64,000 nt of DNA. It comes from Escherichia phage vB_EcoM_EC001. Within the stretch, counting starts at the first letter, position 1; the number at the start of each line of letters is the position of its first letter. Both the position numbers and the translations under genes were made by a program. This document shows, piece after piece, positions 1 through 64,000 of the stretch. The stretch lies in the sequence record MN445185.1; one strand, given 5' to 3'. Below the pieces are notes generated by a model. The model was not told where the DNA came from and did not search any database. It worked only from the letters and a program-made list of their open reading frames with translations.

Positions 1-228
1 CTTCATCCATTTTGCAGTGATGGCATTACCTTGCTTTACAGTAAGGTTGTCAGCACCACTTAAACTGTTGTGTTGCTTCTCTACAGGTGTCTCTGTTGCA
101 TCGACAGCTGTAGGATTAATAAAGTTAACTTCGATAGGGATGACTTTAACTCGAGTGGCACCACGAGGTTTATCTTCCGCGACGATACCTATCGAGAAGA
201 TGTGCAACCCTGACTTAGATTTATTCAT
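1..228 (-). CDS. hypothetical protein, 5' part only (gene continues past window start)
   Basis: Minus-strand frame open from ATG at 226-228 to the window edge (76 codons, no stop); GAGGAGG 5 nt upstream. Absent from ORF track because truncated. Overlapping plus ORF 17..370 has no RBS. Confidence 0.45.
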   Translation of the reverse strand, partial: MNKSKSGLHIFSIGIVAEDKPRGATRVKVIPIEVNFINPTAVDATETPVEKQHNSLSGADNLTVKQGNAITAKWMK

Positions 229-408
229 ACCACCCTCCTCTCATACTACACTTTTTTACGTTTCGATCTCATCGTTTGACAATCGAGGAGTGTACGGGGG
301 TAAGGGGGTTTATGTATTGGATGCGAACATAAACGGAGGTATCCGTAGGATACCGACATCCTTTTTGTAGTTGACCTTGACTTTTAACCTAACGAGGAGT
401 GCAGTACC

Positions 409-726
409 ATGTCTTTATTTCAAACCATTAAAAGTGCATTAGAGCGTAATGATGCAGACAGTGCCTTTACTGCGTTACAGAAAGCCAGTAACGGGAAGCT
501 AGATAGCGTCTTTGCTAACAATCAAAGAATGCGCTTTTACAAAGTCGGGGAAGTAGACCAGTTCTACAACGAACTGTTTACAGGGGTAGTGCAAAGCGCG
601 GTATACGCCATGCCGACTGAACAACTAAGTCAGTTTGAAAAAGGGATGCGTTACCAGCGGTTAAGTAACGACTACTCATTACTGAATCTGGCTATCGATG
701 ACTGCGTCGTACTGGTTGTATACTAA
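409..726 (+). CDS. hypothetical protein (105 aa)
   Basis: ORF with GAGGAG 9 nt upstream of ATG; first gene after a divergent intergenic region. Confidence 0.6.
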   Translation: MSLFQTIKSALERNDADSAFTALQKASNGKLDSVFANNQRMRFYKVGEVDQFYNELFTGVVQSAVYAMPTEQLSQFEKGMRYQRLSNDYSLLNLAIDDCVVLVVY

Positions 727-846
727 GTTTTTACAGATAGATGTCATCTTAGTGAGCAATGTGTATAAACCCACAGTCGCTTAAACACCAACTGTTCTTT
801 AGTAACAGTTTTTGGTCACTTTAGTGTACTTTAAAGGAAATACCAA

Positions 847-2085
847 ATGTATAACGAATACGAATTAGTTTACCAGACACCGAAAGAAGCATTCTTTAAT
901 GCAGTAATTACTAACTCAATTGTACTGTTGGGAATGCAGTTCAATATTCGGAGTATGGCTTACAGCGACGTAACGTGGCAGGATTGTGCGTGCCTGCCAC
1001 AAAAGCTCTCAACCGTTGTCGAAAAGCGGCTGCTTGACAAAGGGGAAGTAAAGTGCCGTTTAGGCCACCACGTCTCTGACTTAGCGCCGTGGGTTGAATT
1101 AACCATGACATTCGAAGGGGATTCGCGGGTAGCTTACCTATCGGGTAATCAAAACATCGGACGCGCCATTGCTGAGGGTAACACAATGTGGGTGCACTAC
1201 ATTCTTACTCTGCTGATCGATAAACCGGTGTTCGAGTTAACACCAGACATGCCTACACTAAGCGATAGCAACTGGTGGATTGGCGGAGAGCTGAATACAG
1301 GGTTTAATGAGAAATTACAAAACTTTAATTCAGAGCGACTCGATGTTGATGCGGAAGTGTTGGTGCAGCAGTTCCCCGAATTCACTGCGTACCAAATTAC
1401 TACCGTATGGAATAGAGCGGTAAGCAAGCGCAGATTCTACACGAAAAACGCACCGCGTGAAGCAGCCAAACCTGTGGAAATTGACGAAGACACCAAGGAA
1501 GCACTGCGTGATCTAGTCACCATAGCCAATGATAGCAATATGATGTTCTGGACATCTGATGAAAACGCTAACCATTATTTCGGTGAGATGTTAGACGCCG
1601 ATGTTTGGTCAGTAATGCCGATAACAGAGCCAGGAAACCTTAAAGATTACTATAAGGTCGAAAAGGATGAGGTGGTTAATGAGAAAGTCCTCACTCTTCT
1701 TGCTGTTTTCCGCGAAGTTATCCAGTCAGAAATACTGTTAAGCATCTATAAACGTAAGACCCCGGCCAGTGAAAATGACACGGCGTGGGTATTTGACTGT
1801 CGACCGACAAATACAATATCGCCTGCGTTCTGGATACAGGTGACAGGAAAGCTGCAGCGTGTGAACAGTTATGTTGTTTCTCGCCTGCCAGATTCTGAAA
1901 TGCGCTCCGTTGCCGAACCTGCTTATTTGATGTCGGCGAAGGCGGTACAGGATGCGTGGCGTACCAACGAACTGAAACAATGGCATTACGACGCTATCAT
2001 CAAATGGGGTGTTAACAATGGCTGGAAAGAAGTGACTAAGTACGGCCGTCAACTGTTGTTTGTCGCTGATTTGCGTTTACTGTAA
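847..2085 (+). CDS. hypothetical protein (412 aa)
   Basis: Long ORF, AAAGGA upstream of ATG, followed by an intrinsic terminator; no motif recognised. Confidence 0.7.
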   Translation: MYNEYELVYQTPKEAFFNAVITNSIVLLGMQFNIRSMAYSDVTWQDCACLPQKLSTVVEKRLLDKGEVKCRLGHHVSDLAPWVELTMTFEGDSRVAYLSGNQNIGRAIAEGNTMWVHYILTLLIDKPVFELTPDMPTLSDSNWWIGGELNTGFNEKLQNFNSERLDVDAEVLVQQFPEFTAYQITTVWNRAVSKRRFYTKNAPREAAKPVEIDEDTKEALRDLVTIANDSNMMFWTSDENANHYFGEMLDADVWSVMPITEPGNLKDYYKVEKDEVVNEKVLTLLAVFREVIQSEILLSIYKRKTPASENDTAWVFDCRPTNTISPAFWIQVTGKLQRVNSYVVSRLPDSEMRSVAEPAYLMSAKAVQDAWRTNELKQWHYDAIIKWGVNNGWKEVTKYGRQLLFVADLRLL

Positions 2086-2094
2086 TCTCGTCAT

Positions 2095-2124
2095 CGGGGG
2101 TCTTGTACCCCCTTCTTATTTTTT
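2095..2124 (+). terminator. intrinsic terminator
   Basis: GGGGG-tcttgta-CCCCC then TTCTTATTTTTT, 10 nt after stop of 847..2085. Confidence 0.7.
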
Positions 2125-2145
2125 AACCGTAAAGAGTATTTAACC

Positions 2146-2727
2146 ATGCCACAACCAATTATTGAACAACATGAAATGAACTACGAAGAACTGACCCGCC
2201 GCTATCGCGTGAAAGCCCCACGGGTAGTAGAAGGTTGCGAGAAATACAAAGAAGCAGACTTCGTGGTATTCCAACGCGAAGGTGTTCCGATGATGGTGTT
2301 CGTAAAACACGTCAGCAGCGATAACGACGACCGCCTAGTGATGCTGTATAACTTGATGGCTACCGTACTAGATACCGATATTGGACTGTTACGTCGTTAT
2401 AAATCATCCTACGAACAGAAAGCGAAGGTGGTTGCTTTTGACTTACCACGCACGGTACTAGTAGATGGTTCCCGTCCGGCTATTCTTCGTTTTACGAAAA
2501 GCGAAAGCGACAGTAACCCAGCGCATATCGTTCAGCCACTAACGCTGTCGCAAGATACGTTACAGCAGAACGGCGGGATGGATTGGCTAAACGTCATGTT
2601 ACCGGGCCTAGCTGAAGGTCAGGAACTGCATCTGGTTTGCTACACCCCATCCGTTGAGCACACCTATGCGCGTTACCTTACCGAAGAACACGGTTTCCGT
2701 AACCACCGTGGTATTTACATTGCGTAA
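2146..2727 (+). CDS. hypothetical protein (193 aa)
   Basis: ORF starting 20 nt after a terminator; tightly packed with next gene. Confidence 0.65.
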   Translation: MPQPIIEQHEMNYEELTRRYRVKAPRVVEGCEKYKEADFVVFQREGVPMMVFVKHVSSDNDDRLVMLYNLMATVLDTDIGLLRRYKSSYEQKAKVVAFDLPRTVLVDGSRPAILRFTKSESDSNPAHIVQPLTLSQDTLQQNGGMDWLNVMLPGLAEGQELHLVCYTPSVEHTYARYLTEEHGFRNHRGIYIA

Positions 2728-2736
2728 GGTGAGTGT

Positions 2737-3300
2737 ATGTCCCGTTTACTAGAAATTCGAAACGATATCTGGCAAGAGCAGATCCACAACGATCCAGAGT
2801 GGGAAGGAGTTGAAAGTGATTTACCGGATAACCCCGACCAGCTGTTGGTGTTCCTTTATAGCGATAAAGCCAAACAGATCAAGGGGATATTTGAACGCAA
2901 AACGACAAGCTTGTCGACCTTACTGAGCTGCATTTGCTGTGGCATCAGTGAGCTTGATCCCAATCTATTCACCAACTATCTTGCGCGTAAAGTCCGTACA
3001 CCACTACTAGAAGTTACACTCCCGCCAGATATTCGTATCAGTAAAACTGTACCGACTGTTTTGCGTTTACAGGATGTGTCTGGTAGTAGCGACGATGGGG
3101 AAACAACGATTACTCTTTCCTCGTCAGAGAGTGAACTCGCAACCAAATCGTTTCTTAGCGAAGTCGAGGCCGGATTAAAGCAGGACGTAATCGTCTATAA
3201 TCTCGGCAGTGTGCCCATTGAGCCCATTTTACACTTCTTTGAAAGCCAAACCTGCCATCTTGTAGAAAGCTTAACATACCACTTTAAAGGAGCTTTATGA
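2737..3300 (+). CDS. hypothetical protein (187 aa)
   Basis: ORF with AAGGTGAG SD; 9-nt spacer from upstream gene. Confidence 0.65.
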   Translation: MSRLLEIRNDIWQEQIHNDPEWEGVESDLPDNPDQLLVFLYSDKAKQIKGIFERKTTSLSTLLSCICCGISELDPNLFTNYLARKVRTPLLEVTLPPDIRISKTVPTVLRLQDVSGSSDDGETTITLSSSESELATKSFLSEVEAGLKQDVIVYNLGSVPIEPILHFFESQTCHLVESLTYHFKGAL

Positions 3301-3584
3301 TGAAACTCGAAGGCTACGTTGTTACTGATAAACCTTTTGCTGAAGCCAACCTGTCGCGTTCACAGGTTGTTTATAAAGACATCGATGTGCCTGCCGAAAT
3401 CGTTAAAGCGAATCCCAGCTGGCTAATCAACCACGTTTCTTTGGAAATCACCAATCCGTTTATCAACGATCCAACCGACCCATTTGTCGACATGGGTAAT
3501 TTCCGCGATATTCTTTCCCCGCATCAATACCAGACAGTGGCACAGAAGAAAGGGAAGCTGCTCATCGAAACGTTGAGTGTGTAG
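3297..3584 (+). CDS. hypothetical protein (95 aa)
   Basis: ATGA start/stop overlap with upstream gene; AAAGGAG SD; followed by a strong terminator. Confidence 0.55.
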   Translation: MMKLEGYVVTDKPFAEANLSRSQVVYKDIDVPAEIVKANPSWLINHVSLEITNPFINDPTDPFVDMGNFRDILSPHQYQTVAQKKGKLLIETLSV

Positions 3585-3589
3585 TTTAT

Positions 3590-3630
3590 CTCCAGTAACC
3601 ACGAGGGTTACTGGAGTCCTCTTATTTTTT
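3590..3630 (+). terminator. intrinsic terminator
   Basis: 11-bp stem CTCCAGTAACC/GGTTACTGGAG, loop ACGAG, then TCCTCTTATTTTTT. Confidence 0.8.
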
Positions 3631-3663
3631 ACACTTAACTCAAATTAATTTGAGGTGTGGTAT

Positions 3664-4251
3664 ATGACAGAACGTATTTTACGACTGCAAGAGAACAGGT
3701 TAGAAGACCTGCACGTAATGCGTAGTCGCGGCTTGTTCCCAGTGGGGCTTGATGTAAGTGGGTTAATAACTTCTGCGCAGCACGGGGACAGGGTCATTAC
3801 AATGCATTCGCGTGGGAACGAAGTGGTCTCTGCGATTTTCATCGATAAGGTTATTCCGGACTCGGAAAGTGGTAAGGTAGCGGGACACATCATTTACGAA
3901 TACTTTCGCAGCATTCTATACGAGGAAAAGATAAACGTCAAAACTTTTATGGAGTACGCTAAGCGAAATAACTACATCGATGCGCGACTGATGGTCACGG
4001 AAGGCACCCCAACTATAAACGGTAAAGTCCACCATCGTTTACTTGGGGCGCAGTTGCCGAGACTGGGTGAGTTACCGACGACGATAGAGCTACACCAAAA
4101 AACAGATTGGCGACACAAAATCGAAGTGCTTCACAAGCTTTACGATTTATCGATCGTTCAAATCAAACTGGTGGACTTCACGCCTGCAAATATGCAAATC
4201 GCTAAGCGCGCATTGGGTTTTCGTATTCTTAACACAACGTTCACATTGTAA
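3664..4251 (+). CDS. hypothetical protein (195 aa)
   Basis: Track ORF 3655..4251 begins at GTG; start moved to ATG 3664 with GAGGTG SD. Confidence 0.65.
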   Translation: MTERILRLQENRLEDLHVMRSRGLFPVGLDVSGLITSAQHGDRVITMHSRGNEVVSAIFIDKVIPDSESGKVAGHIIYEYFRSILYEEKINVKTFMEYAKRNNYIDARLMVTEGTPTINGKVHHRLLGAQLPRLGELPTTIELHQKTDWRHKIEVLHKLYDLSIVQIKLVDFTPANMQIAKRALGFRILNTTFTL

Positions 4252-4282
4252 AATATCTCAGATATATATTACTTAGGTGAGA
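4252..4282 (+). promoter_or_regulatory. conserved promoter-like element, TATATTAC class
   Basis: …CTCAGATATATATTACTTAGGTGAG… right after stop of 3664..4251; near-identical copy at 62806; core matches phiKZ early-promoter element as I recall it. Confidence 0.45.
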
Positions 4283-4302
4283 GTTAAGAGATTAACTCAA
4301 CT

Positions 4303-4331
4303 GGCTACCCTCGGGTAGCCTATTCTTTTTT
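4303..4331 (+). terminator. hairpin + T-run between promoter-like motif and gene 4357 (terminator or attenuator)
   Basis: GGCTACC-ctcg-GGTAGCC then TATTCTTTTTT. Confidence 0.6.
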
Positions 4332-4356
4332 AAACCAATCGACTGTAGAGCAAAAC

Positions 4357-4758
4357 ATGACTATCAAGAAGTTCTTACAAACAGTAGTAGTTCTGGCCGC
4401 ATGTGGTATCGCAGCAACTTATGCTTTCGATAAGCCAGACGTGACTGAATACGTATCAGCGGATTCCGATTACGGTATTGCACCGAATGAAAAACCGGAA
4501 CTGATGCGTGAGGTCGAACAGTTACAAATCTACAAACTGACGGATGGTAAGAACTGCACAGGGCTGGTTATCGCTGATAAGAAACTGAAAATGTATCAGC
4601 GGTTAATCGACATATCGTGCGATCAACCAAAAGTCACCTCGGTCAGTGTATCGCCGTTGGAATTGCCAGATCTGGTTGCTGTGAGTTTTTATCACAACGA
4701 TGTGCTCGTTGGTCGCATCACCCTCAATCGTGGAGATATCAAAAATGAAATGCAATAA
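4357..4758 (+). CDS. putative lipoprotein (133 aa)
   Basis: N-terminal signal peptide with lipobox-like VLAAC-G. Confidence 0.6.
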   Translation: MTIKKFLQTVVVLAACGIAATYAFDKPDVTEYVSADSDYGIAPNEKPELMREVEQLQIYKLTDGKNCTGLVIADKKLKMYQRLIDISCDQPKVTSVSVSPLELPDLVAVSFYHNDVLVGRITLNRGDIKNEMQ

Positions 4759-5236
4759 CGTTAATCGCCACTTGGCCAAAGTGGTGCTTTTTACTGTGCT
4801 GTTGATGGCACTTGTTGTTGGGCTACGGATTTCTAAGGCACACGCTGACGAATTCAGCGGGTTCCAGGGCAGTATTAACGGCAGCATTCCAGCATATACC
4901 CGCACCATCAATCTTAATGATAAGCCGTTCTGGTGCAATGCGCGTAAGCTGCTTAAGAAACAGTGTCGTGTAGTTGACATATCCTTCAACGGTCGTGTCG
5001 CTATCGTACACCGTCCGGGCGATAAAGATTGCCCAGGTGGTTGGTGGGGTGCAGTCGACCGTCACAACGGTGACGCGTTATGGCTTATCCCTAATCGTGA
5101 TGAACTATCAGTGGAGAAAATTTGCAGCAAAGATTTCAGGGCCGGTTTTGTACAGCGACCGGATACCAAAACTCTGGCCTCCATCGCTATGTACTACGGT
5201 ATGGAAACCATCAAAACAATCGACTATTCAGAATAA
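4745..5236 (+). CDS. putative secreted protein (163 aa)
   Basis: Start moved from track ORF 4700 to ATG 4745 (GGAGA SD); predicted signal peptide ending ...SKAHA; several Cys; overlaps upstream gene by 14 nt. Confidence 0.6.
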   Translation: MKCNNVNRHLAKVVLFTVLLMALVVGLRISKAHADEFSGFQGSINGSIPAYTRTINLNDKPFWCNARKLLKKQCRVVDISFNGRVAIVHRPGDKDCPGGWWGAVDRHNGDALWLIPNRDELSVEKICSKDFRAGFVQRPDTKTLASIAMYYGMETIKTIDYSE

Positions 5237-5258
5237 CTCAAAAAATTGAGGTGCTATT

Positions 5259-5669
5259 ATGAAACATTTTTTATTACCAGTTTTACTTGCTACTCTGGCC
5301 ATTAGCTTCTTCGCTCGCGCTGGAAGTATCGAGTTACCAAAAGTTGTTAACGATCACGAATACGGCGGACAGTTCTGGTGCCAGAACTCTGACGTACAAG
5401 GCGGTAGCTGCCAGATCGTTGCGATGTCCGATAACAACCGTTACCTGTTAGTGAAAACGATGGGCGGTGTCGCATGTGGCGACCCTGAATACGGGGTTAT
5501 TAACATGGCAACCGGGCAAGCCGAATCCATGAACTACAATGATAACCAAGCCTGTAGCGGTGAAGCCGTTGCTGAGTTTACACGCGACCCAGGCGACAAT
5601 GCCCTGACGGTTATCATGTACGACCCTACGATTAAGAAAAACGTAGGCATCAATAAACTCGACTTTTAA
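5259..5669 (+). CDS. putative secreted protein (136 aa)
   Basis: GAGGTG SD; N-terminal signal peptide (MKHFLLPVLLATLAISFFARA); Cys-containing mature part. Confidence 0.65.
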   Translation: MKHFLLPVLLATLAISFFARAGSIELPKVVNDHEYGGQFWCQNSDVQGGSCQIVAMSDNNRYLLVKTMGGVACGDPEYGVINMATGQAESMNYNDNQACSGEAVAEFTRDPGDNALTVIMYDPTIKKNVGINKLDF

Positions 5670-5682
5670 GTAAGGAAACAAC

Positions 5683-6066
5683 ATGCGTGGATTTATGGGT
5701 ATTATCGCGGCGGTGTTCTTGACCGCTTCCGCTTCAGCTACAACCAGCGTAGAAGATTTACTGCCAGGCACACCGTATCAGTACAACCCGCCTTCATTCG
5801 AAGTCTGTACTGGCGACGATGGCAGATGTGAAGAAGTCAGCCGTCACGACGAGTATATCCTGGTCCACGCAAAGGGCGAAGAAACTTGTCCTGCAGGTTA
5901 CTACTTTCTGTTGAACTCAAAGGCACAAGAGATTGTGCCGGTAGAGACAATAACGTGCGACCCGACGCTTCGCGCGTCGCTCGCTTACAATACGAAAACC
6001 AAACAGCGCCTCCTGGTTATTGAACAACAAGGCGAAGTGCGTGGTTCAATAGCGCTCGACCAGTAA
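5683..6066 (+). CDS. putative secreted protein (127 aa)
   Basis: AAGGA SD; signal peptide (…AAVFLTASASA); Cys-rich mature part. Confidence 0.65.
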   Translation: MRGFMGIIAAVFLTASASATTSVEDLLPGTPYQYNPPSFEVCTGDDGRCEEVSRHDEYILVHAKGEETCPAGYYFLLNSKAQEIVPVETITCDPTLRASLAYNTKTKQRLLVIEQQGEVRGSIALDQ

Positions 6067-6095
6067 CCGAAAAGTTTTCAGACAGATGTTATAAC

Positions 6096-6168
6096 GTGAG
6101 ATGACGACCCATCTCACTTTGGCCCTGCGGTGATTTCCCCAACACTTAGCCGCAGGGTCCTTTTTAAT
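6096..6168 (+). terminator. tandem hairpins, second followed by T-run
   Basis: GTGAGAT…ATCTCAC, then CCCTGCGG-(19-nt loop)-CCGCAGGG followed by TCCTTTTT, which runs into the TTAATCGAC motif. Confidence 0.55.
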
Positions 6169-6181
6169 CGACTATTACTCG
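6164..6181 (+). promoter_or_regulatory. conserved 5'-leader motif TTAATCGAC(C/T)ATTA
   Basis: TTAATCGACTATTACTCG ending ~19 nt before ATG 6196. Confidence 0.35.
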
Positions 6182-6195
6182 TAAGGATTAAGCAA

Positions 6196-6696
6196 ATGAA
6201 CATGAACATTCTCGACGATACCCGTTCTTCTTTCTTTACTCAGATGAACGTTAACCCTGAACGTACCCGTGCTATTCTTTCTACTGGTTGGAAGTTGAAG
6301 TTGTTAGGCGAGTTAACCCTCAATCGCACCGACTGGCCAGCAGAAGCAACCGTACTGATTAACAGCATCCACAGCGAATGGTTAGATGCTGCGTTGAATG
6401 CCCCACAGCTACGTCCGTACTACCGGATGCTTCACGCGGGATATGAAGTATACCGCAAAGGTTGGTACGATGCAGCCACTTATTGCAAAACCCCTGAAGG
6501 TCGTGAAGACAACACTGTCGACCACGTATTAGTGAATAACTTCTGGGGAGACCAAATTGAGGTCTTACAACTCTCTACCGGTGACCGTATTCCGGCCTGT
6601 GAGTTATTCGAAACTAACGCACAAATGTACGAACCGTATGCAATGATTCGTGGCCATAAGGTCCCAATCATTTCCCTTATGCATATGGGGCTGTAA
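6196..6696 (+). CDS. hypothetical protein (166 aa)
   Basis: Track ORF 6130..6696 starts inside a terminator hairpin; start moved to ATG 6196 (AAGGA SD), preceded by the TTAATCGACTATTA motif. Confidence 0.65.
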   Translation: MNMNILDDTRSSFFTQMNVNPERTRAILSTGWKLKLLGELTLNRTDWPAEATVLINSIHSEWLDAALNAPQLRPYYRMLHAGYEVYRKGWYDAATYCKTPEGREDNTVDHVLVNNFWGDQIEVLQLSTGDRIPACELFETNAQMYEPYAMIRGHKVPIISLMHMGL

Positions 6697-6702
6697 ATAC
6701 GA

Positions 6703-6732
6703 GAGGTAGCCTACGGGCTACCTTCTTTTTTT
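6703..6732 (+). terminator. intrinsic terminator
   Basis: AGGTAGCC-tacg-GGCTACCT then TCTTTTTTT. Confidence 0.75.
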
Positions 6733-6750
6733 GTTGAAGAAGGATTAAAC

Positions 6751-7377
6751 ATGAACGAGATTACCCTGATTCGTTTCATCGACGATATGGTGACGTGTCA
6801 GAAAGCGAATCGTCAGGATACCAAACTGCGTATCAATCTGATGGAAGAAGAGGTAGAAGGGTTTCTGGAATACCCGCGATTGGTGAAGTGGTTTAAAGAA
6901 GCACTGCCGCGTAGCTGGGAACAGCTAGAAGCGTGGTTTGCTCTACCTATTGCAGAACGTAATCCCAATAATACGATCTTCACCGGAACTACTGCATTAG
7001 ATTTGGCTGGTTCGGTGGAGCAACCTAAACGTTTAGTTTTCTTCTACGTCAATGGCGATTCAATAATGGCTGATACAGTTAACTGGATTTCTGATGAGTT
7101 AACTGTAAACACCACATTGGTCGGTAGCGCTGCTGATGCCTGGGTTGTTGGTCAGCACCAATCGCAGCCGTACGAAGAAATCAAAACCGGTTATTTAATC
7201 CCGATATATCTCGACGGCGTGGCACCGGGTCGTAGTGCCGAACTGTTCAAATTCCTGCTTACTGAAACGTTAAAGGTTGTCGATTCTGATGCTGGTCGGG
7301 CGTGGTATGAATTAACCAAAGAGCGCACCGACAGTTTCTGGGAATCACTCGGCCACCGTAAGTTTACTCCGCAATAA
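6751..7377 (+). CDS. hypothetical protein (208 aa)
   Basis: ORF between two intrinsic terminators; GAAGGA SD. Confidence 0.65.
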   Translation: MNEITLIRFIDDMVTCQKANRQDTKLRINLMEEEVEGFLEYPRLVKWFKEALPRSWEQLEAWFALPIAERNPNNTIFTGTTALDLAGSVEQPKRLVFFYVNGDSIMADTVNWISDELTVNTTLVGSAADAWVVGQHQSQPYEEIKTGYLIPIYLDGVAPGRSAELFKFLLTETLKVVDSDAGRAWYELTKERTDSFWESLGHRKFTPQ

Positions 7378-7388
7378 CTCTCCTCTCT

Positions 7389-7420
7389 GGAACCCTTCGG
7401 GGTTCCATTTCTTCTTTTTT
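7389..7420 (+). terminator. intrinsic terminator
   Basis: GGAACCC-ttcg-GGGTTCC then ATTTCTTCTTTTTT. Confidence 0.75.
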
Positions 7421-7440
7421 ACGCATGACCTTTTGGATAT

Positions 7441-7454
7441 GAACGACTAATACT
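7441..7454 (+). promoter_or_regulatory. conserved 5'-leader motif (variant GAACGACTAATACT)
   Basis: Same spacing (~19 nt) to ATG 7474 as other copies. Confidence 0.3.
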
Positions 7455-7473
7455 TTCTCATTAGAAGGCAAAC

Positions 7474-9984
7474 ATGCTCAAGGTCGAACGTATCATTTTG
7501 AAAGGATTTACCGGCATGGGGTTACATGAAATCGAAACGTTTGATTTCACCCTCAAGTCCACCGTTACCATCATCCTCGGCGGTAACGGCTGCGGTAAAA
7601 CAAGCCTCCTATCTGTTTTTCTCCCCATAGCTCCAGCAAAATCTGAATTCCGTGAAGGTGGTTCTTACACTAACTACGCGTTAGTCGGGGACGACCGTCT
7701 TAAGTTTGAAGTCCTGCGTCGTGGGTCTTCTCTGTCTTGTAGTATCTTCAACATCACTAAAGGTGTTTCCGTCGTAGACTCGGTAAACGCCAAAGTTTAC
7801 AACTCCATGGTGGAGCAATTAACCGGAATCACCAAAGAAATCAAAGAGTTAATTAATGGTGAGACCTTATTAACTGACGCCACTACCGAAGTTCGTCGTA
7901 AATGGTTTACGTTAATGTCAGAATCTGATCTGACGTACGTTGTTGGTTGTTATCGTCGTCTGCGTAAACTCGCTTCCAGTTTAAGTGGGGCCATTGAGCA
8001 CACCGGCCGTAAAATCGGTGAGGCAAAAATGCGCGTGGTGGACGATGAAGAAGATCGTGCACGTTTGGAAGTTCGTTTGAAAGAACTGGACGTTGAGCTT
8101 CAGGAACTAAACCGCACCATTGAAGCGAGACCCGGTTTAGATAACGCCGTTTCGGTTGATAGTATCCGGAAACGCATTGCTTCGTTGCAACCGGCTGTAA
8201 AACTCATTATGGAGCGTTATGGTGTTCTGCCTTCTGACGAACTGATTAACGAGTTTCAAAGTCGTGTAGTTGCCTGGCGTGAGCAAGCTGCCTCTGCTGA
8301 AACTGAATGCAACATGTACAATAAAGAGTTGTCACAGCTACTGGATGAGGAGTCGCGTCAAGCGTATCTGATGCGCAACCATACCGGTCTAAAACAAACA
8401 ATCGACAGCTTAAAACAGGAACTGGCAACGTTCCAACAGAACTGGATGTTCCCGGCTCTGTTTGAAGGTACCCGCATCGATGTGGATAGCATTCAGAACG
8501 CGTTAAACGATGCCTGTAACTGGAATTTACCGTTGTCCATGCATCTGGACCAGTTAAAGACAACAGAGCGCCTGGGAGCGTTAGAGAAGCGTTTACAGGG
8601 TATGGATTTAACCTCTGCGGGTCTATCTGAAAAGCTGCAACGTTGTGAGAATGTGCTACACGGTTTATACCACGACCGTCAACACTTCTTAGAAACTGCA
8701 GAAGTTGATTGTCCACAGTGTAACCACCGTTTCCGTCCTGGGATTCGTAAGTCGTTACCTGAAATTGAAAAGGCCATCAACGATAATGAAGGTTGGAAGA
8801 AGCAGCTGAAAGACGAAATGGATAGTCTTTTGCGTGACCGCAAAGAGATTGAAGAGGACGTCCGTAGCTTACGTACGATTCGCGAAATCGTCATGTCGTA
8901 TTCCAATCATCCCGTTGTCGGTTTGTTTTTCCGTAAACTGCAGGAGCTGGATATCTTCACCACGGCGCGGGATCGTTACGGTGCCATTGCACGTGCCTTT
9001 ACTGAAGAGTTAGATTCGGCCATGATGTATCTGCGTCAATCGGCGAAGCTTGCAACAGCGGAACGGGAATGGCAAGAGGCTGTTGCCGCAGTAGGTAACG
9101 TTGATGGTGCGCTGAGCCAGAAAATTGAACATATCCGTTCACAACTGGATGGGGCTAACCGTCGACTGATAGAATACCGCAGACAAGCCAATGAGCTGGA
9201 ACGCGAAACCACCCAACTGCAACAAACCAAAGAAGCAATCGAACGTTTCCAAAAGGGCTACGAACATCTGGTATCGGAAATGAACATCTCCGTTAACAAC
9301 GTCGTGGTTCGCGAGTTGTTAAACCGACGCGAAGCGAAGCTCGATGCGTATACTTCCGCTCGTGAACGGTTTCGTCAAATGGAAGGGGCTATTGCACGTT
9401 TAGCGGAACTGGAAAAAGAGCAAGCTGAATTGCTTAAAGAGCATCACCATGCCAGATTGATTATCAATGCCGTCTCACCCGAAAAAGGATTATTGCGTCG
9501 TTACTTTTATGCTGCGATTACCCGCATCATGGATTTAATGAATCGGTATATCGAAATGGTGTGGGCATATCCGATGCAGGTTATTCCATGCGATCTAACC
9601 GACGGGGATTTGGATTATACTTTCCCGGTACGATTAAAAGACCATGAAGAACTGGTGCCGGATGTGAAGAAAGGTTCGAAGGCACAGCGTATTATCTTTA
9701 ACATGATGTTTCGTTTAACGGCGTATAAAGCGCTTGGTTTACAAAACTATCCTTTGTTATTGGATGAACCCTCTGAAGGCATGGATGAGGAACACAAAAA
9801 TCGACTGGTCAACTTCATTAAATCGTTGGCGTTGTCGGGAGAGTTTTCTCAATTGCTGGTCGTTTCGCATGAAGCGGAAGTTCATTCTAAACTTAACGAA
9901 GCCACCTACTGTGTCGTGGAGCCAGAAGGTGTAACGCTTCCACCGGTTTATAACGAAGGGGTAATAATCAAATATGCATCATAA
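7474..9984 (+). CDS. Rad50/SbcC-like SMC-family ATPase (836 aa)
   Basis: N-terminal Walker A GGNGCGKTS; long predicted coiled-coil; central CPQC (zinc-hook-like); C-terminal Walker B/D-loop LLLDEPSEGMD and VVSHE. Assigned by motif architecture only. Confidence 0.75.
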   Translation: MLKVERIILKGFTGMGLHEIETFDFTLKSTVTIILGGNGCGKTSLLSVFLPIAPAKSEFREGGSYTNYALVGDDRLKFEVLRRGSSLSCSIFNITKGVSVVDSVNAKVYNSMVEQLTGITKEIKELINGETLLTDATTEVRRKWFTLMSESDLTYVVGCYRRLRKLASSLSGAIEHTGRKIGEAKMRVVDDEEDRARLEVRLKELDVELQELNRTIEARPGLDNAVSVDSIRKRIASLQPAVKLIMERYGVLPSDELINEFQSRVVAWREQAASAETECNMYNKELSQLLDEESRQAYLMRNHTGLKQTIDSLKQELATFQQNWMFPALFEGTRIDVDSIQNALNDACNWNLPLSMHLDQLKTTERLGALEKRLQGMDLTSAGLSEKLQRCENVLHGLYHDRQHFLETAEVDCPQCNHRFRPGIRKSLPEIEKAINDNEGWKKQLKDEMDSLLRDRKEIEEDVRSLRTIREIVMSYSNHPVVGLFFRKLQELDIFTTARDRYGAIARAFTEELDSAMMYLRQSAKLATAEREWQEAVAAVGNVDGALSQKIEHIRSQLDGANRRLIEYRRQANELERETTQLQQTKEAIERFQKGYEHLVSEMNISVNNVVVRELLNRREAKLDAYTSARERFRQMEGAIARLAELEKEQAELLKEHHHARLIINAVSPEKGLLRRYFYAAITRIMDLMNRYIEMVWAYPMQVIPCDLTDGDLDYTFPVRLKDHEELVPDVKKGSKAQRIIFNMMFRLTAYKALGLQNYPLLLDEPSEGMDEEHKNRLVNFIKSLALSGEFSQLLVVSHEAEVHSKLNEATYCVVEPEGVTLPPVYNEGVIIKYAS

Positions 9985-10165
9985 AGGTTGGCGCTTATGG
10001 GCTTGGTGGGGTTTTCAGTTCCTTCAGTTTGTTGTGATGGTACTGTACCTCTCCTTTTGTGCAACCGTAGTGGTTATCGCTGCGGTCGTTTATTTAGCTG
10101 CTGCTCTTAAAGAACGTCTGTTCGACACGCGTTGTGAGTGGCGAGATATAGGAGAACGGACATGA
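9974..10165 (+). CDS. small membrane protein (63 aa)
   Basis: Overlaps end of upstream gene; strongly hydrophobic core with charged C-terminus; weak SD. Confidence 0.4.
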   Translation: MHHKGWRLWAWWGFQFLQFVVMVLYLSFCATVVVIAAVVYLAAALKERLFDTRCEWRDIGERT

Positions 10166-10266
10166 TTGAAGGTATCGTATTAACCGGTATTGCACTGTGG
10201 TTGATTCGTGGTGCCTGGGGTTGGATTATCCGCACGAAAGGATGGGCATTCCATGGCAAGACGTAA
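10162..10266 (+). CDS. small membrane peptide (34 aa)
   Basis: ATGA overlap with upstream ORF; AGGAG 7 nt upstream; hydrophobic MIEGIVLTGIALWLIRGAWGWII…; below ORF-track size cutoff. Confidence 0.4.
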   Translation: MIEGIVLTGIALWLIRGAWGWIIRTKGWAFHGKT

Positions 10267-10444
10267 ACCTGGTCGTTTAAAGTTTTGGGCAGTTGTGGTA
10301 ATGCACACTGTGGTGCTACTCGGTATTTTCATGTCTCGCGCTACGCCTGCCTTTTGGGGCTTAGTTGTTTTGGTGTTCTTAGAAGGGGTTTACTTCGGTA
10401 ATCTGTGGAGCAAGCCCCCCGCGTTTAAGGGACCCGGCTTATGA
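10253..10444 (+). CDS. small membrane protein (63 aa)
   Basis: ATG inside track ORF 10208..10444; basic N-terminus then two hydrophobic stretches; overlaps previous peptide by 14 nt. Confidence 0.4.
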   Translation: MARRKPGRLKFWAVVVMHTVVLLGIFMSRATPAFWGLVVLVFLEGVYFGNLWSKPPAFKGPGL

Positions 10445-10572
10445 CAGTCGTGAATAGTGTCAACGCAGCCATGATTGCAACAGGTGCGTATGATGGTGCC
10501 ACCTGGACAGACCTTGGCATTACGATTATCATCTGTGCAATCGGAGCATTTCTGGCATCATGGTTATTTTAG
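10441..10572 (+). CDS. small membrane peptide (43 aa)
   Basis: ATGA overlap with upstream ORF; hydrophobic C-terminal half. Confidence 0.4.
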   Translation: MTVVNSVNAAMIATGAYDGATWTDLGITIIICAIGAFLASWLF

Positions 10573-10667
10573 TGAAGTGGGTTGGGTGTATCATCTGTAG
10601 CCTGGTACTAGGAGCAGGCGCATACGCCCTAGGCGCAATCCTTGCATTGACGCAAGGTTGGTTTTAA
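10572..10667 (+). CDS. possible small membrane peptide (31 aa, GTG start)
   Basis: GTG overlapping upstream stop (TAGTG); hydrophobic throughout; no SD, so weak. Confidence 0.25.
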   Translation: MKWVGCIICSLVLGAGAYALGAILALTQGWF

Positions 10668-11004
10668 CAGGAGGGTAATTACGAAGTGGGAGAAGTATCA
10701 TGTAACAGTGAAACAGTCTCTGATCCCGTGGTCGTGGGTTCAGGGGCGGCCGTGCCAACCCGGCGTATCGTTCTTTCGAGCGCGGGGATGGCTATAGGGT
10801 CTTCAAAGAACCTTCTAGCAGACATCGCGGAAGTCTGCGGGCCGGATGATTTTGCAGTTTCACGTACAGTCGGGGAAGACTGGCGTGGTAATCAGAAGCG
10901 CCATGAGCGAATGTGGCGACGGAAGGTTACCTCAGCATCGCAGCGTTTTCAACGACGTTGTTGATCAAAGACACGGTTCCGATAGAGAACTGGTCTTTAC
11001 CTGC

Positions 11005-11042
11005 AGCGGTATACACCGCTTAAGTTTACCGGTAAACTTAAG
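11005..11042. repeat. 16-bp inverted repeat abutting a perfect 24-bp palindrome
   Basis: AGCGGT-atac-ACCGCT (11005-11020) overlapping by 2 nt CTTAAGTTTACC|GGTAAACTTAAG (11019-11042); no T/A-run on either side; ~70 nt upstream of ATG 11111. Confidence 0.6.
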
Positions 11043-11110
11043 AAAACACAAACGCAATTCTTCGTTACTCGCTTTCATCGCAGGTGAAAGCTCACTTAGG
11101 AATTCAGCTC

Positions 11111-11599
11111 ATGGCCGAAATTGTCATTCTTTCCTCATCCTCAGATTTAACGGAAGCACAAAATAAACAGCTGTTGGGGCTGCATTATAAATTTCTGAAC
11201 CACCAACGTACCATACTCCATATCGAAAAAGGTGAGATTCCGAACCTCACTCTGGAGAAACTGTTGGCGGGGAACCGTGCTTGTGTTGCTCTGGAAGGGG
11301 GTACCCCTGTTGGTTACTGTTTGTATCGCGTAATCGCTGGGGTTCTGAAGATTCGTACGATGTTCGTGTCTGAAATGGCACGCCGTCGTAAAACGATGAC
11401 GCAGATTTTTGATGCGCTTGATGTGAATGAACGGTTCACCAGTGCGCATGGGGGAATATACGCTTGCCAGGAAGCTGGTATTGCGTTCTTTACCGCTCGC
11501 GGTTTTGACAAGACCGTCTCTACAGACGGACAATGGCTTGAATTTAAGAAGCAGGTTCCTGCGGAAGCAGATGAACCTTTAAGGACTGCGGTAGCGTAG
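11111..11599 (+). CDS. hypothetical protein, possibly GNAT-like acetyltransferase (162 aa)
   Basis: Start moved from track ORF 11084 (GTG) to ATG 11111; C-terminal ...AGIAFFTARGFDK resembles GNAT motif B; assignment weak. Confidence 0.5.
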   Translation: MAEIVILSSSSDLTEAQNKQLLGLHYKFLNHQRTILHIEKGEIPNLTLEKLLAGNRACVALEGGTPVGYCLYRVIAGVLKIRTMFVSEMARRRKTMTQIFDALDVNERFTSAHGGIYACQEAGIAFFTARGFDKTVSTDGQWLEFKKQVPAEADEPLRTAVA

Positions 11600-11627
11600 T
11601 CCTGTTTTAGCACTCCTTACGATTATG

Positions 11628-11653
11628 CCTCACTATGAGTGGGGTATTTTTTA
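11628..11653 (+). terminator. probable intrinsic terminator
   Basis: CCTCACT-atg-AGTGGGG (one G-U) then TATTTTTTA; a second weaker hairpin spans the upstream stop codon. Confidence 0.45.
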
Positions 11654-11670
11654 CGCGAGGAGTGCTATTT

Positions 11671-11880
11671 ATGTTTCACCGTCCTGGGTTTTCAGCTTTA
11701 AACACCGATGTCTGTTGGGCTGAGTACGAACGGGCGAAGGAGTTCTTACCCGTAAATCCAAAACACATCAACGTGGGTACTATCGGGCGTGTTGCGTTTG
11801 ATGATACTCCGCTGAGTACGTGTATTAAAGCAGCGCTTGGTACGCTGCCGGCGTCTATAGTTATTGAGGAATTAAAATGA
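11671..11880 (+). CDS. hypothetical protein (69 aa)
   Basis: Start moved to ATG 11671 with GAGGAG SD 10 nt upstream. Confidence 0.5.
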   Translation: MFHRPGFSALNTDVCWAEYERAKEFLPVNPKHINVGTIGRVAFDDTPLSTCIKAALGTLPASIVIEELK

Positions 11881-12395
11881 CGGACATTCGTGTTGACATA
11901 TATGGGGAAATTCATACCACGGCCGATCGTAATCGTGTTGAATGGGCGATCATCGATAACCATCGGAAAAAACCATACGATTTTTTACTGTGTGAAGAAC
12001 TGGGGCCGTATGAATATCACACTGCAAAAGCGCAAGATAAGGCATTAAAGGAGAAGATGTACTCTATTGGGCCCATGGGGCTGGAGTTGGCTAAGAAACT
12101 CGGCATCCCTGCTATTGGGATCGATGACTGGAGCGATGCAACCTACGCTAAAGATATCAAGGATAAAAAGGGAAGGGCTGTAAACTTTAGCCGTTCTTTT
12201 TATATTCGTGAAGCTAAAATGGTTGAAAAAATTAAAAAGTATATGGCAAAAGGACGTTGTGCTGTTATGCTCGGCGACTCACACTTGCGCACCACGAAAA
12301 CCAAAGAGCTTGGTGGTGCGTCCCTTATCTGGGAAACATTTAAGGATAATCCTGAAGTGAAGTTTCACAGGAGCCCTAAACGCGAGATTGATTAA
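11877..12395 (+). CDS. hypothetical protein (172 aa)
   Basis: ATGA overlap with upstream gene; GAGGA SD. Confidence 0.6.
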   Translation: MTDIRVDIYGEIHTTADRNRVEWAIIDNHRKKPYDFLLCEELGPYEYHTAKAQDKALKEKMYSIGPMGLELAKKLGIPAIGIDDWSDATYAKDIKDKKGRAVNFSRSFYIREAKMVEKIKKYMAKGRCAVMLGDSHLRTTKTKELGGASLIWETFKDNPEVKFHRSPKREID

Positions 12396-12413
12396 ATCTA
12401 AAGGAGCATTAAA

Positions 12414-12836
12414 ATGGTTACCGCTATTCGCGAAACAAAATCACTATACGATCATTTATCAGAAGAAGAAACAGCCTTATTCTACGACCTGTTACCTGAA
12501 ACCAAAGCAAACGTTCAGTGGTGGTTACGTTTAGCGTTACGTGATAAAGTTGGGGAAACGCCGGTTAGTATTCTCGCGCACACGTTGGACATGACGCCCA
12601 TGATTGAAATCGCGATTACCCGCCCTAAATTCTGGCGGCCTGGTATGGTGCGTGAGGCGTATCTACTCCAACGCTTAGGTGTTGACCCGGAGAAGTGTTG
12701 GCGTAAGATGGACGACCATCGCTACCGTGAAGAAATTACGAATAGCCTCAACACTATGTTGGCAATGAAACGACTCGGTATCGAACACGAAGGTTTCGAG
12801 TCAGCGGTACAAACCTGGGTGAAAAGGAATAGCTAA
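12414..12836 (+). CDS. hypothetical protein (140 aa)
   Basis: AAAGGAG SD 8 nt upstream. Confidence 0.6.
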   Translation: MVTAIRETKSLYDHLSEEETALFYDLLPETKANVQWWLRLALRDKVGETPVSILAHTLDMTPMIEIAITRPKFWRPGMVREAYLLQRLGVDPEKCWRKMDDHRYREEITNSLNTMLAMKRLGIEHEGFESAVQTWVKRNS

Positions 12837-13085
12837 ATGCAAAAAACAATCATCGGAATAACAGTTAGTTCTTTCTGTGGCTTCCCTACCCCACAAACAG
12901 AACCCCAATATTTAGGCGCAGGTAAACCCGATCCGGAAGTCCGTAAGTTGCGCGAAGAAGCAAAAGCCAGAGTTCTTACTGAGCTGGAATCGTTGCTTCA
13001 GTCTCCGGTTATTTCACAATGGGGTATGGCAATAGATGTCACTAGAACTGATCGACGAGGCCGTTATCTCCCACGACCTGTTTAA
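12837..13085 (+). CDS. hypothetical protein (82 aa)
   Basis: ATG immediately after upstream stop; AAAGGA SD; 3' end overlaps the macro-domain gene by 50 nt in another frame. Confidence 0.45.
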   Translation: MQKTIIGITVSSFCGFPTPQTEPQYLGAGKPDPEVRKLREEAKARVLTELESLLQSPVISQWGMAIDVTRTDRRGRYLPRPV

Positions 13086-13536
13086 CGCGCCTGAGCGCTT
13101 CAAGGTCGTTACAGTTAACTGTGTTGGTGCAATGGGAAGGGGCATTGCTTTGGCGTGCCGAGAACGCTTCCCATCGCTTTATAATGACTATCGCCAGAAA
13201 TGTCGTAAAGAGCAAATCGTTATCGGTGAGGTCTATTGTTATCCTGAGGAAGGGGTAATACTCCTTCCTACTAAAACCCATTTTCGCTATAAATCGCAGA
13301 TTTACTATGTCACGTCCGGCATTGATGCGCTGGCGCGACTAGGGGAAGACTTAGAAGGAGGGATTGCGATACCGCCCCTAGGGATGGCTAACGGTTGGTT
13401 ACGTTACCATGAGCGATTGGAAATCTTTATACACTTACAGAAACGACTACAGCACACGGAGCAGACTTATCGATTCTATTTACCGGACACATTGCTAAGG
13501 GAAGCAGAGAAAATCATCCCAAAAAGTTTCAAATAG
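13036..13536 (+). CDS. macro-domain protein, TARG1/DarG-like (166 aa)
   Basis: Motifs in order: HDLF…VNCVGAMGRGIALACRERFP, QIYYVTSG, GIAIPPLGMANGW, resembling the TARG1/OARD1/DarG macro subfamily as I recall it. Confidence 0.6.
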   Translation: MSLELIDEAVISHDLFNAPERFKVVTVNCVGAMGRGIALACRERFPSLYNDYRQKCRKEQIVIGEVYCYPEEGVILLPTKTHFRYKSQIYYVTSGIDALARLGEDLEGGIAIPPLGMANGWLRYHERLEIFIHLQKRLQHTEQTYRFYLPDTLLREAEKIIPKSFK

Positions 13537-13551
13537 ATATTATCATCAGGG
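13520..13551 (+). promoter_or_regulatory. conserved promoter-like element (ATATTATC variant)
   Basis: CAAAAAGTTTCAAATAGATATTATCATCAGGG; shares A-tract + AGATAgATATTAyC pattern. Confidence 0.4.
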
Positions 13552-13635
13552 CACATTACAAAGGAGCACAATGCCGTCCGCGCCGTCTTCCCGGATTGGG
13601 AACGGAAAAGTATAAATCCGTTTGGAGATACATCC

Positions 13636-14358
13636 ATGTTTCGCACCATTTTATTTCTTCTGGTAGCAGTGACCACATTCAACAGCAACGCTTCTTACCA
13701 GTCCACCAGTAACAAACATCAAAAAGAATTTGTCCTTATCCAGGACCAGTTCAATGAGATTAAACCTCTCATCGTCTCTGCATCTCGAAAACAAGGCGTA
13801 CATGCCGGGATGCTTGCGACCACCATTTACCGCGAATCCCGTTTTAATAAAAACGTGGGTAAGAATAAATCGAGCAGTGCTAGTAGTGTTGTCCAAATGA
13901 CGACAGGTACTAAACGCTCCATGATACGTCTGTATGGGAAACAACTTAACATCCCAAAGAACGCAGACCTTAATAAACCGAAATATGCTGTACAGCTTGC
14001 TGCTGTTTACATGAAACACATCGAGGATCATCTGACAAAACAACTCAAACGCAAGCCGAGCACAGCCGAAATTGCATTAGGCTACCGCTTCGGTGAGAGC
14101 GCTGCTGTTGCGATGATTAAAAAGAAATCATCGGTCGGGAAACGCTGGATGGACAGCTACCGAAAAGACGCAGCATTCTACGGTGCGAAAATGACGCCAC
14201 CGAAAGCTGAAACACGTCAGCTTGCTTTTGCGAAGGAAGACCGCGACCAACGCGTCGCTGAGCTTCAGAAAATCTGGGATACGCTGTACACCAAAATATC
14301 ACCTGCGGCCGGTACACTACTGGCAAATAACACTATCATGAAAGGAGCATTGCTTTGA
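13636..14358 (+). CDS. secreted protein, possible lysozyme-like/lytic transglycosylase (240 aa)
   Basis: Signal peptide; loose SLT-like segment YRESRFNKNVG…SVVQMTTGT; preceded by a 14-codon upstream ORF. Confidence 0.55.
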   Translation: MFRTILFLLVAVTTFNSNASYQSTSNKHQKEFVLIQDQFNEIKPLIVSASRKQGVHAGMLATTIYRESRFNKNVGKNKSSSASSVVQMTTGTKRSMIRLYGKQLNIPKNADLNKPKYAVQLAAVYMKHIEDHLTKQLKRKPSTAEIALGYRFGESAAVAMIKKKSSVGKRWMDSYRKDAAFYGAKMTPPKAETRQLAFAKEDRDQRVAELQKIWDTLYTKISPAAGTLLANNTIMKGALL

Positions 14359-14948
14359 CACTCGTAACACGCCCCTGGTATCCAGGTCTTAAAACAGCCG
14401 CACAAATCACCGCCAAAGATGTCTACGAATTAATTCGCGCGGGTGCGGAACACGTTCAAACCAACCCGAACTATGTAGAGCGTCCTATCGGTGAAGTCGA
14501 TGGGGAAGCTGTCGAAGCACCGGTCTACGTTGAGTACGGCGAATGGTTCGCAGAGAACCACGGTTTCTACGACGCGTTAAACGCGGCGTTTGGTGATGAC
14601 GAAGACGAAGGTATCGAATTCGACTGGAACGTTAATCTGGCGCTGATGTGGATTTGTGGTTTACGTCCAGCAATTAACGAAACCGAAGCAGGTTTCGTGC
14701 TGACCTGGCGACAGTCGGCAGGTTACGATAAAGGTCTCGACTTCAAACAGGCGTATATGGATGTGTCGATTGCACTGCAGAAACTGTTCTTCGGCGACCG
14801 TGCTTTCTGCCAGCTCAGCTGGTTGACCATCCTGGAAAAACTGGCAACGTGTCACAAACTGTGGCGAGCAGAAGATGCCCCAGAACATCTGTTCGTGCTC
14901 GAATACGCAGTGGTACCAAACCAGCCGTTCTTTGAGGCCGAAGCGTAA
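14355..14948 (+). CDS. hypothetical protein (197 aa, TTG start)
   Basis: TTG start overlapping upstream stop (TTGA) with AAGGAG 7 nt upstream; no in-frame ATG for ~97 codons; terminator follows. Confidence 0.6.
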   Translation: MTLVTRPWYPGLKTAAQITAKDVYELIRAGAEHVQTNPNYVERPIGEVDGEAVEAPVYVEYGEWFAENHGFYDALNAAFGDDEDEGIEFDWNVNLALMWICGLRPAINETEAGFVLTWRQSAGYDKGLDFKQAYMDVSIALQKLFFGDRAFCQLSWLTILEKLATCHKLWRAEDAPEHLFVLEYAVVPNQPFFEAEA

Positions 14949-14953
14949 TTAAC

Positions 14954-14986
14954 GGTCAGACCTTCGGGTCTGACCACCTTTTATTT
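14954..14986 (+). terminator. intrinsic terminator
   Basis: GGTCAGACC-ttcg-GGTCTGACC then ACCTTTTATTT. Confidence 0.8.
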
Positions 14987-14999
14987 AATTCTTGGATGT

Positions 15000-15266
15000 G
15001 TGTTCGTGAAACGTTTAATAAATTTTCTCTACTGGATGGAGAAACGCTATAGCCACAACATTCCGATGATGTATAGTTTGTTATTCTCCACGGTAATGTT
15101 GGTAATCGGTGCGATAGTCGCGCATTTGATGGAACTCACCACTCCATGGGCGCAGCTTTTTCTCACCATCTGGATGTTGTTCTCAGGCTACCACATACGT
15201 GGTTTCATAACCCGATTCTTTCGCTGGCGTAGTACCTGGCATGTCTTTAATTCCGACCGTAACTAG
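15000..15266 (+). CDS. small membrane protein (88 aa; start uncertain)
   Basis: Hydrophobic ORF with two predicted TM segments; GTG 15000 or ATG 15036. Confidence 0.45.
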   Translation: MFVKRLINFLYWMEKRYSHNIPMMYSLLFSTVMLVIGAIVAHLMELTTPWAQLFLTIWMLFSGYHIRGFITRFFRWRSTWHVFNSDRN

Positions 15267-15326
15267 TTTTTTACAGCAGTAACTAATCATCTGAAAATAC
15301 CATTGACTTTTATAAGGACTATTAAC

Positions 15327-16460
15327 ATGAAATTTCCAATTTCCGTAATCGAAGATATGGCTCGTGTAGTACGTGACCGTGCGTATGTGCTTAGCTACGA
15401 AGGTATTCGTGCATATTCAGAAGCTCTGATTGCACAACACGTCACTGGCACCGGTGTTATCAACCCGGATCTTTACAATGCGCTGGTCGATAACAATGTG
15501 GAGGCTTATCTGCCGCTGCCGCACCTGCGTAATAAGTTGTGCCTTTCTTCTCAAACTCTTCAGTTTGATAACCTGCCACCACTGAAATATTCGCCAGATG
15601 ACCGTTGGGGAAGTATGCTGGGCATGGCTTTCCAAAATTGCCACGCGCCTTATAACTGGTCTATTCTCGTTGAAGGTGTTGATGGTGTCTGGTATGCCAT
15701 TGCACATTCTGACGAATTCTTCTTCGAGCCAGGTGAACTGATTAAACCCGTAAGTGCTCCACATGGTCGTGTTAAGGTTGGGCATTGTTACATTGAATTG
15801 ACTCATGTCCAGTGGACTATCGAAGACTGGCGTGCTGCCTCCGTTATCTTCGGTGACGGTAAACCACACTCAGTTACTTTCGAGCGTTGCGAAGCAGTGC
15901 ATGTTGAAGAGCCTGACAATGACGAAGTGGGAGATCGTTACGCGCCGCTGGAAGAGTGTCGTAACATCGCGAACATCGACTGGGTGAAAGTCTTTACGGC
16001 CAACCCCGGTTTCCGTGGTCAGACTATCAACCCCGGCGAAGTAACCTGGGAAGGTTTCGTACAACTCGCAGATAAACTCGGTTATGACGTGTGGGATTAC
16101 ACCTACAAACGTCCATACCCGAATGCGTCAGAAGATGAAGACCACGATGAAATCATTCTGGAAAACTTGGCTGATATCGAAAATGTGTTTATTGACGACG
16201 AAATCTTTGTTACCCTCGGTATCGAACGTCCAAAATCAACAGCTTATCCGGTATCGGTTGCCAGTGTGATTCAGGAACTGGGCAAAATGCAGGAGCAGAC
16301 TGTCGAAGTGAAAATCGACGAAGAGCAAATGCAGATTGTTGCGCAGGTACAGAAAACTCTGAACCTGGATAAACTGTACGCTGAAATCCGCAAGCTGCCG
16401 AAAAAGAAACGTACTGCTGCCACAATCAAAGCAATGGTCCGCGACATCATCGGCAAATAA
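15327..16460 (+). CDS. hypothetical protein (377 aa)
   Basis: Start moved from track ORF 15303 (TTG) to ATG 15327 (AAGGA SD); acidic C-terminal region; ends at a bidirectional terminator. Confidence 0.7.
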   Translation: MKFPISVIEDMARVVRDRAYVLSYEGIRAYSEALIAQHVTGTGVINPDLYNALVDNNVEAYLPLPHLRNKLCLSSQTLQFDNLPPLKYSPDDRWGSMLGMAFQNCHAPYNWSILVEGVDGVWYAIAHSDEFFFEPGELIKPVSAPHGRVKVGHCYIELTHVQWTIEDWRAASVIFGDGKPHSVTFERCEAVHVEEPDNDEVGDRYAPLEECRNIANIDWVKVFTANPGFRGQTINPGEVTWEGFVQLADKLGYDVWDYTYKRPYPNASEDEDHDEIILENLADIENVFIDDEIFVTLGIERPKSTAYPVSVASVIQELGKMQEQTVEVKIDEEQMQIVAQVQKTLNLDKLYAEIRKLPKKKRTAATIKAMVRDIIGK

Positions 16461-16479
16461 TGCGATAAAAAATAAAAGC

Positions 16480-16516
16480 CTACCTACTCCCTTGGGAGTA
16501 GGTAGTTCTTTTTTTC
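16480..16516. terminator. bidirectional intrinsic terminator between convergent genes
   Basis: 11-bp stem CTACCTACTCC/GGAGTAGGTAG, loop CTTG; T-run downstream and A-run (AAAAAATAAAAG) upstream. Confidence 0.8.
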
Positions 16517-16517
16517 T

Positions 16518-17141
16518 TTAATTTGTTAACCCGTTATCTTTCAGGATTTTCAACATCGCATCATTCAACGCCTGCAGTTCTTGATTCTGCTTAGTGAGTG
16601 TTGCAACTTGTTCTGTCAGAGGAACCTGCTCACGGATTTTGGCTTTACGCACCGCTTCCATTTGCAAGTGTTCTTCTTCCGTCACCGTCCCTTCGTAATC
16701 CATCGATGTGATGTCCACACGTGCATCGATTCCTAAACCGCGTTCTAAGATGCTTTTCAGGTCGTTCGTTAGCAGTGTGACATCGACGTATTCGGGTATT
16801 AATGCCAGGTCAATAACCACCACATTGCGTCTATAATTTAACCCGTTCAGTCCAGGATACGTCTCAATGTACGTATCAGGCAACTCGTAGACTTGACCGT
16901 CCCTCGACTTTAATGTTACAATCGAGGCTTCGACATTAGCGTCGCTGATATAGTCGTCACGAGTTAGGCCGACAGGTTTATAATACTTGTTATAAACGTC
17001 AATATTATTACGTTGGAGTTTCGGAAAGTTCTGTACCGCGTCAACACGGTAAATCACTTTATCTGGCAACGTATAAGGTGCCTTAACCTTGAACAACCCC
17101 TCAAGGTTAACCTGAGGCGTGTTAGGCAACAGTTGTGCCAT
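16518..17141 (-). CDS. hypothetical protein (207 aa)
   Basis: Minus-strand ORF with AAGGAGGG SD directly after the upstream gene's stop; ends at the bidirectional terminator. Confidence 0.65.
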   Translation of the reverse strand: MAQLLPNTPQVNLEGLFKVKAPYTLPDKVIYRVDAVQNFPKLQRNNIDVYNKYYKPVGLTRDDYISDANVEASIVTLKSRDGQVYELPDTYIETYPGLNGLNYRRNVVVIDLALIPEYVDVTLLTNDLKSILERGLGIDARVDITSMDYEGTVTEEEHLQMEAVRKAKIREQVPLTEQVATLTKQNQELQALNDAMLKILKDNGLTN

Positions 17142-17151
17142 TTAACCCTCC

Positions 17152-18531
17152 TTAGGCTTTTGGCTCTGCCGCAGGAACATCCCAAATGGCCTTACGGGCC
17201 AAGACACGATATTCCACGTTATCGAATTCGAAGACGTAGAAGTAAACGTTAGGATCAACGTCGTCTACGAGCTTCACGATATCCAACGGGGTGGAGTGCG
17301 GATGGTACTCTTCGGCTGCAATTAACGCCTGGAAGAACAGATCCAACCACTCGGTGGTTTTCTTCGACATTCTCGCAATATCCGCATTATTAGTGCCGAT
17401 TAATGCGTAGTCAGGAATTGTGTCATGCAGGGTCGTTTTGCGTGAATCGTTTTCAGGGCCAGCGATAACCACGGCGTTCAACGATTTATAGATGGACGGT
17501 AAATCCGTTACATCGGTAGTTGGAATCGAGATCGCTCCACTATTTTTTTCCGTAATGGTTTGAACAGTCCACTCCCCAAATCGGGAGATTGCTTTGACCC
17601 AGAAATCATATGGGAGAATCGGCGAGTATAATGCCGCAACATCTTCCTCATTTGGAATCCCACGAATTGACCAACCGGGAACAATTGTGAACTTGGTGGT
17701 CGTAAAGATTTCTGGGAACACTTTGACACCCAACGCCACAGTAAAACTGGAGTTTGCCAAAATGTAATCACGTAACGCTTGTTTAATCCTGCTCGGGTTA
17801 CGACCCGCGCGTCCGTAGATGATAGCCGACATCGGTATCGGTAAGGTGGAGTCAAAGTCTTCCTGGTCGTGCCAAGTATAGATGTTAGTAATCAGGCTAG
17901 TGTACGGATAACCGTCAGCTAATTCGTTAATCTTATTATGGTGATCCGGAAGGTTGAACCCTTCCATTGCCTTTTCGACTACAGATTTCACAGCCAAGAA
18001 AGTATCAACCGGTAATATCGGCATTTGGACTTCAATTTCAAATCCAGTATAGTCCTGATTGAAATCTTCATCAGCAAACCAGAGAATAATCTGGTTATTT
18101 ACATCAGACGGGTCTTCGACTTTATCTGCTGTGGTTTCAAGTTTCCAACTGACCCAACGTGGGAACCAGTTACTGTTAGTCTGAATCATCGCGCCAGACT
18201 GAACACCGCTGATGACACTATTAAATTGCCCCAACAGCAAACGCTGGAATTCAACTTCGTCGTTTCTTAAGTTGCCCAGGATAGACTGTTGGTAGATCCA
18301 TTGGGAAACAGTAAGAACGTGGTCGCTAAAGACGGCCGGGGTCTTAATAGGCAACTCGTCACGTTTAGAAGTAAAAGCAACCAGTTCCACCTGCAGATTT
18401 TCTTTAGTAAAATACTGCTTGCTTTTAGCGAACGAATATGACAGCTCAGACAACTCACCTACCGGAGCGGTGTTGCCAGGGCCATTATCAATCAGAGCCG
18501 CTATTTGAATAAAGCCTTGTAAATCATACAT
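17152..18531 (-). CDS. hypothetical protein (459 aa)
   Basis: Long minus-strand ORF; GGAGAG SD 9 nt upstream; first gene of a two-gene minus operon. Confidence 0.7.
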   Translation of the reverse strand: MYDLQGFIQIAALIDNGPGNTAPVGELSELSYSFAKSKQYFTKENLQVELVAFTSKRDELPIKTPAVFSDHVLTVSQWIYQQSILGNLRNDEVEFQRLLLGQFNSVISGVQSGAMIQTNSNWFPRWVSWKLETTADKVEDPSDVNNQIILWFADEDFNQDYTGFEIEVQMPILPVDTFLAVKSVVEKAMEGFNLPDHHNKINELADGYPYTSLITNIYTWHDQEDFDSTLPIPMSAIIYGRAGRNPSRIKQALRDYILANSSFTVALGVKVFPEIFTTTKFTIVPGWSIRGIPNEEDVAALYSPILPYDFWVKAISRFGEWTVQTITEKNSGAISIPTTDVTDLPSIYKSLNAVVIAGPENDSRKTTLHDTIPDYALIGTNNADIARMSKKTTEWLDLFFQALIAAEEYHPHSTPLDIVKLVDDVDPNVYFYVFEFDNVEYRVLARKAIWDVPAAEPKA

Positions 18532-18555
18532 AATTAAAAACTCTCCGAGGTGAGC

Positions 18556-19065
18556 ATGATAGCATCAGTTTTCAAACTGCTTCCATTCTTACAGATGCTG
18601 TGGGAAGCATTTAAACCGGGCGAGGGGGAGAAAGTAACACGAGCCGGGAAGATAGTGACACTAGTGATAGTGGCACTGGTCGCGTTCTCTGCATTTGTCT
18701 CATATGCCTATATTGTTCAATACCACACACTGGTTAGCGTCCAATCGCGTACTCAGTATCTGGAGATATCCTATAAGGAGCTAAAAGAGAAGTCCGATCA
18801 TGGCGAAGTGGAGAACAATAAGCTGTACGATCGTCTCTTCACATGCCTGGGTTCTCGATCGCCATATGATGGTACCAAATCTCCAACAGGGACAGGCACT
18901 GGGGCCGCGGTTCCGCCTGAAGAACTCAAGCCGGTAACACCACAGGCACCGTTAAATCCGTCTAGCCCGCCTGCCAAGAAACACCAGGCGGCTTCTCGCC
19001 CAGTGGGGTCGCAGGCGGCAAACGATTTCCGACAGGAGATTATCAAGACGCTTAATAATCCATGA
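18556..19065 (+). CDS. membrane-anchored protein, possible i-spanin-like (170 aa)
   Basis: Start moved to ATG 18556 (GAGGTG SD); one N-proximal TM helix, then charged/coiled segment and Pro-rich C-terminus. Confidence 0.55.
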   Translation: MIASVFKLLPFLQMLWEAFKPGEGEKVTRAGKIVTLVIVALVAFSAFVSYAYIVQYHTLVSVQSRTQYLEISYKELKEKSDHGEVENNKLYDRLFTCLGSRSPYDGTKSPTGTGTGAAVPPEELKPVTPQAPLNPSSPPAKKHQAASRPVGSQAANDFRQEIIKTLNNP

Positions 19066-19074
19066 GGAGCATAC

Positions 19075-19554
19075 ATGAAGTTATTTTTGGTGGCGATACT
19101 GGTGCTATTGTTGACAGGATGCCCTGGGGTCATCCGTCACGTAGACCCAGATTACTCCTCAACCGGAGATTGGCCTTTTCGTCCTTTAGAACACCCACCA
19201 GTATATAACGGTGGGAACAGTCCTGAGGCGAAAAAGCTGGCAGGGAAAATGTTTGTTGCGGATGTGAACGCTTATGCTTATTACGTTTATCTGTACGCTA
19301 AGTCAGTAAACAACTATGCAGAAGCTAAAGGGTGGCACACCCCGATGACCGCACCGCTTTGTGAAGAGTTTATTCGCCCCACTCTTCATGGTATACCCTC
19401 CGGGATATATCTCGACCCTGGTTCTCGTAGCCCTCAAGACATTAGTCGTGATTTGTCACGACAGATTAAGTCTCTCATTCGCAGCTATCGCGAAGACAGA
19501 GAGTCTTTTAATCGTGCCTACGAACGGCACAAAAGTAGTTGCCTTGTGCAATGA
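19075..19554 (+). CDS. putative lipoprotein, possible o-spanin-like (159 aa)
   Basis: Signal peptide with lipobox LLTGC; GAGGAG SD; terminator follows. Confidence 0.6.
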   Translation: MKLFLVAILVLLLTGCPGVIRHVDPDYSSTGDWPFRPLEHPPVYNGGNSPEAKKLAGKMFVADVNAYAYYVYLYAKSVNNYAEAKGWHTPMTAPLCEEFIRPTLHGIPSGIYLDPGSRSPQDISRDLSRQIKSLIRSYREDRESFNRAYERHKSSCLVQ

Positions 19555-19559
19555 AAACT

Positions 19560-19597
19560 CCCTCTTACCTTCGGGTAAGAGGGGATTTCCTTTTTTA
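19560..19597 (+). terminator. intrinsic terminator
   Basis: CCCTCTTACC-ttcg-GGTAAGAGGG then GATTTCCTTTTTTAC. Confidence 0.8.
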
Positions 19598-19642
19598 CGT
19601 TAATAGTCAATAGTGTGATATATAATCTCGTGGAGAGTTGAA

Positions 19643-20362
19643 ATGACCTATCCTAAAATTCTGCCTGTTTTAACGCCCACCGTTGTTGTTGGGACGGACT
19701 TAGAGACCCTGGCTTTACGTCCAGATGCCTACATCTTAACGTTGGCAAACGTGGCATTCGATGTTCCGACAATGAAAATGATCGGTTCATGTTACCACAA
19801 AATCGACCCCAATGATGCAAAAGCAAAAGAAATCTTCTACATCGATCCACAAACGGTCGGTTATTGGGAAGGTAAAGGCGACCCCGAATACGCACCGAGC
19901 GAGAAAGCACGTATTGAAGCGTTTTCTGGGACCACACCACTGCCAGAAGCACTGTGGGCGGCCAAAAAATGGTTGGATGATCTGGGCAACGTGAAAATGG
20001 TTATCACCATGCGCGGTCCCGATTTCGATGCTCCAATTCTGATGAACGCATTTGCACAGTGCGATATCCCGCCGGGCAAGTACCGCAAGTTTTCTATTTT
20101 GGACTCTGACCGGACTGCAGAACGTATTGCATATGCGTTTGGCTTGGAACCTAACTGGCACGCAGAAGCCCACCACTGGACCCGTGGCAAAGAAGCGTAC
20201 GAGCATAACGCTAACTTTGATGCTGCGAAGGAAGCGTATTCTACGGCACGCATCTATCATTTGGCCCTGGTCGCGCGTACGTACGGCTTCGAACGCATGT
20301 TAGAAGCCCACCGCGAAATGTGCACAGGTGAATACATTCCACCGCAGTTGCGAGGAGAATAA
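19643..20362 (+). CDS. DEDDh-family 3'-5' exonuclease (239 aa)
   Basis: Exo I-like VVGTDLET (D-x-E), Exo II-like GPDFDAPILMNAF, Exo III-like HNANFDAAKEAY (H-x4-D). Confidence 0.65.
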   Translation: MTYPKILPVLTPTVVVGTDLETLALRPDAYILTLANVAFDVPTMKMIGSCYHKIDPNDAKAKEIFYIDPQTVGYWEGKGDPEYAPSEKARIEAFSGTTPLPEALWAAKKWLDDLGNVKMVITMRGPDFDAPILMNAFAQCDIPPGKYRKFSILDSDRTAERIAYAFGLEPNWHAEAHHWTRGKEAYEHNANFDAAKEAYSTARIYHLALVARTYGFERMLEAHREMCTGEYIPPQLRGE

Positions 20363-21876
20363 TGAAAGACGTCGACGTAGCGGTTATTTATACCGATGGT
20401 AGTCATACTGAGTCCCCGAAAGGTTCGGGGGCTGGTATTCATGGTTATTTATTCAACAACGGAGATTTGGAAGACAGTCAGGCTTATAGCCATCCGGGTG
20501 TTTCAGAACGGATTACCACTGTTGGATACAAAAAAGTGCCGCAGGATGTGAAGTGTCCGGAGTTGCCGGACACCGTTCAATTTGTCGACGCCGTTATTCC
20601 CGTTCCGAAAGAGTTCTACTCAGATGTGGGCGAGTTAATCGCCTTCATCACGTTGTTTGAGAACGCACCCTTCCGCGCGAAGAACTATATTATCTACGTG
20701 GATGCCAGTTATGTTGTAAACACTTTTAACGAGTGGATAGACGGCTGGCATAAACGTGGTTGGGTTCGTGCTGACGGTACTCCGCTGGCGAACAAAGAAC
20801 TTATTGTTCGTATCTGGGAAATCAAACAGCAGATGAAAAAAGAAGGACGGGGTGTTAAGGTTATCAAAATCAAAGGACACTCCGGCCACTACGGTAACGA
20901 CCGGGCGGACGAATTGGCTAGAAAAGGTTCAGCTATCACAGCGACCAACGACGGCGTTCCATATCAGCCGTACTGGTCGAAGGATGAGTTGCCTGCATCC
21001 GCGGAACCCGAGCCCATCGCCGCTGGGATGAACCTTGCGGCATATCCGCCGATTTGTACGGTTAAATATTGCTATCCGTTGGTGAACGAGGACCATCCTA
21101 CTGTAAAAGTGAAAGATGAAACTTTCTATTACATGTTTGGTGGCAACCATGCAAAGAACAAGGACGACTTGGTGTTTATTGGGAAAATGATTCCTGATGC
21201 ACACTTTTCCGTAATGTTCACTAAACAACCGTGGGATAACATCTACACGATTGTAAACAACCACGCCGCCCTGGCATGGAAAGATACACCGAAGATGCGG
21301 CAGTATGATCCAATCGGCGTTGTTAACAATGAGTTCGTTAAACGTAAGAAGTTCGTTGACGTGGCAGGTGATGGATTACCAGCAGACAAGATGCATTTCA
21401 GTGGAGAAGATTCCAACGTCTGGTTCTTTGAAGACCTGGCCATCTCCAGAATGCTTCGCCCACCCTTATTGTCGTACCGTGCGCTGGATATTCGTGACGA
21501 ACTCGCTACAACGTTGCGTGATGTTCTGCATCAGGAAAAGGGTTATGTCTTAAACGATATTACCGACTTGCTATTCGACGACAAAGGTAAACCTGTCAAG
21601 GAATACTACCGCAGCGTCGATAAGTCAATAACGTTAAAGATTGACTTTCCGATGGGTAAACGACCTGTCTCGGTTATTTTGACGCGTGGTATCGATATTC
21701 CATCGCGTACGGAAATCAACCGTATTAAAGAACCGGAAGGCCGTTATTACATCGCGGTGTGTCGTCCTGAAAAATACTACATCCGTTACTTCTTAATCTA
21801 TATCGGTAAAGAGTATCATGGGTTGTGGTGTGCGTATTACGCAAACCGTCGCATACTGCGAGAAGAAGAGGTGTAA
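20362..21876 (+). CDS. RNase H (type 1) domain fused to ~310-aa C-terminal domain of unknown function (504 aa)
   Basis: N-terminal ~190 aa align by eye to E. coli RNase HI catalytic motifs: VIYTDGS, ELIAF (Glu), IIYVDASYV (Asp), WHKRGW, KIKGHSGHYGNDRADELARKG. Confidence 0.85.
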   Translation: MKDVDVAVIYTDGSHTESPKGSGAGIHGYLFNNGDLEDSQAYSHPGVSERITTVGYKKVPQDVKCPELPDTVQFVDAVIPVPKEFYSDVGELIAFITLFENAPFRAKNYIIYVDASYVVNTFNEWIDGWHKRGWVRADGTPLANKELIVRIWEIKQQMKKEGRGVKVIKIKGHSGHYGNDRADELARKGSAITATNDGVPYQPYWSKDELPASAEPEPIAAGMNLAAYPPICTVKYCYPLVNEDHPTVKVKDETFYYMFGGNHAKNKDDLVFIGKMIPDAHFSVMFTKQPWDNIYTIVNNHAALAWKDTPKMRQYDPIGVVNNEFVKRKKFVDVAGDGLPADKMHFSGEDSNVWFFEDLAISRMLRPPLLSYRALDIRDELATTLRDVLHQEKGYVLNDITDLLFDDKGKPVKEYYRSVDKSITLKIDFPMGKRPVSVILTRGIDIPSRTEINRIKEPEGRYYIAVCRPEKYYIRYFLIYIGKEYHGLWCAYYANRRILREEEV

Positions 21877-21877
21877 C

Positions 21878-22618
21878 ATGTTGCGAGTCGTGAGTGAATC
21901 GCTCACGCTCCACACACAAAGTCTGATTAACTGTGTGGAGCAATACGGATGGATGTCATGGATGGCAACGAACCGTGAGTTCGGTGCTGCGCCCATGGAA
22001 GATTACGACGTGTTGTACAAGTGGGGATTTGAAGCGGCTTGTGATGTTGTGGCAGAGCTGGTTACTGAAACAATTGCGCGTTACAATGCAAGATGTGATG
22101 AACCGATGCCTAAACAAGTCCCGCCGCAAATACCTCCGCTACCGACAATCGATCGTGAGCAGTGTCGAATCTGGACAATGGAAGAGTTGTACGACGAACA
22201 CGTTAGAATGCTGAAACCGAACGAGCTAATAACCGGTGCGTTGAACTGGTTCTTACATCGTTTCTGGACAGAGTTGGTCGATGTGGCGGGTGACGAAGAT
22301 AATTGTTCTCAGGTTATTTGGTACGATCGAGCGATGTTTCATCGCAGTCTTAAAGATCGCAGTCTCTGCAACCTGTATATTGTTGACCCGTGTGAAGACA
22401 TTGTAAGGGTGGCAGAAGGTAACTCTTATTCGGACTTGGTGATGCCTGTGGTAGAAAAACCGATGGGTATTTTCCTGCAGGGAGACGCTTGGGTTTTAAC
22501 GGATGATATCTCGGGCTACCTGCTGGACCCGGATGACATTCACTCGGACGAACCTGACACCATCGAGTATTTTCACTTTACAGAACAGGCAGCACGCTTC
22601 TTGCATCTCTTAAAGTAA
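21878..22618 (+). CDS. hypothetical protein (246 aa)
   Basis: Start moved to ATG 21878 (GAGGTG SD, 1 nt after upstream stop). Confidence 0.6.
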   Translation: MLRVVSESLTLHTQSLINCVEQYGWMSWMATNREFGAAPMEDYDVLYKWGFEAACDVVAELVTETIARYNARCDEPMPKQVPPQIPPLPTIDREQCRIWTMEELYDEHVRMLKPNELITGALNWFLHRFWTELVDVAGDEDNCSQVIWYDRAMFHRSLKDRSLCNLYIVDPCEDIVRVAEGNSYSDLVMPVVEKPMGIFLQGDAWVLTDDISGYLLDPDDIHSDEPDTIEYFHFTEQAARFLHLLK

Positions 22619-22643
22619 TCTGAGATAGATATTATCTACAGGG
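22616..22643 (+). promoter_or_regulatory. conserved promoter-like element (ATATTATC variant)
   Basis: TAATCTGAGATAGATATTATCTACAGGG, ~30 nt upstream of SD of gene 22672. Confidence 0.4.
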
Positions 22644-22671
22644 ACGTAACCTTAAGGAGAATTTATTCACG

Positions 22672-23406
22672 ATGCTTAAAGTCGAAGTGCCAGTGCTTTT
22701 AAACCTCACGCCCCAGTTCTTTGAAGCGTTGTTCGAAAAGCATTGGCCCGCGTTCGCGAAGAACGAACTAAAGGATAACCCACAGTGGTATCCTCTGCGC
22801 GATGAATTCAAGTATACAGCCATCAACGTCTGTATAGAAGTCTTCACTGCGTGGTTACAAGAGATGTACGACTGCATCAACACCGAACGGCTGTTCACGC
22901 TAGAACATGTAGAGATTAATGTTGTTGACGTCTACGAAGGTTACTCCTACGAAGAAGGCATTACTGCCACGGGGTTAAGCCAGCAAGACGTTGAAGAACA
23001 AATCTTTGCGTGGATCGAGTGGTTCACGGAAAAGTTGATGCTGGCTGATTTTGTCACGCAGGTGGAAGATGTATTCATCCCAATGTACGAGCGGTTAGCT
23101 GAGATACGTCGTAACCATCGACTGCTCGGTTACTGGTATGACACTTATACCACCTCCTCAACACTGTGGTCTTCCGCTACTGCCGCTTTTGGCATAACTG
23201 AAGGCGATTACGATGTCGTTCATTCTGGCCCTTGGCAGTACGGTTTCGGCACACTGTGGCACGAACTGACCGATGTCATGTGTCTGGACTTTTATCTCTG
23301 TGAAGGTAAGTTTTACACGGATAACTGCGTGAGCCAAATTCCGAATGGTGCGACGGTGGTGATGTGTCGCATCCGTAAAGAAGTCTCTAAGAAACTAAAC
23401 TACTGA
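22672..23406 (+). CDS. hypothetical protein (244 aa)
   Basis: TTAAGGAGA SD; preceded by an ATATTATC promoter-like motif. Confidence 0.65.
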   Translation: MLKVEVPVLLNLTPQFFEALFEKHWPAFAKNELKDNPQWYPLRDEFKYTAINVCIEVFTAWLQEMYDCINTERLFTLEHVEINVVDVYEGYSYEEGITATGLSQQDVEEQIFAWIEWFTEKLMLADFVTQVEDVFIPMYERLAEIRRNHRLLGYWYDTYTTSSTLWSSATAAFGITEGDYDVVHSGPWQYGFGTLWHELTDVMCLDFYLCEGKFYTDNCVSQIPNGATVVMCRIRKEVSKKLNY

Positions 23407-23419
23407 AGGAGTATTTAAC

Positions 23420-23791
23420 ATGACGCAAGACGAATTTGAAACACTGGTTAAACAATACTTTAAAGAAGGGACTATTCTGTACATAGTCGCACCCGAGAGC
23501 GAAAACTGGTTGACGTTATCGTCGCGGGTAACCACCCTACGCGGCCCAGTTTCTCAAGAAATAAGACAGATGGCTCGTATAGTTCGAGATACCGCCATCC
23601 AGGGCGGTAAAGTCGTCAGCTTCTCCCACCTCTCTCCGATCGGCCACTCTAACTTAGAAACCGAAGTTGATGTGGTTGCAACCGTCGGTTTCGATTTAGA
23701 CGGCTCCCCAGGCACTAGCCTTGTTGCCATTAAGAAATGGCGTGGATACGATGCGATTCCATCGCCGGGGGTTTGGCCAGCTACCAGCTAA
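23420..23791 (+). CDS. hypothetical protein (123 aa)
   Basis: GAAGGAG SD. Confidence 0.55.
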   Translation: MTQDEFETLVKQYFKEGTILYIVAPESENWLTLSSRVTTLRGPVSQEIRQMARIVRDTAIQGGKVVSFSHLSPIGHSNLETEVDVVATVGFDLDGSPGTSLVAIKKWRGYDAIPSPGVWPATS

Positions 23792-23801
23792 TGGGGGCGG
23801 T

Positions 23802-24209
23802 ATGTTAAAGGTGTATAGCGAGTCATTGATGGACTTGCAAGAGTATCTAAAGCATGTGGAAATTAACGGCAACCGAGGAATGATATACTCCATGGTTGTC
23901 GAGATTTTAATTAAAATCGTGCTTGTTTCATTCCACGTGGCAGAAAATGGCACTGCTGTACCAGGCGATGTTTATAAAGGTGTTATTAAACATCTTAGCG
24001 ACCGCTACAGTTGTTTACGTGAACCGGATATCTTTAATGAGGTGCAACGTGTTGTGTTGCTTATCCTCGACAACCGTGGAGACTTGGCGTTCAAGCTTGC
24101 GCGTGAATTGGCAGACACGTCACAGCACGGTGGACAACTGAAATATAACGTTGTGGATCTCGTAGCGTGCAGATACTGGTATACGCAGCCCGAGTTAAGT
24201 AACTTTTAA
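23802..24209 (+). CDS. hypothetical protein (135 aa)
   Basis: Start moved from track ORF 23721 to ATG 23802, just after upstream stop, G-rich SD. Confidence 0.55.
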   Translation: MLKVYSESLMDLQEYLKHVEINGNRGMIYSMVVEILIKIVLVSFHVAENGTAVPGDVYKGVIKHLSDRYSCLREPDIFNEVQRVVLLILDNRGDLAFKLARELADTSQHGGQLKYNVVDLVACRYWYTQPELSNF

Positions 24210-24219
24210 GGAGCATTAG

Positions 24220-24759
24220 ATGCAAATCGTAATTGACTTCGCTCTGTCGGAGTCGAGACGTCAGCTAGATGAAATTCTGTTAGGATTAAAACGTGACGTG
24301 GAATTTGAACTTCACGATGCGTTGGCCGTCCACGAAAATCGTTTGTCTGACGAAATAGGTTCGGGTGTAGATGTGACTATCTGTGACACTGGGGATATGG
24401 TAAATCAGCTTATTGAACGTATGTTCACGCGGCTGCGTAACATTCTGAACTATCCCCATCGTTTTGAACTGGTAGAAGGGACGGACCAAATCACCGACTT
24501 ATTGAGTGAAGCCTTTGATAAGGTCGGTGAGTCTCTGGCGGGGTTACATCAAGAGAACCTGGGCGAGACATACGTTGCTGTGGTCATTAACGGGCAATCA
24601 TCGAACGTCACGGACACGGTAACATGGTCTGATATCGTTGACCAGCCAATCATTGACAAAATCACCAAGTTGTATCGTGATGCGGAAATGAAGGTGCTGG
24701 CTATCTGTCGTCGTGAACTACTGTATCTCGGCGAGAAATATGGGAAACCTGCTGAATGA
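24220..24759 (+). CDS. hypothetical protein (179 aa)
   Basis: TTAAGGAGCA SD. Confidence 0.6.
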   Translation: MQIVIDFALSESRRQLDEILLGLKRDVEFELHDALAVHENRLSDEIGSGVDVTICDTGDMVNQLIERMFTRLRNILNYPHRFELVEGTDQITDLLSEAFDKVGESLAGLHQENLGETYVAVVINGQSSNVTDTVTWSDIVDQPIIDKITKLYRDAEMKVLAICRRELLYLGEKYGKPAE

Positions 24760-25298
24760 AAATATTCATTGATTTACTCGATGACGAATTTCGCGAAATA
24801 TTTCCAGCGGCGTTGTTCGAGTTTAAACGCAAGTGTGAAGACTATCTAATACCGAAGAATATCGATCGTCAGCACCTCGCCGGGCTTATCTCTGCGGCGT
24901 ACGTCAACATCGCGGTAAATGAAGTTCATCAACTCGCCCAGCGTATTGCGTGTTTCGAATACAACGACGAAGACATTGAAGACGGCTTCCTGCAGTCTAA
25001 GATGGGTCGCTTCTCACTCGAACTCAAGACCGATGAAGTTATTGATAAGGTCGGTAAAGCGTTTGATGAAATGAAAGACATCGAAATGATGATTAAAATG
25101 TCTGGACCGGAAGCTGGGCCGTTGAAAGAAGCGTGGGAAAATCTCAACCGCGAAGGGTATAAAAAGATGTATATGGAGGAGTTCACCACTATGCTACGTC
25201 ATCTCGAAGCGCAGATCTGGGAGCATATCGTTTCACGTCTGAAAGAAATACTGATTGTGGTCGAACCAATGCAGCCCATCACTATTGGCAATTTCTAG
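24756..25298 (+). CDS. hypothetical protein (180 aa)
   Basis: ATGA overlap with upstream gene; terminator follows. Confidence 0.6.
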   Translation: MKIFIDLLDDEFREIFPAALFEFKRKCEDYLIPKNIDRQHLAGLISAAYVNIAVNEVHQLAQRIACFEYNDEDIEDGFLQSKMGRFSLELKTDEVIDKVGKAFDEMKDIEMMIKMSGPEAGPLKEAWENLNREGYKKMYMEEFTTMLRHLEAQIWEHIVSRLKEILIVVEPMQPITIGNF

Positions 25299-25302
25299 TT
25301 AA

Positions 25303-25337
25303 ACGGACACTCTTCGGGGTGTCCGTAGTTTTATTTT
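25303..25337 (+). terminator. intrinsic terminator
   Basis: ACGGACAC-(tcttcggg)-GTGTCCGT then AGTTTTATTTT, running into the TTAATCGACCATTA motif. Confidence 0.7.
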
Positions 25338-25349
25338 AATCGACCATTA
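25336..25349 (+). promoter_or_regulatory. conserved 5'-leader motif TTAATCGACCATTA
   Basis: Directly after terminator T-run; ends 18 nt before ATG 25367. Confidence 0.35.
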
Positions 25350-25366
25350 ATCTAAAGGAGTATTAA

Positions 25367-26290
25367 ATGGACAGCTTTCTTTTTGATTTGGCAGAATCGG
25401 TAAATGTAGATGTAATCGGTATGCGCGAATCCCCGAGTAATTTCTTAAACGGTCTTACTAAAATCGACGAACGTGTGAAATCCAGAAGTGGAGATCCCGC
25501 CATCATCGAGCAATACGCAATAGCCCATTGTGGCGAGATAGGCCAGCACTTTATACCGATTGAGGCGTTCCTAAAGAACTGCTTCGCCGAAGAATGCACC
25601 GCAGACTTCCTGTCTCTTGCCTACGGCTGGCGATACGGGGGTATCCAAATGGAATTTGATCTTAATATTTTTGAACAAGTTCTACTTGGCGACGTTCTCA
25701 CTGAGATACCACGCAGCTGGATAGACAAGATTCCCGGTTGGGCCGTCTCCTTTTCAGTGTGCTATCGCGCTAAAGATATCGGTATCCAAGAAAAGACTTA
25801 CGTTTTCGGTCGGCGAATGTTTAAAGGGAAAGATTGTTTAACAATGATGATTTTTGGAAAACGTATCGAGGGGGAAACCTTTGAAATCGTGGACGTGGGT
25901 GACGGCTTTGTATCCTTGCGTGTGGCGGAAACTGGTACGCCGGCCAATGAGAAAACGTTACGCATTGTCGGCGCTACCATGTTTACATTCTCACTGATCC
26001 CGCACAACCCTACACCCGTCAAACTGAGACAATTAACTGGAAAGAAACGTATCGCCAATTACCACATTGAACCAAAATCTAAACCGACTGTCCTCTCCAC
26101 CGTAAAAGCACAAAGCGAGTATCTTGAAGAATTTGATACTGATACGGAGAAAAGAACACAAGGTAGCAGATGTGCGCATATGCGTCGTGCACACTGGTGT
26201 ACTTACTGGCTCGGTCCACGTGACGGGAATCGGACAAAGATTTTGAAATGGATACCGCCGACATTTGTCAACGGTTCTAAATGCAAATAA
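25367..26290 (+). CDS. hypothetical protein (307 aa), Cys/His-rich C-terminus
   Basis: AAAGGAG SD preceded by TTAATCGACCATTA motif; C-terminal RCAHMRRAHWC…SKCK could bind metal (speculative). Confidence 0.65.
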   Translation: MDSFLFDLAESVNVDVIGMRESPSNFLNGLTKIDERVKSRSGDPAIIEQYAIAHCGEIGQHFIPIEAFLKNCFAEECTADFLSLAYGWRYGGIQMEFDLNIFEQVLLGDVLTEIPRSWIDKIPGWAVSFSVCYRAKDIGIQEKTYVFGRRMFKGKDCLTMMIFGKRIEGETFEIVDVGDGFVSLRVAETGTPANEKTLRIVGATMFTFSLIPHNPTPVKLRQLTGKKRIANYHIEPKSKPTVLSTVKAQSEYLEEFDTDTEKRTQGSRCAHMRRAHWCTYWLGPRDGNRTKILKWIPPTFVNGSKCK

Positions 26291-26301
26291 AATAAAGCCT
26301 A

Positions 26302-26345
26302 CCCACTCCCCTTATGGGAGTGGGTAATGCTTATTTTTTTTTTAT
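26302..26345. terminator. bidirectional intrinsic terminator between convergent genes
   Basis: CCCACTCCC-cttat-GGGAGTGGG; long T-run downstream, A-run upstream; flanks nearly identical to the terminator at 16480. Confidence 0.8.
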
Positions 26346-27097
26346 TTTTTGTTTGCTTTCAGGGTCTTGAGGCGATCACCGGTTACGTTCAGGCATTCTG
26401 TCAGTTCATTAATCTGTTTCATAAACAGTCCGAACAGCTCAACCCAGTCAGCACCCATGTCAGCCATTTTCACTAACTCTGCCGCCACATTAGGATGGAC
26501 TTGTGAATTAGAGATAATGTCTACAGAGACGTTGATGCTTTCAACTGTACGGTCAATACTTTTCTGAAGTTTCTTAGTCACTTCCAGGTTCAGCGCTTTG
26601 GCACGATTAAATGCAACATCGATCTCGCCCGCGCTGTGGTAGGTCTTTTCAATCGGACGCTGGTCAATGACGTTGTTGGTATACGACTTCGCCAGTTTCT
26701 CAACCAGATCTTTTGGATTGATATTTTTCAGCGGGTAGTTCAGGTCTTTGAACTTAAACCCAATCGGCAGAGTTAACATGCCCAGGTCATGGGTCATCGC
26801 ACCGAAACGTTTATCGATGGGTGTTAAAACCCCTTCCTGAATCTTCTGGAGCACAGCCCATACAGATTCCAACCGTTCTATGTGGTCCATCACATACGTG
26901 TTGAAGCCCGGAGGTACGGGTACAAGCATTCCGGTAAAGTTTAAAAACTTCTCTTGCTGCATCCACTTGGACACATCAGACATGTCGTCATAGGTGGTCA
27001 GCGCGAGTTCCTGTTGAGAGCCGCTAAAGGCTTTAGGCAGAATCGTGGATGCTTTGGCAACAAAGCCCGACAACGCTGCAAGTGGATTAACATTCAT
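26342..27097 (-). CDS. hypothetical protein (251 aa)
   Basis: Minus-strand ORF with GAGGT SD; ends at a bidirectional terminator shared with the upstream plus gene. Confidence 0.65.
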   Translation of the reverse strand: MNVNPLAALSGFVAKASTILPKAFSGSQQELALTTYDDMSDVSKWMQQEKFLNFTGMLVPVPPGFNTYVMDHIERLESVWAVLQKIQEGVLTPIDKRFGAMTHDLGMLTLPIGFKFKDLNYPLKNINPKDLVEKLAKSYTNNVIDQRPIEKTYHSAGEIDVAFNRAKALNLEVTKKLQKSIDRTVESINVSVDIISNSQVHPNVAAELVKMADMGADWVELFGLFMKQINELTECLNVTGDRLKTLKANKK

Positions 27098-27195
27098 TCT
27101 ATCAACCTCGAATATATAAGGGATTGGGCTACATAGTAAGTCTTTTACGTATCACCCAAACCTTATGTACGAGAACTGCATAAAGGTAACATCTG

Positions 27196-27495
27196 ATGAG
27201 AATCAAATTACTGACTCGCGCTTTAACCTCTCGTATCGAACCTGAGATTTACACCACCCCGACGAAGAAGAATACCGATGGTAGTCCGATCGTGGTTGGT
27301 AAAATCCTGAACGTGACCACTCGTGCTGATGGTCAGCGCGTTCTTGAAATCGAAATCGACGAACGTAACCGTAACCGCTTCAAAAGCATTTCTAACATCA
27401 ATCCTAAGGATGACAACCAAGTCACCGAGTGGGCAGAAGTGCATTTCGAAGTTTGGCATAAACGTCGTCTGTTACTCCCACTGAAAAAACGCTAA
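27196..27495 (+). CDS. hypothetical protein (99 aa)
   Basis: ORF directly upstream of the recombinase-like gene; weak SD. Confidence 0.5.
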   Translation: MRIKLLTRALTSRIEPEIYTTPTKKNTDGSPIVVGKILNVTTRADGQRVLEIEIDERNRNRFKSISNINPKDDNQVTEWAEVHFEVWHKRRLLLPLKKR

Positions 27496-27510
27496 TTGAC
27501 GGAGCGCTAA

Positions 27511-29004
27511 ATGGCAGGTCCAGCTAAACAAGTCATGGGTGAAGTGATTCGCCCTCGTTTTAACGTATATACCATCATGGACCACGCTCTCGGTAACTAC
27601 GAGCGCGGGGAAGATGGTTTGTACTACCTCAACGGTGGTTTTGCCCACATCATGGGCTTCGCAGGTCGTGGGAACACCTTTAAGTCTACCTTATTAGACT
27701 TCTGCATTTTCATGATTCTGCAACGTTATAATGCGGCCTGGGGATCGAAATACGATACCGAAGTTACGGCAGCATTAAGTCGTCTGGAAACGGGGTATAT
27801 CTCCGCTGCGAAAGCAAACGGATTAGAAGTATCACCAACAGGCGGCGTGCTGGACCTGATCCACGAAGGTCGTTACAACATGGTTGGCTCGGATATCATG
27901 GCGGGTGAGGAGTATTACTCTGCTTATATCCGTGACGAAGTCGAAAAACGTTTCAAAGAGTACATGGCTGGTAAGGCACGCGAAACACCGTTCCCGGACC
28001 CAATCCGTCGCTCTGCGAAAAAGATTCTCGACCCGTGGTTGTACTCGATTGACTCCCTGTCCGAATGGCACACCTCTTCTCTGGAAGAGAAACATGCCAA
28101 ATCAGAAGTCGGTGATTCTGAACAGAACATCCTGAACGCCCACGATGCGTTGCAGAAATCGAACATGATGAGCCGTTGGCCGTCTGCGTTTGCGCGTGGT
28201 GGTTTCTATATGGGCTTCGTTGCTCAGTTGGCCGACGATGCGGGTAAAGCAATGGCGGCAGGTGGCCGTGGTGGACCGAAGGCGAACGGTAAACTGTTGG
28301 ACGATGCAGGCGATGATCTGAAGTTTGCGGGTATCCCGCGCCGTCAGTTGTCGTTCTTAACTAACTCCCTGCTGGTTGCAACCAAGTCTGGTGAGTTGAA
28401 GCAGGATCAGACTTACAACGCGAAGACCGGTGTAAACGAAGAGAAATACCCGACTGCGCGTTCGAAAGCAATGAATGCTTCGGTGAACGACCTGAAAGAA
28501 ATTGTTTTCACGCAGTACCGTGCGAAGGGTGGTCACACAGGCGTTAAGTTCAAAATGGTCTTCTCGCAGGAGATGGGTCTGCTTTATCACCTCTCTCTGT
28601 GGCATTACCTGAGCGACACACTGAAAGATGAATGGGGCTACAAACGTAGTGGTGCTAACTATACCCTCGATTTGCTACCTGGTACATCTTTCATGCGTAC
28701 CACGATTCGCGACATGTGTGACAGCAACCCGCGTTTGCGCCGTGCGTTGGAAATCACCGCCGCATTAGCGTACATGCAGAATAACTACCACCGACTGGAA
28801 ATGAAATACCATCTCTCACCGGCGGAGCTTTATAAAGTTATCGACGAAAAGTGGGACTGGAATGAAATTCTGGACAATACAGTGGAATACTGGATGTTCA
28901 AGGATCAGGAAGTCAAAGGTGGTAAGCGTTGCTTAACAGCAATGTCATTACTGGCGATGGCCGTGGATGGTCTGGAACCTAAGTTCTTGACTAAGAAGAA
29001 ATAA
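27511..29004 (+). CDS. UvsX/RecA-like recombinase (497 aa)
   Basis: …AHIMGFAGRGNTFKSTLLDF… parallels T4 UvsX degenerate P-loop (…ILAGPSKSFKSNFGL…) and downstream KYDTEV ~ UvsX FYDSEF; from memory of the UvsX sequence. Confidence 0.65.
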   Translation: MAGPAKQVMGEVIRPRFNVYTIMDHALGNYERGEDGLYYLNGGFAHIMGFAGRGNTFKSTLLDFCIFMILQRYNAAWGSKYDTEVTAALSRLETGYISAAKANGLEVSPTGGVLDLIHEGRYNMVGSDIMAGEEYYSAYIRDEVEKRFKEYMAGKARETPFPDPIRRSAKKILDPWLYSIDSLSEWHTSSLEEKHAKSEVGDSEQNILNAHDALQKSNMMSRWPSAFARGGFYMGFVAQLADDAGKAMAAGGRGGPKANGKLLDDAGDDLKFAGIPRRQLSFLTNSLLVATKSGELKQDQTYNAKTGVNEEKYPTARSKAMNASVNDLKEIVFTQYRAKGGHTGVKFKMVFSQEMGLLYHLSLWHYLSDTLKDEWGYKRSGANYTLDLLPGTSFMRTTIRDMCDSNPRLRRALEITAALAYMQNNYHRLEMKYHLSPAELYKVIDEKWDWNEILDNTVEYWMFKDQEVKGGKRCLTAMSLLAMAVDGLEPKFLTKKK

Positions 29005-29008
29005 GCAT

Positions 29009-29034
29009 GGGCGGGGCAACCCGCCTGTTTTTTC
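29009..29034 (+). terminator. intrinsic terminator
   Basis: GGGCGGG-gcaa-CCCGCCT then GTTTTTTCC. Confidence 0.7.
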
Positions 29035-29049
29035 CCCTGAGGATTAGCG

Positions 29050-29325
29050 ATGCGTTATCAGAAAGATATTGTAGAGCGTCTGTGTCTGGGTCTCGCTGGT
29101 ATTAGCCAGGAACTTAGCACCGCGTTCCATAACGAGTTCTCAGCACCGCGACATGCACTGTCTGAATTTAGTCATCAGGTAAATGCCCATTACGGCAACC
29201 TGATTAATGATAAACCGAAGGTTGATGCGGTCGGTGTGCCTGAACACAATGAAGATATCCCGTACTGGATTGAAGACCTGGAACGTGTGGTTCTTCCAGT
29301 GCTCCGTGAGAGGATGAAAAAATGA
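29050..29325 (+). CDS. hypothetical protein (91 aa)
   Basis: GAGGA SD; follows a terminator. Confidence 0.5.
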   Translation: MRYQKDIVERLCLGLAGISQELSTAFHNEFSAPRHALSEFSHQVNAHYGNLINDKPKVDAVGVPEHNEDIPYWIEDLERVVLPVLRERMKK

Positions 29326-29990
29326 GATTAGACCCGGCACGGCGAAAAAAAGCAGAAGCTTATGCTTTACAGTTACTGAACTTAGTTGACCCGACCGGGA
29401 TTAACGCGGAAGCTGCCAAGCGCGCTTTCTCACGAATGTCTGACGAAGAGTTCAATCGTCTGCGCGAAGGGTTGCCTGTTTACAACCCAACTGGCGGCAA
29501 GGTCAAAATTGACCATATGCGCAATATTAAAATTTGCGAAGCGATGGGACTGAGCTTGTGTCAGCGCCTGTGGCTCACGGAACCGAAAACCGGTATCCTA
29601 CAACGTACCCGTTACCCCCATTTAGTCTTCCGCCTGCCTGCACGTCGCCAGACGCAGATGCAAGAGAAGAAAATGGCGGTGGCGAAGAACGATAAAGTCC
29701 GCGATAAACTCTCAGGTCAGGTAGTAGGTCCTTCCAAAGCTTCGGGTGTTTCGTTTCCAGAAGCCTACATCATGTACTCGGATGGACACGACTCAACGCT
29801 CCAGGAGTTCCTGTGGGCGCGTGGTGGTAACGATACGTTACAACGTGCGTTCTATCAATCGCTACGGCAAACCGGTAAAGGTCGCATCAACCTGGAAGGG
29901 GCTGAGCGTACCAGTTCAAAAGCGCCGCGTACATGGTCTTCGTACTTTAAAGCAATGCACATCGGTAACAACTTAGGACGCCCGGAATGA
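29322..29990 (+). CDS. hypothetical protein (222 aa)
   Basis: ATGA overlap with upstream gene. Confidence 0.6.
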   Translation: MRLDPARRKKAEAYALQLLNLVDPTGINAEAAKRAFSRMSDEEFNRLREGLPVYNPTGGKVKIDHMRNIKICEAMGLSLCQRLWLTEPKTGILQRTRYPHLVFRLPARRQTQMQEKKMAVAKNDKVRDKLSGQVVGPSKASGVSFPEAYIMYSDGHDSTLQEFLWARGGNDTLQRAFYQSLRQTGKGRINLEGAERTSSKAPRTWSSYFKAMHIGNNLGRPE

Positions 29991-30715
29991 GATTAGGACG
30001 CCGTTTCTTAGTCGATATCGACACAATCTTCGATACACGAATTGGTTGGGCGAAAGTGTTGCAGCCTGATGTATTAGAGAAGCTTGATTTAGAAGTGTAT
30101 CGGATGCGGTTCACAGATGCGTGGGCCGAAGTGGTAGGAATTCAGGACTGGAATAAAAAGTTCGCGGAGCGTGATAAACGCGCGTTGCAGAACGCGCAGC
30201 CAACAGAAATGTTGCTTACGCTAAAGAACGAAGTACAGGCAATGTTAATGACGATACAGATGCACGCTCCTATCGAGCGACCTGTCTTAACGTTTAACCT
30301 GTGGCCATACGCTGATCTCGATGATGAAGAACGTCATGCGTTTTTGGAAGAACTGCGTTACTACTATAACGAAGTGCAAGTAGACGTCGTTGTTATTCCT
30401 CACAGCGATCTTACACCAGGGCGACTTGCTTCGGCGTGGGACGGTTGGATAATGTACGATTGGTATCCGTGGATAGAACAACACGCGAACCATTTCCAGA
30501 AACCGATTCCGGATTTTACGATTACCCGACCGAGTATGCTGACCAGCGAATTAACGGAAGAAGCAATCGCGCAAATAAAAAGAGATAAGGTGAACCCCTT
30601 TAAGGAGTCCACCCGTTTTCTTGCTCAATACGTCGGTACTGACGTAAAGGACACTGCGCTGTTTAGTCTTCGTCGTCATCAGCAGGACGACGACTCGCAA
30701 ACGCAGACGCCATGA
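29987..30715 (+). CDS. hypothetical protein (242 aa)
   Basis: ATGA overlap with upstream gene; 3' end overlaps a convergent minus ORF. Confidence 0.6.
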   Translation: MRLGRRFLVDIDTIFDTRIGWAKVLQPDVLEKLDLEVYRMRFTDAWAEVVGIQDWNKKFAERDKRALQNAQPTEMLLTLKNEVQAMLMTIQMHAPIERPVLTFNLWPYADLDDEERHAFLEELRYYYNEVQVDVVVIPHSDLTPGRLASAWDGWIMYDWYPWIEQHANHFQKPIPDFTITRPSMLTSELTEEAIAQIKRDKVNPFKESTRFLAQYVGTDVKDTALFSLRRHQQDDDSQTQTP

Positions 30716-31133
30716 TCTGGTCAACGTCAATCTTTTCGCCTACTGGTGCCAACTCACCTTCTTTCGGAGGCCGTACTGCGGCAATCTGTGGGACGGTGGG
30801 TTGGTATCCGTTATTTAAATCTTCTTCATCGTCGTGACGTTTGATACCAACGCCTGCACGAGTCATTAAGAAGCCGTTTAAACTGTTGGCCAAATCTTGA
30901 GTCGCCTCAGCGCCTTTCTCAGCAGCTTTAATTTTCCGCTTCGTCATGACCTGTTTGTCGATGCCGTTGATTAGGCGTTCGATTCGGTCGACGGCTTTTA
31001 AGTCTTTGTGTACTTCACCGTCGTTCACCATATCTGTGACGAGCTTAACGCGTAGCTGTTGTGTTTGGCGGAGAAGCGAATCTTCGTTGTCCACATCTCC
31101 GTCGAACGCTTGGTATTTCACTTCTTCGCTCAT
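30663..31133 (-). CDS. hypothetical acidic protein (156 aa)
   Basis: Minus-strand ORF with GAGGT SD; 53-nt convergent overlap with the plus gene, so one of the two 3' ends may be wrong. Confidence 0.45.
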   Translation of the reverse strand: MSEEVKYQAFDGDVDNEDSLLRQTQQLRVKLVTDMVNDGEVHKDLKAVDRIERLINGIDKQVMTKRKIKAAEKGAEATQDLANSLNGFLMTRAGVGIKRHDDEEDLNNGYQPTVPQIAAVRPPKEGELAPVGEKIDVDQIMASAFASRRPADDDED

Positions 31134-31147
31134 GGGATAACCTCATC

Positions 31148-31183
31148 TCAAAAAGAACTCAGACAGATATTATCTATCCGAGA
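31148..31183 (+). promoter_or_regulatory. conserved promoter-like element (ATATTATC variant)
   Basis: TCAAAAAGAACTCAGACAGATATTATCTATCCGAG in a divergent intergenic region; shares AAAAAGAACT with 62806 copy. Confidence 0.4.
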
Positions 31184-31209
31184 CAACATCTCATAATAGG
31201 ATAACACCT

Positions 31210-31740
31210 ATGCTTTTTAAATGGCTTTCAACACTCCTGCGTCGTAAGGCTGTAGAAGCTCGCAGACGCTCTTTGGAGGCTGAGTTTCATAAGAATACCC
31301 ATAACACCCTGCACAGAGTGATGGTGGGCTTAGAACTCATTACAGAGCCTCTGGAATATAATGGGAAAGAATACCTTCCTTTTTCATTACGTGGACAACT
31401 CGAATTACGTATTCGAGATTTTGACACGTTGGTGGAGCGATTGGAATTCTTCATTTCTGAGTATAACCGTGTATCCAGTAGCAACATTCCCAATCAACGT
31501 TGGTTAGAGTTGCCTGAGGCAATCGATAGAAAAGGAGAGAGTTCAGAACCACGATGGCTTGATCATTATTTCGGTGCATCCGATCCTGAAGTCGCGCGCG
31601 ATAAACTGCGCACAGTCTTCGCTATGTTAGAACTGTATCAGCGTGCATTTGATAAACAAACACCCGAACAGGATACGCTGTTTAATCAAACCGCACATAT
31701 CTTCCGCGAGTTAGAAGTGATAGTGGAACACTATCTCTAA
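31210..31740 (+). CDS. hypothetical protein (176 aa)
   Basis: AGGA SD; preceded by promoter-like motif AAAAAGAACTCAGACAGATATTATC. Confidence 0.6.
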   Translation: MLFKWLSTLLRRKAVEARRRSLEAEFHKNTHNTLHRVMVGLELITEPLEYNGKEYLPFSLRGQLELRIRDFDTLVERLEFFISEYNRVSSSNIPNQRWLELPEAIDRKGESSEPRWLDHYFGASDPEVARDKLRTVFAMLELYQRAFDKQTPEQDTLFNQTAHIFRELEVIVEHYL

Positions 31741-31773
31741 CTTTTAATCTATTCCCTTGTAACAAGGTGATGT

Positions 31774-32652
31774 ATGGATGATGAGAAAAAGCCGCCGCTG
31801 AATAGCACACGCGAGCAAATTTGGCACGGTACGCCACCGGCGTCAGATTCCAGCTACCCGTTAAGGAAAGCTTATTGGAATCTGGTTAAGTTGATGGGTA
31901 TTAGCGACGGGATATGGAAAGACCTTATCCGTCAACATGTCAACGACCCGGAGTATCTGAAACAGTTTCGTGACAGCAAACTGACCACGATGACCGACCG
32001 CGTTAACCGGCTGAACACCTCACTTACGGGTGGTTCGGTACGTAACCTGACAGTCGATTTTACGTGGAAACGTTTCATCGAGGGATTAGTTATCCTGGAG
32101 ATGCAAACGCTAACAGTCACCCTGCTGACTAAGCGGGGAAGCTTTGACACGAAGTGTTTTGTATTCGACAGTACGTTTGTGCGTGAGGACTTCATTAAGA
32201 ACTTACGTAATGAGAACAGGAAGAAGCGTAAAGAGCGTTTCGAGCATCCCGCATCTTACGACGTTAACGAGTATGTCGCGAACATCGACCACACTATCGA
32301 ACATGTGATGAAGCACATTCTCCTGCGTTTAATCTACAAAGTTATTCGTGGGTATAAAATCGATGGTGATAAACTGGAACGGTGGACGACGAACTACGTC
32401 AACAACCCTAAGTTGTGCCCAGGCACATCATCCAAACGTGGGGACAGACGAAACAACATGAAACAGGCGATGCGTCACACCGAGGCAATCACCTGGCGTT
32501 GGTTTCTAATAATCTTACAAGCGCTGGACGTACGTGAGTTCGAAATCACTTTCAAAGTTCGCCATCGTAGTGGTAGAGAATATGAGGTCAGCGACAACGT
32601 TCCGTTAGCGACGTATAGATTCTGGAGTTCCAATGAAACTGAACAACCTTGA
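31774..32652 (+). CDS. hypothetical protein (292 aa)
   Basis: AAGGTG SD partly inside a small hairpin (CCTTGT-AA-CAAGG). Confidence 0.6.
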   Translation: MDDEKKPPLNSTREQIWHGTPPASDSSYPLRKAYWNLVKLMGISDGIWKDLIRQHVNDPEYLKQFRDSKLTTMTDRVNRLNTSLTGGSVRNLTVDFTWKRFIEGLVILEMQTLTVTLLTKRGSFDTKCFVFDSTFVREDFIKNLRNENRKKRKERFEHPASYDVNEYVANIDHTIEHVMKHILLRLIYKVIRGYKIDGDKLERWTTNYVNNPKLCPGTSSKRGDRRNNMKQAMRHTEAITWRWFLIILQALDVREFEITFKVRHRSGREYEVSDNVPLATYRFWSSNETEQP

Positions 32653-33907
32653 TGGGATTACCAACCAGATAAGCAACACAACGGGCGCAATAGAGAACAA
32701 AGTTAACGATGTTCAAAACCGTGTCCAGTCAACGATTGGTAATGCCGAGCGCGGTATTGAAAGTGCTCAAAATTTGTACAATAACGTAACCGCCAAAGCA
32801 GGGGAAACTTTCGACAAGATCTCCAACATTGGCAACACGATAAGTGAGAAATTTGGTAACGTGTTCGGGGGTGGCGACCAAGTCACGGTAGGTGGTAAAA
32901 AGGCAGCAGGTTCAGCGGCTTCCGGAGTATCGCCGCCACAACGTGTGCCTACTTTTGCTTCCAACACGAAAGAAGCGCTGCCAGTTATCGATCCACAGAA
33001 GCGCGATGTGTCCGAACCCTTTCAGAAGGTAAACCAGGAAGGGAAAACTGCACTGAGCTATCTCTCACCGGGCGGCGCAGGTAGTCTGTTAAGTAAGGGA
33101 TGGGATACACTGACTGATCTTCGCGATAGCGCTTTAAGCGCGGTCGGGACAGATTATGCGTCAGTGAAAGCTCGCCTGGAGTCCACGATGAACATCGCGG
33201 GACAGCTTGCCAAACTGCCGGGTGAGGTACAGCGTGAAATCGGTAACTACGTCGATATGGCCAATAGCGCCAAGTGGCAAGTCACCGCACTGATTGACGA
33301 TGTTACGCACACGTTTGATAGCTTTAAGGACCTGGACGACTTCTTGTCTATCGACGGGATCATTGATAGCTTTACGGGCGGGAGTGGGAATTTCTCCTCG
33401 CTGGATATCAACACCTCGTCTGCATTGATATACGGTATGTCCACAAAGCTCAATCAATACGGTCTGCCGAATCGCATCGATCCGATGATTCAGGCTATCA
33501 CCGATCCTATTGCACAACAAGCGTTGTACGGCGAACTGATGATACAGGCTGCGGCGTCGGGTAATCTCAATTCTGTTGAGTATTACTTGCCTAAACTACA
33601 GCCAGGCCAAGGTGCTGAGATTGCAGATACTGTTATTCAGAATCTTCTGATGAACCTTAACGTTGAGCCGGGGGTGGGTTACAGCACCTACGGTCAGCGA
33701 CTGCTGACGTTGTTTAAAGCGCTTAATCCAAACTGGGATATCTCTAAAACGAATCCTGGAATGGTTGAGCTTAAGCTTTACACATACGCCAACAGTAATG
33801 CGATTCAAGCACTCCTGACCACCGAGAAACGTCCGTACGTTATCGCCGGTGGTAGTGTCCAATATCAGTCTGCCAGTACGCTGGTGCAGAGCTATTTCGC
33901 CTTGTAA
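32633..33907 (+). CDS. hypothetical protein (424 aa), Ser/Thr/Gly/Asn-rich (virion-protein-like composition)
   Basis: 20-nt overlap with upstream gene; GGAG SD; composition only, no motif. Confidence 0.65.
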   Translation: MKLNNLDGITNQISNTTGAIENKVNDVQNRVQSTIGNAERGIESAQNLYNNVTAKAGETFDKISNIGNTISEKFGNVFGGGDQVTVGGKKAAGSAASGVSPPQRVPTFASNTKEALPVIDPQKRDVSEPFQKVNQEGKTALSYLSPGGAGSLLSKGWDTLTDLRDSALSAVGTDYASVKARLESTMNIAGQLAKLPGEVQREIGNYVDMANSAKWQVTALIDDVTHTFDSFKDLDDFLSIDGIIDSFTGGSGNFSSLDINTSSALIYGMSTKLNQYGLPNRIDPMIQAITDPIAQQALYGELMIQAAASGNLNSVEYYLPKLQPGQGAEIADTVIQNLLMNLNVEPGVGYSTYGQRLLTLFKALNPNWDISKTNPGMVELKLYTYANSNAIQALLTTEKRPYVIAGGSVQYQSASTLVQSYFAL

Positions 33908-33916
33908 GGTACCTCT

Positions 33917-34768
33917 ATGTCGAAAGATGAAGGTAAGTTTTTGCGTAGTGCGTTGGAACGTCTACGTGTCGATGGTGCATCGGTGGATGCTTTGGCGGCT
34001 GCTTTTGGGTTTACGTTGCCCGCCTCGGTAGAAGCCACATATCCTGTTTTACGTCCCATCCTACCACCAGAAGAAAAGGAAGCCTTTGTACGCTATTTAC
34101 TGCGTATGGGTTACCAGAGTACCTTGGTGGATATCACGCCGTCTACAGACGGTCTGAATCACTTCAACATCTATTCGCAGGGGCGAACTGAGATAGGTCG
34201 GATGGCGAGTAACTTCTATGCTCGCCCTGGTGAGTATTTTGTTACCCCCCACGGACCTTTCCGGACGCTCGAAGGTTATTATCATTACCTGCGTATTCTG
34301 GATTACTTAATGCGTGAAATTGATAACCGCACTTTGGTGATGGAATTTGATATCATGCGACAGGCAGTGAACACCTGGCCTGATATTGAGAAGTTGCGTG
34401 CACTAGATGGCACCGACTGTATCCGGCTAGGTCGTAATCTGAAAGCGGAAATCTACGGAGGAACCAGTTATAAGCCCGGTTCATTTACCCCGGTTACAGA
34501 AAGCCGTTTTATCCATGCGCTGGTAAATAAACTCTTTATACTGTCGGTCGACGGGACATCGTTAGGTAATGTATTTGCAGAGATTCTGCGAGCACGTATC
34601 CCGCTTAAGCATTATTACATGATGCAAGGGCGTAAGATATTCCCAGCACACTGGGACTGGCTACCAAATCTGATTGAGATGATAGCTGAACATATCGATC
34701 CTGAGGACAGTACGTTTGATCGAACCGAACTTTTGAAGAAACTAGGAATCGATGATGGGACTATTTGA
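33917..34768 (+). CDS. hypothetical protein (283 aa)
   Basis: AAGG SD. Confidence 0.65.
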   Translation: MSKDEGKFLRSALERLRVDGASVDALAAAFGFTLPASVEATYPVLRPILPPEEKEAFVRYLLRMGYQSTLVDITPSTDGLNHFNIYSQGRTEIGRMASNFYARPGEYFVTPHGPFRTLEGYYHYLRILDYLMREIDNRTLVMEFDIMRQAVNTWPDIEKLRALDGTDCIRLGRNLKAEIYGGTSYKPGSFTPVTESRFIHALVNKLFILSVDGTSLGNVFAEILRARIPLKHYYMMQGRKIFPAHWDWLPNLIEMIAEHIDPEDSTFDRTELLKKLGIDDGTI

Positions 34769-35414
34769 TATTCTCAAAAACTTAGACGAGCAGCAGGAAA
34801 AAGAAGTCATTACTGTTGCGCGTGAGTCCATCTCTACGGAGAAGGAACGTGAGTATTGCATGTGGGTTAAGCCCACTGAAGAAGGTTGGCAATGGCTGTT
34901 TGGTCAGACAGGCGAAACCTTCCTGGATGTCATTATGCCGGTCCTTAACGGCAAACGTCGTGTGCGGTTGTCCACCGATAAAACTGCGGTCTTAACGTTA
35001 AAACGACAAGCATCTGATGGTCGTATCGAAGAGAACTCGGATATCGGGTTTGCCTCGGGTCTGACCTTCTACGAAGATGGCAATCTTGCACATCTCGTGC
35101 GTCGTATCAAACTCGAACCAGGTGAACTGGCAGAGCAAGGTGCGAAGCATTGGGATATCGACTTGTTCTTTAAACTGGCAGGTCACCCAGTTATCGAATC
35201 GCAGGCAGGTTTCGAAGACCTTGTCAACGAACTGCGCGACTCCACGACATTCGGCGAGTGGGTAAAAGTCGAACTGGAAGTTGAGCGATTTGAGCTGACG
35301 TCTATCAAGGACGTATTGCCGTTTGCAGTAGAAGACGCTATTCCAGGCAACCCGTCGGATGCGGAGTCCCAGTTAGTTATTTCGAACTACTGGGATAATG
35401 AAACCCGCATCTAA
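34752..35414 (+). CDS. hypothetical protein (220 aa)
   Basis: 17-nt overlap with upstream gene; terminator follows. Confidence 0.6.
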   Translation: MMGLFDILKNLDEQQEKEVITVARESISTEKEREYCMWVKPTEEGWQWLFGQTGETFLDVIMPVLNGKRRVRLSTDKTAVLTLKRQASDGRIEENSDIGFASGLTFYEDGNLAHLVRRIKLEPGELAEQGAKHWDIDLFFKLAGHPVIESQAGFEDLVNELRDSTTFGEWVKVELEVERFELTSIKDVLPFAVEDAIPGNPSDAESQLVISNYWDNETRI

Positions 35415-35420
35415 GTCGTG

Positions 35421-35455
35421 CCCTCTCCTTCGGGAGAGGGTATCTTTATTTTTTA
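35421..35455 (+). terminator. intrinsic terminator
   Basis: CCCTCTCC-ttcg-GGAGAGGG then TATCTTTATTTTTT. Confidence 0.8.
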
Positions 35456-35472
35456 TCTTAAGGAGTATGTAA

Positions 35473-35835
35473 ATGCAAATCGGCTTCTTCTTTAATCGTC
35501 ACGGAATCGTGTTTGTTTGTGGTGTTCCGGATAGTGACGGGAGACGTGTACGCACGTTAGAACTCGACGAAACATCTATGGTCGAGTGGAAAGAGAAACT
35601 TGCTCCCTTCGCAGAAGGTAAGTTTCAACTGCTGCAGCTCTACACGCAAGCTGCATCACCACGCGTTGCTTTCTCCCGACTTGGAGACGGCGAAGACACC
35701 ACACATCTGGTTATCTTCAGTGGGCAGCCTGGTCGTGTATTGAGCGAATTATTGATGGGATTCAATCCGCCTAGCAAGCCCAGGATGAATACGTACAATG
35801 TGCACGACAGTAGCCAAATTCTTATTCTTCGATAA
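35473..35835 (+). CDS. hypothetical protein (120 aa)
   Basis: TTAAGGAG SD. Confidence 0.55.
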   Translation: MQIGFFFNRHGIVFVCGVPDSDGRRVRTLELDETSMVEWKEKLAPFAEGKFQLLQLYTQAASPRVAFSRLGDGEDTTHLVIFSGQPGRVLSELLMGFNPPSKPRMNTYNVHDSSQILILR

Positions 35836-35883
35836 TTTACGGCCACGGCTGTACGTATGTAAAAGACCTCAAGGAGAACTATA

Positions 35884-36303
35884 ATGAACAATATCGCGTT
35901 TGAAAAAGGCGTTGGGTTACTTCTGAACAACACCATCGTCGCTGGCACTAATAACGCTAACTGGGAAGCGTTAGCGCAACGTCTCAAAGACAAGCCTGTG
36001 AAGATTGTGGTAACGAGCGAGCTGCCGTTAAACGGCACGATGGCGGACTGTGGTCCAATGTTTGCGGCGTTTAACATCGACTATGATTGCGGTTCCGCTT
36101 TCTTACAAAACGCCGCGTTACGTAGCCGTCTGTACAGCTGGCGTTTGCTGGGTCCGGTAAGTAAAGCCGCAGGTCAAATGGTTAACCAGGGCACACCGAT
36201 GTCGGGTGTAGAAGACCAGACTATCGCCGTTGTCGTTTCTCGCGCAACCGGCCAGCTTAACTTTGCAATCTGCTACGCGTATCAGGAGGAAGAGTATGCT
36301 TAG
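35884..36303 (+). CDS. hypothetical protein (139 aa)
   Basis: CAAGGAGA SD. Confidence 0.55.
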   Translation: MNNIAFEKGVGLLLNNTIVAGTNNANWEALAQRLKDKPVKIVVTSELPLNGTMADCGPMFAAFNIDYDCGSAFLQNAALRSRLYSWRLLGPVSKAAGQMVNQGTPMSGVEDQTIAVVVSRATGQLNFAICYAYQEEEYA

Positions 36304-37156
36304 TATTATTCAGCAGACTCAGGCGGTTGATGATTGGTACCGGCAAGCGAAGATTTACCAATACGGGACACGCGAGCAGCAGCTAGCCAAGTTCTATCGC
36401 ACATTAGGCGACGTCGCTGAAGGTGTGCAGAAGATGGACAACTTGAAAGTGGCGGCGGCCATGGGTCGCTCTCTTTGGGCGTTCGTTGGTCTGTTGCACT
36501 TCGGCAAGCACACGAACGTGGGAGATTTCGTTATTCCACTGGATGCAGCTATAAAAGACCGCACCACGGGAAACACCAAAGAGTTCCGTCTTCATAACCT
36601 TTTTGTTGTTGCCACCGAAGTGGTTGGACTCATATTGCAAGATGAGCACGAGCCCCACAGCTACGTTACCGAGCTGCATAGTTTGGCGCGACAATACCGA
36701 ATGTTGGCGCGTATCTGCGGCCTGGAATTCGGCCGTGTAATATACAACGGACATCGTGTGCTAATCAACACGAAAGGTGAAATGAACGGCATCGGGTTGT
36801 TTGTTCCCGCGTCTGATGATTTTACTGGCGATAAATTGCCTGGTTCTAGACAGATGTCTGGGCCAGCCATCTGTCTGATGTTCCAGACTGTCCTGGACAG
36901 TTGTGTCGCTACGCACCTTGCGCCCTATTGCCACCGGCCGTTTAAACGCGACGAGTTGCCGACAATCAATGCTGCACTCGCAACTACGTTAAACGAACTG
37001 CTGGACAAATATGTTCGTGACTCAGTGCGCTGGAATCGTATCCTGTTCGAACGTGTACCTGAAATAACCGCAGCCTACACAGATGGCGGTGTGAATGTGG
37101 TGATGAATGATGATCTACTTTACTTATTTGAAAGCTTAAAGAGGGATAGTATCTAA
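36296..37156 (+). CDS. hypothetical protein (286 aa)
   Basis: Start moved from track ORF 36230 to ATG 36296 (CAGGAGGA SD); stop overlaps thyA start. Confidence 0.6.
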
Positions 37157-38187
37157 TGAAGCAATACCTTGAAACGATGCAGAATATTCTGGATGAAGGG
37201 CATGTTAAAGGCGACCGTACTGGAACAGGGACGCTCTCCGTCTTTGGTCGCCAAATGCGTTTTGATTTGCGCAAAGGTTTCCCGCTAGTCACGACTAAAA
37301 AACTCCACCTGCGTTCTATTATTCACGAACTGCTGTGGTTCCTTAGTGGCGATACCAACACCAAATATCTGGAAGATAACGGCGTTACCATTTGGCGGGA
37401 GTGGCAAGATGAAAATGGGAACCTTGGCCCCCTGTATGGGGAACAGTGGAGACGTTGGAAAGATGTGAAACTGGTGCCTAAGAAAAATGCAGCTTTACTC
37501 GAGAAACTGCAAGATGCAGGATACGTGGATTATGGCGACGCGGACGACGGTTCACAAATGTTCGATGCGCGTGTACTTCTGAAAGAGCACGACCAAATCT
37601 CTAAGGTGATTGACCAACTGCGTAACGATCCTGACAGTCGCCGTATTATTGTCAGCGCATGGAATGTGGGTGAGTTGGATCAAATGGCGTTAGCTCCGTG
37701 TCATGCGTTCTTTCAGTTCTACACTCGTGAGCTGTCTATCGACGAGCGGGTGAATTGGGCAGAAGATAACGATAACGAACTCTGGTCTGATTATGTCCAC
37801 AGCACGTACGTACCCGCACCTAAGCGATTAGAGTGGTTGGATAAAGCCAACGTGCCAACCCGTATGTTGTCTTGTCAGCTGTATGCACGTTCCCAAGACT
37901 TCTTCCTGGGAACACCGTTCAACATCGCGTCTTACGCATTACTCGTGCACATGGTAGCTCAACAAGTTAACATGGTGCCAGGCGATTTCGTTTGGAGCGG
38001 CGGTGACGTGCATCTGTACTCCAACCATCTGGAGCAGGCCAAGCTGCAGCTGACGCGTGAACCTTTACCTTTGCCGAAACTGGTCATCAAACGTAAACCG
38101 GAATCTATCTTCGGTTATAAGTTCGATGATTTTGAGATCCAGGATTACGTATCACACGACCCAATTAAAGCGCCTGTCGCTATCTAA
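37156..38187 (+). CDS. thyA: thymidylate synthase (343 aa) with two insertions relative to E. coli ThyA
   Basis: Near-identical to E. coli ThyA in conserved blocks ([39 protein letters not shown] with catalytic Cys, [19 protein letters not shown]-terminal …IKAPVAI); two ~35-40 aa insertions. Confidence 0.95.
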
Positions 38188-38199
38188 ATAGGAGCGTTT

Positions 38200-38736
38200 A
38201 TGGTTGACAACGTCGTTCCATTCAAACCTAAAGTGGTGGTTGCTACGGACGAACCGCCGTTTATTCCTGTCAATGGACAGAAGATCATCGAGTTTCCAGA
38301 CGAGCATCGTGGGCAATTGCACGTTCCACAACCGGACGGGACGATGAAAGCTATCGGTTTCCCGATAGCTGAACAAGAATGGTGGACGCTTCTGGCCATC
38401 CAGATGATGTCGCGTGGTCTGGGTGTGTCTACGGAACCTGTCGTTCGCATTAATACCGACCCGTATATCCACGAACAAGGCAGTTGGATGGAACGACGTC
38501 GGACAATGGAGATGCAGATTAGCAAAGAAACGCTTTTGCAAATCGCCGAGTCCACGCCCTTTATCCTGACCTCATCTTTTAACGGGGATATGGATGAAGA
38601 CCTCTACATGCACCTTTCAGGCTTAGCAGCTGAACACCGCATTGCAGAAGAAGAGCCTATCTATACCGAAGCGATGATTATCCATCCGACTGGCTTAGAA
38701 GGTGATACCTTTAAACTGATTTGGGTGGAGCTATGA
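38200..38736 (+). CDS. hypothetical protein (178 aa)
   Basis: AGGAG SD. Confidence 0.6.
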   Translation: MVDNVVPFKPKVVVATDEPPFIPVNGQKIIEFPDEHRGQLHVPQPDGTMKAIGFPIAEQEWWTLLAIQMMSRGLGVSTEPVVRINTDPYIHEQGSWMERRRTMEMQISKETLLQIAESTPFILTSSFNGDMDEDLYMHLSGLAAEHRIAEEEPIYTEAMIIHPTGLEGDTFKLIWVEL

Positions 38737-38984
38737 CTGACCGACTCAGTAAAACAATTCGACTACCACAACAGCGTAATGTTCGCAAAGGCGATGTTTT
38801 CACGGCGGAAGAATGGGTTGCATTAAAGGCCCTGTTCCCGGACGAAACCGATTCACATGTCGTCCAAATGGCATTGAAAGAGTTTGCAAAGAACGCTCCT
38901 GAAATGCTGCTGCGTAAGAAAGAAGAAGAACTGAATATGCTCCGTAACAGCGTAGACGTTCTCTTTAAAACAATGGAGAAATAA
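38733..38984 (+). CDS. hypothetical protein (83 aa)
   Basis: Start moved from track ORF 38721 (TTG) to ATG 38733 overlapping upstream stop; GGTGGAG SD. Confidence 0.5.
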   Translation: MTDRLSKTIRLPQQRNVRKGDVFTAEEWVALKALFPDETDSHVVQMALKEFAKNAPEMLLRKKEEELNMLRNSVDVLFKTMEK

Positions 38985-38985
38985 G

Positions 38986-39753
38986 ATGATGAAACTCTTT
39001 GCGTTCTCCGATGAATTCTACACAGTGGAATTCGACGACTACGAATACGGGTTATTAGGGGCCGTCGACATGGAGGACGCTAAACGGCAGCTTCCTACTA
39101 GCGAAATAGAAATCATTGAGATTGGGGAAACTAATCTTAGTGAGATTTTGATGCTGGGGCGGCGACCACGACCTGCGGAACCTGAGCAGGAAAGAGAGCA
39201 AGCGCAAGCGATTTGTCTGGTTTATGAGCCGATAGACCCTGCAGCGATAGCGAAGGTAGTCGATACGTTACGGCCACAGATTGGCGTCGCGATTGAAAAT
39301 TATCGCTGGGCTCGTTTCTCGGGCGACACGCCGATATTTTCGAATAAGCACTGGTTGTTATGTATCAACGACGACACGATAATGGTACCGTTAACAGGGG
39401 AGAAGAATTTTGAAGATAACTTCGTCCCTGGCGAAGAGTCTGTTATCTTCGAGTATAGCCATGTCATCGGAAAGCCGAGCTTCTACCAAGTTCTGATTGA
39501 TGTCTTGACTCACGTCGGTCGAACCATCGAATACCACTACTGGGCACGCCAGGCGCGTTCTAAATGGTTCTCGTTGACGTACGTCGAAGGTTGGGAACGT
39601 GTTGTTGAAAAGATTGACGGGCGCTATGAGCAGATATGGTTCCTGAACCCGGCATTCCGTGAAGAATTACCCGCATGGGTAAAAGAAGAGGCGAGCAAGC
39701 TGACGGTTGGCTTTACTAAGCAGGGCGCGCCGTATATGGTTAACTACAAATAA
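38986..39753 (+). CDS. hypothetical protein (255 aa)
   Basis: ATG 1 nt after upstream stop; GGAG SD. Confidence 0.6.
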   Translation: MMKLFAFSDEFYTVEFDDYEYGLLGAVDMEDAKRQLPTSEIEIIEIGETNLSEILMLGRRPRPAEPEQEREQAQAICLVYEPIDPAAIAKVVDTLRPQIGVAIENYRWARFSGDTPIFSNKHWLLCINDDTIMVPLTGEKNFEDNFVPGEESVIFEYSHVIGKPSFYQVLIDVLTHVGRTIEYHYWARQARSKWFSLTYVEGWERVVEKIDGRYEQIWFLNPAFREELPAWVKEEASKLTVGFTKQGAPYMVNYK

Positions 39754-39764
39754 GGTGAAAACAG

Positions 39765-40244
39765 ATGTCTATAACTCGGATCGATTATCGTGCCGTGGTA
39801 AAAGAACTGTCCAAAGGTCTTATCGAACTGGACTCCGATGAAGCCCGTAGCTGTGGCTTTTTACCGCATATTGCACTGAGTGAGTTCCGCACTATCCGCT
39901 ATGGAGCTGGTCGTCAGAAAGGCGTTACAACACACGCTGTTGATATGTCAGCAAAGTTCCACGGCAGCGTTCTGTATCTGGTTCACAACGAAGCATTACG
40001 GAGCGAAGTGGTGGAGAAATTCCATGAAAAAGCCGCTGGGAACGGTTGGTTGACCGTACACTGTAACTACTTGCCCGAGGGTTGGAAACGCGCGACGGGT
40101 GCTGGTATATCCGGCTACGAGAAATTCGGCTTGGTTATTGTCGACGAAGCGGGTTTCTTCTTCAACAAGTTCAGTTACGATAAAATCTATCGCAGTCTGG
40201 TCGACGTAGTAACGCCAGACGTTGTGATACACCTGATTAATTAA
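39765..40244 (+). CDS. hypothetical protein, possible P-loop NTPase/nucleotide kinase (159 aa)
   Basis: AAGGTG SD; Walker-B-like LVIVDEAGFFF (resembles thymidine-kinase [VI]DE[AG]QFF) and a loose P-loop GAGRQKGVTT; tentative. Confidence 0.55.
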   Translation: MSITRIDYRAVVKELSKGLIELDSDEARSCGFLPHIALSEFRTIRYGAGRQKGVTTHAVDMSAKFHGSVLYLVHNEALRSEVVEKFHEKAAGNGWLTVHCNYLPEGWKRATGAGISGYEKFGLVIVDEAGFFFNKFSYDKIYRSLVDVVTPDVVIHLIN

Positions 40245-40256
40245 GTAGAGGAAAAT

Positions 40257-40445
40257 ATGGCTGGAGAACTCGGTCGTGGGCAAGCCACAACGTTCATGTA
40301 TCGTGATGGGTTAGGTGCGGATGTAAACATGTCTCCGGATGACGAGATGGTTATCCCTGGACTTGACCCGGACGCAGGTGTGGAAGGTGGCGTCGACCCG
40401 TCGAAAGACGACGACAACTGCACCGGTGGTGCGTGCAAGATTTAA
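40257..40445 (+). CDS. small acidic protein (62 aa)
   Basis: GAGGAAAA SD; strong terminator follows. Confidence 0.5.
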   Translation: MAGELGRGQATTFMYRDGLGADVNMSPDDEMVIPGLDPDAGVEGGVDPSKDDDNCTGGACKI

Positions 40446-40455
40446 AATACGTATT

Positions 40456-40489
40456 AGGGTGTCCATATGGACACCCTACTTATTTTTTT
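40456..40489 (+). terminator. intrinsic terminator
   Basis: AGGGTGTCC-atat-GGACACCCT then ACTTATTTTTTT. Confidence 0.8.
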
Positions 40490-40507
40490 GTTTAAGGAGC
40501 TATCAAA

Positions 40508-41449
40508 ATGGGCGAACGTTTCATTATCCAGATTCCGTATAACGTTATTGTTGAACCTAACCAGTACCTGGCACAGATTAATGAGCTTCTGGCTGGATTC
40601 TGCCAACGTCAGTTTGTTAAACCGTGGTCCTTTGAGAAACTGTACACCCTGTGCGTGAACAGTGAAACCGGTCACACTTACGTCGAAGGTAAAGTCTTCA
40701 CAGGCGACCAGCGTTTGGAAATAAATGATTTCGAAATGCCGTGGACGTTGGAAGGTGTCGAGTATCGTGGTACGGTTGATCGTCCGCGTTACGTACCTTT
40801 GTACACCATCCCACAATGTATTACTAACGTTATGGGTTGGTCTAAAGCGCGTGGTATTCTGGATAACGGCGTCTGGTATAGCCAAGCCACCAAACTCTAC
40901 GAAGAAGACGGTGAAGCGGCAACCGGTATCAGTAAAAACAAACGCCGTTACATCATGGACGGTATCGGTGATGCTCTGGTCGTGCTGGTTAACTTGATGG
41001 AACTCATTAAGTTTGACTCAACCGATATCACCACATACGTCAACGACGCACGTTCAAAGAAACCACACGCCGGGAACAGTCATTACCTGTTCCACAAAAT
41101 GCGTTTCCATCTTACTTGTGCAGTTGATTATATCTGGGATCAGGCAGGCATCGACTCAGCTAAGCAACTCGAATATAAACACTTCGAGAACAGCGACGCG
41201 GTAATGATCGAATGTCACTTCGCGCAGATGGTCGAATACGCCAATGCGCTGGCTAATGCGTACGATATGACTCTGGAACAGTGCTTCTCCTTGGCGTGGG
41301 ATGAAATCAAAGACCGTAAGGGTTTCCTGAATGCGGACGGTATCTTCGTTAAAGAAGCAGACATGACTGCTGCTGAAATCGAAGTAAACGGTTCCCTTAC
41401 TGTAAAAGATGAGGCGTTTACCGATGGCGAAGAAACTGTTCACGGTTGA
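40508..41449 (+). CDS. hypothetical protein, possible MazG-like NTP pyrophosphohydrolase domain (313 aa)
   Basis: TTAAGGAG SD; segment MDGIGDALVVLVNLMELIKFD resembles the all-alpha MazG helix pattern; tentative. Confidence 0.6.
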   Translation: MGERFIIQIPYNVIVEPNQYLAQINELLAGFCQRQFVKPWSFEKLYTLCVNSETGHTYVEGKVFTGDQRLEINDFEMPWTLEGVEYRGTVDRPRYVPLYTIPQCITNVMGWSKARGILDNGVWYSQATKLYEEDGEAATGISKNKRRYIMDGIGDALVVLVNLMELIKFDSTDITTYVNDARSKKPHAGNSHYLFHKMRFHLTCAVDYIWDQAGIDSAKQLEYKHFENSDAVMIECHFAQMVEYANALANAYDMTLEQCFSLAWDEIKDRKGFLNADGIFVKEADMTAAEIEVNGSLTVKDEAFTDGEETVHG

Positions 41450-41846
41450 TTACGATGAATACGCTGATCGTTTACTGGTCAACAATATCGTCTGGGAAGA
41501 CCACGGTCTAATGCCATGGCATCTGAAATTCCTAGCGGAGCGTTCAGAACAATGCGGTGGTTTGGAGTTCGTACTTACCGACACACCAATTCCGGTACCT
41601 CACATTGCGCCGGTAGAAAATTTGTACTTCTTCGATGCTAATGTGAAGTTATTACAGCAGGTACTCTATACGCATGATTGGCGTGGCGGTTGTCAGTTCC
41701 CAGAGAACGTTTTAAAGCTCTCTGAACGCTTCGGCACCGACATTGCGTACTGTCAAACGTTCCCAAAAGACTTGGGACGAAACAGCGTGGTGCTGTGGTA
41801 TTACCCTCCGGTAGAAGATATCGTAAAAGTGATTATCGAACGCTAA
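41424..41846 (+). CDS. hypothetical protein (140 aa)
   Basis: Start moved from track ORF 41409 to ATG 41424 (GAGGCG SD); ends at a bidirectional terminator. Confidence 0.55.
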   Translation: MAKKLFTVDYDEYADRLLVNNIVWEDHGLMPWHLKFLAERSEQCGGLEFVLTDTPIPVPHIAPVENLYFFDANVKLLQQVLYTHDWRGGCQFPENVLKLSERFGTDIAYCQTFPKDLGRNSVVLWYYPPVEDIVKVIIER

Positions 41847-41860
41847 AAAATAAAAGCAAA

Positions 41861-41900
41861 CGAGTACCCCGTTAGGGGTACTCGCATTACTTATTTTTTT
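41861..41900. terminator. bidirectional intrinsic terminator between convergent genes
   Basis: CGAGTACCCC-gtta-GGGGTACTCG; T-run downstream, AAAAAATAAAAGC upstream. Confidence 0.8.
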
Positions 41901-41902
41901 TG

Positions 41903-42454
41903 TTACGCTTGAGCCATGTCGGAAATGTCATAAACCAGACCATTCAACTCAGTAACGGTAATCAGTTTACTGATATCGACACCATCGCTCGGAACTTCGG
42001 TCAAATAAACCTCAACCGTACCTGTCCACGCCAGCGACTTTCCATTGAAACGCAGATTGTGTTTCGTGGAGGAAGTCATTGATTCTGTCGCGTAAATCTC
42101 GGTTGCGTCGATTAACCAATTGTATTTGGTTCGCAGCAAGGGAACAAGATCGGCAGCAGTCGACACGCCGGTGCCATCGACAGACAACACGACGTTCTCA
42201 AACAAATGAGCTACGTCCAATCGACGATAAGTAAGACCCATCTTACCGAACGTACCCTTCTCAATGATACCAGAAACATCAAGGTTGGTGTTCAGTCTGG
42301 TGTATTGCTCTGGGTCAGGATCGGCTGCGGTGATGTGTGCCGGGTTACCGAACGACAATTTATCGATGGTCACGCCCTTACCAGTCAGTCCAGGATTCTG
42401 AGACATGATGAGATCGTAAACCAACTCTTTTGCGGTTTTTCCAAATAAACTCAT
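41903..42454 (-). CDS. hypothetical protein (183 aa), possibly virion-associated
   Basis: Last gene of a minus-strand three-gene block; GAGGTAG SD; ends at the bidirectional terminator. Confidence 0.6.
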   Translation of the reverse strand: MSLFGKTAKELVYDLIMSQNPGLTGKGVTIDKLSFGNPAHITAADPDPEQYTRLNTNLDVSGIIEKGTFGKMGLTYRRLDVAHLFENVVLSVDGTGVSTAADLVPLLRTKYNWLIDATEIYATESMTSSTKHNLRFNGKSLAWTGTVEVYLTEVPSDGVDISKLITVTELNGLVYDISDMAQA

Positions 42455-42476
42455 AATGCGCTACCTCTGTGGTGTA

Positions 42477-44738
42477 CTATCGCGCTTGTGGTAGGAAAAT
42501 GTTCGCGATTTGTCGTGCTGGTATGATATCTAACGCGGCGTTGACGATGCTGCCCTGTGACCAGGCACTTGCCCAGTTCTGCGCCCAGATAGACGCGTTG
42601 ATTTTAGCCTGCGCGATGCCGTTGGTACGCTCGTAAAGCGTGGCAGCGCCCAACACAGACATAAATTCACTGAACTTGTTATCATCATCAAACACACCAA
42701 TATCAGTTACAATCGGCATGTACATAACACGCGACAGGTCACGAATAGTTACCTGTATATCACACGACAACGGCAGACCGTCAGCACGCCAACCTAAACC
42801 ACCTGTACCGAACTGGAGACTCAGGTTAGTTACCATGGCGTTACGCATGGAATAACGACCGCGAGAATAGCACTCCAGATAGAACGGGTGTGTAAACGAT
42901 TGTTTACCGGTTGCTAACGGACAAACTGCCGCTAACCAGAACGACAACGGGACAATCAGATCCTGGAACACATCTAAGTCGTTACCCGACCAACAGCGAA
43001 GGGGAATGCTTAGCGAGATATCGTCACCTGAGGTGTCTGAGGAGTCCCACACTTCCGGGAAGTCAATCACTGACGAGTTGTACAGCGACATAATCCCTGA
43101 TAAATGCAAGAAATCGAGTGCGCCTGTAAAGGCGGACTTCAACCCAGTAATGAGACCATCGACTGCGTCGAAACCAGTCTTACCACCAGAGAGGTTTACT
43201 TCCAAAGAACGTGCTTTCTGTGTGGCGGAGTTAACCGTGCCAGAGATTTCAGGTTCTTTGGTGGTGTTGGAGAACGAACGCCCTACGGTATCACGTCCAT
43301 CAACACGCCAAGTAATCCACTGCGAACCATTGCGTATCTCCGAAGCGATGTTCGAAGTTAACCCATCCATAGCGCCTTCTAAAATATCGATATAGTCTTT
43401 GAAGACGCTACCGACAGATTCTTTCTGGCCTTGGTCCATCCAGTTTTCAATCTTCCCAATGTCGAGATTATTCTCATCCATTGAGTTTGCTTCGGTCTGA
43501 CTTTTAGCAACCTGAGCCTGGTTCTTTTCAACCTGTGCCATACGCTCGGCAAGCTTTTTACGTTGCGCATCACCTTCGTTTTCGAAGTTTTCAGCCTTAC
43601 CCCCTTGTGACTGAGCATCCTGAATGCTGCCGTTCATCCCTGCTACCAGTTCGTCTTCTTTGTTGTCGACGTTTTCAAAACCAGCATCGTACCCTTTACC
43701 GGCTTTGGCTACGTATTCAAGGTTACGTAAAGAAACCTCGTACTGCGCAGCTTTCTCCAAATGGGTTGTTGAGTACGTCGCTTCCAGATAGAAGTTTCGC
43801 AAACGACGAGCCATGTCCTCTTCGTTACTCGACTCTTTACGAATTTTATCGATGGTTTTCGCCTGGTAGTTGGCTAATGTTTGGTAGCGGTTAATCATTC
43901 GATAGATATCGAACTCACCATCAGCTGTCCAGATTTCTGGCAGCATGGAGTACCACTCTTTGCGGTCGCCGTTGTACTTATTAGCAGTACCGCCTTTCTC
44001 AGACCCATCTACAGCATTAGCAAGCTGGAAAGTCCCTAACACACCCGTTGGCACCAATCGGCGATAAACTAACTGGGTGTTGACCATATTCTGCACAGCG
44101 CGCAGATACAAGTGCATTGTCGGTTTCACGTAGTAGTAGCGAGAAGTCTGCTTGTTCAGCACCATCTTCAACATACGTGGTGTAATTAGAATAACCGCAA
44201 AGGCAACCGTACCTACTGCGGCCCATATTGCTGCGGCGGCAACATACGTCCCCATCGCACGTAACATACCTGGGTAGTCACCTGTGCGTGCCAGATACGC
44301 TAGGTTGGAATCGTACATATTCGCGAAGAATGCAGCTACCCCGATATATCGAGGTTTACCGAAACGACAATGAAGATAAAAACTGTTTTGGTTAATAGCT
44401 TCGTAATAGAAAGTCCCTAGACGATAGGAACCACGTTGGTCTTGACCTTTAACGTACTTTGAGTACGAGCCACGACCTGCATCGGGTTGTGCAAAAGCAC
44501 CTGTTGAACTCGGATCAGCAAACATCGTAAACTGCGGCGGCGCATTTAACGCTTGCGAACCACCCATCGTGGTATCTTCAAACGAGAGCATCGCGTTAGA
44601 GTAACGACGCAAACCCAGGAAGCGCTCATCGCGCTGTGCGGTTGTACCGCCAAACAGGCCGGTTACCCATCCTGAATCTTTTAGTTGTCTTGCTTCCACG
44701 TAAAACCTCTCTGTAAGATGATTAGGGGGTGTTGCCAC
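42477..44738 (-). CDS. hypothetical protein (753 aa; GTG start, uncertain), possibly virion-associated
   Basis: Long minus ORF directly downstream of the giant gene; alternative GTG at 44699 with better-spaced GAGAGG SD; hydrophobic stretch near aa 150-185. Confidence 0.75.
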   Translation of the reverse strand: MATPPNHLTERFYVEARQLKDSGWVTGLFGGTTAQRDERFLGLRRYSNAMLSFEDTTMGGSQALNAPPQFTMFADPSSTGAFAQPDAGRGSYSKYVKGQDQRGSYRLGTFYYEAINQNSFYLHCRFGKPRYIGVAAFFANMYDSNLAYLARTGDYPGMLRAMGTYVAAAAIWAAVGTVAFAVILITPRMLKMVLNKQTSRYYYVKPTMHLYLRAVQNMVNTQLVYRRLVPTGVLGTFQLANAVDGSEKGGTANKYNGDRKEWYSMLPEIWTADGEFDIYRMINRYQTLANYQAKTIDKIRKESSNEEDMARRLRNFYLEATYSTTHLEKAAQYEVSLRNLEYVAKAGKGYDAGFENVDNKEDELVAGMNGSIQDAQSQGGKAENFENEGDAQRKKLAERMAQVEKNQAQVAKSQTEANSMDENNLDIGKIENWMDQGQKESVGSVFKDYIDILEGAMDGLTSNIASEIRNGSQWITWRVDGRDTVGRSFSNTTKEPEISGTVNSATQKARSLEVNLSGGKTGFDAVDGLITGLKSAFTGALDFLHLSGIMSLYNSSVIDFPEVWDSSDTSGDDISLSIPLRCWSGNDLDVFQDLIVPLSFWLAAVCPLATGKQSFTHPFYLECYSRGRYSMRNAMVTNLSLQFGTGGLGWRADGLPLSCDIQVTIRDLSRVMYMPIVTDIGVFDDDNKFSEFMSVLGAATLYERTNGIAQAKINASIWAQNWASAWSQGSIVNAALDIIPARQIANIFLPQAR

Positions 44739-44747
44739 CCCCTACGA

Positions 44748-47700
44748 TTAGCTTGCTTTCCGACTTACGTTTAACGACGGTGTCGGTTGGGTTATTTCCT
44801 GCCTGCGTGCAGCTGAGCCCGGAGGAGCCACATTTGCCGCTTGCTGGATACTACCACCCCGTGTGTCGTTTGCCGCTCTCGGATTTGATTTCAAAATATC
44901 ACGAATCTCTTTCAAGTAATCGCGAGACTGAATCAGTACCTTGAGCTGCTGAACATCTATCGGGTCACCATTCAGCGTTGGCGTCGATGCTGTAGCATCA
45001 GAAGTTGGGGCGGCAACTGGACGAGCTGCTGCGTTAACCTGCGCTTCCGCGCCTGCTTTCACTTTAGCAACATCCGTTGCAGACAATCCTTCTGCTGCAG
45101 CTTGCGACGCTACGGTTTCGGCTGTTGTTGAGGCATCGGATGTTCCGGAACCACCTGTAGTTGGTGTAGGTGCTGCTGGTCCTACATTACCTGCGGCGGT
45201 AGCCATTGCATCTTGTGCCGCCATGGCCCCTTTCTGCGTCAATGCGTCATCACGACGATTAGCATTATCTGCCGGCAGGTTATCTGCTGGCGACAGACTC
45301 GGATCATTAGCGGCCGGTGCACCCATTGCTGCTGCCGGGTTGGTTGGTGAATTAGGCGACAAGCCTGCAACCATATCCTTCGTCTTACTCGGATCGGCAG
45401 CGACTTCGTTGGCAGAAATTGCGCCCATACGGCGGTTCAGTTCCTGAATAACCCCATCCACGCTACGTATACGACCGTTGCTGTAGAAGACGTTGGCATT
45501 CCCTCTCAATATTGCGGATGTAATCCCAGGAGCACTCGATGCCGCCATATTCGGATTACGCTTCCATGCTTCCAGGAATTTCTTACCGCCGCCCGCACCC
45601 AGGAAGTGATACAGATAAGCCACGGCTGGAGGTGGTGCTTTACCACCCAGGTCACGCTGTGCTTGTTGGATGTTGTCACGAATGAACTGTACACCCAATA
45701 TAGCATTCGCCCACGGGTCCATCTGGTTAACACGCGGAATACCGAACTTCCGCGAATACCCCTTCATCATCCCGTCCCACGTACCGTCAATAAACTGGAA
45801 CAACCCAGACGCCGAAGCATACGGGTTTTTAGCGGTGTAGTTAAATCCGGACTCCGCCTTAGCCATTGCTAACGCCACTGCAGGTGGCACGCCCATCATG
45901 TTCGCCGCATCGGTAATCAATGCTTTGATATTCGGAACGTTCAACGCACCCTTTCTACCCAACATTTCTATCGGGTATTTTTCAGCCAGTGACTTATAAT
46001 CACCGTCTTTCACATCACTCAGGTTAATCGAAGACGAACCAGTGGTCATTGCAGCGTAGTTCCGCACACCACCAACCGCATCGACGACTTGACCCAAGTT
46101 ACCCGGCACACCACCACTCGTACCCGATGGAATGTAGCCTGAGGCGCGAGCACCGTCAGATGACAAAGAATCTCCCGAACTGATGTTCGAGTCTTCTTCA
46201 TCTTCATCGGTGACTTCCAGAGAACTGCGGTTCTTGTTACGATCCTTCCAGCGCGCACGCTTGCCATTATTTCTAATGGCTTTAATCATGTTACGCACGG
46301 CAAGGTCAGCTTCTTTTGACAACAGCTTCAGCGTTTCCAGCTCGGCTTTAATAGACGATGGGTTCGTGTTAGCCTCACCCCCTAATGGGTTGATATTCAC
46401 TTCCCACACCGACTGTCTTATACCACCTTTCAAGCTGTAGGCTGTTGACATCATCAAGCTGATTTCGTACAGGTAACCACCAGTCAGCTTCAAGTTCAGC
46501 GGATCGGCTGTTGGCAGGTAACGCTTCACCCCAACCAAATACGTCATGAATACCGGTAAGAAACGGTCAAAGAACCACCGCTTCAAACGATCTTCTTTCG
46601 GTGTACCGATAGCGTCTGGAACCATCGAGGCGATTGCTTTCTTCCAATCTCCTTTGTAGCTTGCGGTTTTCACGTCAATGTCTTTGATGACGTTCTTCTC
46701 GAATACCGTGATCAACGTGCGGGTGGCGTTATCGATGGTGGTAAAGCCGTAAGTCTTCCAACGCACCGATTCCATCGCATTCATGTCTTTCTGGTCGAGC
46801 ACCGCATTCCAGTCTACCTGAATCTGAACCTGCTCTGTTCCGTCTTCCCAACCCTCTACCTTCGCCAGATTTTTATTACGTTCGTTATCCAACTGTCCAA
46901 GTTTGTTGATAGCTTCATCAACGCCCGCGGACTTAATCCCCTCCACGGCCGGTGCCATTCCGTACTTACGTGCTTTCTTATCGTCCATTCTGGACTTGAT
47001 TGCACGCTCGACTTCATTCTGCACTTCCATAACCTCTTCACCGCTCAAGAACTCCTTCGGTGTAAAGGTTACAACGTCCCAAGCTTTCGAGAAGAAACCT
47101 TGGTTGACTTTGCGTGGGTCTGTTAACGAAGAGAACGCTTTTGCATCCTTAGTCATCTTCATTTTGTTGAAGAGAGTCAGCATGTCCTCTTTCGATACTT
47201 TCTTCGCATCGCCGACGTCAGCCAACTGGATACTGTTCGGCATTGACTTCAGTGCCGTAATCCAGCGGAGATAAATCGGAATAAAGCGCTGAAGCATAAA
47301 CGCTTGGAAGGCCAACATCTCGCCTTTTTCCTCAACGTTAATACCGAACCCTTCAGCTAGCTTCTGAACGTCTTTTCCACTTAGCCCGCGGAGACTGGCT
47401 TGGCCATCTTCCGCGTAAGACACATACTCACGCAATGCGTCTTCTAAGTAACGCGCTTTCGCCCCGTCGTCCGACGACCACTTATCGTAATCACGGAAAC
47501 CGTACTGAGCTAAACGCATCTTATCCAGGTACTGGGTATAGGTAGTCGTTGCAATCCTGTACGCGGCGTAACCAGCCGCAGCGATCGCACCACCGATAAG
47601 AATTGCCGGCCAACCCACCGCAGTCACGACGGCAGATGCCGCAGTTGCCACAGCGGACACCGCGGGTGCCGCCAAACGGGTTACTGCGAACTTACCGACA

Positions 47701-50700
47701 TTCCACGCAGCCTTACCTAAAAGACCTACTGGTTTTAACACGCCCCATTTCGTGATAGAACCGAGTATATTACCCACAGTTCCCAAGATACTGACGATGG
47801 GACCGATGATAGGTAAGCTTTTCACCATATCCCACAGACCGCCAGATTTCCCTTTGGAGCCCTGCGCTTTCTCTTTCTTCTCCTTACGTTTCTCACGCCA
47901 ACGTTTGAAGAAGTTAAGGTAATCGCGTTTTTCATCACCTTCAGGCGGCTTGTTACGTTTACCGAACTTCGCAAACATGGTGCGAATAATGCCATCGTCA
48001 CCACCTGCACGGGATACTGATTCGCGCATGGTGTTAAACCATGACATCTCTTGCAAGCCAATCATTCGGTCCAAGCGTTCGAATAACCTTGCGCCTGCAG
48101 ACTTGGCGGCATTCTTCCCTTTGTTAATAACCCTCCCTGCTGCATCACGGGCGGTCTCAAGGTCTTCCTTCGCATCGCCGTAGACTTTACGGCCAGAAAG
48201 GCCACCTTTCGCGTTCAAATGGCTGCGATAAAACTCAGCAACATCATCGTCGCGTCCAGCCAACCGACGTTCAACTTCGTAACGTGTAGCAATGTCGTGT
48301 CGTGCTCCACGATATCCATCGAGCATATCCCCAGCCCGGCCTCGGAAACCACTGAACCAACCACGCAGGCGGTCACGTCCACGACCAAAGAACGCTTTTG
48401 TTCTTGACCAACGTCCACCAAAACGTTCAGACAGTGACGCTTTCGCGCGATCATACGCCCCGCGTACTGCACGACCGATCGTACTACCGCCACCCCCGAC
48501 GCCCTTCTCCATTTCCTCTGTCCAACTTTCGTCTTCCGGATCTCCCGGTAAACGTTGGTTCAACAGTTTATAGATACGGATAAGGATGTGGTTGGTTTTC
48601 TTGCCGGTTGATGAGAAGAGACTGAAACCACCGCCCCCACCATCTTTACGGCCTTTCCACCAACGCGTCAGTGGGTTGTCGGTAATCATGTCTTTCAGAC
48701 GATCGACACCACGTTTCGCAAAACCGAGCACTTTACCCGGTAAGCTCGTTACACGGTTGAACGCTTTCTGGAGACGTGTCTTTTCTTCGCCTTCCGGAAT
48801 CTCGTTCAGCCAGTCCTTAATCTTACCAACGATGCTGCCCGCTTTCGGTGACAGGAAATCCAGGAACCTTTTCGGTAGCTTAGCCACCTTATTAAAGCCT
48901 AAGCCAATCTTACTGGCCAGACCTTGGGTCAGTGCTTGGATTTTCCCGCCTTTATAGTAGCGGAGTTTACCCGCAGCGGCTAAGTCAGCGGCTGCTAATA
49001 TCAGATTACCTGCGGAGTCAACAATATCACTCCCCAGCTTGATGTCGTCCAGCGTTTTCAGCTGAACCATTTTACCATCAATGACCTGATAGTATTCTCC
49101 AGCTTCCAGACGTGCACCTTGCAGAACAACATTACCGTGGTCATCGTAAACGTCACGGATACCCAGTAGTCCTTTACCGAAAGAGCTTACCGCTTCAAAG
49201 CCACCACGGACACTACCGCTGATAAGGCCACGCATCCGGGTTAAGAAACCAGGACCTTCTCCGCCACCCATTCCTGCGACTTTACCGCGTGCCCAGCCAC
49301 CGAACTGGTTCAGTTTATTCCAGGCACCCTTAACACCACGTTTCGCAAAGCCACCGATTCCTGCTGCGGTGTCGAACAACACACCACCCCAACGACGAAT
49401 AAGCCCATCTTCACCGATGATAATACGACGGCGTTTACCGCCACCGCTACCACCACCAGGACGAGGTGGTCCCATCTCTTCGTCACCAGAACCAGCACCC
49501 CCTGCTAACGAAGCCAGGAGAACCCCTTCTTCGTCCATACTTCTGACGTGTTCCAGAATTTTCTGGAGGGTGTCACTGTTGTTATTACCCCGAATCGCTT
49601 CGATGATGCCGTCAAAGTTATTCCGTGGCGCTTCTTCGCCGCGGTTACGTTGACTCAACAATTCAACAAAGTTAGTCGAGGTTTCACCGTAGAGAACTGC
49701 GGCTAACTGCCGAGGCGACATTCCGCGGCCTTTACCACCGCCACGTAAAGCCGGCGGCAACGACGTGTCATCGGCACCACCATTTACCCCTTGGTTCATT
49801 CGGCGCAGATAGTCGCCTAACGCCGAACCGTTTTGCAGCTTACGTTGAATCTCCTGCTCACGAGTCAACGCACGACCGCTGCGTGTCTTACCCATTGCCA
49901 AGTCATTAAACAAGGTATAGGGATCGGACAGGTCTTTATCCACGCCGAAAGTGTCACTCTTCGCGTCGTAGTTAAAGATACCCGCATCGCGCAATGCTCG
50001 CTCACCGTAAATATTCACCGCCTCGTCGATAATTGCCTGACGTTGGGTGATAGATGACTGCACTGTGGAGATTTTGCGGGCCAGCTCGTTACTTAATTCG
50101 TTGCTACCGCCGACCAAGCTATCAGAATGCCCCTGTAACGCTTCCTTAATGCGTTCTGCGGCGTTTCCTGGCATATACCGATGAAGATGCATCGGGTCTT
50201 TCAGAATCGCTTCTACGTCGAATGCGCGGCCCTGCGAGGCTCGCGACTCGATATAGTCGGCGAGATGCTGTCGATCCTTCTGCGAGAGCGTTTTGCCGCG
50301 GTCAACAAAATCCACAGTGCTGTTAATGGAATTTTGGAGACGCAGGCGTTGTTCATCGTTTGCAACCGCCTTGCGTACGCGGTTACCGACCACTTTGCGG
50401 TCTACGAAACCACGGCTGGTGATGTCATATTCCAGGTCGGCATGTTCGCCATAGCCACGACGGACAGATTTGTTAATCTCTGCCAGCCAGGCAGGAATAA
50501 CTTCAACCAGGCTAAGATATGCTTTACGGTCAAACTTCGCCGAACGGCTTAACGTTTCGCCATTACGCTCGTCAAGGAAGGCTTTCTCGCGGTTTAGCGG
50601 TTGGACAATACCGAGTTCATTCAATACCCGGAACAAATCCGCCAACGGCCCTTGCGTTTCGCCTGCGATAGCTGAGTTCGAGATAGAGGAAAGATTACCA

Positions 50701-51869
50701 AAGGTGAACGCGCCTTTCTGCAGGCGTTTCATGACCTCTGGATTTTTCTCCATCTCCTCACGAGTCCATTTCTGGAGTTTCTCGATTTGTGGGCCGAGTA
50801 GTTTCTTCGCAAGGAATCCGCTACCCCACGCAGTTGCTTTATCACGAGCATTTGTTTTGCGACGTTCAGCAGTCAACGAAGAGCTGTCGCTCATGCCGAA
50901 ATCGTCTTCAACACCCATGCCGAGAACAGACTCTAACAAACCACGACCTTCGCCAAATATACCAGAAATCTTCTTCTTGGTATTTTCGCGAATCATGTCC
51001 ATAAACCCGTCAGCATAACGCAACGGGTTCATCCATTCCGCAGCCTGGCGTTTAACGTTCGCCCAACGGACTTCTGAGAAATCTTCCTTCGCGTAATCCG
51101 GCAATGCCGTGTTCTTCACGATGGCTTCTAAAGCAGGCGTATTACGATCGAACTCCGACTGCTTCATCTTCACGATGTCTTGGATGGCAAACAGGGTACG
51201 GTATTGCAGTTCGAGTTTCTTACGCTCGATGTTTAAGAATACCCCACGGCTTAACCCGGTTAGCAGGTTAATGTCTTTCGCCATCCCAATCATGGTTTGG
51301 TGCATTGCATCCGCACGCATCTCTTTGATGCTGTCGCGGAGCTTATCCTCTACCATGCGGTCCTGCAGCTGACGTTGTTCATCGGCATCCTTTGGCACAC
51401 CTGAGAATACGTCGCCCAGTTCACGATCCATCAATGCCTGATTCGGATCGTAGTTCTGGTAATCTAACTGGTCAGATTTTGACCACTTGTCGATGCGCTT
51501 AGTAACTGCATCCGGCAAGTATTTCTTCATCGTCGGACCGAGTTGGCGCGCTTGCATCTTCAGCGTGCGCTCGGTCTTCACAAGCTCCCCTTTCGTATGG
51601 GCGTAAATGTCCTTTGCTGCAGCTGCCGCTGACTGATAGCCCTCGTATGCATCAGCTGCCGGCTTAGGCATCCCCTTGAGGATAACTTGGTCGCGTTTCC
51701 CTTCTGGCCAGATAGTTGACAACGCCGACTTCCTGGCAACATTCAGGGTACTGAGTATCGGGCTTCGTTTTTTCTCGTCTTTGGGACGGGGTGGTTCACC
51801 GAAATCATCCCAGTCGTCGAGTCTATCTAAATCGATATCATCGAAACCGTCTTTGCCTCTTTTTGCCAT
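44748..51869 (-). CDS. giant protein (2373 aa) with lytic-transglycosylase (SLT) domain; candidate virion/ejection protein
   Basis: 7.1-kb ORF; SLT active-site motif …AMAKAESGFNYTAKNPYASASGLFQF… ~375 aa from C-terminus (nt ~45500-45960); Gly/Arg-rich segments; long hydrophobic segment (…AVATAASAVVTAVGWPAILIGGAIAAAGYAAY…); Ala/Pro/Thr-rich C-terminus. Confidence 0.9.
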   Translation of the reverse strand: MAKRGKDGFDDIDLDRLDDWDDFGEPPRPKDEKKRSPILSTLNVARKSALSTIWPEGKRDQVILKGMPKPAADAYEGYQSAAAAAKDIYAHTKGELVKTERTLKMQARQLGPTMKKYLPDAVTKRIDKWSKSDQLDYQNYDPNQALMDRELGDVFSGVPKDADEQRQLQDRMVEDKLRDSIKEMRADAMHQTMIGMAKDINLLTGLSRGVFLNIERKKLELQYRTLFAIQDIVKMKQSEFDRNTPALEAIVKNTALPDYAKEDFSEVRWANVKRQAAEWMNPLRYADGFMDMIRENTKKKISGIFGEGRGLLESVLGMGVEDDFGMSDSSSLTAERRKTNARDKATAWGSGFLAKKLLGPQIEKLQKWTREEMEKNPEVMKRLQKGAFTFGNLSSISNSAIAGETQGPLADLFRVLNELGIVQPLNREKAFLDERNGETLSRSAKFDRKAYLSLVEVIPAWLAEINKSVRRGYGEHADLEYDITSRGFVDRKVVGNRVRKAVANDEQRLRLQNSINSTVDFVDRGKTLSQKDRQHLADYIESRASQGRAFDVEAILKDPMHLHRYMPGNAAERIKEALQGHSDSLVGGSNELSNELARKISTVQSSITQRQAIIDEAVNIYGERALRDAGIFNYDAKSDTFGVDKDLSDPYTLFNDLAMGKTRSGRALTREQEIQRKLQNGSALGDYLRRMNQGVNGGADDTSLPPALRGGGKGRGMSPRQLAAVLYGETSTNFVELLSQRNRGEEAPRNNFDGIIEAIRGNNNSDTLQKILEHVRSMDEEGVLLASLAGGAGSGDEEMGPPRPGGGSGGGKRRRIIIGEDGLIRRWGGVLFDTAAGIGGFAKRGVKGAWNKLNQFGGWARGKVAGMGGGEGPGFLTRMRGLISGSVRGGFEAVSSFGKGLLGIRDVYDDHGNVVLQGARLEAGEYYQVIDGKMVQLKTLDDIKLGSDIVDSAGNLILAAADLAAAGKLRYYKGGKIQALTQGLASKIGLGFNKVAKLPKRFLDFLSPKAGSIVGKIKDWLNEIPEGEEKTRLQKAFNRVTSLPGKVLGFAKRGVDRLKDMITDNPLTRWWKGRKDGGGGGFSLFSSTGKKTNHILIRIYKLLNQRLPGDPEDESWTEEMEKGVGGGGSTIGRAVRGAYDRAKASLSERFGGRWSRTKAFFGRGRDRLRGWFSGFRGRAGDMLDGYRGARHDIATRYEVERRLAGRDDDVAEFYRSHLNAKGGLSGRKVYGDAKEDLETARDAAGRVINKGKNAAKSAGARLFERLDRMIGLQEMSWFNTMRESVSRAGGDDGIIRTMFAKFGKRNKPPEGDEKRDYLNFFKRWREKRKEKKEKAQGSKGKSGGLWDMVKSLPIIGPIVSILGTVGNILGSITKWGVLKPVGLLGKAAWNVGKFAVTRLAAPAVSAVATAASAVVTAVGWPAILIGGAIAAAGYAAYRIATTTYTQYLDKMRLAQYGFRDYDKWSSDDGAKARYLEDALREYVSYAEDGQASLRGLSGKDVQKLAEGFGINVEEKGEMLAFQAFMLQRFIPIYLRWITALKSMPNSIQLADVGDAKKVSKEDMLTLFNKMKMTKDAKAFSSLTDPRKVNQGFFSKAWDVVTFTPKEFLSGEEVMEVQNEVERAIKSRMDDKKARKYGMAPAVEGIKSAGVDEAINKLGQLDNERNKNLAKVEGWEDGTEQVQIQVDWNAVLDQKDMNAMESVRWKTYGFTTIDNATRTLITVFEKNVIKDIDVKTASYKGDWKKAIASMVPDAIGTPKEDRLKRWFFDRFLPVFMTYLVGVKRYLPTADPLNLKLTGGYLYEISLMMSTAYSLKGGIRQSVWEVNINPLGGEANTNPSSIKAELETLKLLSKEADLAVRNMIKAIRNNGKRARWKDRNKNRSSLEVTDEDEEDSNISSGDSLSSDGARASGYIPSGTSGGVPGNLGQVVDAVGGVRNYAAMTTGSSSINLSDVKDGDYKSLAEKYPIEMLGRKGALNVPNIKALITDAANMMGVPPAVALAMAKAESGFNYTAKNPYASASGLFQFIDGTWDGMMKGYSRKFGIPRVNQMDPWANAILGVQFIRDNIQQAQRDLGGKAPPPAVAYLYHFLGAGGGKKFLEAWKRNPNMAASSAPGITSAILRGNANVFYSNGRIRSVDGVIQELNRRMGAISANEVAADPSKTKDMVAGLSPNSPTNPAAAMGAPAANDPSLSPADNLPADNANRRDDALTQKGAMAAQDAMATAAGNVGPAAPTPTTGGSGTSDASTTAETVASQAAAEGLSATDVAKVKAGAEAQVNAAARPVAAPTSDATASTPTLNGDPIDVQQLKVLIQSRDYLKEIRDILKSNPRAANDTRGGSIQQAANVAPPGSAARRQEITQPTPSLNVSRKAS

Positions 51870-51898
51870 AATGTTTCTTCCAATTCAGGAGCTTAAAA

Positions 51899-53512
51899 GT
51901 GAGAAAGCTAAACTGGGTTGACTTTTACTTGTTAAACGTCAACAAGTCCCTGGTGTCGCATTTAAAACCAGTTACAACAACAGACACCTTTCAGGGACTG
52001 ACGAAAAACTTTCACCCTGAAGGACTGTATTCAACCGAAATTTTTGGCCTCACAGGGAGCGAAGCACGAGACTCAACGTTCTCGTACATTGATATCAAAC
52101 TGGATATCATTTCGCCGACCGTTTGTTTGGCATTGTTCCAGCTGAAACAGCTGTACGAAGAAATCTGTTCCGGGAAGCGATTCGCTATCTGGAATGAGAA
52201 AGAAAAAGATTTCGAGCCGGCTCTGCCCAGTGATAAAGGTGCAGACACCGGCTTCAACTTCTTCCTACGCTACTACGAACAACTGACGCCAGGACGCAAC
52301 GAATCAATGCGTCGCGACGAGACAGTCGATTTCTTCAATAAGTTCCGTCCGGTCAGTCTCAGCCGCTATGTGCTGGTTCTACCTGCGGGATTACGTGATT
52401 TGGTCATTCGTCAGGATGGCCGCGACCAAGAAGAAGAGATTGGCGGACTCTACCGCCGTCTGATTTCTCTGGCACGTGCAGTCCCCGACCGCAGTACGCG
52501 AACGGAACTGACTGACCCGGTTCGCTGGAAGCTCCAACAAACCTTTAATGACATCTGGATGTACTTCTTCAACATCCAAGACGGTAAAGGTGGTTTTGCG
52601 CGTCGTAAAGTGACGTCACGTAAGTTAATGAACGGTACGCGTAACGTACTGTCTTCATTCTCAACCGGTTCCAAGGTCATGGGTCGCGAAGATGCGATTC
52701 GTCCAACGGATACCCGTATCGGTTTGTACCAAACCCTGAAGGCGTTACTGCCTGTGGCTCAATACCACATCCGTGAACGTTACCTCAGTAACATCCGGGC
52801 AGGGGATGGCAACTTATACGGCGTTAACACCAAAACACTCAAGCGTGAGTTCCTGGAAGTCTCCGGGCGGGTGTATGACCTTTTCACTACCGACGATGGC
52901 ATCGAAACACTCATCAACAGAATGGAAGCGCGCGAGCTTCGACATAAACCGCTGATGATTGATCCGGACCATTACGTGGCATTAATCTACCAAGACAAAC
53001 GCAGCTTCAAAATCTTTTACGATATTGAAGACCTGCCGGAAGGACGTGACCGTAAGCTTGTCCGCGGACTGAGCTTAGCGGAACTCCTCTATTTGTCAGG
53101 TTACGATATTTGGAATGACTACTTCTCGTTCATCACGCGTTATCCGGTTACGGGACGCGGTTCGACTTACTCCTCGACCATAAGATTGGAGACCACCACT
53201 TCTTCCCTCTATTTGCATGAACTGGAAGACGATTGGGTCACGTTAAAAGAGAAGGGTGCAATTAGCTTCCCTGATCGTACCGTGAAAACCTTTGTGGAAT
53301 CCATGGCACCACATCCATCCCGATTAGGTGGATTGGGTGGTGACTACGATGGTGACACCGGCTCAGCAAACTGCCCGATGTCAACCGAAGCGCTCGAGGA
53401 AAATCGGAAGTGGGTCAGTTCGAAAAACTACTGGTTTGCAACAGACGGCAGTTTCAAAATCAATCCGGTTAACAACGTGATTAAAAGAACGACTGCTGCG
53501 CTGTTGAAATGA
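51899..53512 (+). CDS. RNA polymerase beta-prime-like subunit, N-terminal-half type (537 aa, GTG start)
   Basis: AGGAG SD 7-8 nt before GTG. In canonical order: SYIDIKLDIISP (~GHIELAAPVAH), RRKVTSRKLMNGTRNVL (~LLGKRVDYSGRSVI), TRYPVTGRGS (~NRAPTLHRLG), GDYDGDTGSANCPMSTEAL (~NADFDGDQMAVHVPLSLEA) ~50 aa before the stop. Confidence 0.65.
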   Translation: MRKLNWVDFYLLNVNKSLVSHLKPVTTTDTFQGLTKNFHPEGLYSTEIFGLTGSEARDSTFSYIDIKLDIISPTVCLALFQLKQLYEEICSGKRFAIWNEKEKDFEPALPSDKGADTGFNFFLRYYEQLTPGRNESMRRDETVDFFNKFRPVSLSRYVLVLPAGLRDLVIRQDGRDQEEEIGGLYRRLISLARAVPDRSTRTELTDPVRWKLQQTFNDIWMYFFNIQDGKGGFARRKVTSRKLMNGTRNVLSSFSTGSKVMGREDAIRPTDTRIGLYQTLKALLPVAQYHIRERYLSNIRAGDGNLYGVNTKTLKREFLEVSGRVYDLFTTDDGIETLINRMEARELRHKPLMIDPDHYVALIYQDKRSFKIFYDIEDLPEGRDRKLVRGLSLAELLYLSGYDIWNDYFSFITRYPVTGRGSTYSSTIRLETTTSSLYLHELEDDWVTLKEKGAISFPDRTVKTFVESMAPHPSRLGGLGGDYDGDTGSANCPMSTEALEENRKWVSSKNYWFATDGSFKINPVNNVIKRTTAALLK

Positions 53513-53530
53513 TACCCATAAGGCACATGT

Positions 53531-56500
53531 ATGATTTTTCTGAAACAGTTTAACCAGCGCTTTACCGTGCGCAAGACCGATGAGTTCGGTCGTCCGCGTA
53601 TTATCCCGCTGGAGAAGCTCCAGCTCCCACGTGGTTCTATCTACCACACCATCGATTTAGACCAGGTGGTTTTAGCGCCGCCGTTAACCACACCGTGTTT
53701 TGGCCAGCTGGAAAAACCGGCGATGATTCGCCACCACTTCCAGCTGCCTGAAGACGGCATTATTGGCCACCCGCGTAAGAAACCGGTTGTTGGCCAAGAA
53801 CGTCAAATCTTCCAGTACCATCGTAACAACCGTCGTATTCGTCGCATGATTGAAGACGGCGTGGTACGTTCAGATCCGAAAGTGCTGCTCATCGAAAACT
53901 ACACCCCGATGCTGCCGCATTATTTCTACCCTGATACTCTGATGTCCTGGTACGAACGTCTGCACAACATTCAGCTGCTGATAACTAACCAGATGAAAAC
54001 TGACTCACGTGAGTACATGCGTCAGAACTACTACATCATCGAACTGGGTAACGTACTGCCTTCTTTCGATCGTTTTAAAATGACGTATAACGATCGTGTT
54101 AAAACCAAACTGGAGCGCTTTAAGGACTTTAATCTCCTGTGGTTACTGGAACTGTTCGGTTGGGCTTACGGCGATCAGCAAGCAACACTGTTTGACGGCA
54201 TGGACATGAACCAGCTGTCACGTGTGAACTTTATCTTCACGCACAACGGTGGTTTTACATCCATGAACATGGGTGTAATTGAAAGAATGCGTAAGTCTGC
54301 CGGCGGTCGTTTGACTGACGTGCAGATGGGCAGAATGTTCTACCGTACACTGACTACGGTGATGACCACACCGCCGTCTACCGACTACGAAGATGACGAG
54401 TTCGTTACACCGGAAGGGGACGAACGCGTACATCTGGGAGAGGACGACGATGTTGTTGAAGCCGTTGCCAGTAAACCGGAAGAAACCCTCGATATCGTCG
54501 ACGATGAAGCAACACAAAGCGACAACGTTGACGATATATTGAACGATCATGAGTTCGATGAGAAAGAAGATCTGGTCATCGAAGCGCCGAAAGAAGATGT
54601 CAAACCAACCACCATCGTCGTAGAACGCACCATCCCACACGATGCTGTGATTAAACAGGAAGTTGAGCGCCTGGCAGAAGCGGGCCGCGTCACCGCCAAA
54701 GCGTATCAGTTCCTGAACGAATCTTCTAAACGTTTCGTAAACTTACCCAACCCGTACAATCCTAAAGAGACGTACGGCGAAGGTCTGACCATCGATCCGA
54801 AGAAACTCGAAGTTAAAGCCGAGCCTAAGAAGATTGAACGCTTAGTTACGGATGAAGCCTGGGCGGAAAATACCACCGACCAAATCATTCGTCAGTACAA
54901 CCAGGAAATCTTCCCGAAAGATATTCTGGGGGCAGTAGCGTCATCTCAGCGTCTCGGTTTGGCGATTCACAATCACACTGTTGAGAAAGAGATTTCCGTT
55001 ACCGGGAATATCGAACACCACACGTTGCGTATTCAGCCGATTGGCGGAGAACCAACCACGGTACGTTTCTCAATTCCTGCATTAACCGAAGACGGTACTT
55101 GGGTTGCAAATGGTGTGGAATATACAATGCGTCGTCAGCGTGTTGATCTTCCTATCCGTAAAGTGTCCCACGATACTGTAGCGTTAACCACTGCCTACGG
55201 GAAGAACTTTGTCCGTCGCAGTGATAAAGTCGTCAATGATTACGGACGTTGGCTCACTAACGCGATTATTACTCGCGCGGTCGATCCAAAGAACACCGAA
55301 ATCACTGATGCAAAACTGGCGAATGTGTTCGATCCGCTGTCTAAACTGCCGCGTCAATATACCGAAGTGGCGCGTCGTGTAGCAGCGTTCAACGCAATTG
55401 GGTACCAATGGAGCTTTGACATTAAACAGAAAGCGGCATTCTTTAACGAAGGGCAACTGGCAGACGCGGACCGTGTCGAGCTGGTACCTGTGGCGAAGAA
55501 ACCGCGGAGTCATGTCATCGTCGGTATGGATAAAAACTCCCAGCTTTATCGAGTGGATAAGGATAAGACCGAACCACTGGGTACACTCGCCGAGGTCTTT
55601 GGCGTGGACACCTCTAAGGCTCCACGAGAAATGACCGAACTGTCACTGATGGGCAAATCAATCTCGCTGGGCTTTGTGTTTTCGTACTATCTCGGGTTAA
55701 CCGGGATGTTGAAACACTTTGGTATCAGTTACGAGGTTCTCTCTGTCGGACAACGTATCGATAAAGGTCAGTTCGACTCCATCATTCGTCTCCAGGATGC
55801 GAAAATTGCAATTGTCTGCGAGAACGATCAACAGAGGATGATTGTCAACGGCTTAGACCGTTACATCAAACACTTTACCACGTATACCGAGTCGGAAGTT
55901 GACCGGGAAGACATTTATCTGAACCTGTTACGCGATGCAGATGGGCTAACACCACGCTACATCAAAGAGCTGAAACTGATGCGAACCGCATTTGTTGATG
56001 ACATGCACGCGCGTATCCTCAGGAAAATGGGCGAGCCGGAAACCTTTATCGGCTTACTGGAGCGTTCTAACGAACTGCTGCAGACGGACCACACGTTACC
56101 GGAAATTAACGGTGACGAAATGATGTTCATCGGGAACCAACGTATTTCGTATCACATCTACACCGCGATGGTGCGGGCGATGCGTAACTACAACAACGCG
56201 CCTAACTCGAATCGTAAGTTTGAGTTGACGCAGGACATGGTGTGGGGTGCGATTAACTCCGACCCGTCTGTTCTGCTGGCTCCTGGCGCAAACCCGGTAC
56301 AGAACATCAAAGAAAAAGATGTTGTTACCATGGGCGGTACAGGCGGTCGTAACCGCAAAACCATGGTATACAGTACCCGTGAATTCCAACCGAGCGACCT
56401 GGGGATTATCTCCGGTAACACGGTCGATAACGGCGACGTAGGTATCACCGCCTTTGCAACAAACAATCCGCGTTACGACACCGTGGACGGCACGACCTTT

Positions 56501-57736
56501 AAAAAGGACCTCGATAAACTGAAGCCAGGTGAGGCACTGTCATTTATTGATGGCTTGGTGCCGGATACCCTGATGGACGATGCTAAGCGTCAGAACTTCG
56601 TTGGGATTCAATTCGGTTCTGCGACCAGTTGTGTTGGCGCAACCACCACACCGTATCGTACCGAGCAAGAAAAGTTCGTGGCACACCGTACTTCTGTGAA
56701 GCACGCACGCGTAATCGATAAACCAGGCAAGATTGTGGAGGTTCTTAACGACCACGTTAAAATCAAATACGACGACGGAGAGGAAGAAGCTTTCCCACTG
56801 GGCCGTTGGTTCGGTCCACACGAAGGGACTTACTACCCACACACCCTGGTAACGAAATGGAAGCGCGGAGATAAACTCCCTGCCGGTGCCGTTATCACGT
56901 ACAACGAACAACACTTTGAACCAGACATCTACGATCCAACGCAGGTCAGCTTTAAAAACGGGATACTGGCAACTGTCGCTTTGATTGAAGGGGAAGAAGT
57001 AATTGAGGACTCCAACGCCATTAGTGAGCGGTTCGCTGCTAAGGCTGAAGCCGATGTTACCAAACTCAAAGAAGTCACAATGACGTTTACCCAGAACCTG
57101 TTGGAGATGGTAAAAGAAGGGGACCACGTAGACGTGGATTCAATTCTATGCACCTTCACCGACAACCTGACCGGCGATATGAGCGGGTTCAGTAAAGAAG
57201 CAGCGGAAACGCTGCGTGAGTTAAGCTCCTTTGCACCACGCTCTGGTGTTCGTGGGTTTATCGACAAAATCGAAGTGGTTTACCACGGCGAGGTGGAAGA
57301 TATGACCCCGTCTTTGGCGGAGATGGTTCGTAAATACGACCGTATACGTCGGAAGACTGCGCTGGCTCTCAAACGTGACGAGCCGAAGGACGGTCGAGTC
57401 AACGGTGATTTTCGTGTTGAGGGGGTGCCGTTAGCGTACAATAGCCTGTGTGTCCGATTCTACATCACACACCGGGTAGAGATGGCAGCAGCGGATAAGA
57501 TGGTTATTGCTAACCAGCTGAAAACGACGGTTCAGGAAGTGATGTATGGAACCAACAAAACGGAAGACGGGCAGGAACTCGACATTATCTTTGGTCGTGA
57601 TTCCGTCGACGCACGTATCGTGGGTTCTATCATGCGCATCGGAACCACCAACGCTGTCGGGTATCGTGGTGGGGAGAATATCGGACGCATCTTAGATGGT
57701 GAAGACGTCCCAGCCTTGCCGGCTAAAATCAACTAA
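53531..57736 (+). CDS. large protein (1401 aa), possible RNA polymerase subunit partner; function unverified
   Basis: 4.2-kb ORF immediately downstream of the beta-prime-like gene; only weak resemblances (…PSDLGIISGNTVDNGDVGI…); acidic insert region. Confidence 0.8.
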   Translation: MIFLKQFNQRFTVRKTDEFGRPRIIPLEKLQLPRGSIYHTIDLDQVVLAPPLTTPCFGQLEKPAMIRHHFQLPEDGIIGHPRKKPVVGQERQIFQYHRNNRRIRRMIEDGVVRSDPKVLLIENYTPMLPHYFYPDTLMSWYERLHNIQLLITNQMKTDSREYMRQNYYIIELGNVLPSFDRFKMTYNDRVKTKLERFKDFNLLWLLELFGWAYGDQQATLFDGMDMNQLSRVNFIFTHNGGFTSMNMGVIERMRKSAGGRLTDVQMGRMFYRTLTTVMTTPPSTDYEDDEFVTPEGDERVHLGEDDDVVEAVASKPEETLDIVDDEATQSDNVDDILNDHEFDEKEDLVIEAPKEDVKPTTIVVERTIPHDAVIKQEVERLAEAGRVTAKAYQFLNESSKRFVNLPNPYNPKETYGEGLTIDPKKLEVKAEPKKIERLVTDEAWAENTTDQIIRQYNQEIFPKDILGAVASSQRLGLAIHNHTVEKEISVTGNIEHHTLRIQPIGGEPTTVRFSIPALTEDGTWVANGVEYTMRRQRVDLPIRKVSHDTVALTTAYGKNFVRRSDKVVNDYGRWLTNAIITRAVDPKNTEITDAKLANVFDPLSKLPRQYTEVARRVAAFNAIGYQWSFDIKQKAAFFNEGQLADADRVELVPVAKKPRSHVIVGMDKNSQLYRVDKDKTEPLGTLAEVFGVDTSKAPREMTELSLMGKSISLGFVFSYYLGLTGMLKHFGISYEVLSVGQRIDKGQFDSIIRLQDAKIAIVCENDQQRMIVNGLDRYIKHFTTYTESEVDREDIYLNLLRDADGLTPRYIKELKLMRTAFVDDMHARILRKMGEPETFIGLLERSNELLQTDHTLPEINGDEMMFIGNQRISYHIYTAMVRAMRNYNNAPNSNRKFELTQDMVWGAINSDPSVLLAPGANPVQNIKEKDVVTMGGTGGRNRKTMVYSTREFQPSDLGIISGNTVDNGDVGITAFATNNPRYDTVDGTTFKKDLDKLKPGEALSFIDGLVPDTLMDDAKRQNFVGIQFGSATSCVGATTTPYRTEQEKFVAHRTSVKHARVIDKPGKIVEVLNDHVKIKYDDGEEEAFPLGRWFGPHEGTYYPHTLVTKWKRGDKLPAGAVITYNEQHFEPDIYDPTQVSFKNGILATVALIEGEEVIEDSNAISERFAAKAEADVTKLKEVTMTFTQNLLEMVKEGDHVDVDSILCTFTDNLTGDMSGFSKEAAETLRELSSFAPRSGVRGFIDKIEVVYHGEVEDMTPSLAEMVRKYDRIRRKTALALKRDEPKDGRVNGDFRVEGVPLAYNSLCVRFYITHRVEMAAADKMVIANQLKTTVQEVMYGTNKTEDGQELDIIFGRDSVDARIVGSIMRIGTTNAVGYRGGENIGRILDGEDVPALPAKIN

Positions 57737-57783
57737 TGTAGGGCGGGTCGCTCCCGCCCGGTAAATAAACTCCGGAGTTAATA

Positions 57784-58077
57784 ATGGGAATTTTAGATAC
57801 GCTCAAGCAGCAGCATGGGATTCCGGTGGGCCGTAATAGCACGAATCCGGAAACGGAAGGTTATTCCCCACAGCAACGCATGAACTTTGTTGTTCTGGGC
57901 AATGCGGTTGAATTGGCCACCGAAATTATTCACGGACTGCTGAAGGGCAGCAATGGCCTGTCTGACCGCATGGGCGATCAGCGTTTGCTGAAACGAGACA
58001 TCGCTGATATGGTGGGTGCGCGCATTACTGGTCGCATCCAGGATTCCATCAGCACCAAAAACGGGGGTCAGGCATGA
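57784..58077 (+). CDS. hypothetical protein (97 aa)
   Basis: GGAG SD; preceded by a GC hairpin without T-run. Confidence 0.5.
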   Translation: MGILDTLKQQHGIPVGRNSTNPETEGYSPQQRMNFVVLGNAVELATEIIHGLLKGSNGLSDRMGDQRLLKRDIADMVGARITGRIQDSISTKNGGQA

Positions 58078-59549
58078 TCAACTTATATTCACTTAATGCT
58101 GTCACCAACGCAATGAAACTGGCGAAACAACACCAGATTCGTTTGGATGCTGACGTTGACAGTCCTGTTGGTCTACTGACAAAAGCGACTACGCAGCAGA
58201 GCGTTTTCGATACACAGATAACTGACGAAGAGTTCTTCCAGTCTCTGCCGGATATCACTGCACTGAAAACGCCGCAGTCCGGAACAGGCGAAGCGTCTGT
58301 AATCGCAGACACCGCAGCGGGTCCAGAAACGCTGAACGTCGAAGACCACGAACCAACGCTGTTTGAACTGAAGCGTATGGCTATCCAGCGTTGTCAGGGT
58401 ATGCTTGACTTTGCCCGTAACGTTATTCAGCCGTTTGTTCAACTGGTTATCCAAAACAACCAGGGTATTGAAAACCAGGCAGTTAGCGAAGAGTGGGCAC
58501 TCGTACCTGCAGGTATGGACCCGGCGCTGAACTCCCCGGTGGTACAGGCGTTAATTGATTCGGTAGAAAACCCGCTGGGTAATGGTACTACGCATCCCGC
58601 AGTTAAAGCCAACGTCCCTGCCGATATCGAACTGCCAGAAACTGGCAGCAAAGCATACGACGATCTGGTTAAAGAACTGTTGAATGCGCTGGGTTGGAAT
58701 ATCAACGAAGCCGTTCGCAACATGCTCGAAGGGAACATGCTCTCTCCGGTAAGCGACCAGGCACCACACAACCTGAAACGCAACATTCTGTTTATGCTGC
58801 TTTCTGGCTACTACCTGGAAATGCCGTGGAAAGACTCTGGTCTGAATAGCGGGCAGTGGAAAGCACAGATGCTGCCATTGCATTACAGCTATATCGGGTG
58901 GGTTTACGCCTACACCCAGAACATCGTTACCCGCATCAAGACCGGTAACATTGTCTTCGGATACGACAACGTTGAGAAGAAAGTGTATATCTGCCAGGAA
59001 GTTATGGATGACTATCTGGAAAAAGGCGGTAGCGTTGAAGCGTTACTGGGCGCTATTTACCAACTGGACGAAGGTGACACCAATGTCTCCACGCGTGTAG
59101 CTTCACTGTTGGAAAAACAGAAAGACTACATCGCTGCCTGGAGCCACCGTTCCGCGATTCAGCGTGCTAAGCTCGATAGCAATTGGGTAACACGCAATCG
59201 CCAGTCACTGAAACAAGCGTTTAACGTGGCTATCGATGCGACCGATCCTGAACTGTTCTGGCGTGGACAGGACGGTCAGGTAGCAACGCCGGAGTTCGTT
59301 AAGAAATCAACGGCAAGCTTCATCGATTCGTTCTTCACAACCGACACCACAGACATCACTGAGTTCGTTATCAAGGTCTCCGCGACTGAGGTCTTCGGTG
59401 AATACGAACTGTCCAAGCTGATGCTGGATATTCATCGTGGTATGATTGCTAACCGTCAGCCTGACGAGGTGGCGACCGACTGGATGATTAACTACGTCCT
59501 GGATTGGATTTGTGGCGGTGTGGTTATTTCTGTACCGAGCAAAGTTTAA
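58074..59549 (+). CDS. hypothetical protein (491 aa)
   Basis: ATGA overlap with upstream gene; GGGGG SD. Confidence 0.7.
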   Translation: MINLYSLNAVTNAMKLAKQHQIRLDADVDSPVGLLTKATTQQSVFDTQITDEEFFQSLPDITALKTPQSGTGEASVIADTAAGPETLNVEDHEPTLFELKRMAIQRCQGMLDFARNVIQPFVQLVIQNNQGIENQAVSEEWALVPAGMDPALNSPVVQALIDSVENPLGNGTTHPAVKANVPADIELPETGSKAYDDLVKELLNALGWNINEAVRNMLEGNMLSPVSDQAPHNLKRNILFMLLSGYYLEMPWKDSGLNSGQWKAQMLPLHYSYIGWVYAYTQNIVTRIKTGNIVFGYDNVEKKVYICQEVMDDYLEKGGSVEALLGAIYQLDEGDTNVSTRVASLLEKQKDYIAAWSHRSAIQRAKLDSNWVTRNRQSLKQAFNVAIDATDPELFWRGQDGQVATPEFVKKSTASFIDSFFTTDTTDITEFVIKVSATEVFGEYELSKLMLDIHRGMIANRQPDEVATDWMINYVLDWICGGVVISVPSKV

Positions 59550-59564
59550 TAAAGAGAGGTGGTC

Positions 59565-60287
59565 GTGAGCGCCATTGAAACAGCACGTCGTGACGCGACG
59601 AAAATTCATGCAGATTTAGTGGACCAAGGCACGGCCACCATCACCAAAGGGGGATGTTACATTTACATCCCTGTTGGCTTCGTGGCTAAAGAGCTGGCGG
59701 TAATTTCTTCGCAAGTCGAAATCGTCGGCATTTTCGCTATCTCCACTGACCGCAAAACCTACGGGGTATCGAACGTCACGACGTTCATTGAAATTACCCC
59801 GTCGGCGTTTGAGGAAATTGATGTTCAGGGTGTGCCGTATTACGAGTTCCGTTTTGACCCCGGCACGGTGGTGTTCCCCAACCGAATGCTGCAAGTGCTC
59901 TCCTCGCCAGTCTACAACATCGCTTCGTACATCTACGACTTCGGAAACCGGCCTTTCTGGTACACCGCAGTAGATGACGCTGAGCTATTGTCTGACACTA
60001 AGACGTGGAACGGCTTTACGGTCTTTAACGACCAGATCACCGCTGACTGTTATGCTGCCCACACACAGCGTAAGGTTGGCGACCCGCGGACGTATTTCCG
60101 CTACACCCTGAAAAAAGACAGCGATTTGATGAATCGGGTGCAGTTTATTCCGCTGCGTTCAGGTTCATTGAACAAAACTTCCCGGTTGGCCAAGATTGCA
60201 GATGTGGAACTGAAACAGGGTATCCGTTCTGCACTCCAGGTCGATCCGGTACGTGCAGAGCCACTCGAGGATTTGTATATGAGGTAA
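59565..60287 (+). CDS. hypothetical protein (240 aa, GTG start; alt GTG 59559)
   Basis: No in-frame ATG near 5' end; GTG 59565 has better-spaced GAGAGG SD. Confidence 0.6.
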   Translation: MSAIETARRDATKIHADLVDQGTATITKGGCYIYIPVGFVAKELAVISSQVEIVGIFAISTDRKTYGVSNVTTFIEITPSAFEEIDVQGVPYYEFRFDPGTVVFPNRMLQVLSSPVYNIASYIYDFGNRPFWYTAVDDAELLSDTKTWNGFTVFNDQITADCYAAHTQRKVGDPRTYFRYTLKKDSDLMNRVQFIPLRSGSLNKTSRLAKIADVELKQGIRSALQVDPVRAEPLEDLYMR

Positions 60288-60349
60288 CTGAGGTAGGGTT
60301 ATTGTACGTCCCCAATAACCCGCTTCGGTAATAACAACTGGGGAAACCA

Positions 60350-61153
60350 ATGGAAAACTTGTCACTACGTTATAACTGCGTGGCACTCGCTGGGGTCAAT
60401 AAAGGGGCAACGCTAAAGAAAGATGCGGACGGATATTACTACGTCCTGTTAGGTGCATTGAATATTTTCAACTCTGAGAATATTTACTACGCCTATAACG
60501 AGTCAAAACATGTCTTCGAGCGCTCTAACGTTTTCATGCGTAAAGTTTTAGCGGGGAATCTCTTCGGTGAAGAAGACCATCCGCAATACGAACAAGGCAT
60601 GAGCGAAGCCCAGTGGATCGAACGTAACGAATGGATCGAAACGCGTAACGTGTGTATGCACATTCGCGAAGTAGAAGTGAAGCCGACTGACCAGATGTGT
60701 AACGGTCTGCCGGTGATGGAAATCTGGGGTTGGATTAAACCTAACCGTGAACGTGGTCCGCTTCTGGCGGAAGCACTAGAGAACCCACATCAGAACGTGT
60801 GTTTCTCACTGCGTGCTATCGTTCGTGAAGGTCGTCTGGGTACGACAATCGTACGCCGCATCGATAAACTGGTCACCTTTGACTGGGTTATTGAAGATGG
60901 CCTGCAAATCTGTAACAAATACTCTGCGATTCAACGCGGTAGTAAAGTGGCACAGGAATCTACTCGCACTTACGTCGACCGCCCTATCAGTCGTCAAGTG
61001 TTGGAAGACATCCTGTACAATCCGACAACGACCAGCGCTGTTGCCACTGAGTCCCGTCGTGGCGCTCTCCAGCAACTCGCGCAGGAATACCTGCAGCTGG
61101 CTCCGAAAGTGTCCAATCTGCGGGTAATGGGCATGGGTGTAAGGAGCTGGTAA
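60350..61153 (+). CDS. hypothetical protein (267 aa)
   Basis: GGGGA SD. Confidence 0.65.
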   Translation: MENLSLRYNCVALAGVNKGATLKKDADGYYYVLLGALNIFNSENIYYAYNESKHVFERSNVFMRKVLAGNLFGEEDHPQYEQGMSEAQWIERNEWIETRNVCMHIREVEVKPTDQMCNGLPVMEIWGWIKPNRERGPLLAEALENPHQNVCFSLRAIVREGRLGTTIVRRIDKLVTFDWVIEDGLQICNKYSAIQRGSKVAQESTRTYVDRPISRQVLEDILYNPTTTSAVATESRRGALQQLAQEYLQLAPKVSNLRVMGMGVRSW

Positions 61154-61156
61154 AAA

Positions 61157-61786
61157 ATGGCAGAACATATCGACCCGTCATTAGAGCGGTGGTGTGAACG
61201 CCAGATGCCGCACGTCGCCAAAAAGTTGACGTTACGTAAACTGACTGAACAGCCGCTGCATTTAAGCAAGTGTAAGATACCGACGTTTTCGCCGCGTATC
61301 CCACTTTCGTGCGCGCCAGATGAAGACAAGACCGTGCCCAGAATTTGCTGCTCGGTAGATTTAGAGCGAGCGATTAAGGGTGCACGTCACAACTTCTCTG
61401 CAATCGAAATACCCACACGATTGTATCTTTACGGTTTTGATGAGCGTGATGTAGCGCAGCCTTCGGTCAACCTGACGCAGGAACCGAATCGGGCGGGTGA
61501 AGTATGGATTGTACCACACCGCATGTCGAACTGGGATATCAAACCGACTTACCTGGGCGAGATGCGGTTGTCAGAACTTCGCAACGGCGGCCATGTTTTT
61601 GTCTATCACTTAAGTTTCGGACAAGATGTGCGCCTGTCTACCAGTCAACTGCTGAAAGCCGGCGAATTTTATCGACTGATTATCAGCGTCAACTGGGAGC
61701 GCGGTGAAGTTAAGGTCTCGGAGGCGGTCGCCACTGCGCGTACTGCTTTTGATAACGCACTGAACGAATACGTCGTTTCACCGTAG
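61157..61786 (+). CDS. hypothetical protein (209 aa)
   Basis: AAGGAG upstream; 3-nt spacer from previous gene. Confidence 0.6.
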   Translation: MAEHIDPSLERWCERQMPHVAKKLTLRKLTEQPLHLSKCKIPTFSPRIPLSCAPDEDKTVPRICCSVDLERAIKGARHNFSAIEIPTRLYLYGFDERDVAQPSVNLTQEPNRAGEVWIVPHRMSNWDIKPTYLGEMRLSELRNGGHVFVYHLSFGQDVRLSTSQLLKAGEFYRLIISVNWERGEVKVSEAVATARTAFDNALNEYVVSP

Positions 61787-61841
61787 TGCTTAGTTCGTGG
61801 TCTGCAAATCACAACTAAAAACCACTACAGTAGGGGGACGC

Positions 61842-62141
61842 ATGAAGGTCGTTAACATCGCAATACCTCCGACCCTTCGTTGTTTGACGCCGGAAGAACT
61901 GAAAGCGTTAGCGATCTACGCTATCCAAGGAAAGGCTGGTAAAGAAGTGCTTGCCGAAATCTTATCGGAACGTTTTGATACAAAACGCAAGATTAATAAC
62001 ATCATCTCCGGAATCGCGTCGCTAGATATCATGGCACTCTATTGCGACATTAAAGAGGCTGGAGTGACAATCGACTATCGCCGTACTTACTTTCTACTCA
62101 CTGAGCCGTATCGTTCGAATATGGCAATAAAGCAGATGTAA
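61842..62141 (+). CDS. hypothetical protein (99 aa)
   Basis: Start moved from track ORF 61797 (GTG) to ATG 61842 with GGGGGA SD. Confidence 0.55.
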   Translation: MKVVNIAIPPTLRCLTPEELKALAIYAIQGKAGKEVLAEILSERFDTKRKINNIISGIASLDIMALYCDIKEAGVTIDYRRTYFLLTEPYRSNMAIKQM

Positions 62142-62194
62142 TTTTTTACATGACGTTGGTTTCATGTGTTGGGGAACAAAATAAGGACAAGAAG

Positions 62195-62743
62195 ATGTTT
62201 TATCTGGATAGCGATGGCGTTTTTGCACGCTGGCGTAAATACGTTTTATCCACACATTTTCCCGGAATGACGATTAAAGAGTTTAACGCACTACCTGAAC
62301 TCCGTCGCCGTAGTTTGGTTCGTTCGATGTATCAGAACGATCCTGACTTGTTTTACAAACTCGAACCAATTGAGGGTGTAGAGCGAATCCTGGAAACGGT
62401 AGATAGACTTTGCGACAGTTGGGCAATACTCACCTCTGGGTCAGAAGATCACTACGACCACCAATTGGTCGTGGATTCAAAACAACGGTGGTTCATGAAG
62501 CACTTTGGGGTACCAGCTGACAAAGTCATCGTCACCGAAAGTTCAGGGCAGAAGAAAGCTTACGCCTCGCGAGGTAATTTGCTTGTCGACGATTATGGTC
62601 GTAACTGTCGAGAATGGATTTTGCAAGGTGGCGCGGCGATATGGTCGCGAACTGAAGAACCGAACATTGATGGCATTTGCCTCCAGTGTGAAGCGTTCTA
62701 CAATGACCCGATTAGTCACTCGGGGACACTACTGCAAGTCTAA
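62195..62743 (+). CDS. HAD-superfamily phosphatase, possible 5'(3')-nucleotidase (182 aa)
   Basis: Start moved from track ORF 62150 to ATG 62195 (AAGGA SD); HAD motif I YLDSDGVF (DxDG) at N-terminus and C-terminal GNLLVDDYG. Confidence 0.6.
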   Translation: MFYLDSDGVFARWRKYVLSTHFPGMTIKEFNALPELRRRSLVRSMYQNDPDLFYKLEPIEGVERILETVDRLCDSWAILTSGSEDHYDHQLVVDSKQRWFMKHFGVPADKVIVTESSGQKKAYASRGNLLVDDYGRNCREWILQGGAAIWSRTEEPNIDGICLQCEAFYNDPISHSGTLLQV

Positions 62744-62754
62744 GCTCCACTAGG

Positions 62755-62796
62755 CTCATCCTATCTTCGGATACGGGTGAGTCTTTTTATTTTATT
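62755..62796 (+). terminator. probable intrinsic terminator
   Basis: Imperfect hairpin CTCATCCTATC-ttcg-GATACGGGTGAG then TCTTTTTATTTTATT. Confidence 0.55.
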
Positions 62797-62805
62797 AATT
62801 GCATT

Positions 62806-62839
62806 CAAAAAGAACTGAGATATATATTACTTAGGTGAG
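62806..62839 (+). promoter_or_regulatory. conserved promoter-like element, TATATTAC class
   Basis: CAAAAAGAACTGAGATATATATTACTTAGGTGAG, downstream of a terminator and ~50 nt upstream of gene 62890. Confidence 0.45.
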
Positions 62840-62856
62840 CGTTACACGTTAACGCT

Positions 62857-62870
62857 TTAATCGACCATTA
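62857..62870 (+). promoter_or_regulatory. conserved 5'-leader motif TTAATCGACCATTA
   Basis: Ends 19-20 nt before ATG 62890; ~18 nt downstream of TATATTAC element. Confidence 0.35.
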
Positions 62871-62889
62871 CCCAGAAGGAGTATTTACA

Positions 62890-63288
62890 ATGACTAACCA
62901 ACTACGCCAAGACCCGTTTGTTGCCATGATGCTTTGTGCTAAAGCCGAGAGCAACGAAGCCGATTTAATTCGTCTGTTGACTGATGACGAATACCTTATC
63001 GCTGAGCGCGATAAACGTTTAAAAGAACTCTACAAGCCAGAAACCGGTGAATCGCTCGACAATCAAGACGCCTGGAAGTTTCTTATTCTCATTGCTGATG
63101 AAAAGTGGCGAGCAGAAAATCCCATCGTCTGTGATATTACAGACCTACCGTACAAATACGGCGGACTCATCACCAGCGACCTGCATCTTAAAGCGTACTT
63201 TGATGGCGAAGCAATACAAGAGCTGCAAGATGTTCTTATTACAGCAACGAACACTTTGAGACGTTTGCGCGCTGAGCAGCTGATCTGA
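62890..63288 (+). CDS. hypothetical protein (132 aa)
   Basis: Preceded by terminator, TATATTAC motif, TTAATCGACCATTA motif and AAGGAG SD. Confidence 0.55.
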   Translation: MTNQLRQDPFVAMMLCAKAESNEADLIRLLTDDEYLIAERDKRLKELYKPETGESLDNQDAWKFLILIADEKWRAENPIVCDITDLPYKYGGLITSDLHLKAYFDGEAIQELQDVLITATNTLRRLRAEQLI

Positions 63289-63342
63289 TCTCTCAAAAAT
63301 AACGAATCGTACAAATCCTTTGACTGTGTAGGAAGGAATAAA

Positions 63343-63732
63343 ATGAAAATCGCAGAGGGGTTAGTAGATGCGTGCAGAGATCCATTTACGCTATGGGTTC
63401 TTTGTGGCTTGCGCCGAGACGATCGTTTCGGTGAGTTTGTTCGAAATCCAGATGCTTTACTAAGCTTCGTAGAAAGCGAGGAGAAGCGTTTAGAGGAGAT
63501 TAAGGAGGAAAGTAGTACCCTTACACCAGATATGGTGGTTTATAGCCGTATGACGTCACACAGGTGGCGTACGACCCATCGGCTGAAGGGAACCTCAATG
63601 AAGGAATTGATTGAAGGGTTATCAAAGGCGCTTTCGTCTGATAACATTATCTGGCCGGTGATGTATACCAACGAAGACCACTCTGATAACGTGAAGGTTA
63701 CACTGACACGTTGTTATCACACATTCTCGTAG
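63343..63732 (+). CDS. hypothetical protein (129 aa)
   Basis: AGGAAGGA SD. Confidence 0.55.
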   Translation: MKIAEGLVDACRDPFTLWVLCGLRRDDRFGEFVRNPDALLSFVESEEKRLEEIKEESSTLTPDMVVYSRMTSHRWRTTHRLKGTSMKELIEGLSKALSSDNIIWPVMYTNEDHSDNVKVTLTRCYHTFS

Positions 63733-63735
63733 TAG

Positions 63736-63749
63736 TTAATCGACCATTA
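63736..63749 (+). promoter_or_regulatory. conserved 5'-leader motif TTAATCGACCATTA
   Basis: Starts 4 nt after upstream stop; ends 18 nt before ATG 63767. Confidence 0.35.
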
Positions 63750-63766
63750 TCGTAAGGAATATTTAC

Positions 63767-64000
63767 ATGCAGGGCACTGAACTCAACAAACTTTGGGAAA
63801 AACTGGTTCGTCAATTCCGCGACTTCTATCGTTATACCGATAGTGCGCATCGCATGGATCACATCAACTCAGTTAAATCAAATGCAATTCGTATCGCGTA
63901 TATGCTTGGGCAAACCGAACACCTGAAGCTGATACTGATTGCGGTGGCAGCTCATGATATCTTCTCTACCAAAGAAGACCGTGCGTCTCACCACATCAAA
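63767..64000 (+). CDS. HD-domain phosphohydrolase, N-terminal part (gene runs past window end)
   Basis: TTAATCGACCATTA motif + AAGGA SD upstream; HD signature His (…SAHRMDH…) and …AVAAHDIFS…; truncated by window end. Confidence 0.6.
   Translation, partial: MQGTELNKLWEKLVRQFRDFYRYTDSAHRMDHINSVKSNAIRIAYMLGQTEHLKLILIAVAAHDIFSTKEDRASHHIK

Follow-up and report, generated by a model that had tools for sequence, protein, structure and literature searches.

Conserved TATG motifs inside neighbouring genes as candidate late promoters of a divergent baseplate unit in an SPN3US-like jumbo phage

The gp203-gp202 unit and its surroundings

The window analysed here, a 64,000-nt stretch of Escherichia phage vB_EcoM_EC001 (MN445185.1), belongs to an SPN3US-like (phiKZ-related) jumbo phage and is 99.5% identical to JN03. 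Two minus-strand genes lie in it head to head with a plus-strand pair, the genes around them being nearly all on the plus strand. The features of this region are the following.

16480-16505, both strands: predicted bidirectional intrinsic terminator between convergent gp201 (plus) and gp202 (minus), with an 11-bp stem and T-runs on both strands
16518-17141, minus strand: orthologue of SPN3US gp202, second gene of the unit; ORF of 207 aa with an ATG start, DUF7194
17142-17154, minus strand: gp203 stop codon (17152-17154), 10-nt gap and gp202 Shine-Dalgarno sequence (SD) AGGAGG (17147-17152), read from the sequence
17152-18531, minus strand: orthologue of SPN3US gp203, first gene of the unit; ORF of 459 aa with an ATG start
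18532-18555: head-to-head gp203/gp204 spacer of 24 nt with two abutting SDs
18556-19584, plus strand: divergent partner unit gp204-gp205, delimited by its ORFs and terminator
18556-19065, plus strand: gp204, ORF with an N-terminal transmembrane segment
19075-19554, plus strand: gp205, ORF for a lipoprotein (lipobox in 9 of 10 homologues)
19559-19584, both strands: second bidirectional terminator, end of the gp204-gp205 unit, from hairpin prediction

Both minus-strand ORFs are annotated in all close relatives (SPN3US_0203/0202; JN03 QNI20891/QNI20890), and the gp203 orthologue is 99.6% identical to the JN03 protein. Its residues 1-451 match positions 1-433 of the 436 in the profile of PHROG 3293 (phrog_3293; E 7.6e-176), residues 1-449 match residues 1-441 of chain J in PDB entry 9xqd (PHIKZ157; E 1.2e-48), and at least 80% of the protein is covered in 285 phage records. 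This full-length homology places gp203 in the phiKZ gp157-like family of outer-baseplate braces. On that ground its homologue in phiKZ is gp157, 18 dimers of which make up the brace ring of the outer baseplate (PMC13250141). For gp202, residues 6-205 of 207 score 239.8 bits against Pfam PF23824 (cut-off 27), and solved chains are matched in 11lx, 'Inner Baseplate Protein gp187' (E 8e-28), and in 9xqs, PHIKZ161 (E 6e-20). A Pfam score above the gathering value and homology to solved chains assign it to the DUF7194/gp161/gp187 family; by homology, gp202 is the counterpart of the phiKZ gp161 'horn' and of the lower-wedge inner-baseplate protein gp187 of Goslar, the inner-baseplate roles being described in PMC13250141 for the former and in the Goslar preprint for the latter. 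Both genes are already known, with phiKZ and Goslar homologues of solved structure, and what is new here is the predicted regulatory layout, not the genes. Judged by these homologies, gp203 and gp202 together make up a late baseplate unit of two genes.

An earlier note on this DNA described a minus-strand two-gene operon in a plus-strand context, in which gp202 follows the gp203 stop by 10 nt and each gene has its own SD, and this description is borne out in every part. The gap is exactly 10 nt (17142-17151; minus strand ...GCC TAA-GGAGGGTTAA-ATG), or 8-10 nt in five relatives, and the gp202 SD even overlaps the gp203 stop codon, by one base, an arrangement that suggests translational coupling. 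Folded as minus-strand RNA, the 16480-16505 hairpin has an energy of -23.2 kcal/mol (z = -5.3) and is followed by UUUUAUUUUUU; read from 16505 to 16480, it is the sole strong minus-strand terminator predicted for the unit and its predicted 3' end. The next minus-strand gene upstream of gp203 is ~8 kb away (26342-27097). A common strand, a short gap, TAAGGAGG over the stop codon and a terminator only after the last gene support gp203-gp202 as a compact operon-like unit, for which co-transcription is predicted. A lack of minus-strand transcripts across the pair is already excluded, as SPN3US gp203, 99% identical, is an essential and tail-associated protein according to an amber mutant and particle proteomics (PMC5105663).

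The head-to-head spacer

The divergent 24-nt spacer with nearly abutting SDs, also described in the earlier note, is confirmed, and the two SDs actually touch. Between the gp203 ATG (18531, minus strand) and the gp204 ATG (18556, plus strand), the gp203 SD GGAGAG (plus-strand CTCTCC) occupies 18541-18546 and the gp204 SD GAGGTGA 18547-18553. The spacer holds nothing beyond these two back-to-back SDs, and no promoter motif fits inside its 24 nt. Among 17 distinct loci, drawn from four genera, its length stays within 22-25 nt. The 14-nt TGCTCACCTCGGAG (18556-18543, minus strand) is invariant, with the sequence elsewhere 45-73% identical. It is the longest run with every column at least 90% identical among ten representatives in a 1.3-kb alignment that comprises the 1,150 nt upstream of gp203 and the first 150 nt of the gene.

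The gp204 start at 18556 is annotated in JN03, SPAsTU, Asesino and Phobos, and its first 13 residues are conserved among homologues; on this comparative evidence, 18556 is the true start. The SPN3US record places it at a later ATG (18595 in the window, which gives a 63-nt gap) and looks mis-annotated. An in-frame GTG at 18550 was considered as the gp204 start and ruled out, since L017 and loci like it carry a 1-nt indel that breaks the reading frame between this GTG and the ATG.

TATG motifs embedded in gp203 and gp204

The late promoter of phiKZ is T(-3)ATG(+1), and its non-virion RNA polymerase needs all four bases in vitro (PMC7598289). Two palindromic sites containing this motif flank the spacer.

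17607-17612, plus strand: CATATG in gp203 (codons P307-Y308-D309), with plus-strand TATG 17609-17612 and its G at 17612
18863-18868, minus strand: CATATG in gp204 (codons P103-Y104-D105), with minus-strand TATG 18866-18863 and its G at 18863

There are 33 TATGs in the 7.4 kb around the junction, and just four, those of the two palindromic sites, are conserved in 8-9 of nine relatives. Each site carries a TATG that faces the junction, at 332 nt upstream of the gp203 ATG for 18863 and at 944 nt upstream of the gp204 ATG for 17612. The gp204 site is conserved in 9/9 relatives on both strands and sits in an 8-nt run conserved in at least nine of ten representatives; the gp203 site keeps its plus-strand TATG in 9/9 and its minus-strand TATG in 8/9. 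In Asesino, the 1.1 kb upstream of gp203 has no minus-strand TATG other than the equivalent of the gp204 site, and in Phobos the equivalent of the gp203 site is the only plus-strand TATG in the 1.1 kb concerned. CATATG occurs 20 times in the genome, three of them within 1.3 kb here.

Ten diverged relatives show no variation at the synonymous positions of either site. In gp204, CCA and TAT are each kept in 10/10 sequences, a count that overstates the independent observations as do others of its kind, these being related genomes of common ancestry; all other conserved gp204 residues have varied codons. In gp203, 148 residue columns are invariant and degenerate, and in only three of them, the P307 column with its CCA included, is the codon invariant too. 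Both sites encode P-Y-D/E, and a constraint at the level of the protein or of codon pairs is conceivable.

The minus-strand TATG at 18863 is a candidate late promoter and start site for gp203-gp202, and the plus-strand TATG at 17612 may serve as the promoter of gp204-gp205 or, alternatively, of an antisense RNA. A terminator scan found no minus-strand terminator-like site between 18863 and the gp203 start, and a transcript from 18863 should therefore reach gp203. On the plus strand, a transcript from the 17607-17612 site would pass a weak terminator-like hairpin (17948-17965) before gp204. The earlier note had reasoned that the promoters must lie inside neighbouring coding sequence or far upstream. 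Comparison supports a position within the neighbouring genes, but 'must' was too strong, because TATG is all that a late promoter of phiKZ type requires and 24 nt would in principle have room for it; the motif is simply absent there. The search for short late-promoter motifs in flanking coding regions that the note advised led to conserved junction-facing TATGs in gp203, in gp204 and at the second junction described below.

Other TATGs were considered and set aside. A minus-strand copy at 18701 (170 nt upstream of gp203) is conserved in Seoulvirus only, with TAGG or TACG in other genera, and a plus-strand TATGAC at 18440 (116 nt upstream of gp204) is conserved in one of nine relatives. The TATG that overlaps the start codons of gp203 and of the giant gene described below (AATTATG, ACATTATG) was rejected as a promoter: transcripts beginning at its G would have lost the start codon and would offer only an out-of-frame AUG next, and the motif is missing from Caitlin.

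The second compact junction and the other divergent junctions

The 51869/51899 junction had been proposed to be of the same kind, and it has the same design, a 29-nt spacer with two back-to-back SDs.

44748-51869, minus strand: fibre-like giant gene of 2373 aa, left of the spacer
51870-51898: second head-to-head spacer, 29 nt, with two back-to-back SDs (CTTCC ... AGGAG)
51899-53512, plus strand: virion RNA polymerase subunit gene, right of the spacer
51596-51599, plus strand: junction-facing TATG in the giant gene, antisense to it, conserved in 12/12
53179-53182, minus strand: junction-facing TATG (plus-strand CATA) in the RNA polymerase gene, antisense to it, conserved in 12/12

With the spacer aligned in 13 representatives, the site in the giant gene, which precedes the start of the RNA polymerase gene by 300 nt, has an invariant GTATG and a His codon fixed as CAT in 13/13 sequences; other plus-strand TATGs in this flank are conserved in 0-7 of 12. 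The site in the RNA polymerase gene, 1310 nt upstream of the giant gene ATG, lies within a block of ~23 nt conserved at synonymous sites, in which CCAATCTTATGGTCGA is invariant and two flanking positions vary. This block (GTGGTCTCCAATCTTATGGTCGAG) includes the rare codons ATA and AGA, fixed in 13/13 sequences. For three of the four sites in the window, the evidence beyond amino-acid constraint comes down to a single synonymous position or two. For promoters dedicated to these mRNAs, the resulting leaders of 944 and 1310 nt would be long.

Spacers of 11-29 nt are found at 5 of the 17 divergent junctions of the SPN3US genome, and the other compact spacers (11, 14, 25 and 29 nt) have nothing in common except paired SDs. 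All five compact junctions (at most 29 nt) have a conserved junction-facing TATG on both sides. The second and the three remaining junctions were checked after the first had been seen, and each of their sides carried a junction-facing TATG that is fully conserved, with a rough chance probability of 0.02-0.23 per side and a product over 8 sides of 4.5e-10; for the two junctions checked last, the value is ~3.5e-4 for the four sides with enough relatives to score. The comparison at 80715/80727 used two independent relatives only. Sites at the other junctions are non-palindromic and encode other residues (His-Thr; Thr-Ile-Arg), with TATG and its junction-facing orientation kept. In the window, a TATG on the non-template strand, as in a late promoter of phiKZ type, is present and invariant at 18866-18863 (-), 17609-17612 (+), 51596-51599 (+) and 53182-53179 (-). 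A putative extension, WTCNTATG(G), fits 8 of 11 conserved sites.

TATG in the genome and other elements looked for

The distribution of TATG is biased genome-wide. In upstream gaps TATGA occurs 23 times against 4.8 expected, and in coding DNA, relative to synonymous-codon shuffles, TATG ranks 6th (ratio 0.65) and CATA 3rd (0.56) in depletion among 256 4-mers; the same shuffles give no coding-DNA depletion for TATA, TATT, TATC, AATG or CATG. With three regions pooled, TATG is also the most conserved of 255 4-mers, 17% of its sites being fully conserved against 2.6% overall. Depletion and conservation apply to TATG and not just to CATATG. Coding DNA still holds 843 copies of this 4-nt motif, which therefore cannot define a promoter alone; reviews of jumbo-phage transcription point out that specificity takes more than the 4-nt TATG of the late promoter (PMC7598289).

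The motif for the early promoter of the virion RNA polymerase (AGATAKATATTAYYTAGGTGAG) was derived from over-represented 10-12-mers. SPN3US contains 14 exact copies of it; the minus strand has none, and none is close to the junction. In a scan of the window with a position-weight matrix, matches lie at 722, 4247, 13518, 22610, 31148 and 62805 (+), with a weak one at 31192 (-). None falls between 16000 and 20000 on either strand, the nearest to the junction being 13518 and 22610, and the scan gave none near the 51869/51899 junction. The middle-type motif TTTAC-N15-TATG is absent near the junction, and none serves gp203 or gp204. Its relaxed form TTAC-N14-16-TATG has 32 matches in the genome, 16 of them in the 6% that is intergenic, and the nearest middle-type matches are at 12758 on the plus strand and, for one loose minus-strand match, at 21041. 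Host-type sigma-70 promoters were rejected, since the 13 consensus-like sites in 9 kb are no enrichment over the 12.7 +/- 4.1 of shuffled sequence; one sigma-70-like site (18505-18534; 9 of 12) overlaps the gp203 start. No Rfam family was found in 16000-20000 at E <= 1, and a literature search found no start-site mapping, RNA-seq or timing data for SPN3US-like phages.

Proposed mechanism and alternatives

It is probable that the non-virion RNA polymerase of the phage starts at the junction-facing embedded TATGs, and that this layout holds at all five compact junctions, 51869/51899 included. The polymerase would initiate at a minimal TATG, as in phiKZ; that the SPN3US polymerase does so is extrapolated from phiKZ and from the statistics given above. 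The initiators would be embedded in the neighbouring genes and aimed at the junction, 18866-18863 (-) in gp204 and 17609-17612 (+) in gp203. The two units would be transcribed face to face, with each 5' leader antisense to the first gene of the opposite unit and to its ribosome-binding site. Placed on the minus strand between bidirectional terminators, the late baseplate genes may be shielded from plus-strand early transcription, since every early-promoter copy found is plus-strand.

A TATG-less promoter that starts transcripts within the 24-nt spacer or on its border, with leaders of ~10-20 nt, is unlikely. In that case TGCTCACCTCGGAG would be in part a promoter or initiator and the embedded TATGs would do something else. 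Its rank as the longest conserved block around the gp203 start agrees with such a role, as do the sizeable share of motif-less start sites in phiKZ (32) and 201phi2-1 (PMC10914365; PMC11512511) and the phiKZ gp157 TATG just 17 nt from the ATG. However, the block is explained by the gp204 start codon, the 7-nt SD GAGGTGA and the gp203 SD GGAG, the other compact spacers share only paired SDs, and the synonymous-site invariance of embedded TATGs at five junctions would be left without explanation. The same invariance argues against a layout devoid of local promoters, which is very unlikely: gp204-gp205 would be expressed by plus-strand read-through from ~13518 across the 16480-16505 terminator, antisense over gp202-gp203, and gp203-gp202 by minus-strand read-through from far upstream. 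The early-type motif at 13518, the leakiness of phiKZ-like terminators in many units (PMC10914365) and the lack of a canonical motif near the junction speak for it. Strong bidirectional hairpins nevertheless stand on both flanks (16480-16505 and 19559-19584), the nearest upstream minus-strand gene is ~8 kb away, as given above, and early read-through would yield antisense of an essential baseplate gene, not its mRNA.

The conserved sites themselves could be nucleotide-level signals other than mRNA promoters, namely promoters of short antisense RNAs, sites of protein binding or cleavage, or the trace of a P-Y-D/E peptide or codon-pair constraint. Such a reading has a small probability. It draws on the 6-bp palindromes of the gp203/gp204 junction with their identical tripeptide, on the clustering of CATATG there, on phiKZ antisense RNAs with defined start sites (PMC10914365), and on the 53179 element, whose conserved block extends beyond a bare TATG. 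Yet the sites at other junctions keep TATG and its orientation with neither palindrome nor shared residues, the genome-wide signal concerns TATG and not only CATATG, and the way from 18863 to the gp203 start is free of minus-strand terminator-like sites. Initiation of mRNAs at the embedded TATGs is the preferred reading. A further step is more tentative: the compact head-to-head junctions may possibly form a conserved regulatory device, with mutually firing TATGs, colliding units and antisense leaders over both ribosome-binding sites.

If so, expression of the paired modules would be coupled or mutually exclusive, the pairs being baseplate and putative spanin pair, tail fibre and virion RNA polymerase, and helicase and head genes. 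The purge of TATG from both coding strands would then be part of the specificity of a 4-nt promoter. Should face-to-face initiation at embedded promoters itself hold true, it would entail antisense overlap of structural with lysis or polymerase modules; this would bear on annotation and on models of late control in the phage nucleus, and synonymous recoding during engineering could delete essential promoters. The purge from coding DNA and the conservation of retained copies offer a sequence-level handle on promoter specificity, and exact start-site predictions are available for five junctions in a phage with working amber-mutant genetics.

Comparison with known systems

In phiKZ-like phages, bidirectional terminators have been mapped, 6 in phiKZ and 15 in 201phi2-1 (PMC10914365, PMC11512511). 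The 16480-16505 element resembles them as a GC-rich hairpin flanked by A-runs and T-runs between convergent genes; it differs from the phiKZ consensus in sequence and is a prediction. Another parallel is the Listeria excludon (PMC3377988), in which the long 5' UTR of one of two divergent genes overlaps the other in antisense. If the embedded TATGs are start sites, the leaders would have this defining geometry, being antisense to the opposite first gene and its ribosome-binding site. Unlike the excludon, the present case involves a phage with a phage RNA polymerase, and the overlap would be reciprocal and recur at five junctions.

A further comparison is with phiKZ itself. TATG behaves here as expected of the phiKZ late promoter (PMC7598289), being enriched upstream of genes, depleted within them and the most conserved 4-mer, and according to its annotations the genome encodes split beta/beta'-like RNA polymerase subunits, as phiKZ does; in contrast, the candidate sites here are intragenic, antisense and hundreds of nt from the gene served. 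The gp157...gp161 block of phiKZ contains the orthologous baseplate proteins (gp203/gp157, E 1e-48, full length; gp202/gp161, E 6e-20), both present in the phiKZ cryo-EM atlas (PMC13250141). Local gene order is also shared, the brace gene diverging from a block with an exonuclease and RNase H further along (the gp156.1-gp155 side, gp155 being RNase H). In phiKZ, gp158-160 separate gp157 from gp161 and head genes follow, whereas here two adjacent genes end at a terminator. The gp156.1|gp157 spacer of phiKZ measures 178 nt and has TATGs in both directions, back to back, whereas the spacer here has 24 nt and no TATG upstream of the start codon. In the phiKZ spacer, gp157 is preceded by a TATG at 17 nt and, on the other strand, gp156.1 by a TATGG at ~31 nt, positions that fit both neighbours being TATG-driven.

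The minus-strand unit and its neighbours

The arrangement discussed here is a head-to-head junction between a minus-strand pair, gp203-gp202, and a plus-strand pair, gp204-gp205. Over 2.3 kb around it, sequence comparison gives 99.5% identity with Salmonella phage JN03 and 97.5% with SPN3US, both members of Seoulvirus in the phiKZ-related jumbo phage group. The two minus-strand ORFs reported in the earlier note are present exactly as claimed, and are annotated as SPN3US_0203 and SPN3US_0202.

16480-16505, both strands: predicted bidirectional terminator at the 3' end of the unit, an 11-bp GC-rich hairpin with T-runs on each strand
16518-17141, minus strand: gp202, 207 aa
17152-18531, minus strand: gp203, 459 aa
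18532-18555: head-to-head spacer
18556-19065, plus strand: gp204
19075-19554, plus strand: gp205
19559-19584: terminator closing gp204-gp205

The gp203 protein matches PHROG 3293 'virion structural protein' (E 7.6e-176) and, over its full length, the solved chain PHIKZ157 (E 1.2e-48). In the cryo-EM atlas, phiKZ gp157 forms 18 dimers in a ring bracing the outer baseplate (PMC13250141), and SPN3US gp203 is essential and tail-associated according to amber mutation and particle proteomics (PMC5105663). The gp202 protein corresponds to Pfam DUF7194 (239.8 bits) and matches both PHIKZ161 (E 6e-20), the inner-baseplate 'horn' of phiKZ (PMC13250141), and 'Inner Baseplate Protein gp187' (E 8e-28), which belongs to the lower wedge of the Goslar inner baseplate (Goslar preprint). 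Because of these homologies to phiKZ and Goslar baseplate proteins, the unit is one that encodes two baseplate proteins. Two PDB chains of 207 and 208 residues, 36za_ps and 11lx_n, match gp202 equally well (E 8e-28) under different labels, 'Vertex binding complex protein gp66' and 'Inner Baseplate Protein gp187'; gp66 is described as the homologue of phiKZ gp85 of the capsid vertex, and gp187 as the baseplate lower-wedge protein (Goslar preprint). One of the two chains may have been misnamed in a composite model.

The ribosome-binding sites of the unit are coupled. On the minus strand the gp203-gp202 boundary reads GCC TAA GGAGGGTTAA ATG, with a gap of 10 nt, and the gp202 ribosome-binding site AGGAGG overlaps the gp203 stop codon. 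Five relatives, which span four genera, have a gap of 8-10 nt. The terminator hairpin at 16480-16505 is strong, with a predicted energy of -23.2 kcal/mol (z = -5.3) as minus-strand RNA, and UUUUAUUUUUU comes after it. Experimental mapping in phiKZ and 201phi2-1 has located bidirectional terminators at convergent gene pairs (PMC10914365, PMC11512511).

On the other side of the junction, the transmembrane segment at the N-terminus of gp204 precedes helical and Pro-rich regions. The signal peptide of gp205 contains a lipobox (LLTGC) retained by 9 of 10 homologues, and the protein also has a conserved Cys at its C-terminus. A transglycosylase gene (13636-14358) lies 4 kb upstream of the pair. No named function is attached to either protein in Pfam or PHROGs; taken together, and with a terminator of their own, they look like an i-spanin/o-spanin pair.

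A minimal, conserved spacer

The start codons of gp203 (18531) and gp204 (18556) are separated by 24 nt; from one start codon to the other the plus strand reads CAT-aattaaaaa-CTCTCC-GAGGTGA-gc-ATG. The two Shine-Dalgarno sequences (SDs), described earlier as nearly abutting, in fact touch. The SPN3US GenBank and RefSeq records place the gp204 start at a later ATG (180017, window 18595), implying a 63-nt gap. This start looks mis-annotated because the upstream ATG (179978, window 18556) has a 7-nt SD, GAGGTGA, and the later one has none, and because the 13 extra N-terminal residues (3-13 specifically) are conserved across ten diverged homologues. The upstream ATG is the one annotated in JN03, SPAsTU, Asesino and Phobos.

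Spacer length remains within 22-25 nt over 17 distinct loci. In a 1.3-kb alignment that runs from 1,150 nt upstream of gp203 to 150 nt into the gene, where identity to the window is elsewhere 45-73%, the longest conserved run is TGCTCACCTCGGAG; the gp204 start codon with its 7-nt SD, together with the gp203 SD, explains this block. Such compactness recurs in the SPN3US genome, where the spacers at 5 of the 17 divergent junctions measure 11, 14, 24, 25 and 29 nt. Each comprises little beyond two back-to-back SDs, and one is the perfect palindrome AACTCCGGAGTT. The second case put forward in the earlier note, between a giant gene (minus) and a polymerase gene (plus) at 51869/51899, is the 29-nt member of this set.

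Promoter classes in the genome

The early type, AGATAKATATTAYYTAGGTGAG, emerged from over-represented 10-12-mers and has 14 exact copies in SPN3US, all on the plus strand and mostly intergenic; in the window it also occurs in a longer, strongly conserved form, AAA..T..AGATAKATATTAYYTAGGTGAG. It resembles the AT-rich early promoters described for every jumbo phage that encodes RNA polymerases (PMC7598289) and is presumably the early promoter for the virion RNA polymerase. The middle type, (A/T-rich)TTTAC-N15-TATG, matches SPN3US at 32 places, and 16 of these are in the intergenic 6% of the genome, 24-100 nt upstream of genes. It fits the middle-promoter type of phiKZ, which has an AT-rich element near -24.

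4247-4282, 22610-22645, 62805-62840, plus strand: early motif, position-weight-matrix matches
722, 13518, 31148, plus strand: weaker early-motif copies, position-weight-matrix matches
7441, 11673, 27167, 35859 and others, plus strand: TTTAC-N15-TATG matches (position of the G of TATG)

The position-weight-matrix scan of the window gave no early motif near either junction, and none of the 32 genome matches of the middle type serves gp203 or gp204. Host-type sites resembling sigma-70 promoters are no more frequent than in shuffled sequence. The phiKZ late promoter consists only of T(-3)ATG(+1), all four bases being needed in vitro (PMC7598289). TATGA is enriched in the gaps upstream of genes (23 observed, 4.8 expected).

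TATG as a signal under selection

In coding DNA, TATG has the properties of a selected signal. Compared with synonymous-codon shuffles that preserve each protein and its codon usage, sense-strand TATG is found 628 times against 956 ± 20, and antisense TATG (CATA) 215 times against 391 ± 14; the observed/expected ratios, about 0.65 and 0.56, come from a separate 40-shuffle run, not the run giving the counts. Among the 256 4-mers, CATA ranks third and TATG sixth in depletion, adjacent to GATC, AATT, GAGG and TTTT, and TATG-like 4-mers are not depleted (TATA 0.85, TATT 0.97, TATC 1.34, AATG 0.99, CATG 0.92). The copies that are retained are unusually stable: full conservation is seen at 17% of TATG sites but at 2.6% of sites over all 4-mers (rank 1 of 255), pooling three aligned regions of about 21 kb with 5-9 diverged relatives each. 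We know of no published account of genome-wide TATG depletion or of unusual conservation of retained TATGs.

The most depleted coding 4-mer is GATC, at 0.46 of expectation (AATT, 0.56), and the 6-bp palindromes AGTACT, CCCGGG, GAGCTC, GCATGC, GGATCC and GGCGCC have 0 copies in the 240 kb of SPN3US, where 14-30 of each are expected; together this looks like restriction-site avoidance.

Conserved TATGs embedded in the opposite genes

At the gp203|gp204 junction, the candidate promoters are two CATATG sites, one in each gene.

17607-17612: CATATG within gp203
18863-18868: CATATG within gp204

In gp204, Pro103 and Tyr104 are encoded by CCA and TAT in 10 of 10 representative homologues, giving CCATATGA at 18862-18869; codons vary at the other conserved residues, with prolines as CCA, CCT or CCG and tyrosines about equally as TAT and TAC. 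In gp203, the codon is invariant in only 3 of 148 columns with an invariant, degenerate residue, one of them being Pro307 (CCA) in LPYDF, which gives the CATATG at 17607-17612. The third base of the proline codon sets the TATG antisense to the host gene, that is, the junction-facing one, and that of tyrosine sets the sense-strand TATG. Among the 33 TATGs on both strands of the 7.4 kb around the junction, only the four of the embedded sites are kept in 8-9 of 9 relatives, the next best reaching 6 of 9. In Asesino the site at -332 is the sole TATG on the gp203 strand over 1.1 kb upstream, as is the gp203-internal site of Phobos on the gp204 strand over the same distance. Three of the 20 CATATGs of SPN3US fall within 1.3 kb here, at 179029, 180123 and 180285 (window 17607, 18701 and 18863), with a fourth 1.3 kb further along in gp206; only two of the three clustered sites are conserved beyond Seoulvirus.

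The same layout is found at 51869/51899, where only two TATGs are conserved in 12 of 12 relatives, both junction-facing and antisense to their host genes, the others being kept in 0-7 of 12. For the three remaining compact junctions of SPN3US, the pattern was predicted ahead of inspection, and all of them proved to have fully conserved TATGs facing the junction from both sides.

51596-51599, plus strand: conserved TATG in the giant gene, 300 nt before the polymerase gene start
53182-53179, minus strand: conserved TATG in the polymerase gene, 1310 nt before the giant gene start
50881/50907 (SPN3US): plus-strand TATGs 50623 and 50339 (7/7); minus-strand TATG 51271 (7/7)
69553/69568 (SPN3US): plus-strand TATGs 69464 and 69043 (14/14); minus-strand TATG 69609 (14/14)
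80715/80727 (SPN3US): plus-strand TATG 79910 (2/2); minus-strand TATG 80979 (2/2); low power, two independent relatives

By a rough estimate, each side would carry one or more conserved junction-facing TATGs by chance with a probability of 0.02-0.23, with a product of 4.5e-10 over eight sides and of about 3.5e-4 over the four scorable sides of the two last-checked junctions; these values use the host gene's own rate of fully conserved 4-mers and ignore the shared ancestry of the relatives, so that they are indicative only. To our knowledge, a face-to-face layout of embedded TATGs at all five compact junctions has no published account.

WTCNTATG is common to 8 of 11 conserved sites and is a possible extended motif; the four window sites read TATGG. 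The 53179 TATG belongs to a constrained block within the gene for the virion RNA polymerase (53160-53200), about 23 nt that read GTGGTCTCCAATCTTATGGTCGAG on the minus strand. Its synonymous positions are conserved in 13 diverged phages, apart from two varying flanking positions, and it includes the rare codons ATA and AGA. Selection here acts on more than the 4-nt initiator, since the constrained stretch exceeds the bare TATG. Outside the window, sense-strand TATGs at SPN3US 69775 and 69832 (plus strand), conserved 14/14 in a small gene that precedes the one for the major head protein, lie 330 and 273 nt before the start of the head gene and are candidate internal promoters for it.

In phiKZ, the orthologous junction gp156.1|gp157 has the same local arrangement, with RNase H nearby. 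Its spacer is 178 nt long, compared with 24 nt here, and carries a TATG 17 nt upstream of gp157 and, on the opposite strand, a TATGG about 31 nt upstream of gp156.1. The phiKZ TATGs are thus in the conventional position, back to back within the spacer. In SPN3US-like lineages nothing but the two ribosome-binding sites is left of the spacer, and the TATGs that are conserved stand face to face in the opposite genes.

A model of transcription and its alternatives

The phage non-virion RNA polymerase would initiate at the embedded TATGs. Transcription of gp203-gp202 would start at 18863 and give a leader of 332 nt that runs antisense to the 5' third of gp204; the scan of the minus strand from 18863 to the gp203 start found no terminator-like site. 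The start at 17612 would serve gp204-gp205 or else an antisense RNA. The predicted starts at 18863 and 17612, and those at 51599 and 53179 for the second junction, correspond approximately to SPN3US 180285, 179034, 212057 and 213637. The two leaders would be mutually complementary over both ribosome-binding sites, the same geometry as in the excludon (PMC3377988). Minus-strand placement and bidirectional terminators would insulate the late gp203-gp202 unit from plus-strand early transcription.

The earlier note had argued that promoters must lie within neighbouring coding sequence or far upstream, and its reasoning is sound. The spacer holds SDs only, and conserved junction-facing TATGs occupy the opposite genes. 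A start within the spacer, from a promoter other than TATG, is one rival explanation. Pure read-through, a second, would dispense with local promoters. A last rival accepts the conservation of the embedded TATGs and assigns them a non-promoter or antisense-RNA-only role. In the literature searched, neither mapped transcription starts nor RNA-seq data turned up for SPN3US-like phages. We regard the model as a whole as somewhat better than an even prospect. The genes and their products are already known, as are compact divergent junctions and the TATG late promoter as kinds of feature; the analysis yields no new kind of system but a prediction of moderate interest that can be tested directly.

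A weak terminator-like hairpin (17948-17965, plus strand; a 6-bp stem, then ATTGCCTTTT) lies inside gp203 and antisense to it, on the way from the candidate start at 17612 to gp204. It could be an attenuator of the 17612 transcript or a chance match.

Follow-up and report, generated by a model that had tools for sequence, protein, structure and literature searches.

Spanins are assigned to their class by the criteria of Summer 2007 and Kongari 2018, and the census of the Young laboratory found recognisable spanins in 586 of 677 phages, leaving about 13% without (PMC6139136). In phage lambda the Rz and Rz1 genes are embedded; the inner-membrane subunit is a type-II protein whose periplasmic domain is helical, the other subunit is an outer-membrane lipoprotein, and the periplasmic parts contain cysteines, Rz1 being short, Pro-rich and unstructured. 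The validated T4 pair, PseT.3/PseT.2, is encoded by separate, non-overlapping genes outside the holin-endolysin cassette, and the distance of these genes from holin and endolysin shows that adjacency is not obligatory. PseT.3 has two helices and no cysteine. [quoted passage not shown] Jumbo phage phiKZ, which belongs to the same virus family as the phage studied here, has an overlapped spanin, gp141/gp141.1, that adjoins holin gp142 and endolysin gp144 and complements lambda RzamRz1am (PMC12894885). For Cronobacter phage CR5 the census gives CR5_183 (code SIS, separated i-spanin) and CR5_184 (SOS, separated o-spanin) as the only pair; the assignment is bioinformatic, and the two proteins form singleton i- and o-spanin families in SpaninDB (Kongari 2018, PMC6139136).

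The window analysed here, a 64,000-nucleotide stretch of Escherichia phage vB_EcoM_EC001 (MN445185.1), is 99.2% identical to phage JN03 and represents an SPN3US-like Salmonella jumbo phage. The original prediction had placed a possible two-component spanin-like pair at 18556-19554. The list of open reading frames confirmed two of them on the + strand, 18556-19065 corresponding to SPN3US gp204 and 19075-19554 to gp205, and we use these two names below. The elements of the unit are as follows.

18547-18554, + strand: Shine-Dalgarno sequence GAGGTGAG, read from the sequence, serving the gp204 ATG at 18556
18556-19065, + strand: gp204-like gene, candidate i-spanin, 169 aa, ortholog of SPN3US_0204, phrog_8719 (function unknown)
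19064-19069, + strand: Shine-Dalgarno sequence GAGGAG for gp205, overlapping the gp204 stop codon (translational coupling)
19075-19554, + strand: gp205-like gene, outer-membrane lipoprotein and candidate o-spanin, 159 aa, ortholog of SPN3US_0205, phrog_8165 (function unknown)
19559-19597, + strand: intrinsic-terminator-like hairpin with an 11-bp stem, a TTCG loop and a T tract, closing the two-gene unit

The gp204 protein of the window is 95.9% identical to that of SPN3US and 100% identical to that of JN03, and all 74 matching phage records either call it a "hypothetical protein" or carry no annotation. The start annotated for SPN3US gp204 corresponds to position 18595 of the window and would give a shorter protein; the start at 18556 is favoured because the alignments with distant homologs begin at residue 1 of the longer form. 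The two genes are separated by 9 nt, and the homologous pairs with listed coordinates are spaced by -4 to +10 nt. The genes gp204 and gp205 are closely coupled as a unit of two, and a strong terminator closes it. Matches to sigma-70-type promoters occurred at chance level only, which is expected since the phage uses its own RNA polymerases, and no SPN3US transcriptome was found among the papers searched.

A scan for an ORF with an N-terminal transmembrane domain (TMD) that is followed or overlapped by a lipobox ORF returned exactly one pair in the 64-kb window and one in the 237.9 kb of SPN3US, and also a single pair in the whole 232-kb genome of Vibrio phage pVa-21. The positive controls phiKZ gp141/141.1, phiKZ gp156.1/156 and PCH45 gp54 with its embedded ORF were all recovered. 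The predicted order, a membrane-protein gene followed by a lipoprotein gene, was confirmed and is more than a chance arrangement, with the lipoprotein gene 9 nt downstream and the pair the sole one of its kind in the window. Being the only candidate pair falls short of proof, because of the ∼13% of census phages that have no recognisable spanin.

The segments distinguished in gp204 are given here by their position in the window.

18556-18651, + strand: predicted cytoplasmic N-terminal segment (aa 1-32), net charge +2, with the amphipathic motif K-LLPFLQ-L-EAF-PG
18652-18717, + strand: single transmembrane helix (aa 33-54), IVTLVIVALVAFSAFVSYAYIV, with a Kyte-Doolittle maximum of 2.46 over 19 residues
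18718-18855, + strand: helix (aa 55-100) that ends at Cys97 and is predicted to form the periplasmic stalk; pLDDT 84-89 in the AF2 fused-chain model
18856-19011, + strand: Pro-rich disordered linker (aa 101-152), 11 Pro in 52 residues, pLDDT <50
19012-19062, + strand: short C-terminal helix or motif (aa 153-169), NDFRQEIIKTLNNP, the presumed lipoprotein-binding end

The hydropathy scan detected no second hydrophobic segment downstream of aa 33-54. The topology was assigned by Kyte-Doolittle hydropathy and the positive-inside rule only, and is consistent with an N-in/C-out orientation. In this arrangement the periplasmic part would consist of one 46-residue helix, in which 13 of the 46 residues are charged, a disordered linker of about 50 residues and a short C-terminal helix. 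This agrees with the single N-proximal transmembrane helix and the charged, partly Pro-rich periplasmic part that had been predicted. As to the check proposed at that time, topology and coiled-coil prediction, hydropathy supports a TMD with the N-terminus inside, and the census predicts a coiled coil for the CR5 homolog of gp204, where it covers residues 66-99 or only 19% of the length (census supplementary file 4; PMC6139136). The N-terminal motif is kept in enteric, Vibrio and metagenomic gp204-type partners, Cys97 is retained in 12 of 15 long-form partners, and a motif of the R..(I/L)(I/L)..(I/L)N type forms the extreme C-terminus of all long-form partners. An AF2 model of gp204 and gp205 as a fused chain, computed from 15 paired rows and available as confidence values only, had a mean pLDDT of 67.7; the C-terminal motif of gp204 was helical in it, with a pLDDT of about 74.

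Two segments were delineated on gp205.

19075-19122, + strand: signal peptide II with lipobox LLTG|C (Cys16); the residue at +2 is Pro, not Asp
19222-19542, + strand: folded domain (aa 50-156) with helix 50-84, loop 85-119 containing Cys96, helix 120-154 and Cys156

These data support the prediction of a lipoprotein with lipobox LLTGC encoded by the gene at 19075. At 50% identity the gp205 family falls into 50 clusters; of 55 members, 50 carry a lipobox, and Asp occurs at +2 in none. The folded domain, which is strongly conserved and has invariant Asn, Tyr and Trp positions, was modelled by AF2 from 55 sequences as a helical hairpin with a mean pLDDT of 90.7; helix 50-84 contains 7 aromatic residues in 35, and loop 85-119 is ordered. 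Cys96 and Cys156 are invariant in the family alignment, the spacing between the cysteines is 59-62 residues in all lineages checked, and 46 of 50 gp205-type lipoproteins have exactly two periplasmic cysteines, the commonest o-spanin pattern in the census (PMC6139136). A Foldseek search with the gp205 model gave nothing better than E 5.6 against the PDB, and its significant matches in BFVD were family members only. Judged by this model, gp205 is atypical for an o-spanin in that it is large and folded as a helical hairpin, in contrast to the Rz1 type.

The pair displays sequence-level features by which the spanin class is recognised, namely a type-II TMD, an adjacent downstream gene, an outer-membrane-type lipobox without Asp at +2, and periplasmic cysteines. 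The gp204 protein is 32.8% identical to CR5_183 over 99% coverage (tblastn E 7e-11), gp205 matches the C-terminal half of CR5_184 (tblastn E 9e-6), and the CR5 genes have the same order and flanking genes and a gap of 9-10 nt; the two pairs differ by sequence divergence only. The likeness to T4 PseT.3/PseT.2 concerns the architecture, namely separate genes outside a holin-endolysin cassette and a lipoprotein with a size above that of Rz1, a C-terminal helix and exactly two conserved periplasmic cysteines; no sequence similarity between the T4 and the gp204/gp205 proteins was detected in any search. Differences are that the linker of gp204 is long and Pro-rich, that this protein usually contains one Cys, and that mature gp205 is a helical hairpin protein of 144 aa. 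With lambda the pair shares the logic, but its genes are separated, and the Pro-rich segment is on the inner-membrane subunit while the lipoprotein carries folded helices. Neither gp204 nor gp205 matched a curated Pfam or NCBIfam family, and with those of spanins (for example PF23793 LysC and NF038368 P2_Rz1) there was no match even at E values up to 10. The organisation of the genes, their membrane signals, fold, conservation and synteny and the uniqueness of the pair in the genome are shown by the data, and we consider it probable that gp204 and gp205 together constitute a functional separated two-component spanin, of a family already catalogued as such by bioinformatics.

In the mechanism that we infer, including how the two subunits interact, form disulfides, are timed and disrupt the membrane, gp204 would insert in the inner membrane in the N-in/C-out orientation and project a helical stalk of about 7 nm, followed by the flexible Pro-rich linker and the short C-terminal helix. 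After lipidation at Cys16, gp205 would be sorted to the inner leaflet of the outer membrane, where it would hang a disulfide-stapled two-helix hairpin on a tether of about 33 residues. Binding of the C-terminal motif of gp204 to this hairpin would generate a complex that threads the peptidoglycan and spans the periplasm. Once the murein has been destroyed by the putative SLT endolysin gp198, the freed complexes would collapse and fuse or disrupt the outer membrane, by which lysis would be completed.

Genes for the other steps of lysis may be present in the neighbourhood of the pair, which contains the following features.

13636-14358, + strand: SLT transglycosylase SPN3US_0198, "putative endolysin" (Pfam PF01464, E 3e-6; phrog_4067, transglycosylase)
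15006-15266, + strand: SPN3US_0200, 86 aa with two hydrophobic helices, putative holin or pinholin
16518-18531, - strand: inverted virion module of gp202 (DUF7194) and gp203 (virion structural protein), diverging from gp204
19643-21876, + strand: exonuclease (Rv2179c-like) gp206 and RNase H-like gp207, downstream of the pair

The N-terminus of SPN3US_0198 is signal- or SAR-like (MFRTILFLLVAVTTFNSNA), and the protein matches the catalytic domain of phiKZ gp144 (tblastn E 4e-10). The SLT gene starts 4.9 kb and ends 4.2 kb upstream of the pair, the two-TMD gene ends 3.3 kb upstream, and four genes, two of them the inverted virion genes, lie between the latter and the pair. The statement that no holin or endolysin is adjacent holds insofar as these genes are not immediately next to the pair, but it misses that SLT and two-TMD genes are located 3.3-4.9 kb upstream. 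In CR5, Phobos, ChrisDB, pVa-21 and metagenomic loci the corresponding place is likewise taken by an SLT gene, small genes with 2-3 TMDs are found at the place equivalent to gp200 in two loci (L026 and L029), and the gp202/gp203 inversion is at the same position in every related locus examined. The order SLT transglycosylase, small multi-TMD gene, two inverted virion genes and pair is kept across genera, being found in Seoulvirus, Machinavirus, Derbicusvirus, Vibrio phages and metagenomic contigs. A 190-aa SPN3US membrane protein (84978-85550) showed no PHROG-level link to the phiKZ holin gp142. SPN3US has homologs of phiKZ gp139 and gp140, and no spanin-like gene was found after them.

The lipoprotein family extends to phiKZ and its relatives. 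With mature proteins as input, hhalign aligned the C-terminal domain of gp205 with that of phiKZ gp156 (phrog_15897) over 66 columns at E 1.7e-7 and a probability of 93.9%, the mid-protein and C-terminal cysteines being in register; this indicates that the domains are homologous. In addition, phiKZ gp156 matches the HMM of the gp205 family phrog_8165 at E 1.8e-6, and a gp156-like protein (P0058) was retrieved by the gp205 profile at a library-wide E of 1e-4. Only profile methods linked the lipoproteins: BLASTP of gp204 and gp205 against phiKZ gp156.1/gp156 and gp141/gp141.1 gave no match. A k-mer-seeded homolog search returned close relatives only. Like gp204/gp205, the phiKZ genes gp156.1/gp156 are located in a slot between a gp157-like virion gene and an RNase H-like gene, and this slot is similarly occupied in PhiPA3 (gp180/179), 201phi2-1 (gp242/241), Phabio, PS119XW and Psa21. 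The Pseudomonas lipoproteins lack the first, aromatic-rich helix of gp205. Their TM partners resemble gp204 in having an amphipathic segment at the N-terminus, a single TMD and a basic motif at the C-terminus, but they are only 93-96 aa long and have no Pro-rich linker. Homology among the long-form partners, the Pseudomonas partners and PCH45 gene 68 was not supported: the HMM E value, about 0.6, did not outperform that of the lambda Rz control, and hhalign yielded E values of 0.02-0.15. Since homology is statistically unsupported, the link between the TM partners is kept as a positional and architectural one only.

Two other candidates were discarded. The idea that phiKZ gp141.1 is a paralog of gp156, suggested by eye by a mid-protein Cys followed by a PP motif, was dropped: gp141.1, of which only 3 relatives were retrieved, matches PF23793 LysC (Rz1-like) at E 3.6e-10, whereas gp205 and gp156 do not, so that they are not regarded as homologous. 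The phiKZ gp141/gp141.1 genes are also elsewhere relative to the gp204/gp205 slot, and the two pairs would share a functional class if the spanin reading is right. The PCH45 "gp54 Rz-like spanin" turned out to be a classical i-spanin with an unannotated embedded o-spanin, located elsewhere in its genome, and is not the syntenic gene. In this small sample the distribution is complementary. The lineages with long-form pairs, SPN3US and pVa-21, have no other candidate, and for CR5 only this pair is given in the census; in lineages with canonical Rz/Rz1-type spanins, the partner is shortened (phiKZ and 201phi2-1, 95-96 aa) or the lipoprotein is absent (PCH45).

Coexistence in phiKZ bears on how far the spanin reading can be generalised. 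Because gp141/gp141.1 are the functional spanins of this phage, the gp156 pair does not substitute for them, and because the two pairs coexist the gp204/gp205 family is not simply "the spanin" everywhere. The main alternative, possible if rather doubtful, is that the pair is a conserved envelope-spanning module of the Chimalliviridae whose main job is not outer-membrane disruption, in which case SPN3US-like phages would have no recognisable spanin; it could be a periplasmic tether or sensor for superinfection exclusion or lysis timing, or an envelope anchor required earlier in the infection. Conservation of lipoprotein domain and slot, which reaches beyond Salmonella and Vibrio phages to Pseudomonas phages of six genera, would suit such a module, and so would the conserved fold of gp205, which one would sooner expect of a specific binding module than of an o-spanin, given how fast the latter evolve. 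phiKZ also shows lysis-inhibition-like behaviour, and the module would be a candidate for its periplasmic sensor. Furthermore, the phiKZ pair is present beside a validated and near-essential gp141/gp141.1, is co-transcribed with gp155, the essential phiKZ ortholog of the RNase H-like gene downstream of the window pair (PMC12571901), and not with the lysis cassette, and had zero TnSeq insertions in gp156 or gp156.1 after trimming, while gp141 and gp141.1 had one 3-read insertion each. The TnSeq result is however confounded by polarity on gp155, and given this co-transcription we do not accept it as proof that gp156 and gp156.1 are essential. The window pair, in addition, is closed by a terminator of its own and stands apart from the RNase H operon, the long-form pair is the only one of spanin type in SPN3US and in pVa-21, it lies in a conserved neighbourhood with the SLT endolysin-like gene, and nothing observed points to a specific other function.

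That the two genes act independently, gp205 as an Llp/Cor-type lipoprotein for receptor masking or exclusion and gp204 as a holin or antiholin of class III topology, is in our view improbable. Exclusion lipoproteins of phages do exist, which counts for this view. A single N-in TMD followed by a periplasmic domain of about 115 aa matches the gross topology of the T4 holin T (PMC12894885), and the sole hint of independence is that PCH45 keeps the TM protein without the lipoprotein. Yet the genes are tightly coupled, with gaps of -4 to +10 nt, and have been inherited together even in very divergent lineages, the conserved C-terminal motif of gp204 suits partner binding, and SPN3US has other holin-like candidates, namely gp200 and the positional equivalent of phiKZ gp142. 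We regard it as very improbable indeed that gp204 and gp205 are virion components or ORFs that are not expressed. The pair adjoins the virion structural gene gp203, but it has no virion annotation in SPN3US, phiKZ or 201phi2-1, where the neighbours carry virion labels based on mass spectrometry; gp204 is absent from the SPN3US head proteomics paper, in which the only "gp205" is that of PhiPA3, and the strong Shine-Dalgarno sequences, the terminator and the deeply conserved signal sequences point to real exported proteins. A virion role, named in the original prediction as a finding that would overturn it, is largely ruled out. The spanin reading itself is partly supported, by the architecture, the sole pair and the CR5 homologs in the census, and is weakened by the folded gp205 and by the phiKZ gp156 pair beside proven spanins.

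A broader interpretation, which we put forward tentatively, is that the gp204/gp205-type pair may be an envelope-spanning module that is ancestral in the nucleus-forming jumbo phages and common to the whole family, built in a non-canonical way with a Pro-rich tether on the inner-membrane subunit and a disulfide-stapled, aromatic-rich hairpin on the outer-membrane lipoprotein, and that it may persist, in shortened form or with the lipoprotein lost, beside horizontally acquired Rz/Rz1-type spanins in phiKZ- and PCH45-like lineages. The gp156 pair beside the proven phiKZ spanins raises the question of a second outer-membrane system or another role. If the pair is such an ancestral module, the phages of these lineages would run two outer-membrane disruption systems, or the module would have a second envelope function, e.g. 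superinfection sensing for lysis inhibition or a role tied to the gp155 operon. The gp205 hairpin, which has no structural relative in the PDB, would widen the structural range of spanins if confirmed. SPN3US serves as the genetic model for the nucleus-forming jumbo phages of enterobacteria, and no annotation exists for its lysis genes. With gp204/gp205 as spanin, gp198 as endolysin and gp200 or the gp142 equivalent as candidate holin, a testable lysis map would become available for this phage, whose lysis behaviour is relevant to phage production and therapy.

Megablast groups this region of the window with the SPN3US-type Salmonella jumbo phages (Seoulvirus), with identities over 4 kb of 99.2% to JN03 and 97.2% to SPN3US. 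The two ORFs of the candidate pair are orthologs of SPN3US_0204 and SPN3US_0205 and are referred to here as gp204 and gp205.

18556-19065, + strand: gp204, candidate i-spanin
19075-19554, + strand: gp205, candidate o-spanin lipoprotein
19559-19597: 11-bp GC-rich hairpin with a T tract, 3' of gp205

In all records inspected the two genes are labelled 'hypothetical protein' or are unannotated; in SEGD1, for instance, both are missing from the annotation. PHROGs assigns them to the function-unknown families phrog_8719 (gp204) and phrog_8165 (gp205), and Pfam and NCBIfam searches with the two proteins gave no meaningful match. The spanin reading is not new for this family, because the syntenic homologs in phage CR5, CR5_183 (168815-169330) and CR5_184 (169340-169786), are listed as a 'separated' i-spanin/o-spanin pair, each a singleton family, in the Young-lab census of 677 phage genomes (PMC6139136 supplements). 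SPN3US is absent from the census genomes (PMC6139136), and our literature search found no discussion of its gp204 or gp205. The known reading was drawn from membrane signals and adjacency only; the window pair is thus a new member of a family catalogued as putative spanins, and the basic call is ordinary. In several SPFM5-SPFM20 records (LR535903-LR535917) tblastn matches to gp204/gp205 are split into 3-8 pieces, which points to numerous frameshift errors in the assemblies and accounts for odd 'homologs' such as proteins P0007-P0010 and P0056.

Only 9 nt separate the gp204 stop from the gp205 start, the gp205 SD (GAGGAG) overlaps that stop, and the hairpin with its T tract trails the pair; gp204 and gp205 therefore form a compact two-gene unit that is probably translationally coupled. 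The gp204 start ATG is preceded by GAGGTGAG. Because homologs as far as CR5 (33% identity) align with gp204 from residue 1, the start at 18556 chosen in the original prediction is preferable to that annotated in SPN3US, which lies 13 codons downstream (window 18595) and makes the gene too short. The annotation of the TM partner in Vibrio phage pVa-21 (L010 2847-3146) lacks the N-terminal 40 residues; its correct start is record position 121558.

The single N-proximal TM helix proposed for gp204 corresponds to one hydrophobic segment (aa 33-54) behind an N-terminus of positive net charge. AlphaFold2 models the start of the periplasmic part as a 46-residue helix (aa 55-100, pLDDT 84-89); model and composition together indicate that this is followed by a disordered linker, whose 11 Pro in 52 residues bear out the description of a partly Pro-rich region, and by a short C-terminal helix. 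Four features recur in the TM partners of nine phages and six metagenomic contigs: an amphipathic motif near the N-terminus, a single TMD, a helix of heptad-like pattern and, at the extreme C-terminus, a conserved motif (FRQEIIKTLNN, RMDKITRHINN, RLRMIDNINES or ARLIDLIND). The last of these is as would be expected of a putative partner-binding end.

The lipoprotein call for gp205 likewise holds, with lipobox LLTG/C and Pro at +2. Searching 1.84 billion representative proteins with a profile built from 11 lipoproteins retrieved 50 clusters (45 with E < 1e-10) of 76-206 aa, the shortest being fragments. In the enlarged alignment of 55 sequences, 50 have a lipobox, none has Asp at +2, and 46 of the 50 lipobox-bearing sequences contain exactly two periplasmic cysteines, which are the only invariant columns. 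An AlphaFold2 model built from this alignment was confident (mean pLDDT 90.7) and has the following parts.

aa 17-49: unstructured tether
aa 50-84: first helix, 7 aromatic of 35 residues
aa 85-119: ordered loop carrying Cys96
aa 120-154: second helix, followed by Cys156

We read this fold as a helical hairpin that would be stapled by a disulfide. Foldseek found no relative of the model in the PDB, and the significant matches in BFVD were gp205-family members only.

The pair occupies a recurring gene order: macro-domain protein, SLT transglycosylase, 1-3 small genes, two inverted genes (DUF7194 and virion structural), TM protein, lipoprotein, Rv2179c-like exonuclease and RNase H-like protein. 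This order holds in Seoulvirus, Machinavirus, Derbicusvirus, Vibrio phages and metagenomic contigs. In the window it includes the following features.

13036-13536 and 12837-13085, + strand: macro-domain protein (Pfam Macro, E 2e-4, just below cutoff), directly upstream of the SLT gene
13636-14358, + strand: SLT transglycosylase, SPN3US_0198 'putative endolysin', N-terminus MFRTILFLLVAVTTFNSNA/SY
14954-14975: terminator-like hairpin
15006-15266, + strand: SPN3US_0200, 86 aa, two hydrophobic helices
16480-16505: terminator-like hairpin, bidirectional, between convergent genes

The pairing of macro-domain ('Appr-1-p processing protein') and SLT genes is kept in CR5, Phobos, ChrisDB and pVa-21. 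The catalytic part of the SLT protein matches phiKZ endolysin gp144, but where gp144 has an N-terminal peptidoglycan-binding domain, the MFRTILFLLVAVTTFNSNA/SY terminus resembles a cleavable signal peptide or SAR anchor. SPN3US_0200 is a candidate holin or pinholin; its match to Pfam DUF4231 is sub-threshold (E 4.5e-4; 21.0 bits, cutoff 24.7 bits), and 84-86-aa proteins with 2-3 TMDs take the equivalent place beside SLT in metagenomic relatives L026 (869-1123) and L029 (273-533). The statement that no holin or endolysin is adjacent was thus too strong: the surroundings of the pair are conserved and resemble a lysis region interrupted by two inverted virion genes. The hairpins at 14954-14975, 16480-16505 and 19559-19584 are all strong and GC-rich, with T tracts and tetraloops of the TTCG or CTTG type; they lie at the ends of gene clusters and split the region into separate transcription units; 15 terminator-like sites were found against 7.4 +/- 2.9 expected in shuffles.

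Elsewhere in SPN3US (NC_027402), two genes directly follow the phiKZ gp139/gp140 homologs. The first (84978-85550) encodes a 190-aa protein whose N-terminal domain of ~100 aa is soluble and which has two hydrophobic segments; the second (85648-86286) encodes a 212-aa soluble protein. By position they correspond to the phiKZ holin gp142 and the lysis regulator gp143; comparison with these gave no sequence-level support, the PHROGs differ, and no spanin or endolysin genes lie beside them.

A scan for ORFs with an N-terminal TMD and soluble tail, followed or overlapped by an ORF with a lipoprotein signal, recovered phiKZ gp141/141.1, phiKZ gp156.1/156 and Serratia phage PCH45 gp54 with its embedded ORF as positive controls. 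In the window, in 237.9 kb of SPN3US and in the complete 232-kb genome of pVa-21 it returned a single pair apiece, each time the gp204/gp205-type pair. A stricter lipoprotein-only scan of SPN3US added one lipoprotein (137623-138114, - strand; 163 aa, LLAG/C), which has no TM partner. On the opposite strand, 1.6 kb away, lies a second 'endolysin' of 205 aa (135425-136042) with the motif EAGYVNNPKD, which we take to be GH108-like.

In phiKZ, gp156.1 (96 aa, one TMD) and gp156 (lipobox LISG/C) fill the corresponding slot, between the gp157 virion gene and RNase H-like gp155, an arrangement also present in PhiPA3, 201phi2-1, Phabio, PS119XW and Psa21. The C-terminal domains of gp205 and gp156 are homologous: hhalign of the mature sequences gave E 1.7e-7 (controls 0.04-0.15) with the two cysteines in register, gp156 matches the gp205 PHROG (E 1.8e-6), and in each group the cysteines are 59-62 residues apart. 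However, the phiKZ spanins validated by lambda complementation are gp141/gp141.1, beside holin gp142 and endolysin gp144 (PMC12894885); gp141.1 is Pfam LysC (Rz1-like), whereas gp205 and gp156 are not. The phiKZ TnSeq data contain no trimmed insertions in gp156 or gp156.1; gp141 and gp141.1 have only one 3-read insertion each. The lack in gp156/gp156.1 may reflect polarity, since these genes are co-transcribed with essential gp155 (PMC12571901). In PCH45, gp54 is an i-spanin of the classical kind whose gene contains a lipoprotein ORF, and the syntenic slot, elsewhere in the genome (73634-74158), encodes only a 174-aa TM protein without the lipoprotein. The embedded o-spanin ORF is unannotated (MN334766 25215-25484, - strand, inside gene 25186-25722); it lies in the +1 frame of 'Rz-like spanin' gp54 and reads MMLIACLTMVSLVG/CGQ..., Pro-rich.

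We think it reasonably probable that this virus family's original spanin is the gp204/gp205-type pair. A reduced version would have been kept wherever an Rz/Rz1-type pair was gained later: the partners in Pseudomonas phages have 93-96 aa and lack the linker, and PCH45 would have lost the lipoprotein. Long-form lineages would still depend on the pair. The complementary distribution, in a small sample, of the long form (SPN3US, pVa-21 and CR5, the last as listed in the census) versus phiKZ, 201phi2-1 and PCH45 fits this reading. It is favoured by the match to T4 PseT.3/PseT.2, which likewise are separated genes away from the cassette with two o-spanin cysteines (essential in T4), by the conserved SLT neighbourhood and by uniqueness in the genome.

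Also compatible with the data, though less probable, is the explanation that the pair has another conserved envelope function, SPN3US-like phages then being among the ~13% of census phages without recognisable spanins (PMC6139136). Another or a dual function is nevertheless kept alive by conservation of the reduced form across six Pseudomonas-phage genera, where it must still be doing something. All remaining alternatives together appear very improbable.

Three findings go beyond the literature located: the gp205 family reaches across the nucleus-forming jumbo phages, the lipoprotein is modelled as a confidently folded hairpin unlike Rz1, and phiKZ carries a homolog alongside its proven spanins. 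These moderately raise the interest of the pair and point to clear experiments. If the SLT protein is exported without a holin, lysis control of SPN3US-like phages would differ from that of phiKZ.

Follow-up and report, generated by a model that had tools for sequence, protein, structure and literature searches.

Gene organization of the gp219/gp220 locus

The window analysed here is a stretch of 64,000 nucleotides from Escherichia phage vB_EcoM_EC001 (MN445185.1), and it shares 99% identity with Salmonella phage SPN3US and close relatives of that phage (genus Seoulvirus), which are nucleus-forming, phiKZ-like jumbo phages. Adding 160441 to a window position gives the SPN3US coordinate. Near the middle of the window two convergently transcribed genes, referred to here by the names of their SPN3US homologs, share their 3′ ends:

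29987–30715, plus strand: gp219 homolog (SPN3US_0219), an ORF of 242 aa starting with ATG; phiKZ gp147 family, phrog_3328.
30663–31133, minus strand: gp220 homolog (SPN3US_0220), an ORF of 156 aa starting with ATG; phrog_5894.
30663–30715, both strands: the dual-coding overlap, 53 nt, tail-to-tail.

Upstream of gp219 are gp216 (UvsX-like), gp217 and gp218 (a virion RNA polymerase beta subunit fragment), and the start codon of gp219 overlaps the stop codon of gp218 as ATGA. Gene gp221 and later genes continue on the plus strand downstream, and gp220 is a solitary minus-strand gene amid this plus-strand block. Both ORFs had been credited in an earlier note on this DNA with plausible Shine-Dalgarno sequences, and SD-like motifs are indeed present at suitable distances, AGGA ~10 nt upstream of the gp219 start at 29987 and GAGG ~8 nt upstream of the gp220 start at 31133.

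The gp219 protein is 99.6–100% identical to its counterparts in SPN3US and relatives and matches the phrog_3328 profile over its full length (residues 1–236 of 242, E 3e-85); tblastn identifies homologs in 171 jumbo-phage records, phiKZ gp147 among them. Similarly, gp220 has a full-length profile match to phrog_5894 (residues 1–155 of 156, E 7e-61), with homologs in five genera (Seoulvirus, Erskinevirus, Machinavirus, Wellingtonvirus and Derbicusvirus), and Serratia phage Moabite encodes a protein homologous to its N-terminal part (36% identity, E 9e-14). A sole amber mutation (am30, Q91am) places gene 219 among the 13 SPN3US genes proven in this way to be essential, and its product is listed as a homolog of phiKZ ORF147 without the mark of a virion protein (PMC5105663).

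Neither phrog_3328 nor phrog_5894 has an assigned function, and searches of Pfam, NCBIfam and PDB sequences for the function of gp219 and gp220 return no matches. The AF2 model of gp219 has an alpha/beta fold (pTM 0.79) with residues 233–242 disordered; Foldseek comparison of this model with the PDB gives nothing at E≤0.001, and comparison with BFVD gives uncharacterised jumbo-phage homologs only. A HAD-like phosphatase or nucleotidase was considered for gp219 and rejected: it contains V-D-I-D-T at residues 9–13, yet D10 and D12 are not invariant, D10/D12 are replaced in Moabite, and HAD-like viral matches reach only E 0.007–0.09. The gp220 model is of low confidence (mean pLDDT 60) and consists of a long helical hairpin (residues 17–92), a disordered linker, a short conserved helix at 137–146 (DQIMASAFA) and an acidic disordered tail. 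The C-terminal residues are ...HQQDDDSQTQTP in gp219 and ...RPADDDED in gp220, and the AlphaFold pLDDT is below 50 for the last 10 residues of the former and the last 9 of the latter. No mention of SPN3US gp220 was found in the literature searched, and phiKZ gp147 is not mentioned in the phiKZ transposon-mutagenesis preprint.

Conservation of the convergent overlap

The earlier note gave the ORFs at 29987–30715 and 30663–31133 a convergent overlap of 53 nt, which is exact by the ORF listing, and the SPN3US_0219 and SPN3US_0220 CDSs carry an identical 53-nt overlap in the SPN3US annotation. The shared stretch, 30663–30715, is read on opposite strands with the two genes meeting 3′ end to 3′ end. 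Such an arrangement is exceptional within the genome: 17 of the 18 convergent pairs in the SPN3US annotation are separated by 9–786 nt (mostly 37–133 nt), and gp219/gp220 is the sole overlap. A survey of 14 GenBank and 18 IMG/VR loci shows that overlaps of 23–56 nt, always 2 mod 3, are present in 19/19 distinct lineages comprising five genera and metagenomic contigs:

SPN3US: overlap 53 nt.
SPAsTU: overlap 47 nt.
pEa_SNUABM_29: overlap 35 nt.
Stratton, Asesino: overlap 56 nt.
Huxley, Kwan: overlap 50 nt.
Caitlin, pEa_SNUABM_8: overlap 56 nt.
ChrisDB, pEa_SNUABM_11: overlap 53 nt.
CR5, Derbicus, Phobos: overlap 23 nt.
Metagenomic contigs L027–L029, L038: overlap 47 nt.
Metagenomic contig L032: overlap 56 nt.
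Metagenomic contigs L030, L036, L037: overlap 50 nt.

Because it is unique among the 18 convergent pairs and recurs in every relative examined, the overlap is beyond what is expected by chance. All of the lengths are 2 mod 3 and the frame relation is therefore constant; every indel within the overlap is a multiple of three. Conservation of both frames in relatives, which the earlier note had proposed to check, is thus observed, with the overlap and its frame relation kept across five genera.

Two explanations had been put forward for the overlap, that one C-terminus is mis-called or that the genes overlap antisense. The first implies an annotation artefact, in which one ORF is not a gene or has a wrong end through a sequencing error or frameshift, and it could appeal to the Proteus phage 7 annotation, which has no gp219 CDS, to the phiEaH2 RefSeq record, which has no gp220, and to the lack of Pfam, NCBIfam and PDB relatives of gp220. 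Against this, more than 30 independent genomes and metagenomic contigs carry both ORFs intact and with unchanged ends, both stops are kept in 19 lineages, both ORFs have full-length PHROG matches, and the indels in the overlap preserve frame. In addition, the amber-mutant phenotype shows gp219 to be essential (PMC5105663), gp220 has a pN/pS of 0.45, and variability is wobble-dominated in the single-coding flank of each gene. An artefact is extremely unlikely on this evidence. Since the frame fixes the stop codon and both ORFs are real conserved genes, neither end is mis-called; the calls of the two genes and of their ends are correct, and the omissions in Proteus phage 7 and the phiEaH2 RefSeq record are errors. 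The second explanation is the correct one, in that two real genes overlap antisense and do so in all 19 lineages examined. The convergent overlap is true and unusually well conserved, and not an annotation error, and taken alone it holds modest interest.

Dual coding within the overlap

Within the overlap, plus-strand codon position 1 faces minus-strand position 1, plus 2 faces minus 3, and plus 3 faces minus 2. In the left part gp219 S-L-R-R-H lies opposite the gp220 acidic tail D-D-D-E-D-stop, and in the right part the gp220 I-M-A-S-A-F helix lies opposite the disordered gp219 tail Q-T-Q-T-P-stop. Conserved residues of the partner gene hold each stop codon in place. The gp219 stop (TGA or TAA) is the reverse complement of the invariant Ile-Met codons of gp220 (ATY-ATG) in 14/16 non-Derbicus lineages, and the gp220 stop (TAA) is the reverse complement of the gp219 Phe-Ser codons (TTY-AGY) in 15/16 lineages, with the Ser codon always being AGY.

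Where the two genes overlap, synonymous change is suppressed. In pooled pairwise comparisons, which are hence not independent, pS falls from 0.77 outside to 0.32 inside the overlap for gp219 and from 0.67 to 0.48 for gp220, while pN in the overlap is near 0.31 and steady relative to outside. The pooled pN/pS values outside the overlap are 0.39 for gp219 and 0.45 for gp220; inside they are 0.98 and 0.65 respectively, and the gp220 frame is therefore better preserved on average. Over the flanking 45 nt the entropy is 1.3–1.4 at codon position 3 versus 0.3–0.5 at position 2 (1.37 versus 0.29 in the gp220 single-coding flank). Inside the overlap the highest entropy of any codon-position class is 0.91, below the 1.3–1.4 of free wobble sites, and none of the classes varies as freely as an ordinary wobble position.

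At the protein level gp219 keeps L-F-S-x-R-R-P and is variable afterwards, and gp220 keeps I-M-x-x-A-F followed by R-P and the acidic tail. The I-M-x-x-A-F motif is retained in Derbicusvirus too, at a position outside the overlap, and a semi-conserved (Q/K)-T-P in the gp219 tail mirrors the gp220 A-F codons. The distal ~10 residues of gp219 behave as a passenger of the gp220 I-M-x-x-A-F codons, and the earlier gp219 stops acquired in SPAsTU and pEa_SNUABM_29 suggest that this distal tail is dispensable. The earlier note had held that a lack of coding constraint in one of the two frames would speak against the overlap; such a lack is seen in these distal ~10 residues, with pN/pS ~1 in the overlap and shortening in two lineages, but not in the rest of gp219 or in gp220, both of which are constrained. 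The constrained gp219 S-x-R-R-P and gp220 I-M-x-x-A-F each face the predicted disordered tail of the partner and the cost of dual coding is therefore small, making the pair a clean natural example of two proteins sharing DNA cheaply.

Tail-to-tail overlaps in prokaryotes and phages are mostly a few bases long. The gp219/gp220 pair resembles them in that two bona fide opposite-strand genes share 3′ ends, with each stop inside the partner frame, and in the suppression of synonymous change in the shared stretch. It differs from the usual cases in its length (53 nt, and up to 56 nt in relatives), in a frame that is fixed over five genera, in the involvement of an essential core gene, and in being the sole case in the genome.

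A hairpin within the 53 nt (TCGTCGTC/GACGACGA, 30671–30694) was considered as a bidirectional terminator and rejected; its z is only −1.4 to −2.0, it is without flanking T-runs, and no conservation of it is seen beyond Seoulvirus. Arg codons (CGT) lying opposite Asp codons (GAC) probably give rise to it incidentally. Scanning of the 53-nt overlap for regulatory signals yields none that is convincing, this internal hairpin (z −1.4 to −2) included.

RNA structures past the two stop codons

The RNA segments with the strongest structure at this locus are located beyond the overlap on either side, each within the coding sequence of the partner gene and on the strand of the transcript that it would end:

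30572–30614, minus strand: hairpin, putative gp220 terminator; stem 30614–30588 of 11–12 bp including three G.U pairs, with 30588–30598 pairing to 30604–30614, then UAUCUCUUUUUAUUUG.
30745–30824, plus strand: hairpin, putative gp217–gp219 terminator or 3′-end structure; MFE ~−40 kcal/mol, then CGUUAUUUAAAUC.

Both emerge from an unbiased scan of the two genes on both strands, using 70-nt windows compared with synonymous shuffles, in which the top outlier on the minus strand is 30587–30656 (z −6.0) and that on the plus strand is 30747–30816 (z −4.1).

The minus-strand hairpin is situated 49 nt past the gp220 stop, within the gp219 codons I-K-R-D-K-V-N-P-F-K-E-S-T-R, and has a z of −4.3 against synonymous shuffles of gp219 (−3.9 to −5.2 in Seoulvirus and −2.9 to −3.8 in Wellingtonvirus, with other lineages also showing greater stability than the shuffles). 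Its tail is UAUCUCUUUUUAUUU, relatives have T5–T7 runs, and the tail resembles the TTTAT(T) tails of the canonical terminators of the phage. At the Seoulvirus position the hairpin is weak in Machinavirus and in contigs L027–L029, where other hairpins substitute, and the minus-strand element is therefore positionally labile. Machinavirus has an alternative minus-strand hairpin inside gp219, ~115–165 nt downstream and followed by T7, and Derbicusvirus has a large minus-strand hairpin inside gp219 directly after the stop, also followed by T7.

The plus-strand hairpin is 30–95 nt past the gp219 stop, within the gp220 codons G-E-L-A-P-V-G and G-Y-Q-P-T, and has a 14-bp outer helix (30745–30758 with 30795–30808) with inner helices within it. 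Compared with synonymous shuffles its z is −3.5 to −4.1, and −2.2 to −4.3 across 13/16 lineages. In 16/16 lineages the plus strand folds more stably than the complementary strand, by a mean of 11.8 kcal/mol. The hairpin is long and imperfect, with a short T-rich tail (TTATTT or ATTTT) that is 2–6 nt off the stem; this tail is CGUUAUUUAAAUC or NNUAUUUU only and is missing in Wellingtonvirus. The structure itself is weak in Wellingtonvirus (z −1 to −1.7) and absent in Derbicusvirus. The protein sequence might by itself dictate the two G.U pairs that are invariant in the plus helix.

Base pairing is maintained in both hairpins, with covariation statistics that are inflated in each case by shared ancestry: in the minus hairpin 74% of cells in an alignment of 16 lineages are paired, versus 34–53% in slid registers, with compensatory G-C/C-G double changes, and in the plus hairpin 87% are paired, versus 31–56% in slid registers, with double changes at four pairs. 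The ratio of G.U to A.C is 29:5 in the minus hairpin and 45:10 in the plus hairpin. Conserved strand-asymmetric RNA structures, kept by codon choice, are thus located just past each stop. A search of Rfam with 28900–31900 returns two sub-threshold chance matches and nothing else.

Proposed transcription termination at the locus

Terminator-like sites are enriched in the window (44 versus 18.8±3.8, and 31 versus 19.4±5.2). The convergent junctions at 26299–26327 and 41860–41885 contain bidirectional terminators whose GC-rich stems are perfect and have an A-run on one side and a T-run on the other, and the intergenic terminators of the window fit a phiKZ-type motif, e.g. TACCCACTCCCC TTAT GGGAGTGGGTA, with TTTAT(T) tails. 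A further site of this kind delimits the transcription unit that contains gp219:

29007–29028, plus strand: terminator-like hairpin of canonical form that has a T6 run and directly follows gp216; upstream boundary of the gp217–gp219 unit.

In Moabite the homologous pair gp166/gp167 is convergent and has a 35-nt gap with a perfect hairpin, GGTGGAGGG/CCCTCCACC; the SPN3US clade has no such intergenic gap or hairpin between gp219 and gp220. The two canonical junctions of the window and that of Moabite have the same presumed job as the embedded hairpins, that of ending two convergent transcripts. Each of them consists of a single perfect GC-rich hairpin of 10–12 bp with A-/T-run flanks in a gap of 35–60 nt, whereas gp219/gp220 contains two distinct hairpins, each imperfect, specific to one strand and built of codons.

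Long-read mapping of phiKZ transcripts identified 133 termination sites, the intrinsic ones consisting of a GC-rich stem followed by TTAT, with 28% of sites located within the downstream gene and 9% antisense to genes (PMC10914365). Six convergent phiKZ pairs have two oppositely oriented sites 23–183 nt apart, and overlapping transcription units and read-through are common (PMC10914365). These bidirectional terminator regions belong to the same phage family as the gp219/gp220 locus and resemble it in the overlap of convergent transcripts and in having hairpins followed by a TTAT-type tail. They differ in lying between convergent genes, whereas the predicted gp219/gp220 sites are inside the partner CDS, without intergenic space and with a spacing of ~240 nt. 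By analogy, the locus fits the phiKZ termination pattern as an extreme case. The stems of both embedded hairpins differ from the phiKZ-type motif BCCYCCCCHWWDGGGRRGGBYTTATKYYGT (PMC10914365), and the tails alone resemble it.

A plausible course of events is that the ancestral state was a short gap with a bidirectional terminator hairpin, as still present in Moabite and at the two other convergent junctions checked in the window, and that in the SPN3US clade this gap collapsed and termination shifted into the partner coding sequence. The minus-strand hairpin and its U-tract inside gp219 would then end the gp220 transcript, and the plus-strand hairpin and its TTATTT tail inside gp220 would end the gp217–gp219 transcript, with G.U pairs that are present only on the terminating strand stabilising each hairpin. 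The two mRNAs would be complementary over ~240 nt (roughly 30575–30820) and not merely over 53 nt. From the sequence we infer that the embedded hairpins terminate or stabilise the two transcripts, and the ~240 nt of complementarity would follow from this. The reading that we favour, with moderate confidence, is that gp219/gp220 is a genuine and anciently fixed tail-to-tail overlap of real genes in an SPN3US-like chimallivirus, in which the terminators have moved into the partner CDSs. This reading predicts that in nucleus-forming jumbo phages terminators can be written antisense in coding sequence, with strand specificity provided by G.U pairs, and that an essential gene would here be bordered by long complementary 3′ ends. 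Should that prove correct, predictors that leave coding regions aside would overlook such terminators systematically in densely packed phage genomes.

A coding overlap devoid of transcriptional meaning is possible, and we consider it rather unlikely. It would be a neutral by-product of compaction, locked in place since a change of frame damages both proteins; the hairpins would not be terminators, and plus-strand transcripts would continue across gp220 and on into gp221, which would make gp220 an antisense insert in a long plus-strand unit. The structures would then have a role in RNA stability or processing, or in slowing ribosomes. Several features are consistent with this, including the short and displaced tail of the plus hairpin and its absence from two genera, the variation of hairpin positions between genera, and the frequency of overlapping units and read-through in phiKZ (PMC10914365). 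The gp219 distal tail, with its pN/pS of ~1 and its truncation without consequence in SPAsTU and SNUABM_29, is likewise compatible with neutrality. On the other side, each hairpin is the strongest structure on its own strand and is immediately past the relevant stop, biased codon choice preserves the hairpins, and the G.U asymmetry favours the strand on which termination is needed. Moreover, the minus-strand versions have the T5–T7 runs and TTTAT(T) tail typical of the canonical terminators of this phage, and the gp220/gp221 gap contains a conserved promoter-like element, as expected if plus-strand transcription restarts there. The embedded hairpins make the locus a good test case for the mapping of transcript ends in SPN3US-like phages.

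Potential for antisense coupling

The earlier note also supposed that an antisense overlap would couple the expression of the two genes. As judged from the predicted transcript boundaries, coupling, if there is any, is more likely to arise from the ~240-nt transcript overlap than from the 53 nt of shared coding sequence. Excludons and antisense regulation by 3′ UTRs, as reviewed in PMC7154746, involve convergent transcripts with long complementary 3′ regions, which are likewise predicted for gp219/gp220. Excludons have a demonstrated regulatory outcome, whereas the gp219/gp220 transcripts have predicted boundaries only.

A device of this type would use the 3′ duplex to make gp219 and gp220 expression exclusive or ordered, through interference or RNase III-type cleavage. 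It would account for an arrangement kept over five genera when all other convergent pairs are gapped, for the ~240 nt of predicted transcript overlap, and for the status of gp220 as a solitary opposite-strand gene preceded by a conserved element of its own; 3′ overlaps of convergent mRNAs are moreover a recognised bacterial regulatory layer (review PMC7154746). However, the conservation is explained without regulation, since conserved partner residues fix the two stops, Moabite handles the same pair with a plain intergenic terminator, and the overlap is reduced to 23 nt in Derbicusvirus. We regard a regulatory device of this type as very unlikely.

A more elaborate version of the favoured reading is that the pair has become interlocked: after loss of the intergenic terminator, each gene would rely on a G.U-based terminator encoded by its partner and folding only in the transcript to be ended, and the resulting obligatory ~240-nt sense-antisense duplex would act as a conserved switch of timing or dosage in the course of infection. 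This seems improbable to us. If it were true, the duplex would join the mRNAs of gp219, an essential chimallivirus core gene, and gp220.

The gp220/gp221 intergenic element

The gap between gp220 and gp221 is 76 nt in length and contains a sequence that is conserved in all five genera:

31149–31182, orientation ambiguous: conserved intergenic element CAAAAAGAACTCAGACAGATATTATCTATCCGAG, with palindromic core AGATATTATCT and a hairpin at 31158–31182.

The related motif CAGAYAGATRTTATC has 12 matches in the window compared with 3.9±1.8 expected, and its best copies are all on the plus strand with a common A-rich upstream context. Counts of host sigma-70 promoters are no higher than in shuffles. 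The distance from the CAAAAAGAACTCAGACAGATATTATCTATCCGAG element to the gp220 ATG is conserved and that to the gp221 ATG is variable. The earlier note had placed the minus-strand gene beside a promoter-like element; the conserved motif is real, but its orientation is ambiguous. The CAAAAAGAACTCAGACAGATATTATCTATCCGAG element is likely a phage promoter, and it may serve both directions, because its spacing to gp220 is fixed and its core is palindromic. Middle promoters of phiKZ have been described as A-rich/TACT (PMC8244752), and the motif CAGAYAGATRTTATC with its A-rich upstream context is reminiscent of that description.

Convergent gp219 and gp220 homologs and their annotation

Serratia phage Moabite carries the homologous genes as gp166 and gp167, a convergent pair separated by a 35-nt gap (positions 2984-3018 of locus L042) that holds a perfect hairpin, GGTGGAGGG-TAACT-(T)CCCTCCACC, and this gapped layout with its hairpin is likely the ancestral arrangement. 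Annotations of the gp219/gp220 region disagree between deposited records: the gp219 homolog is wholly absent from that of Proteus phage 7 (MT679221), the phiEaH2 RefSeq record (NC_019929) has no gp220, gives gp218 in truncated form and places an 894-nt plus-strand ORF over the gp220/gp221 region, and the Caitlin annotation has an additional plus-strand ORF, gp234, that runs antisense to the gp220 homolog of that phage. Separately, matches to several SPFM phages (LR535901-LR535917) are split into 22-40 pieces at 98-99% identity whereas sister SPFM records align unbroken in one piece, which suggests that the LR535901-LR535917 assemblies contain numerous small indel errors.

Near its N-terminus gp219 contains V-D-I-D-T (residues 9-13; window 30011-30025), a DxDxT string resembling HAD motif I, and has weak fold matches to HAD-like or nucleotidase proteins (E 0.007-0.09). 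It is probably not a HAD enzyme, however, because the aspartates of this string are not conserved in distant homologs.

A recurrent promoter-like motif

The motif AAAAG..CAGAYAGATRTTATC has 12 matches in the window, compared with 3.9 expected, and looks like a phage promoter class. Its copies include:

734-748, plus strand, motif copy
4259-4273, plus strand, motif copy
6079-6093, plus strand, motif copy
13530-13544, plus strand, motif copy
22622-22636, plus strand, motif copy
31149-31182, plus strand, motif copy in the gp220/gp221 gap

The gp220/gp221 copy is kept across five genera, and may be bidirectional because its core is palindromic. At window positions ~13571 and ~22672 (SPN3US ~174012 and ~183113), AAGGAG and an ATG follow two motif copies by 27-36 nt; no annotated gene begins at either site, both sites lie within annotated CDSs, and the ATGs may represent internal starts or small unannotated genes.

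Terminator-like hairpins and a doubtful gene

A perfect, strong terminator-like hairpin that is bidirectional, each strand having T-runs, is located at 16480-16505 (SPN3US 176921-176946), inside the annotated CDS ACQ60_gp065 (176749..177882), whose start may be mis-annotated or which may be a merger of two genes. The terminator hairpin 3′ of gp216 coincides with an Rfam PrrB/RsmZ match (28928-29034; E 0.06) that is almost certainly due to chance, its 20.8 bits falling below the gathering score of 44.

One small annotated gene looks like a doubtful call:

14528-14659 (SPN3US 174969..175100), minus strand, annotated CDS of 132 nt

A gap of only 9 nt separates it from the plus-strand gene before it, and no other convergent gap in the genome is as small; it also overlaps the beginning of the plus-strand gene that follows.
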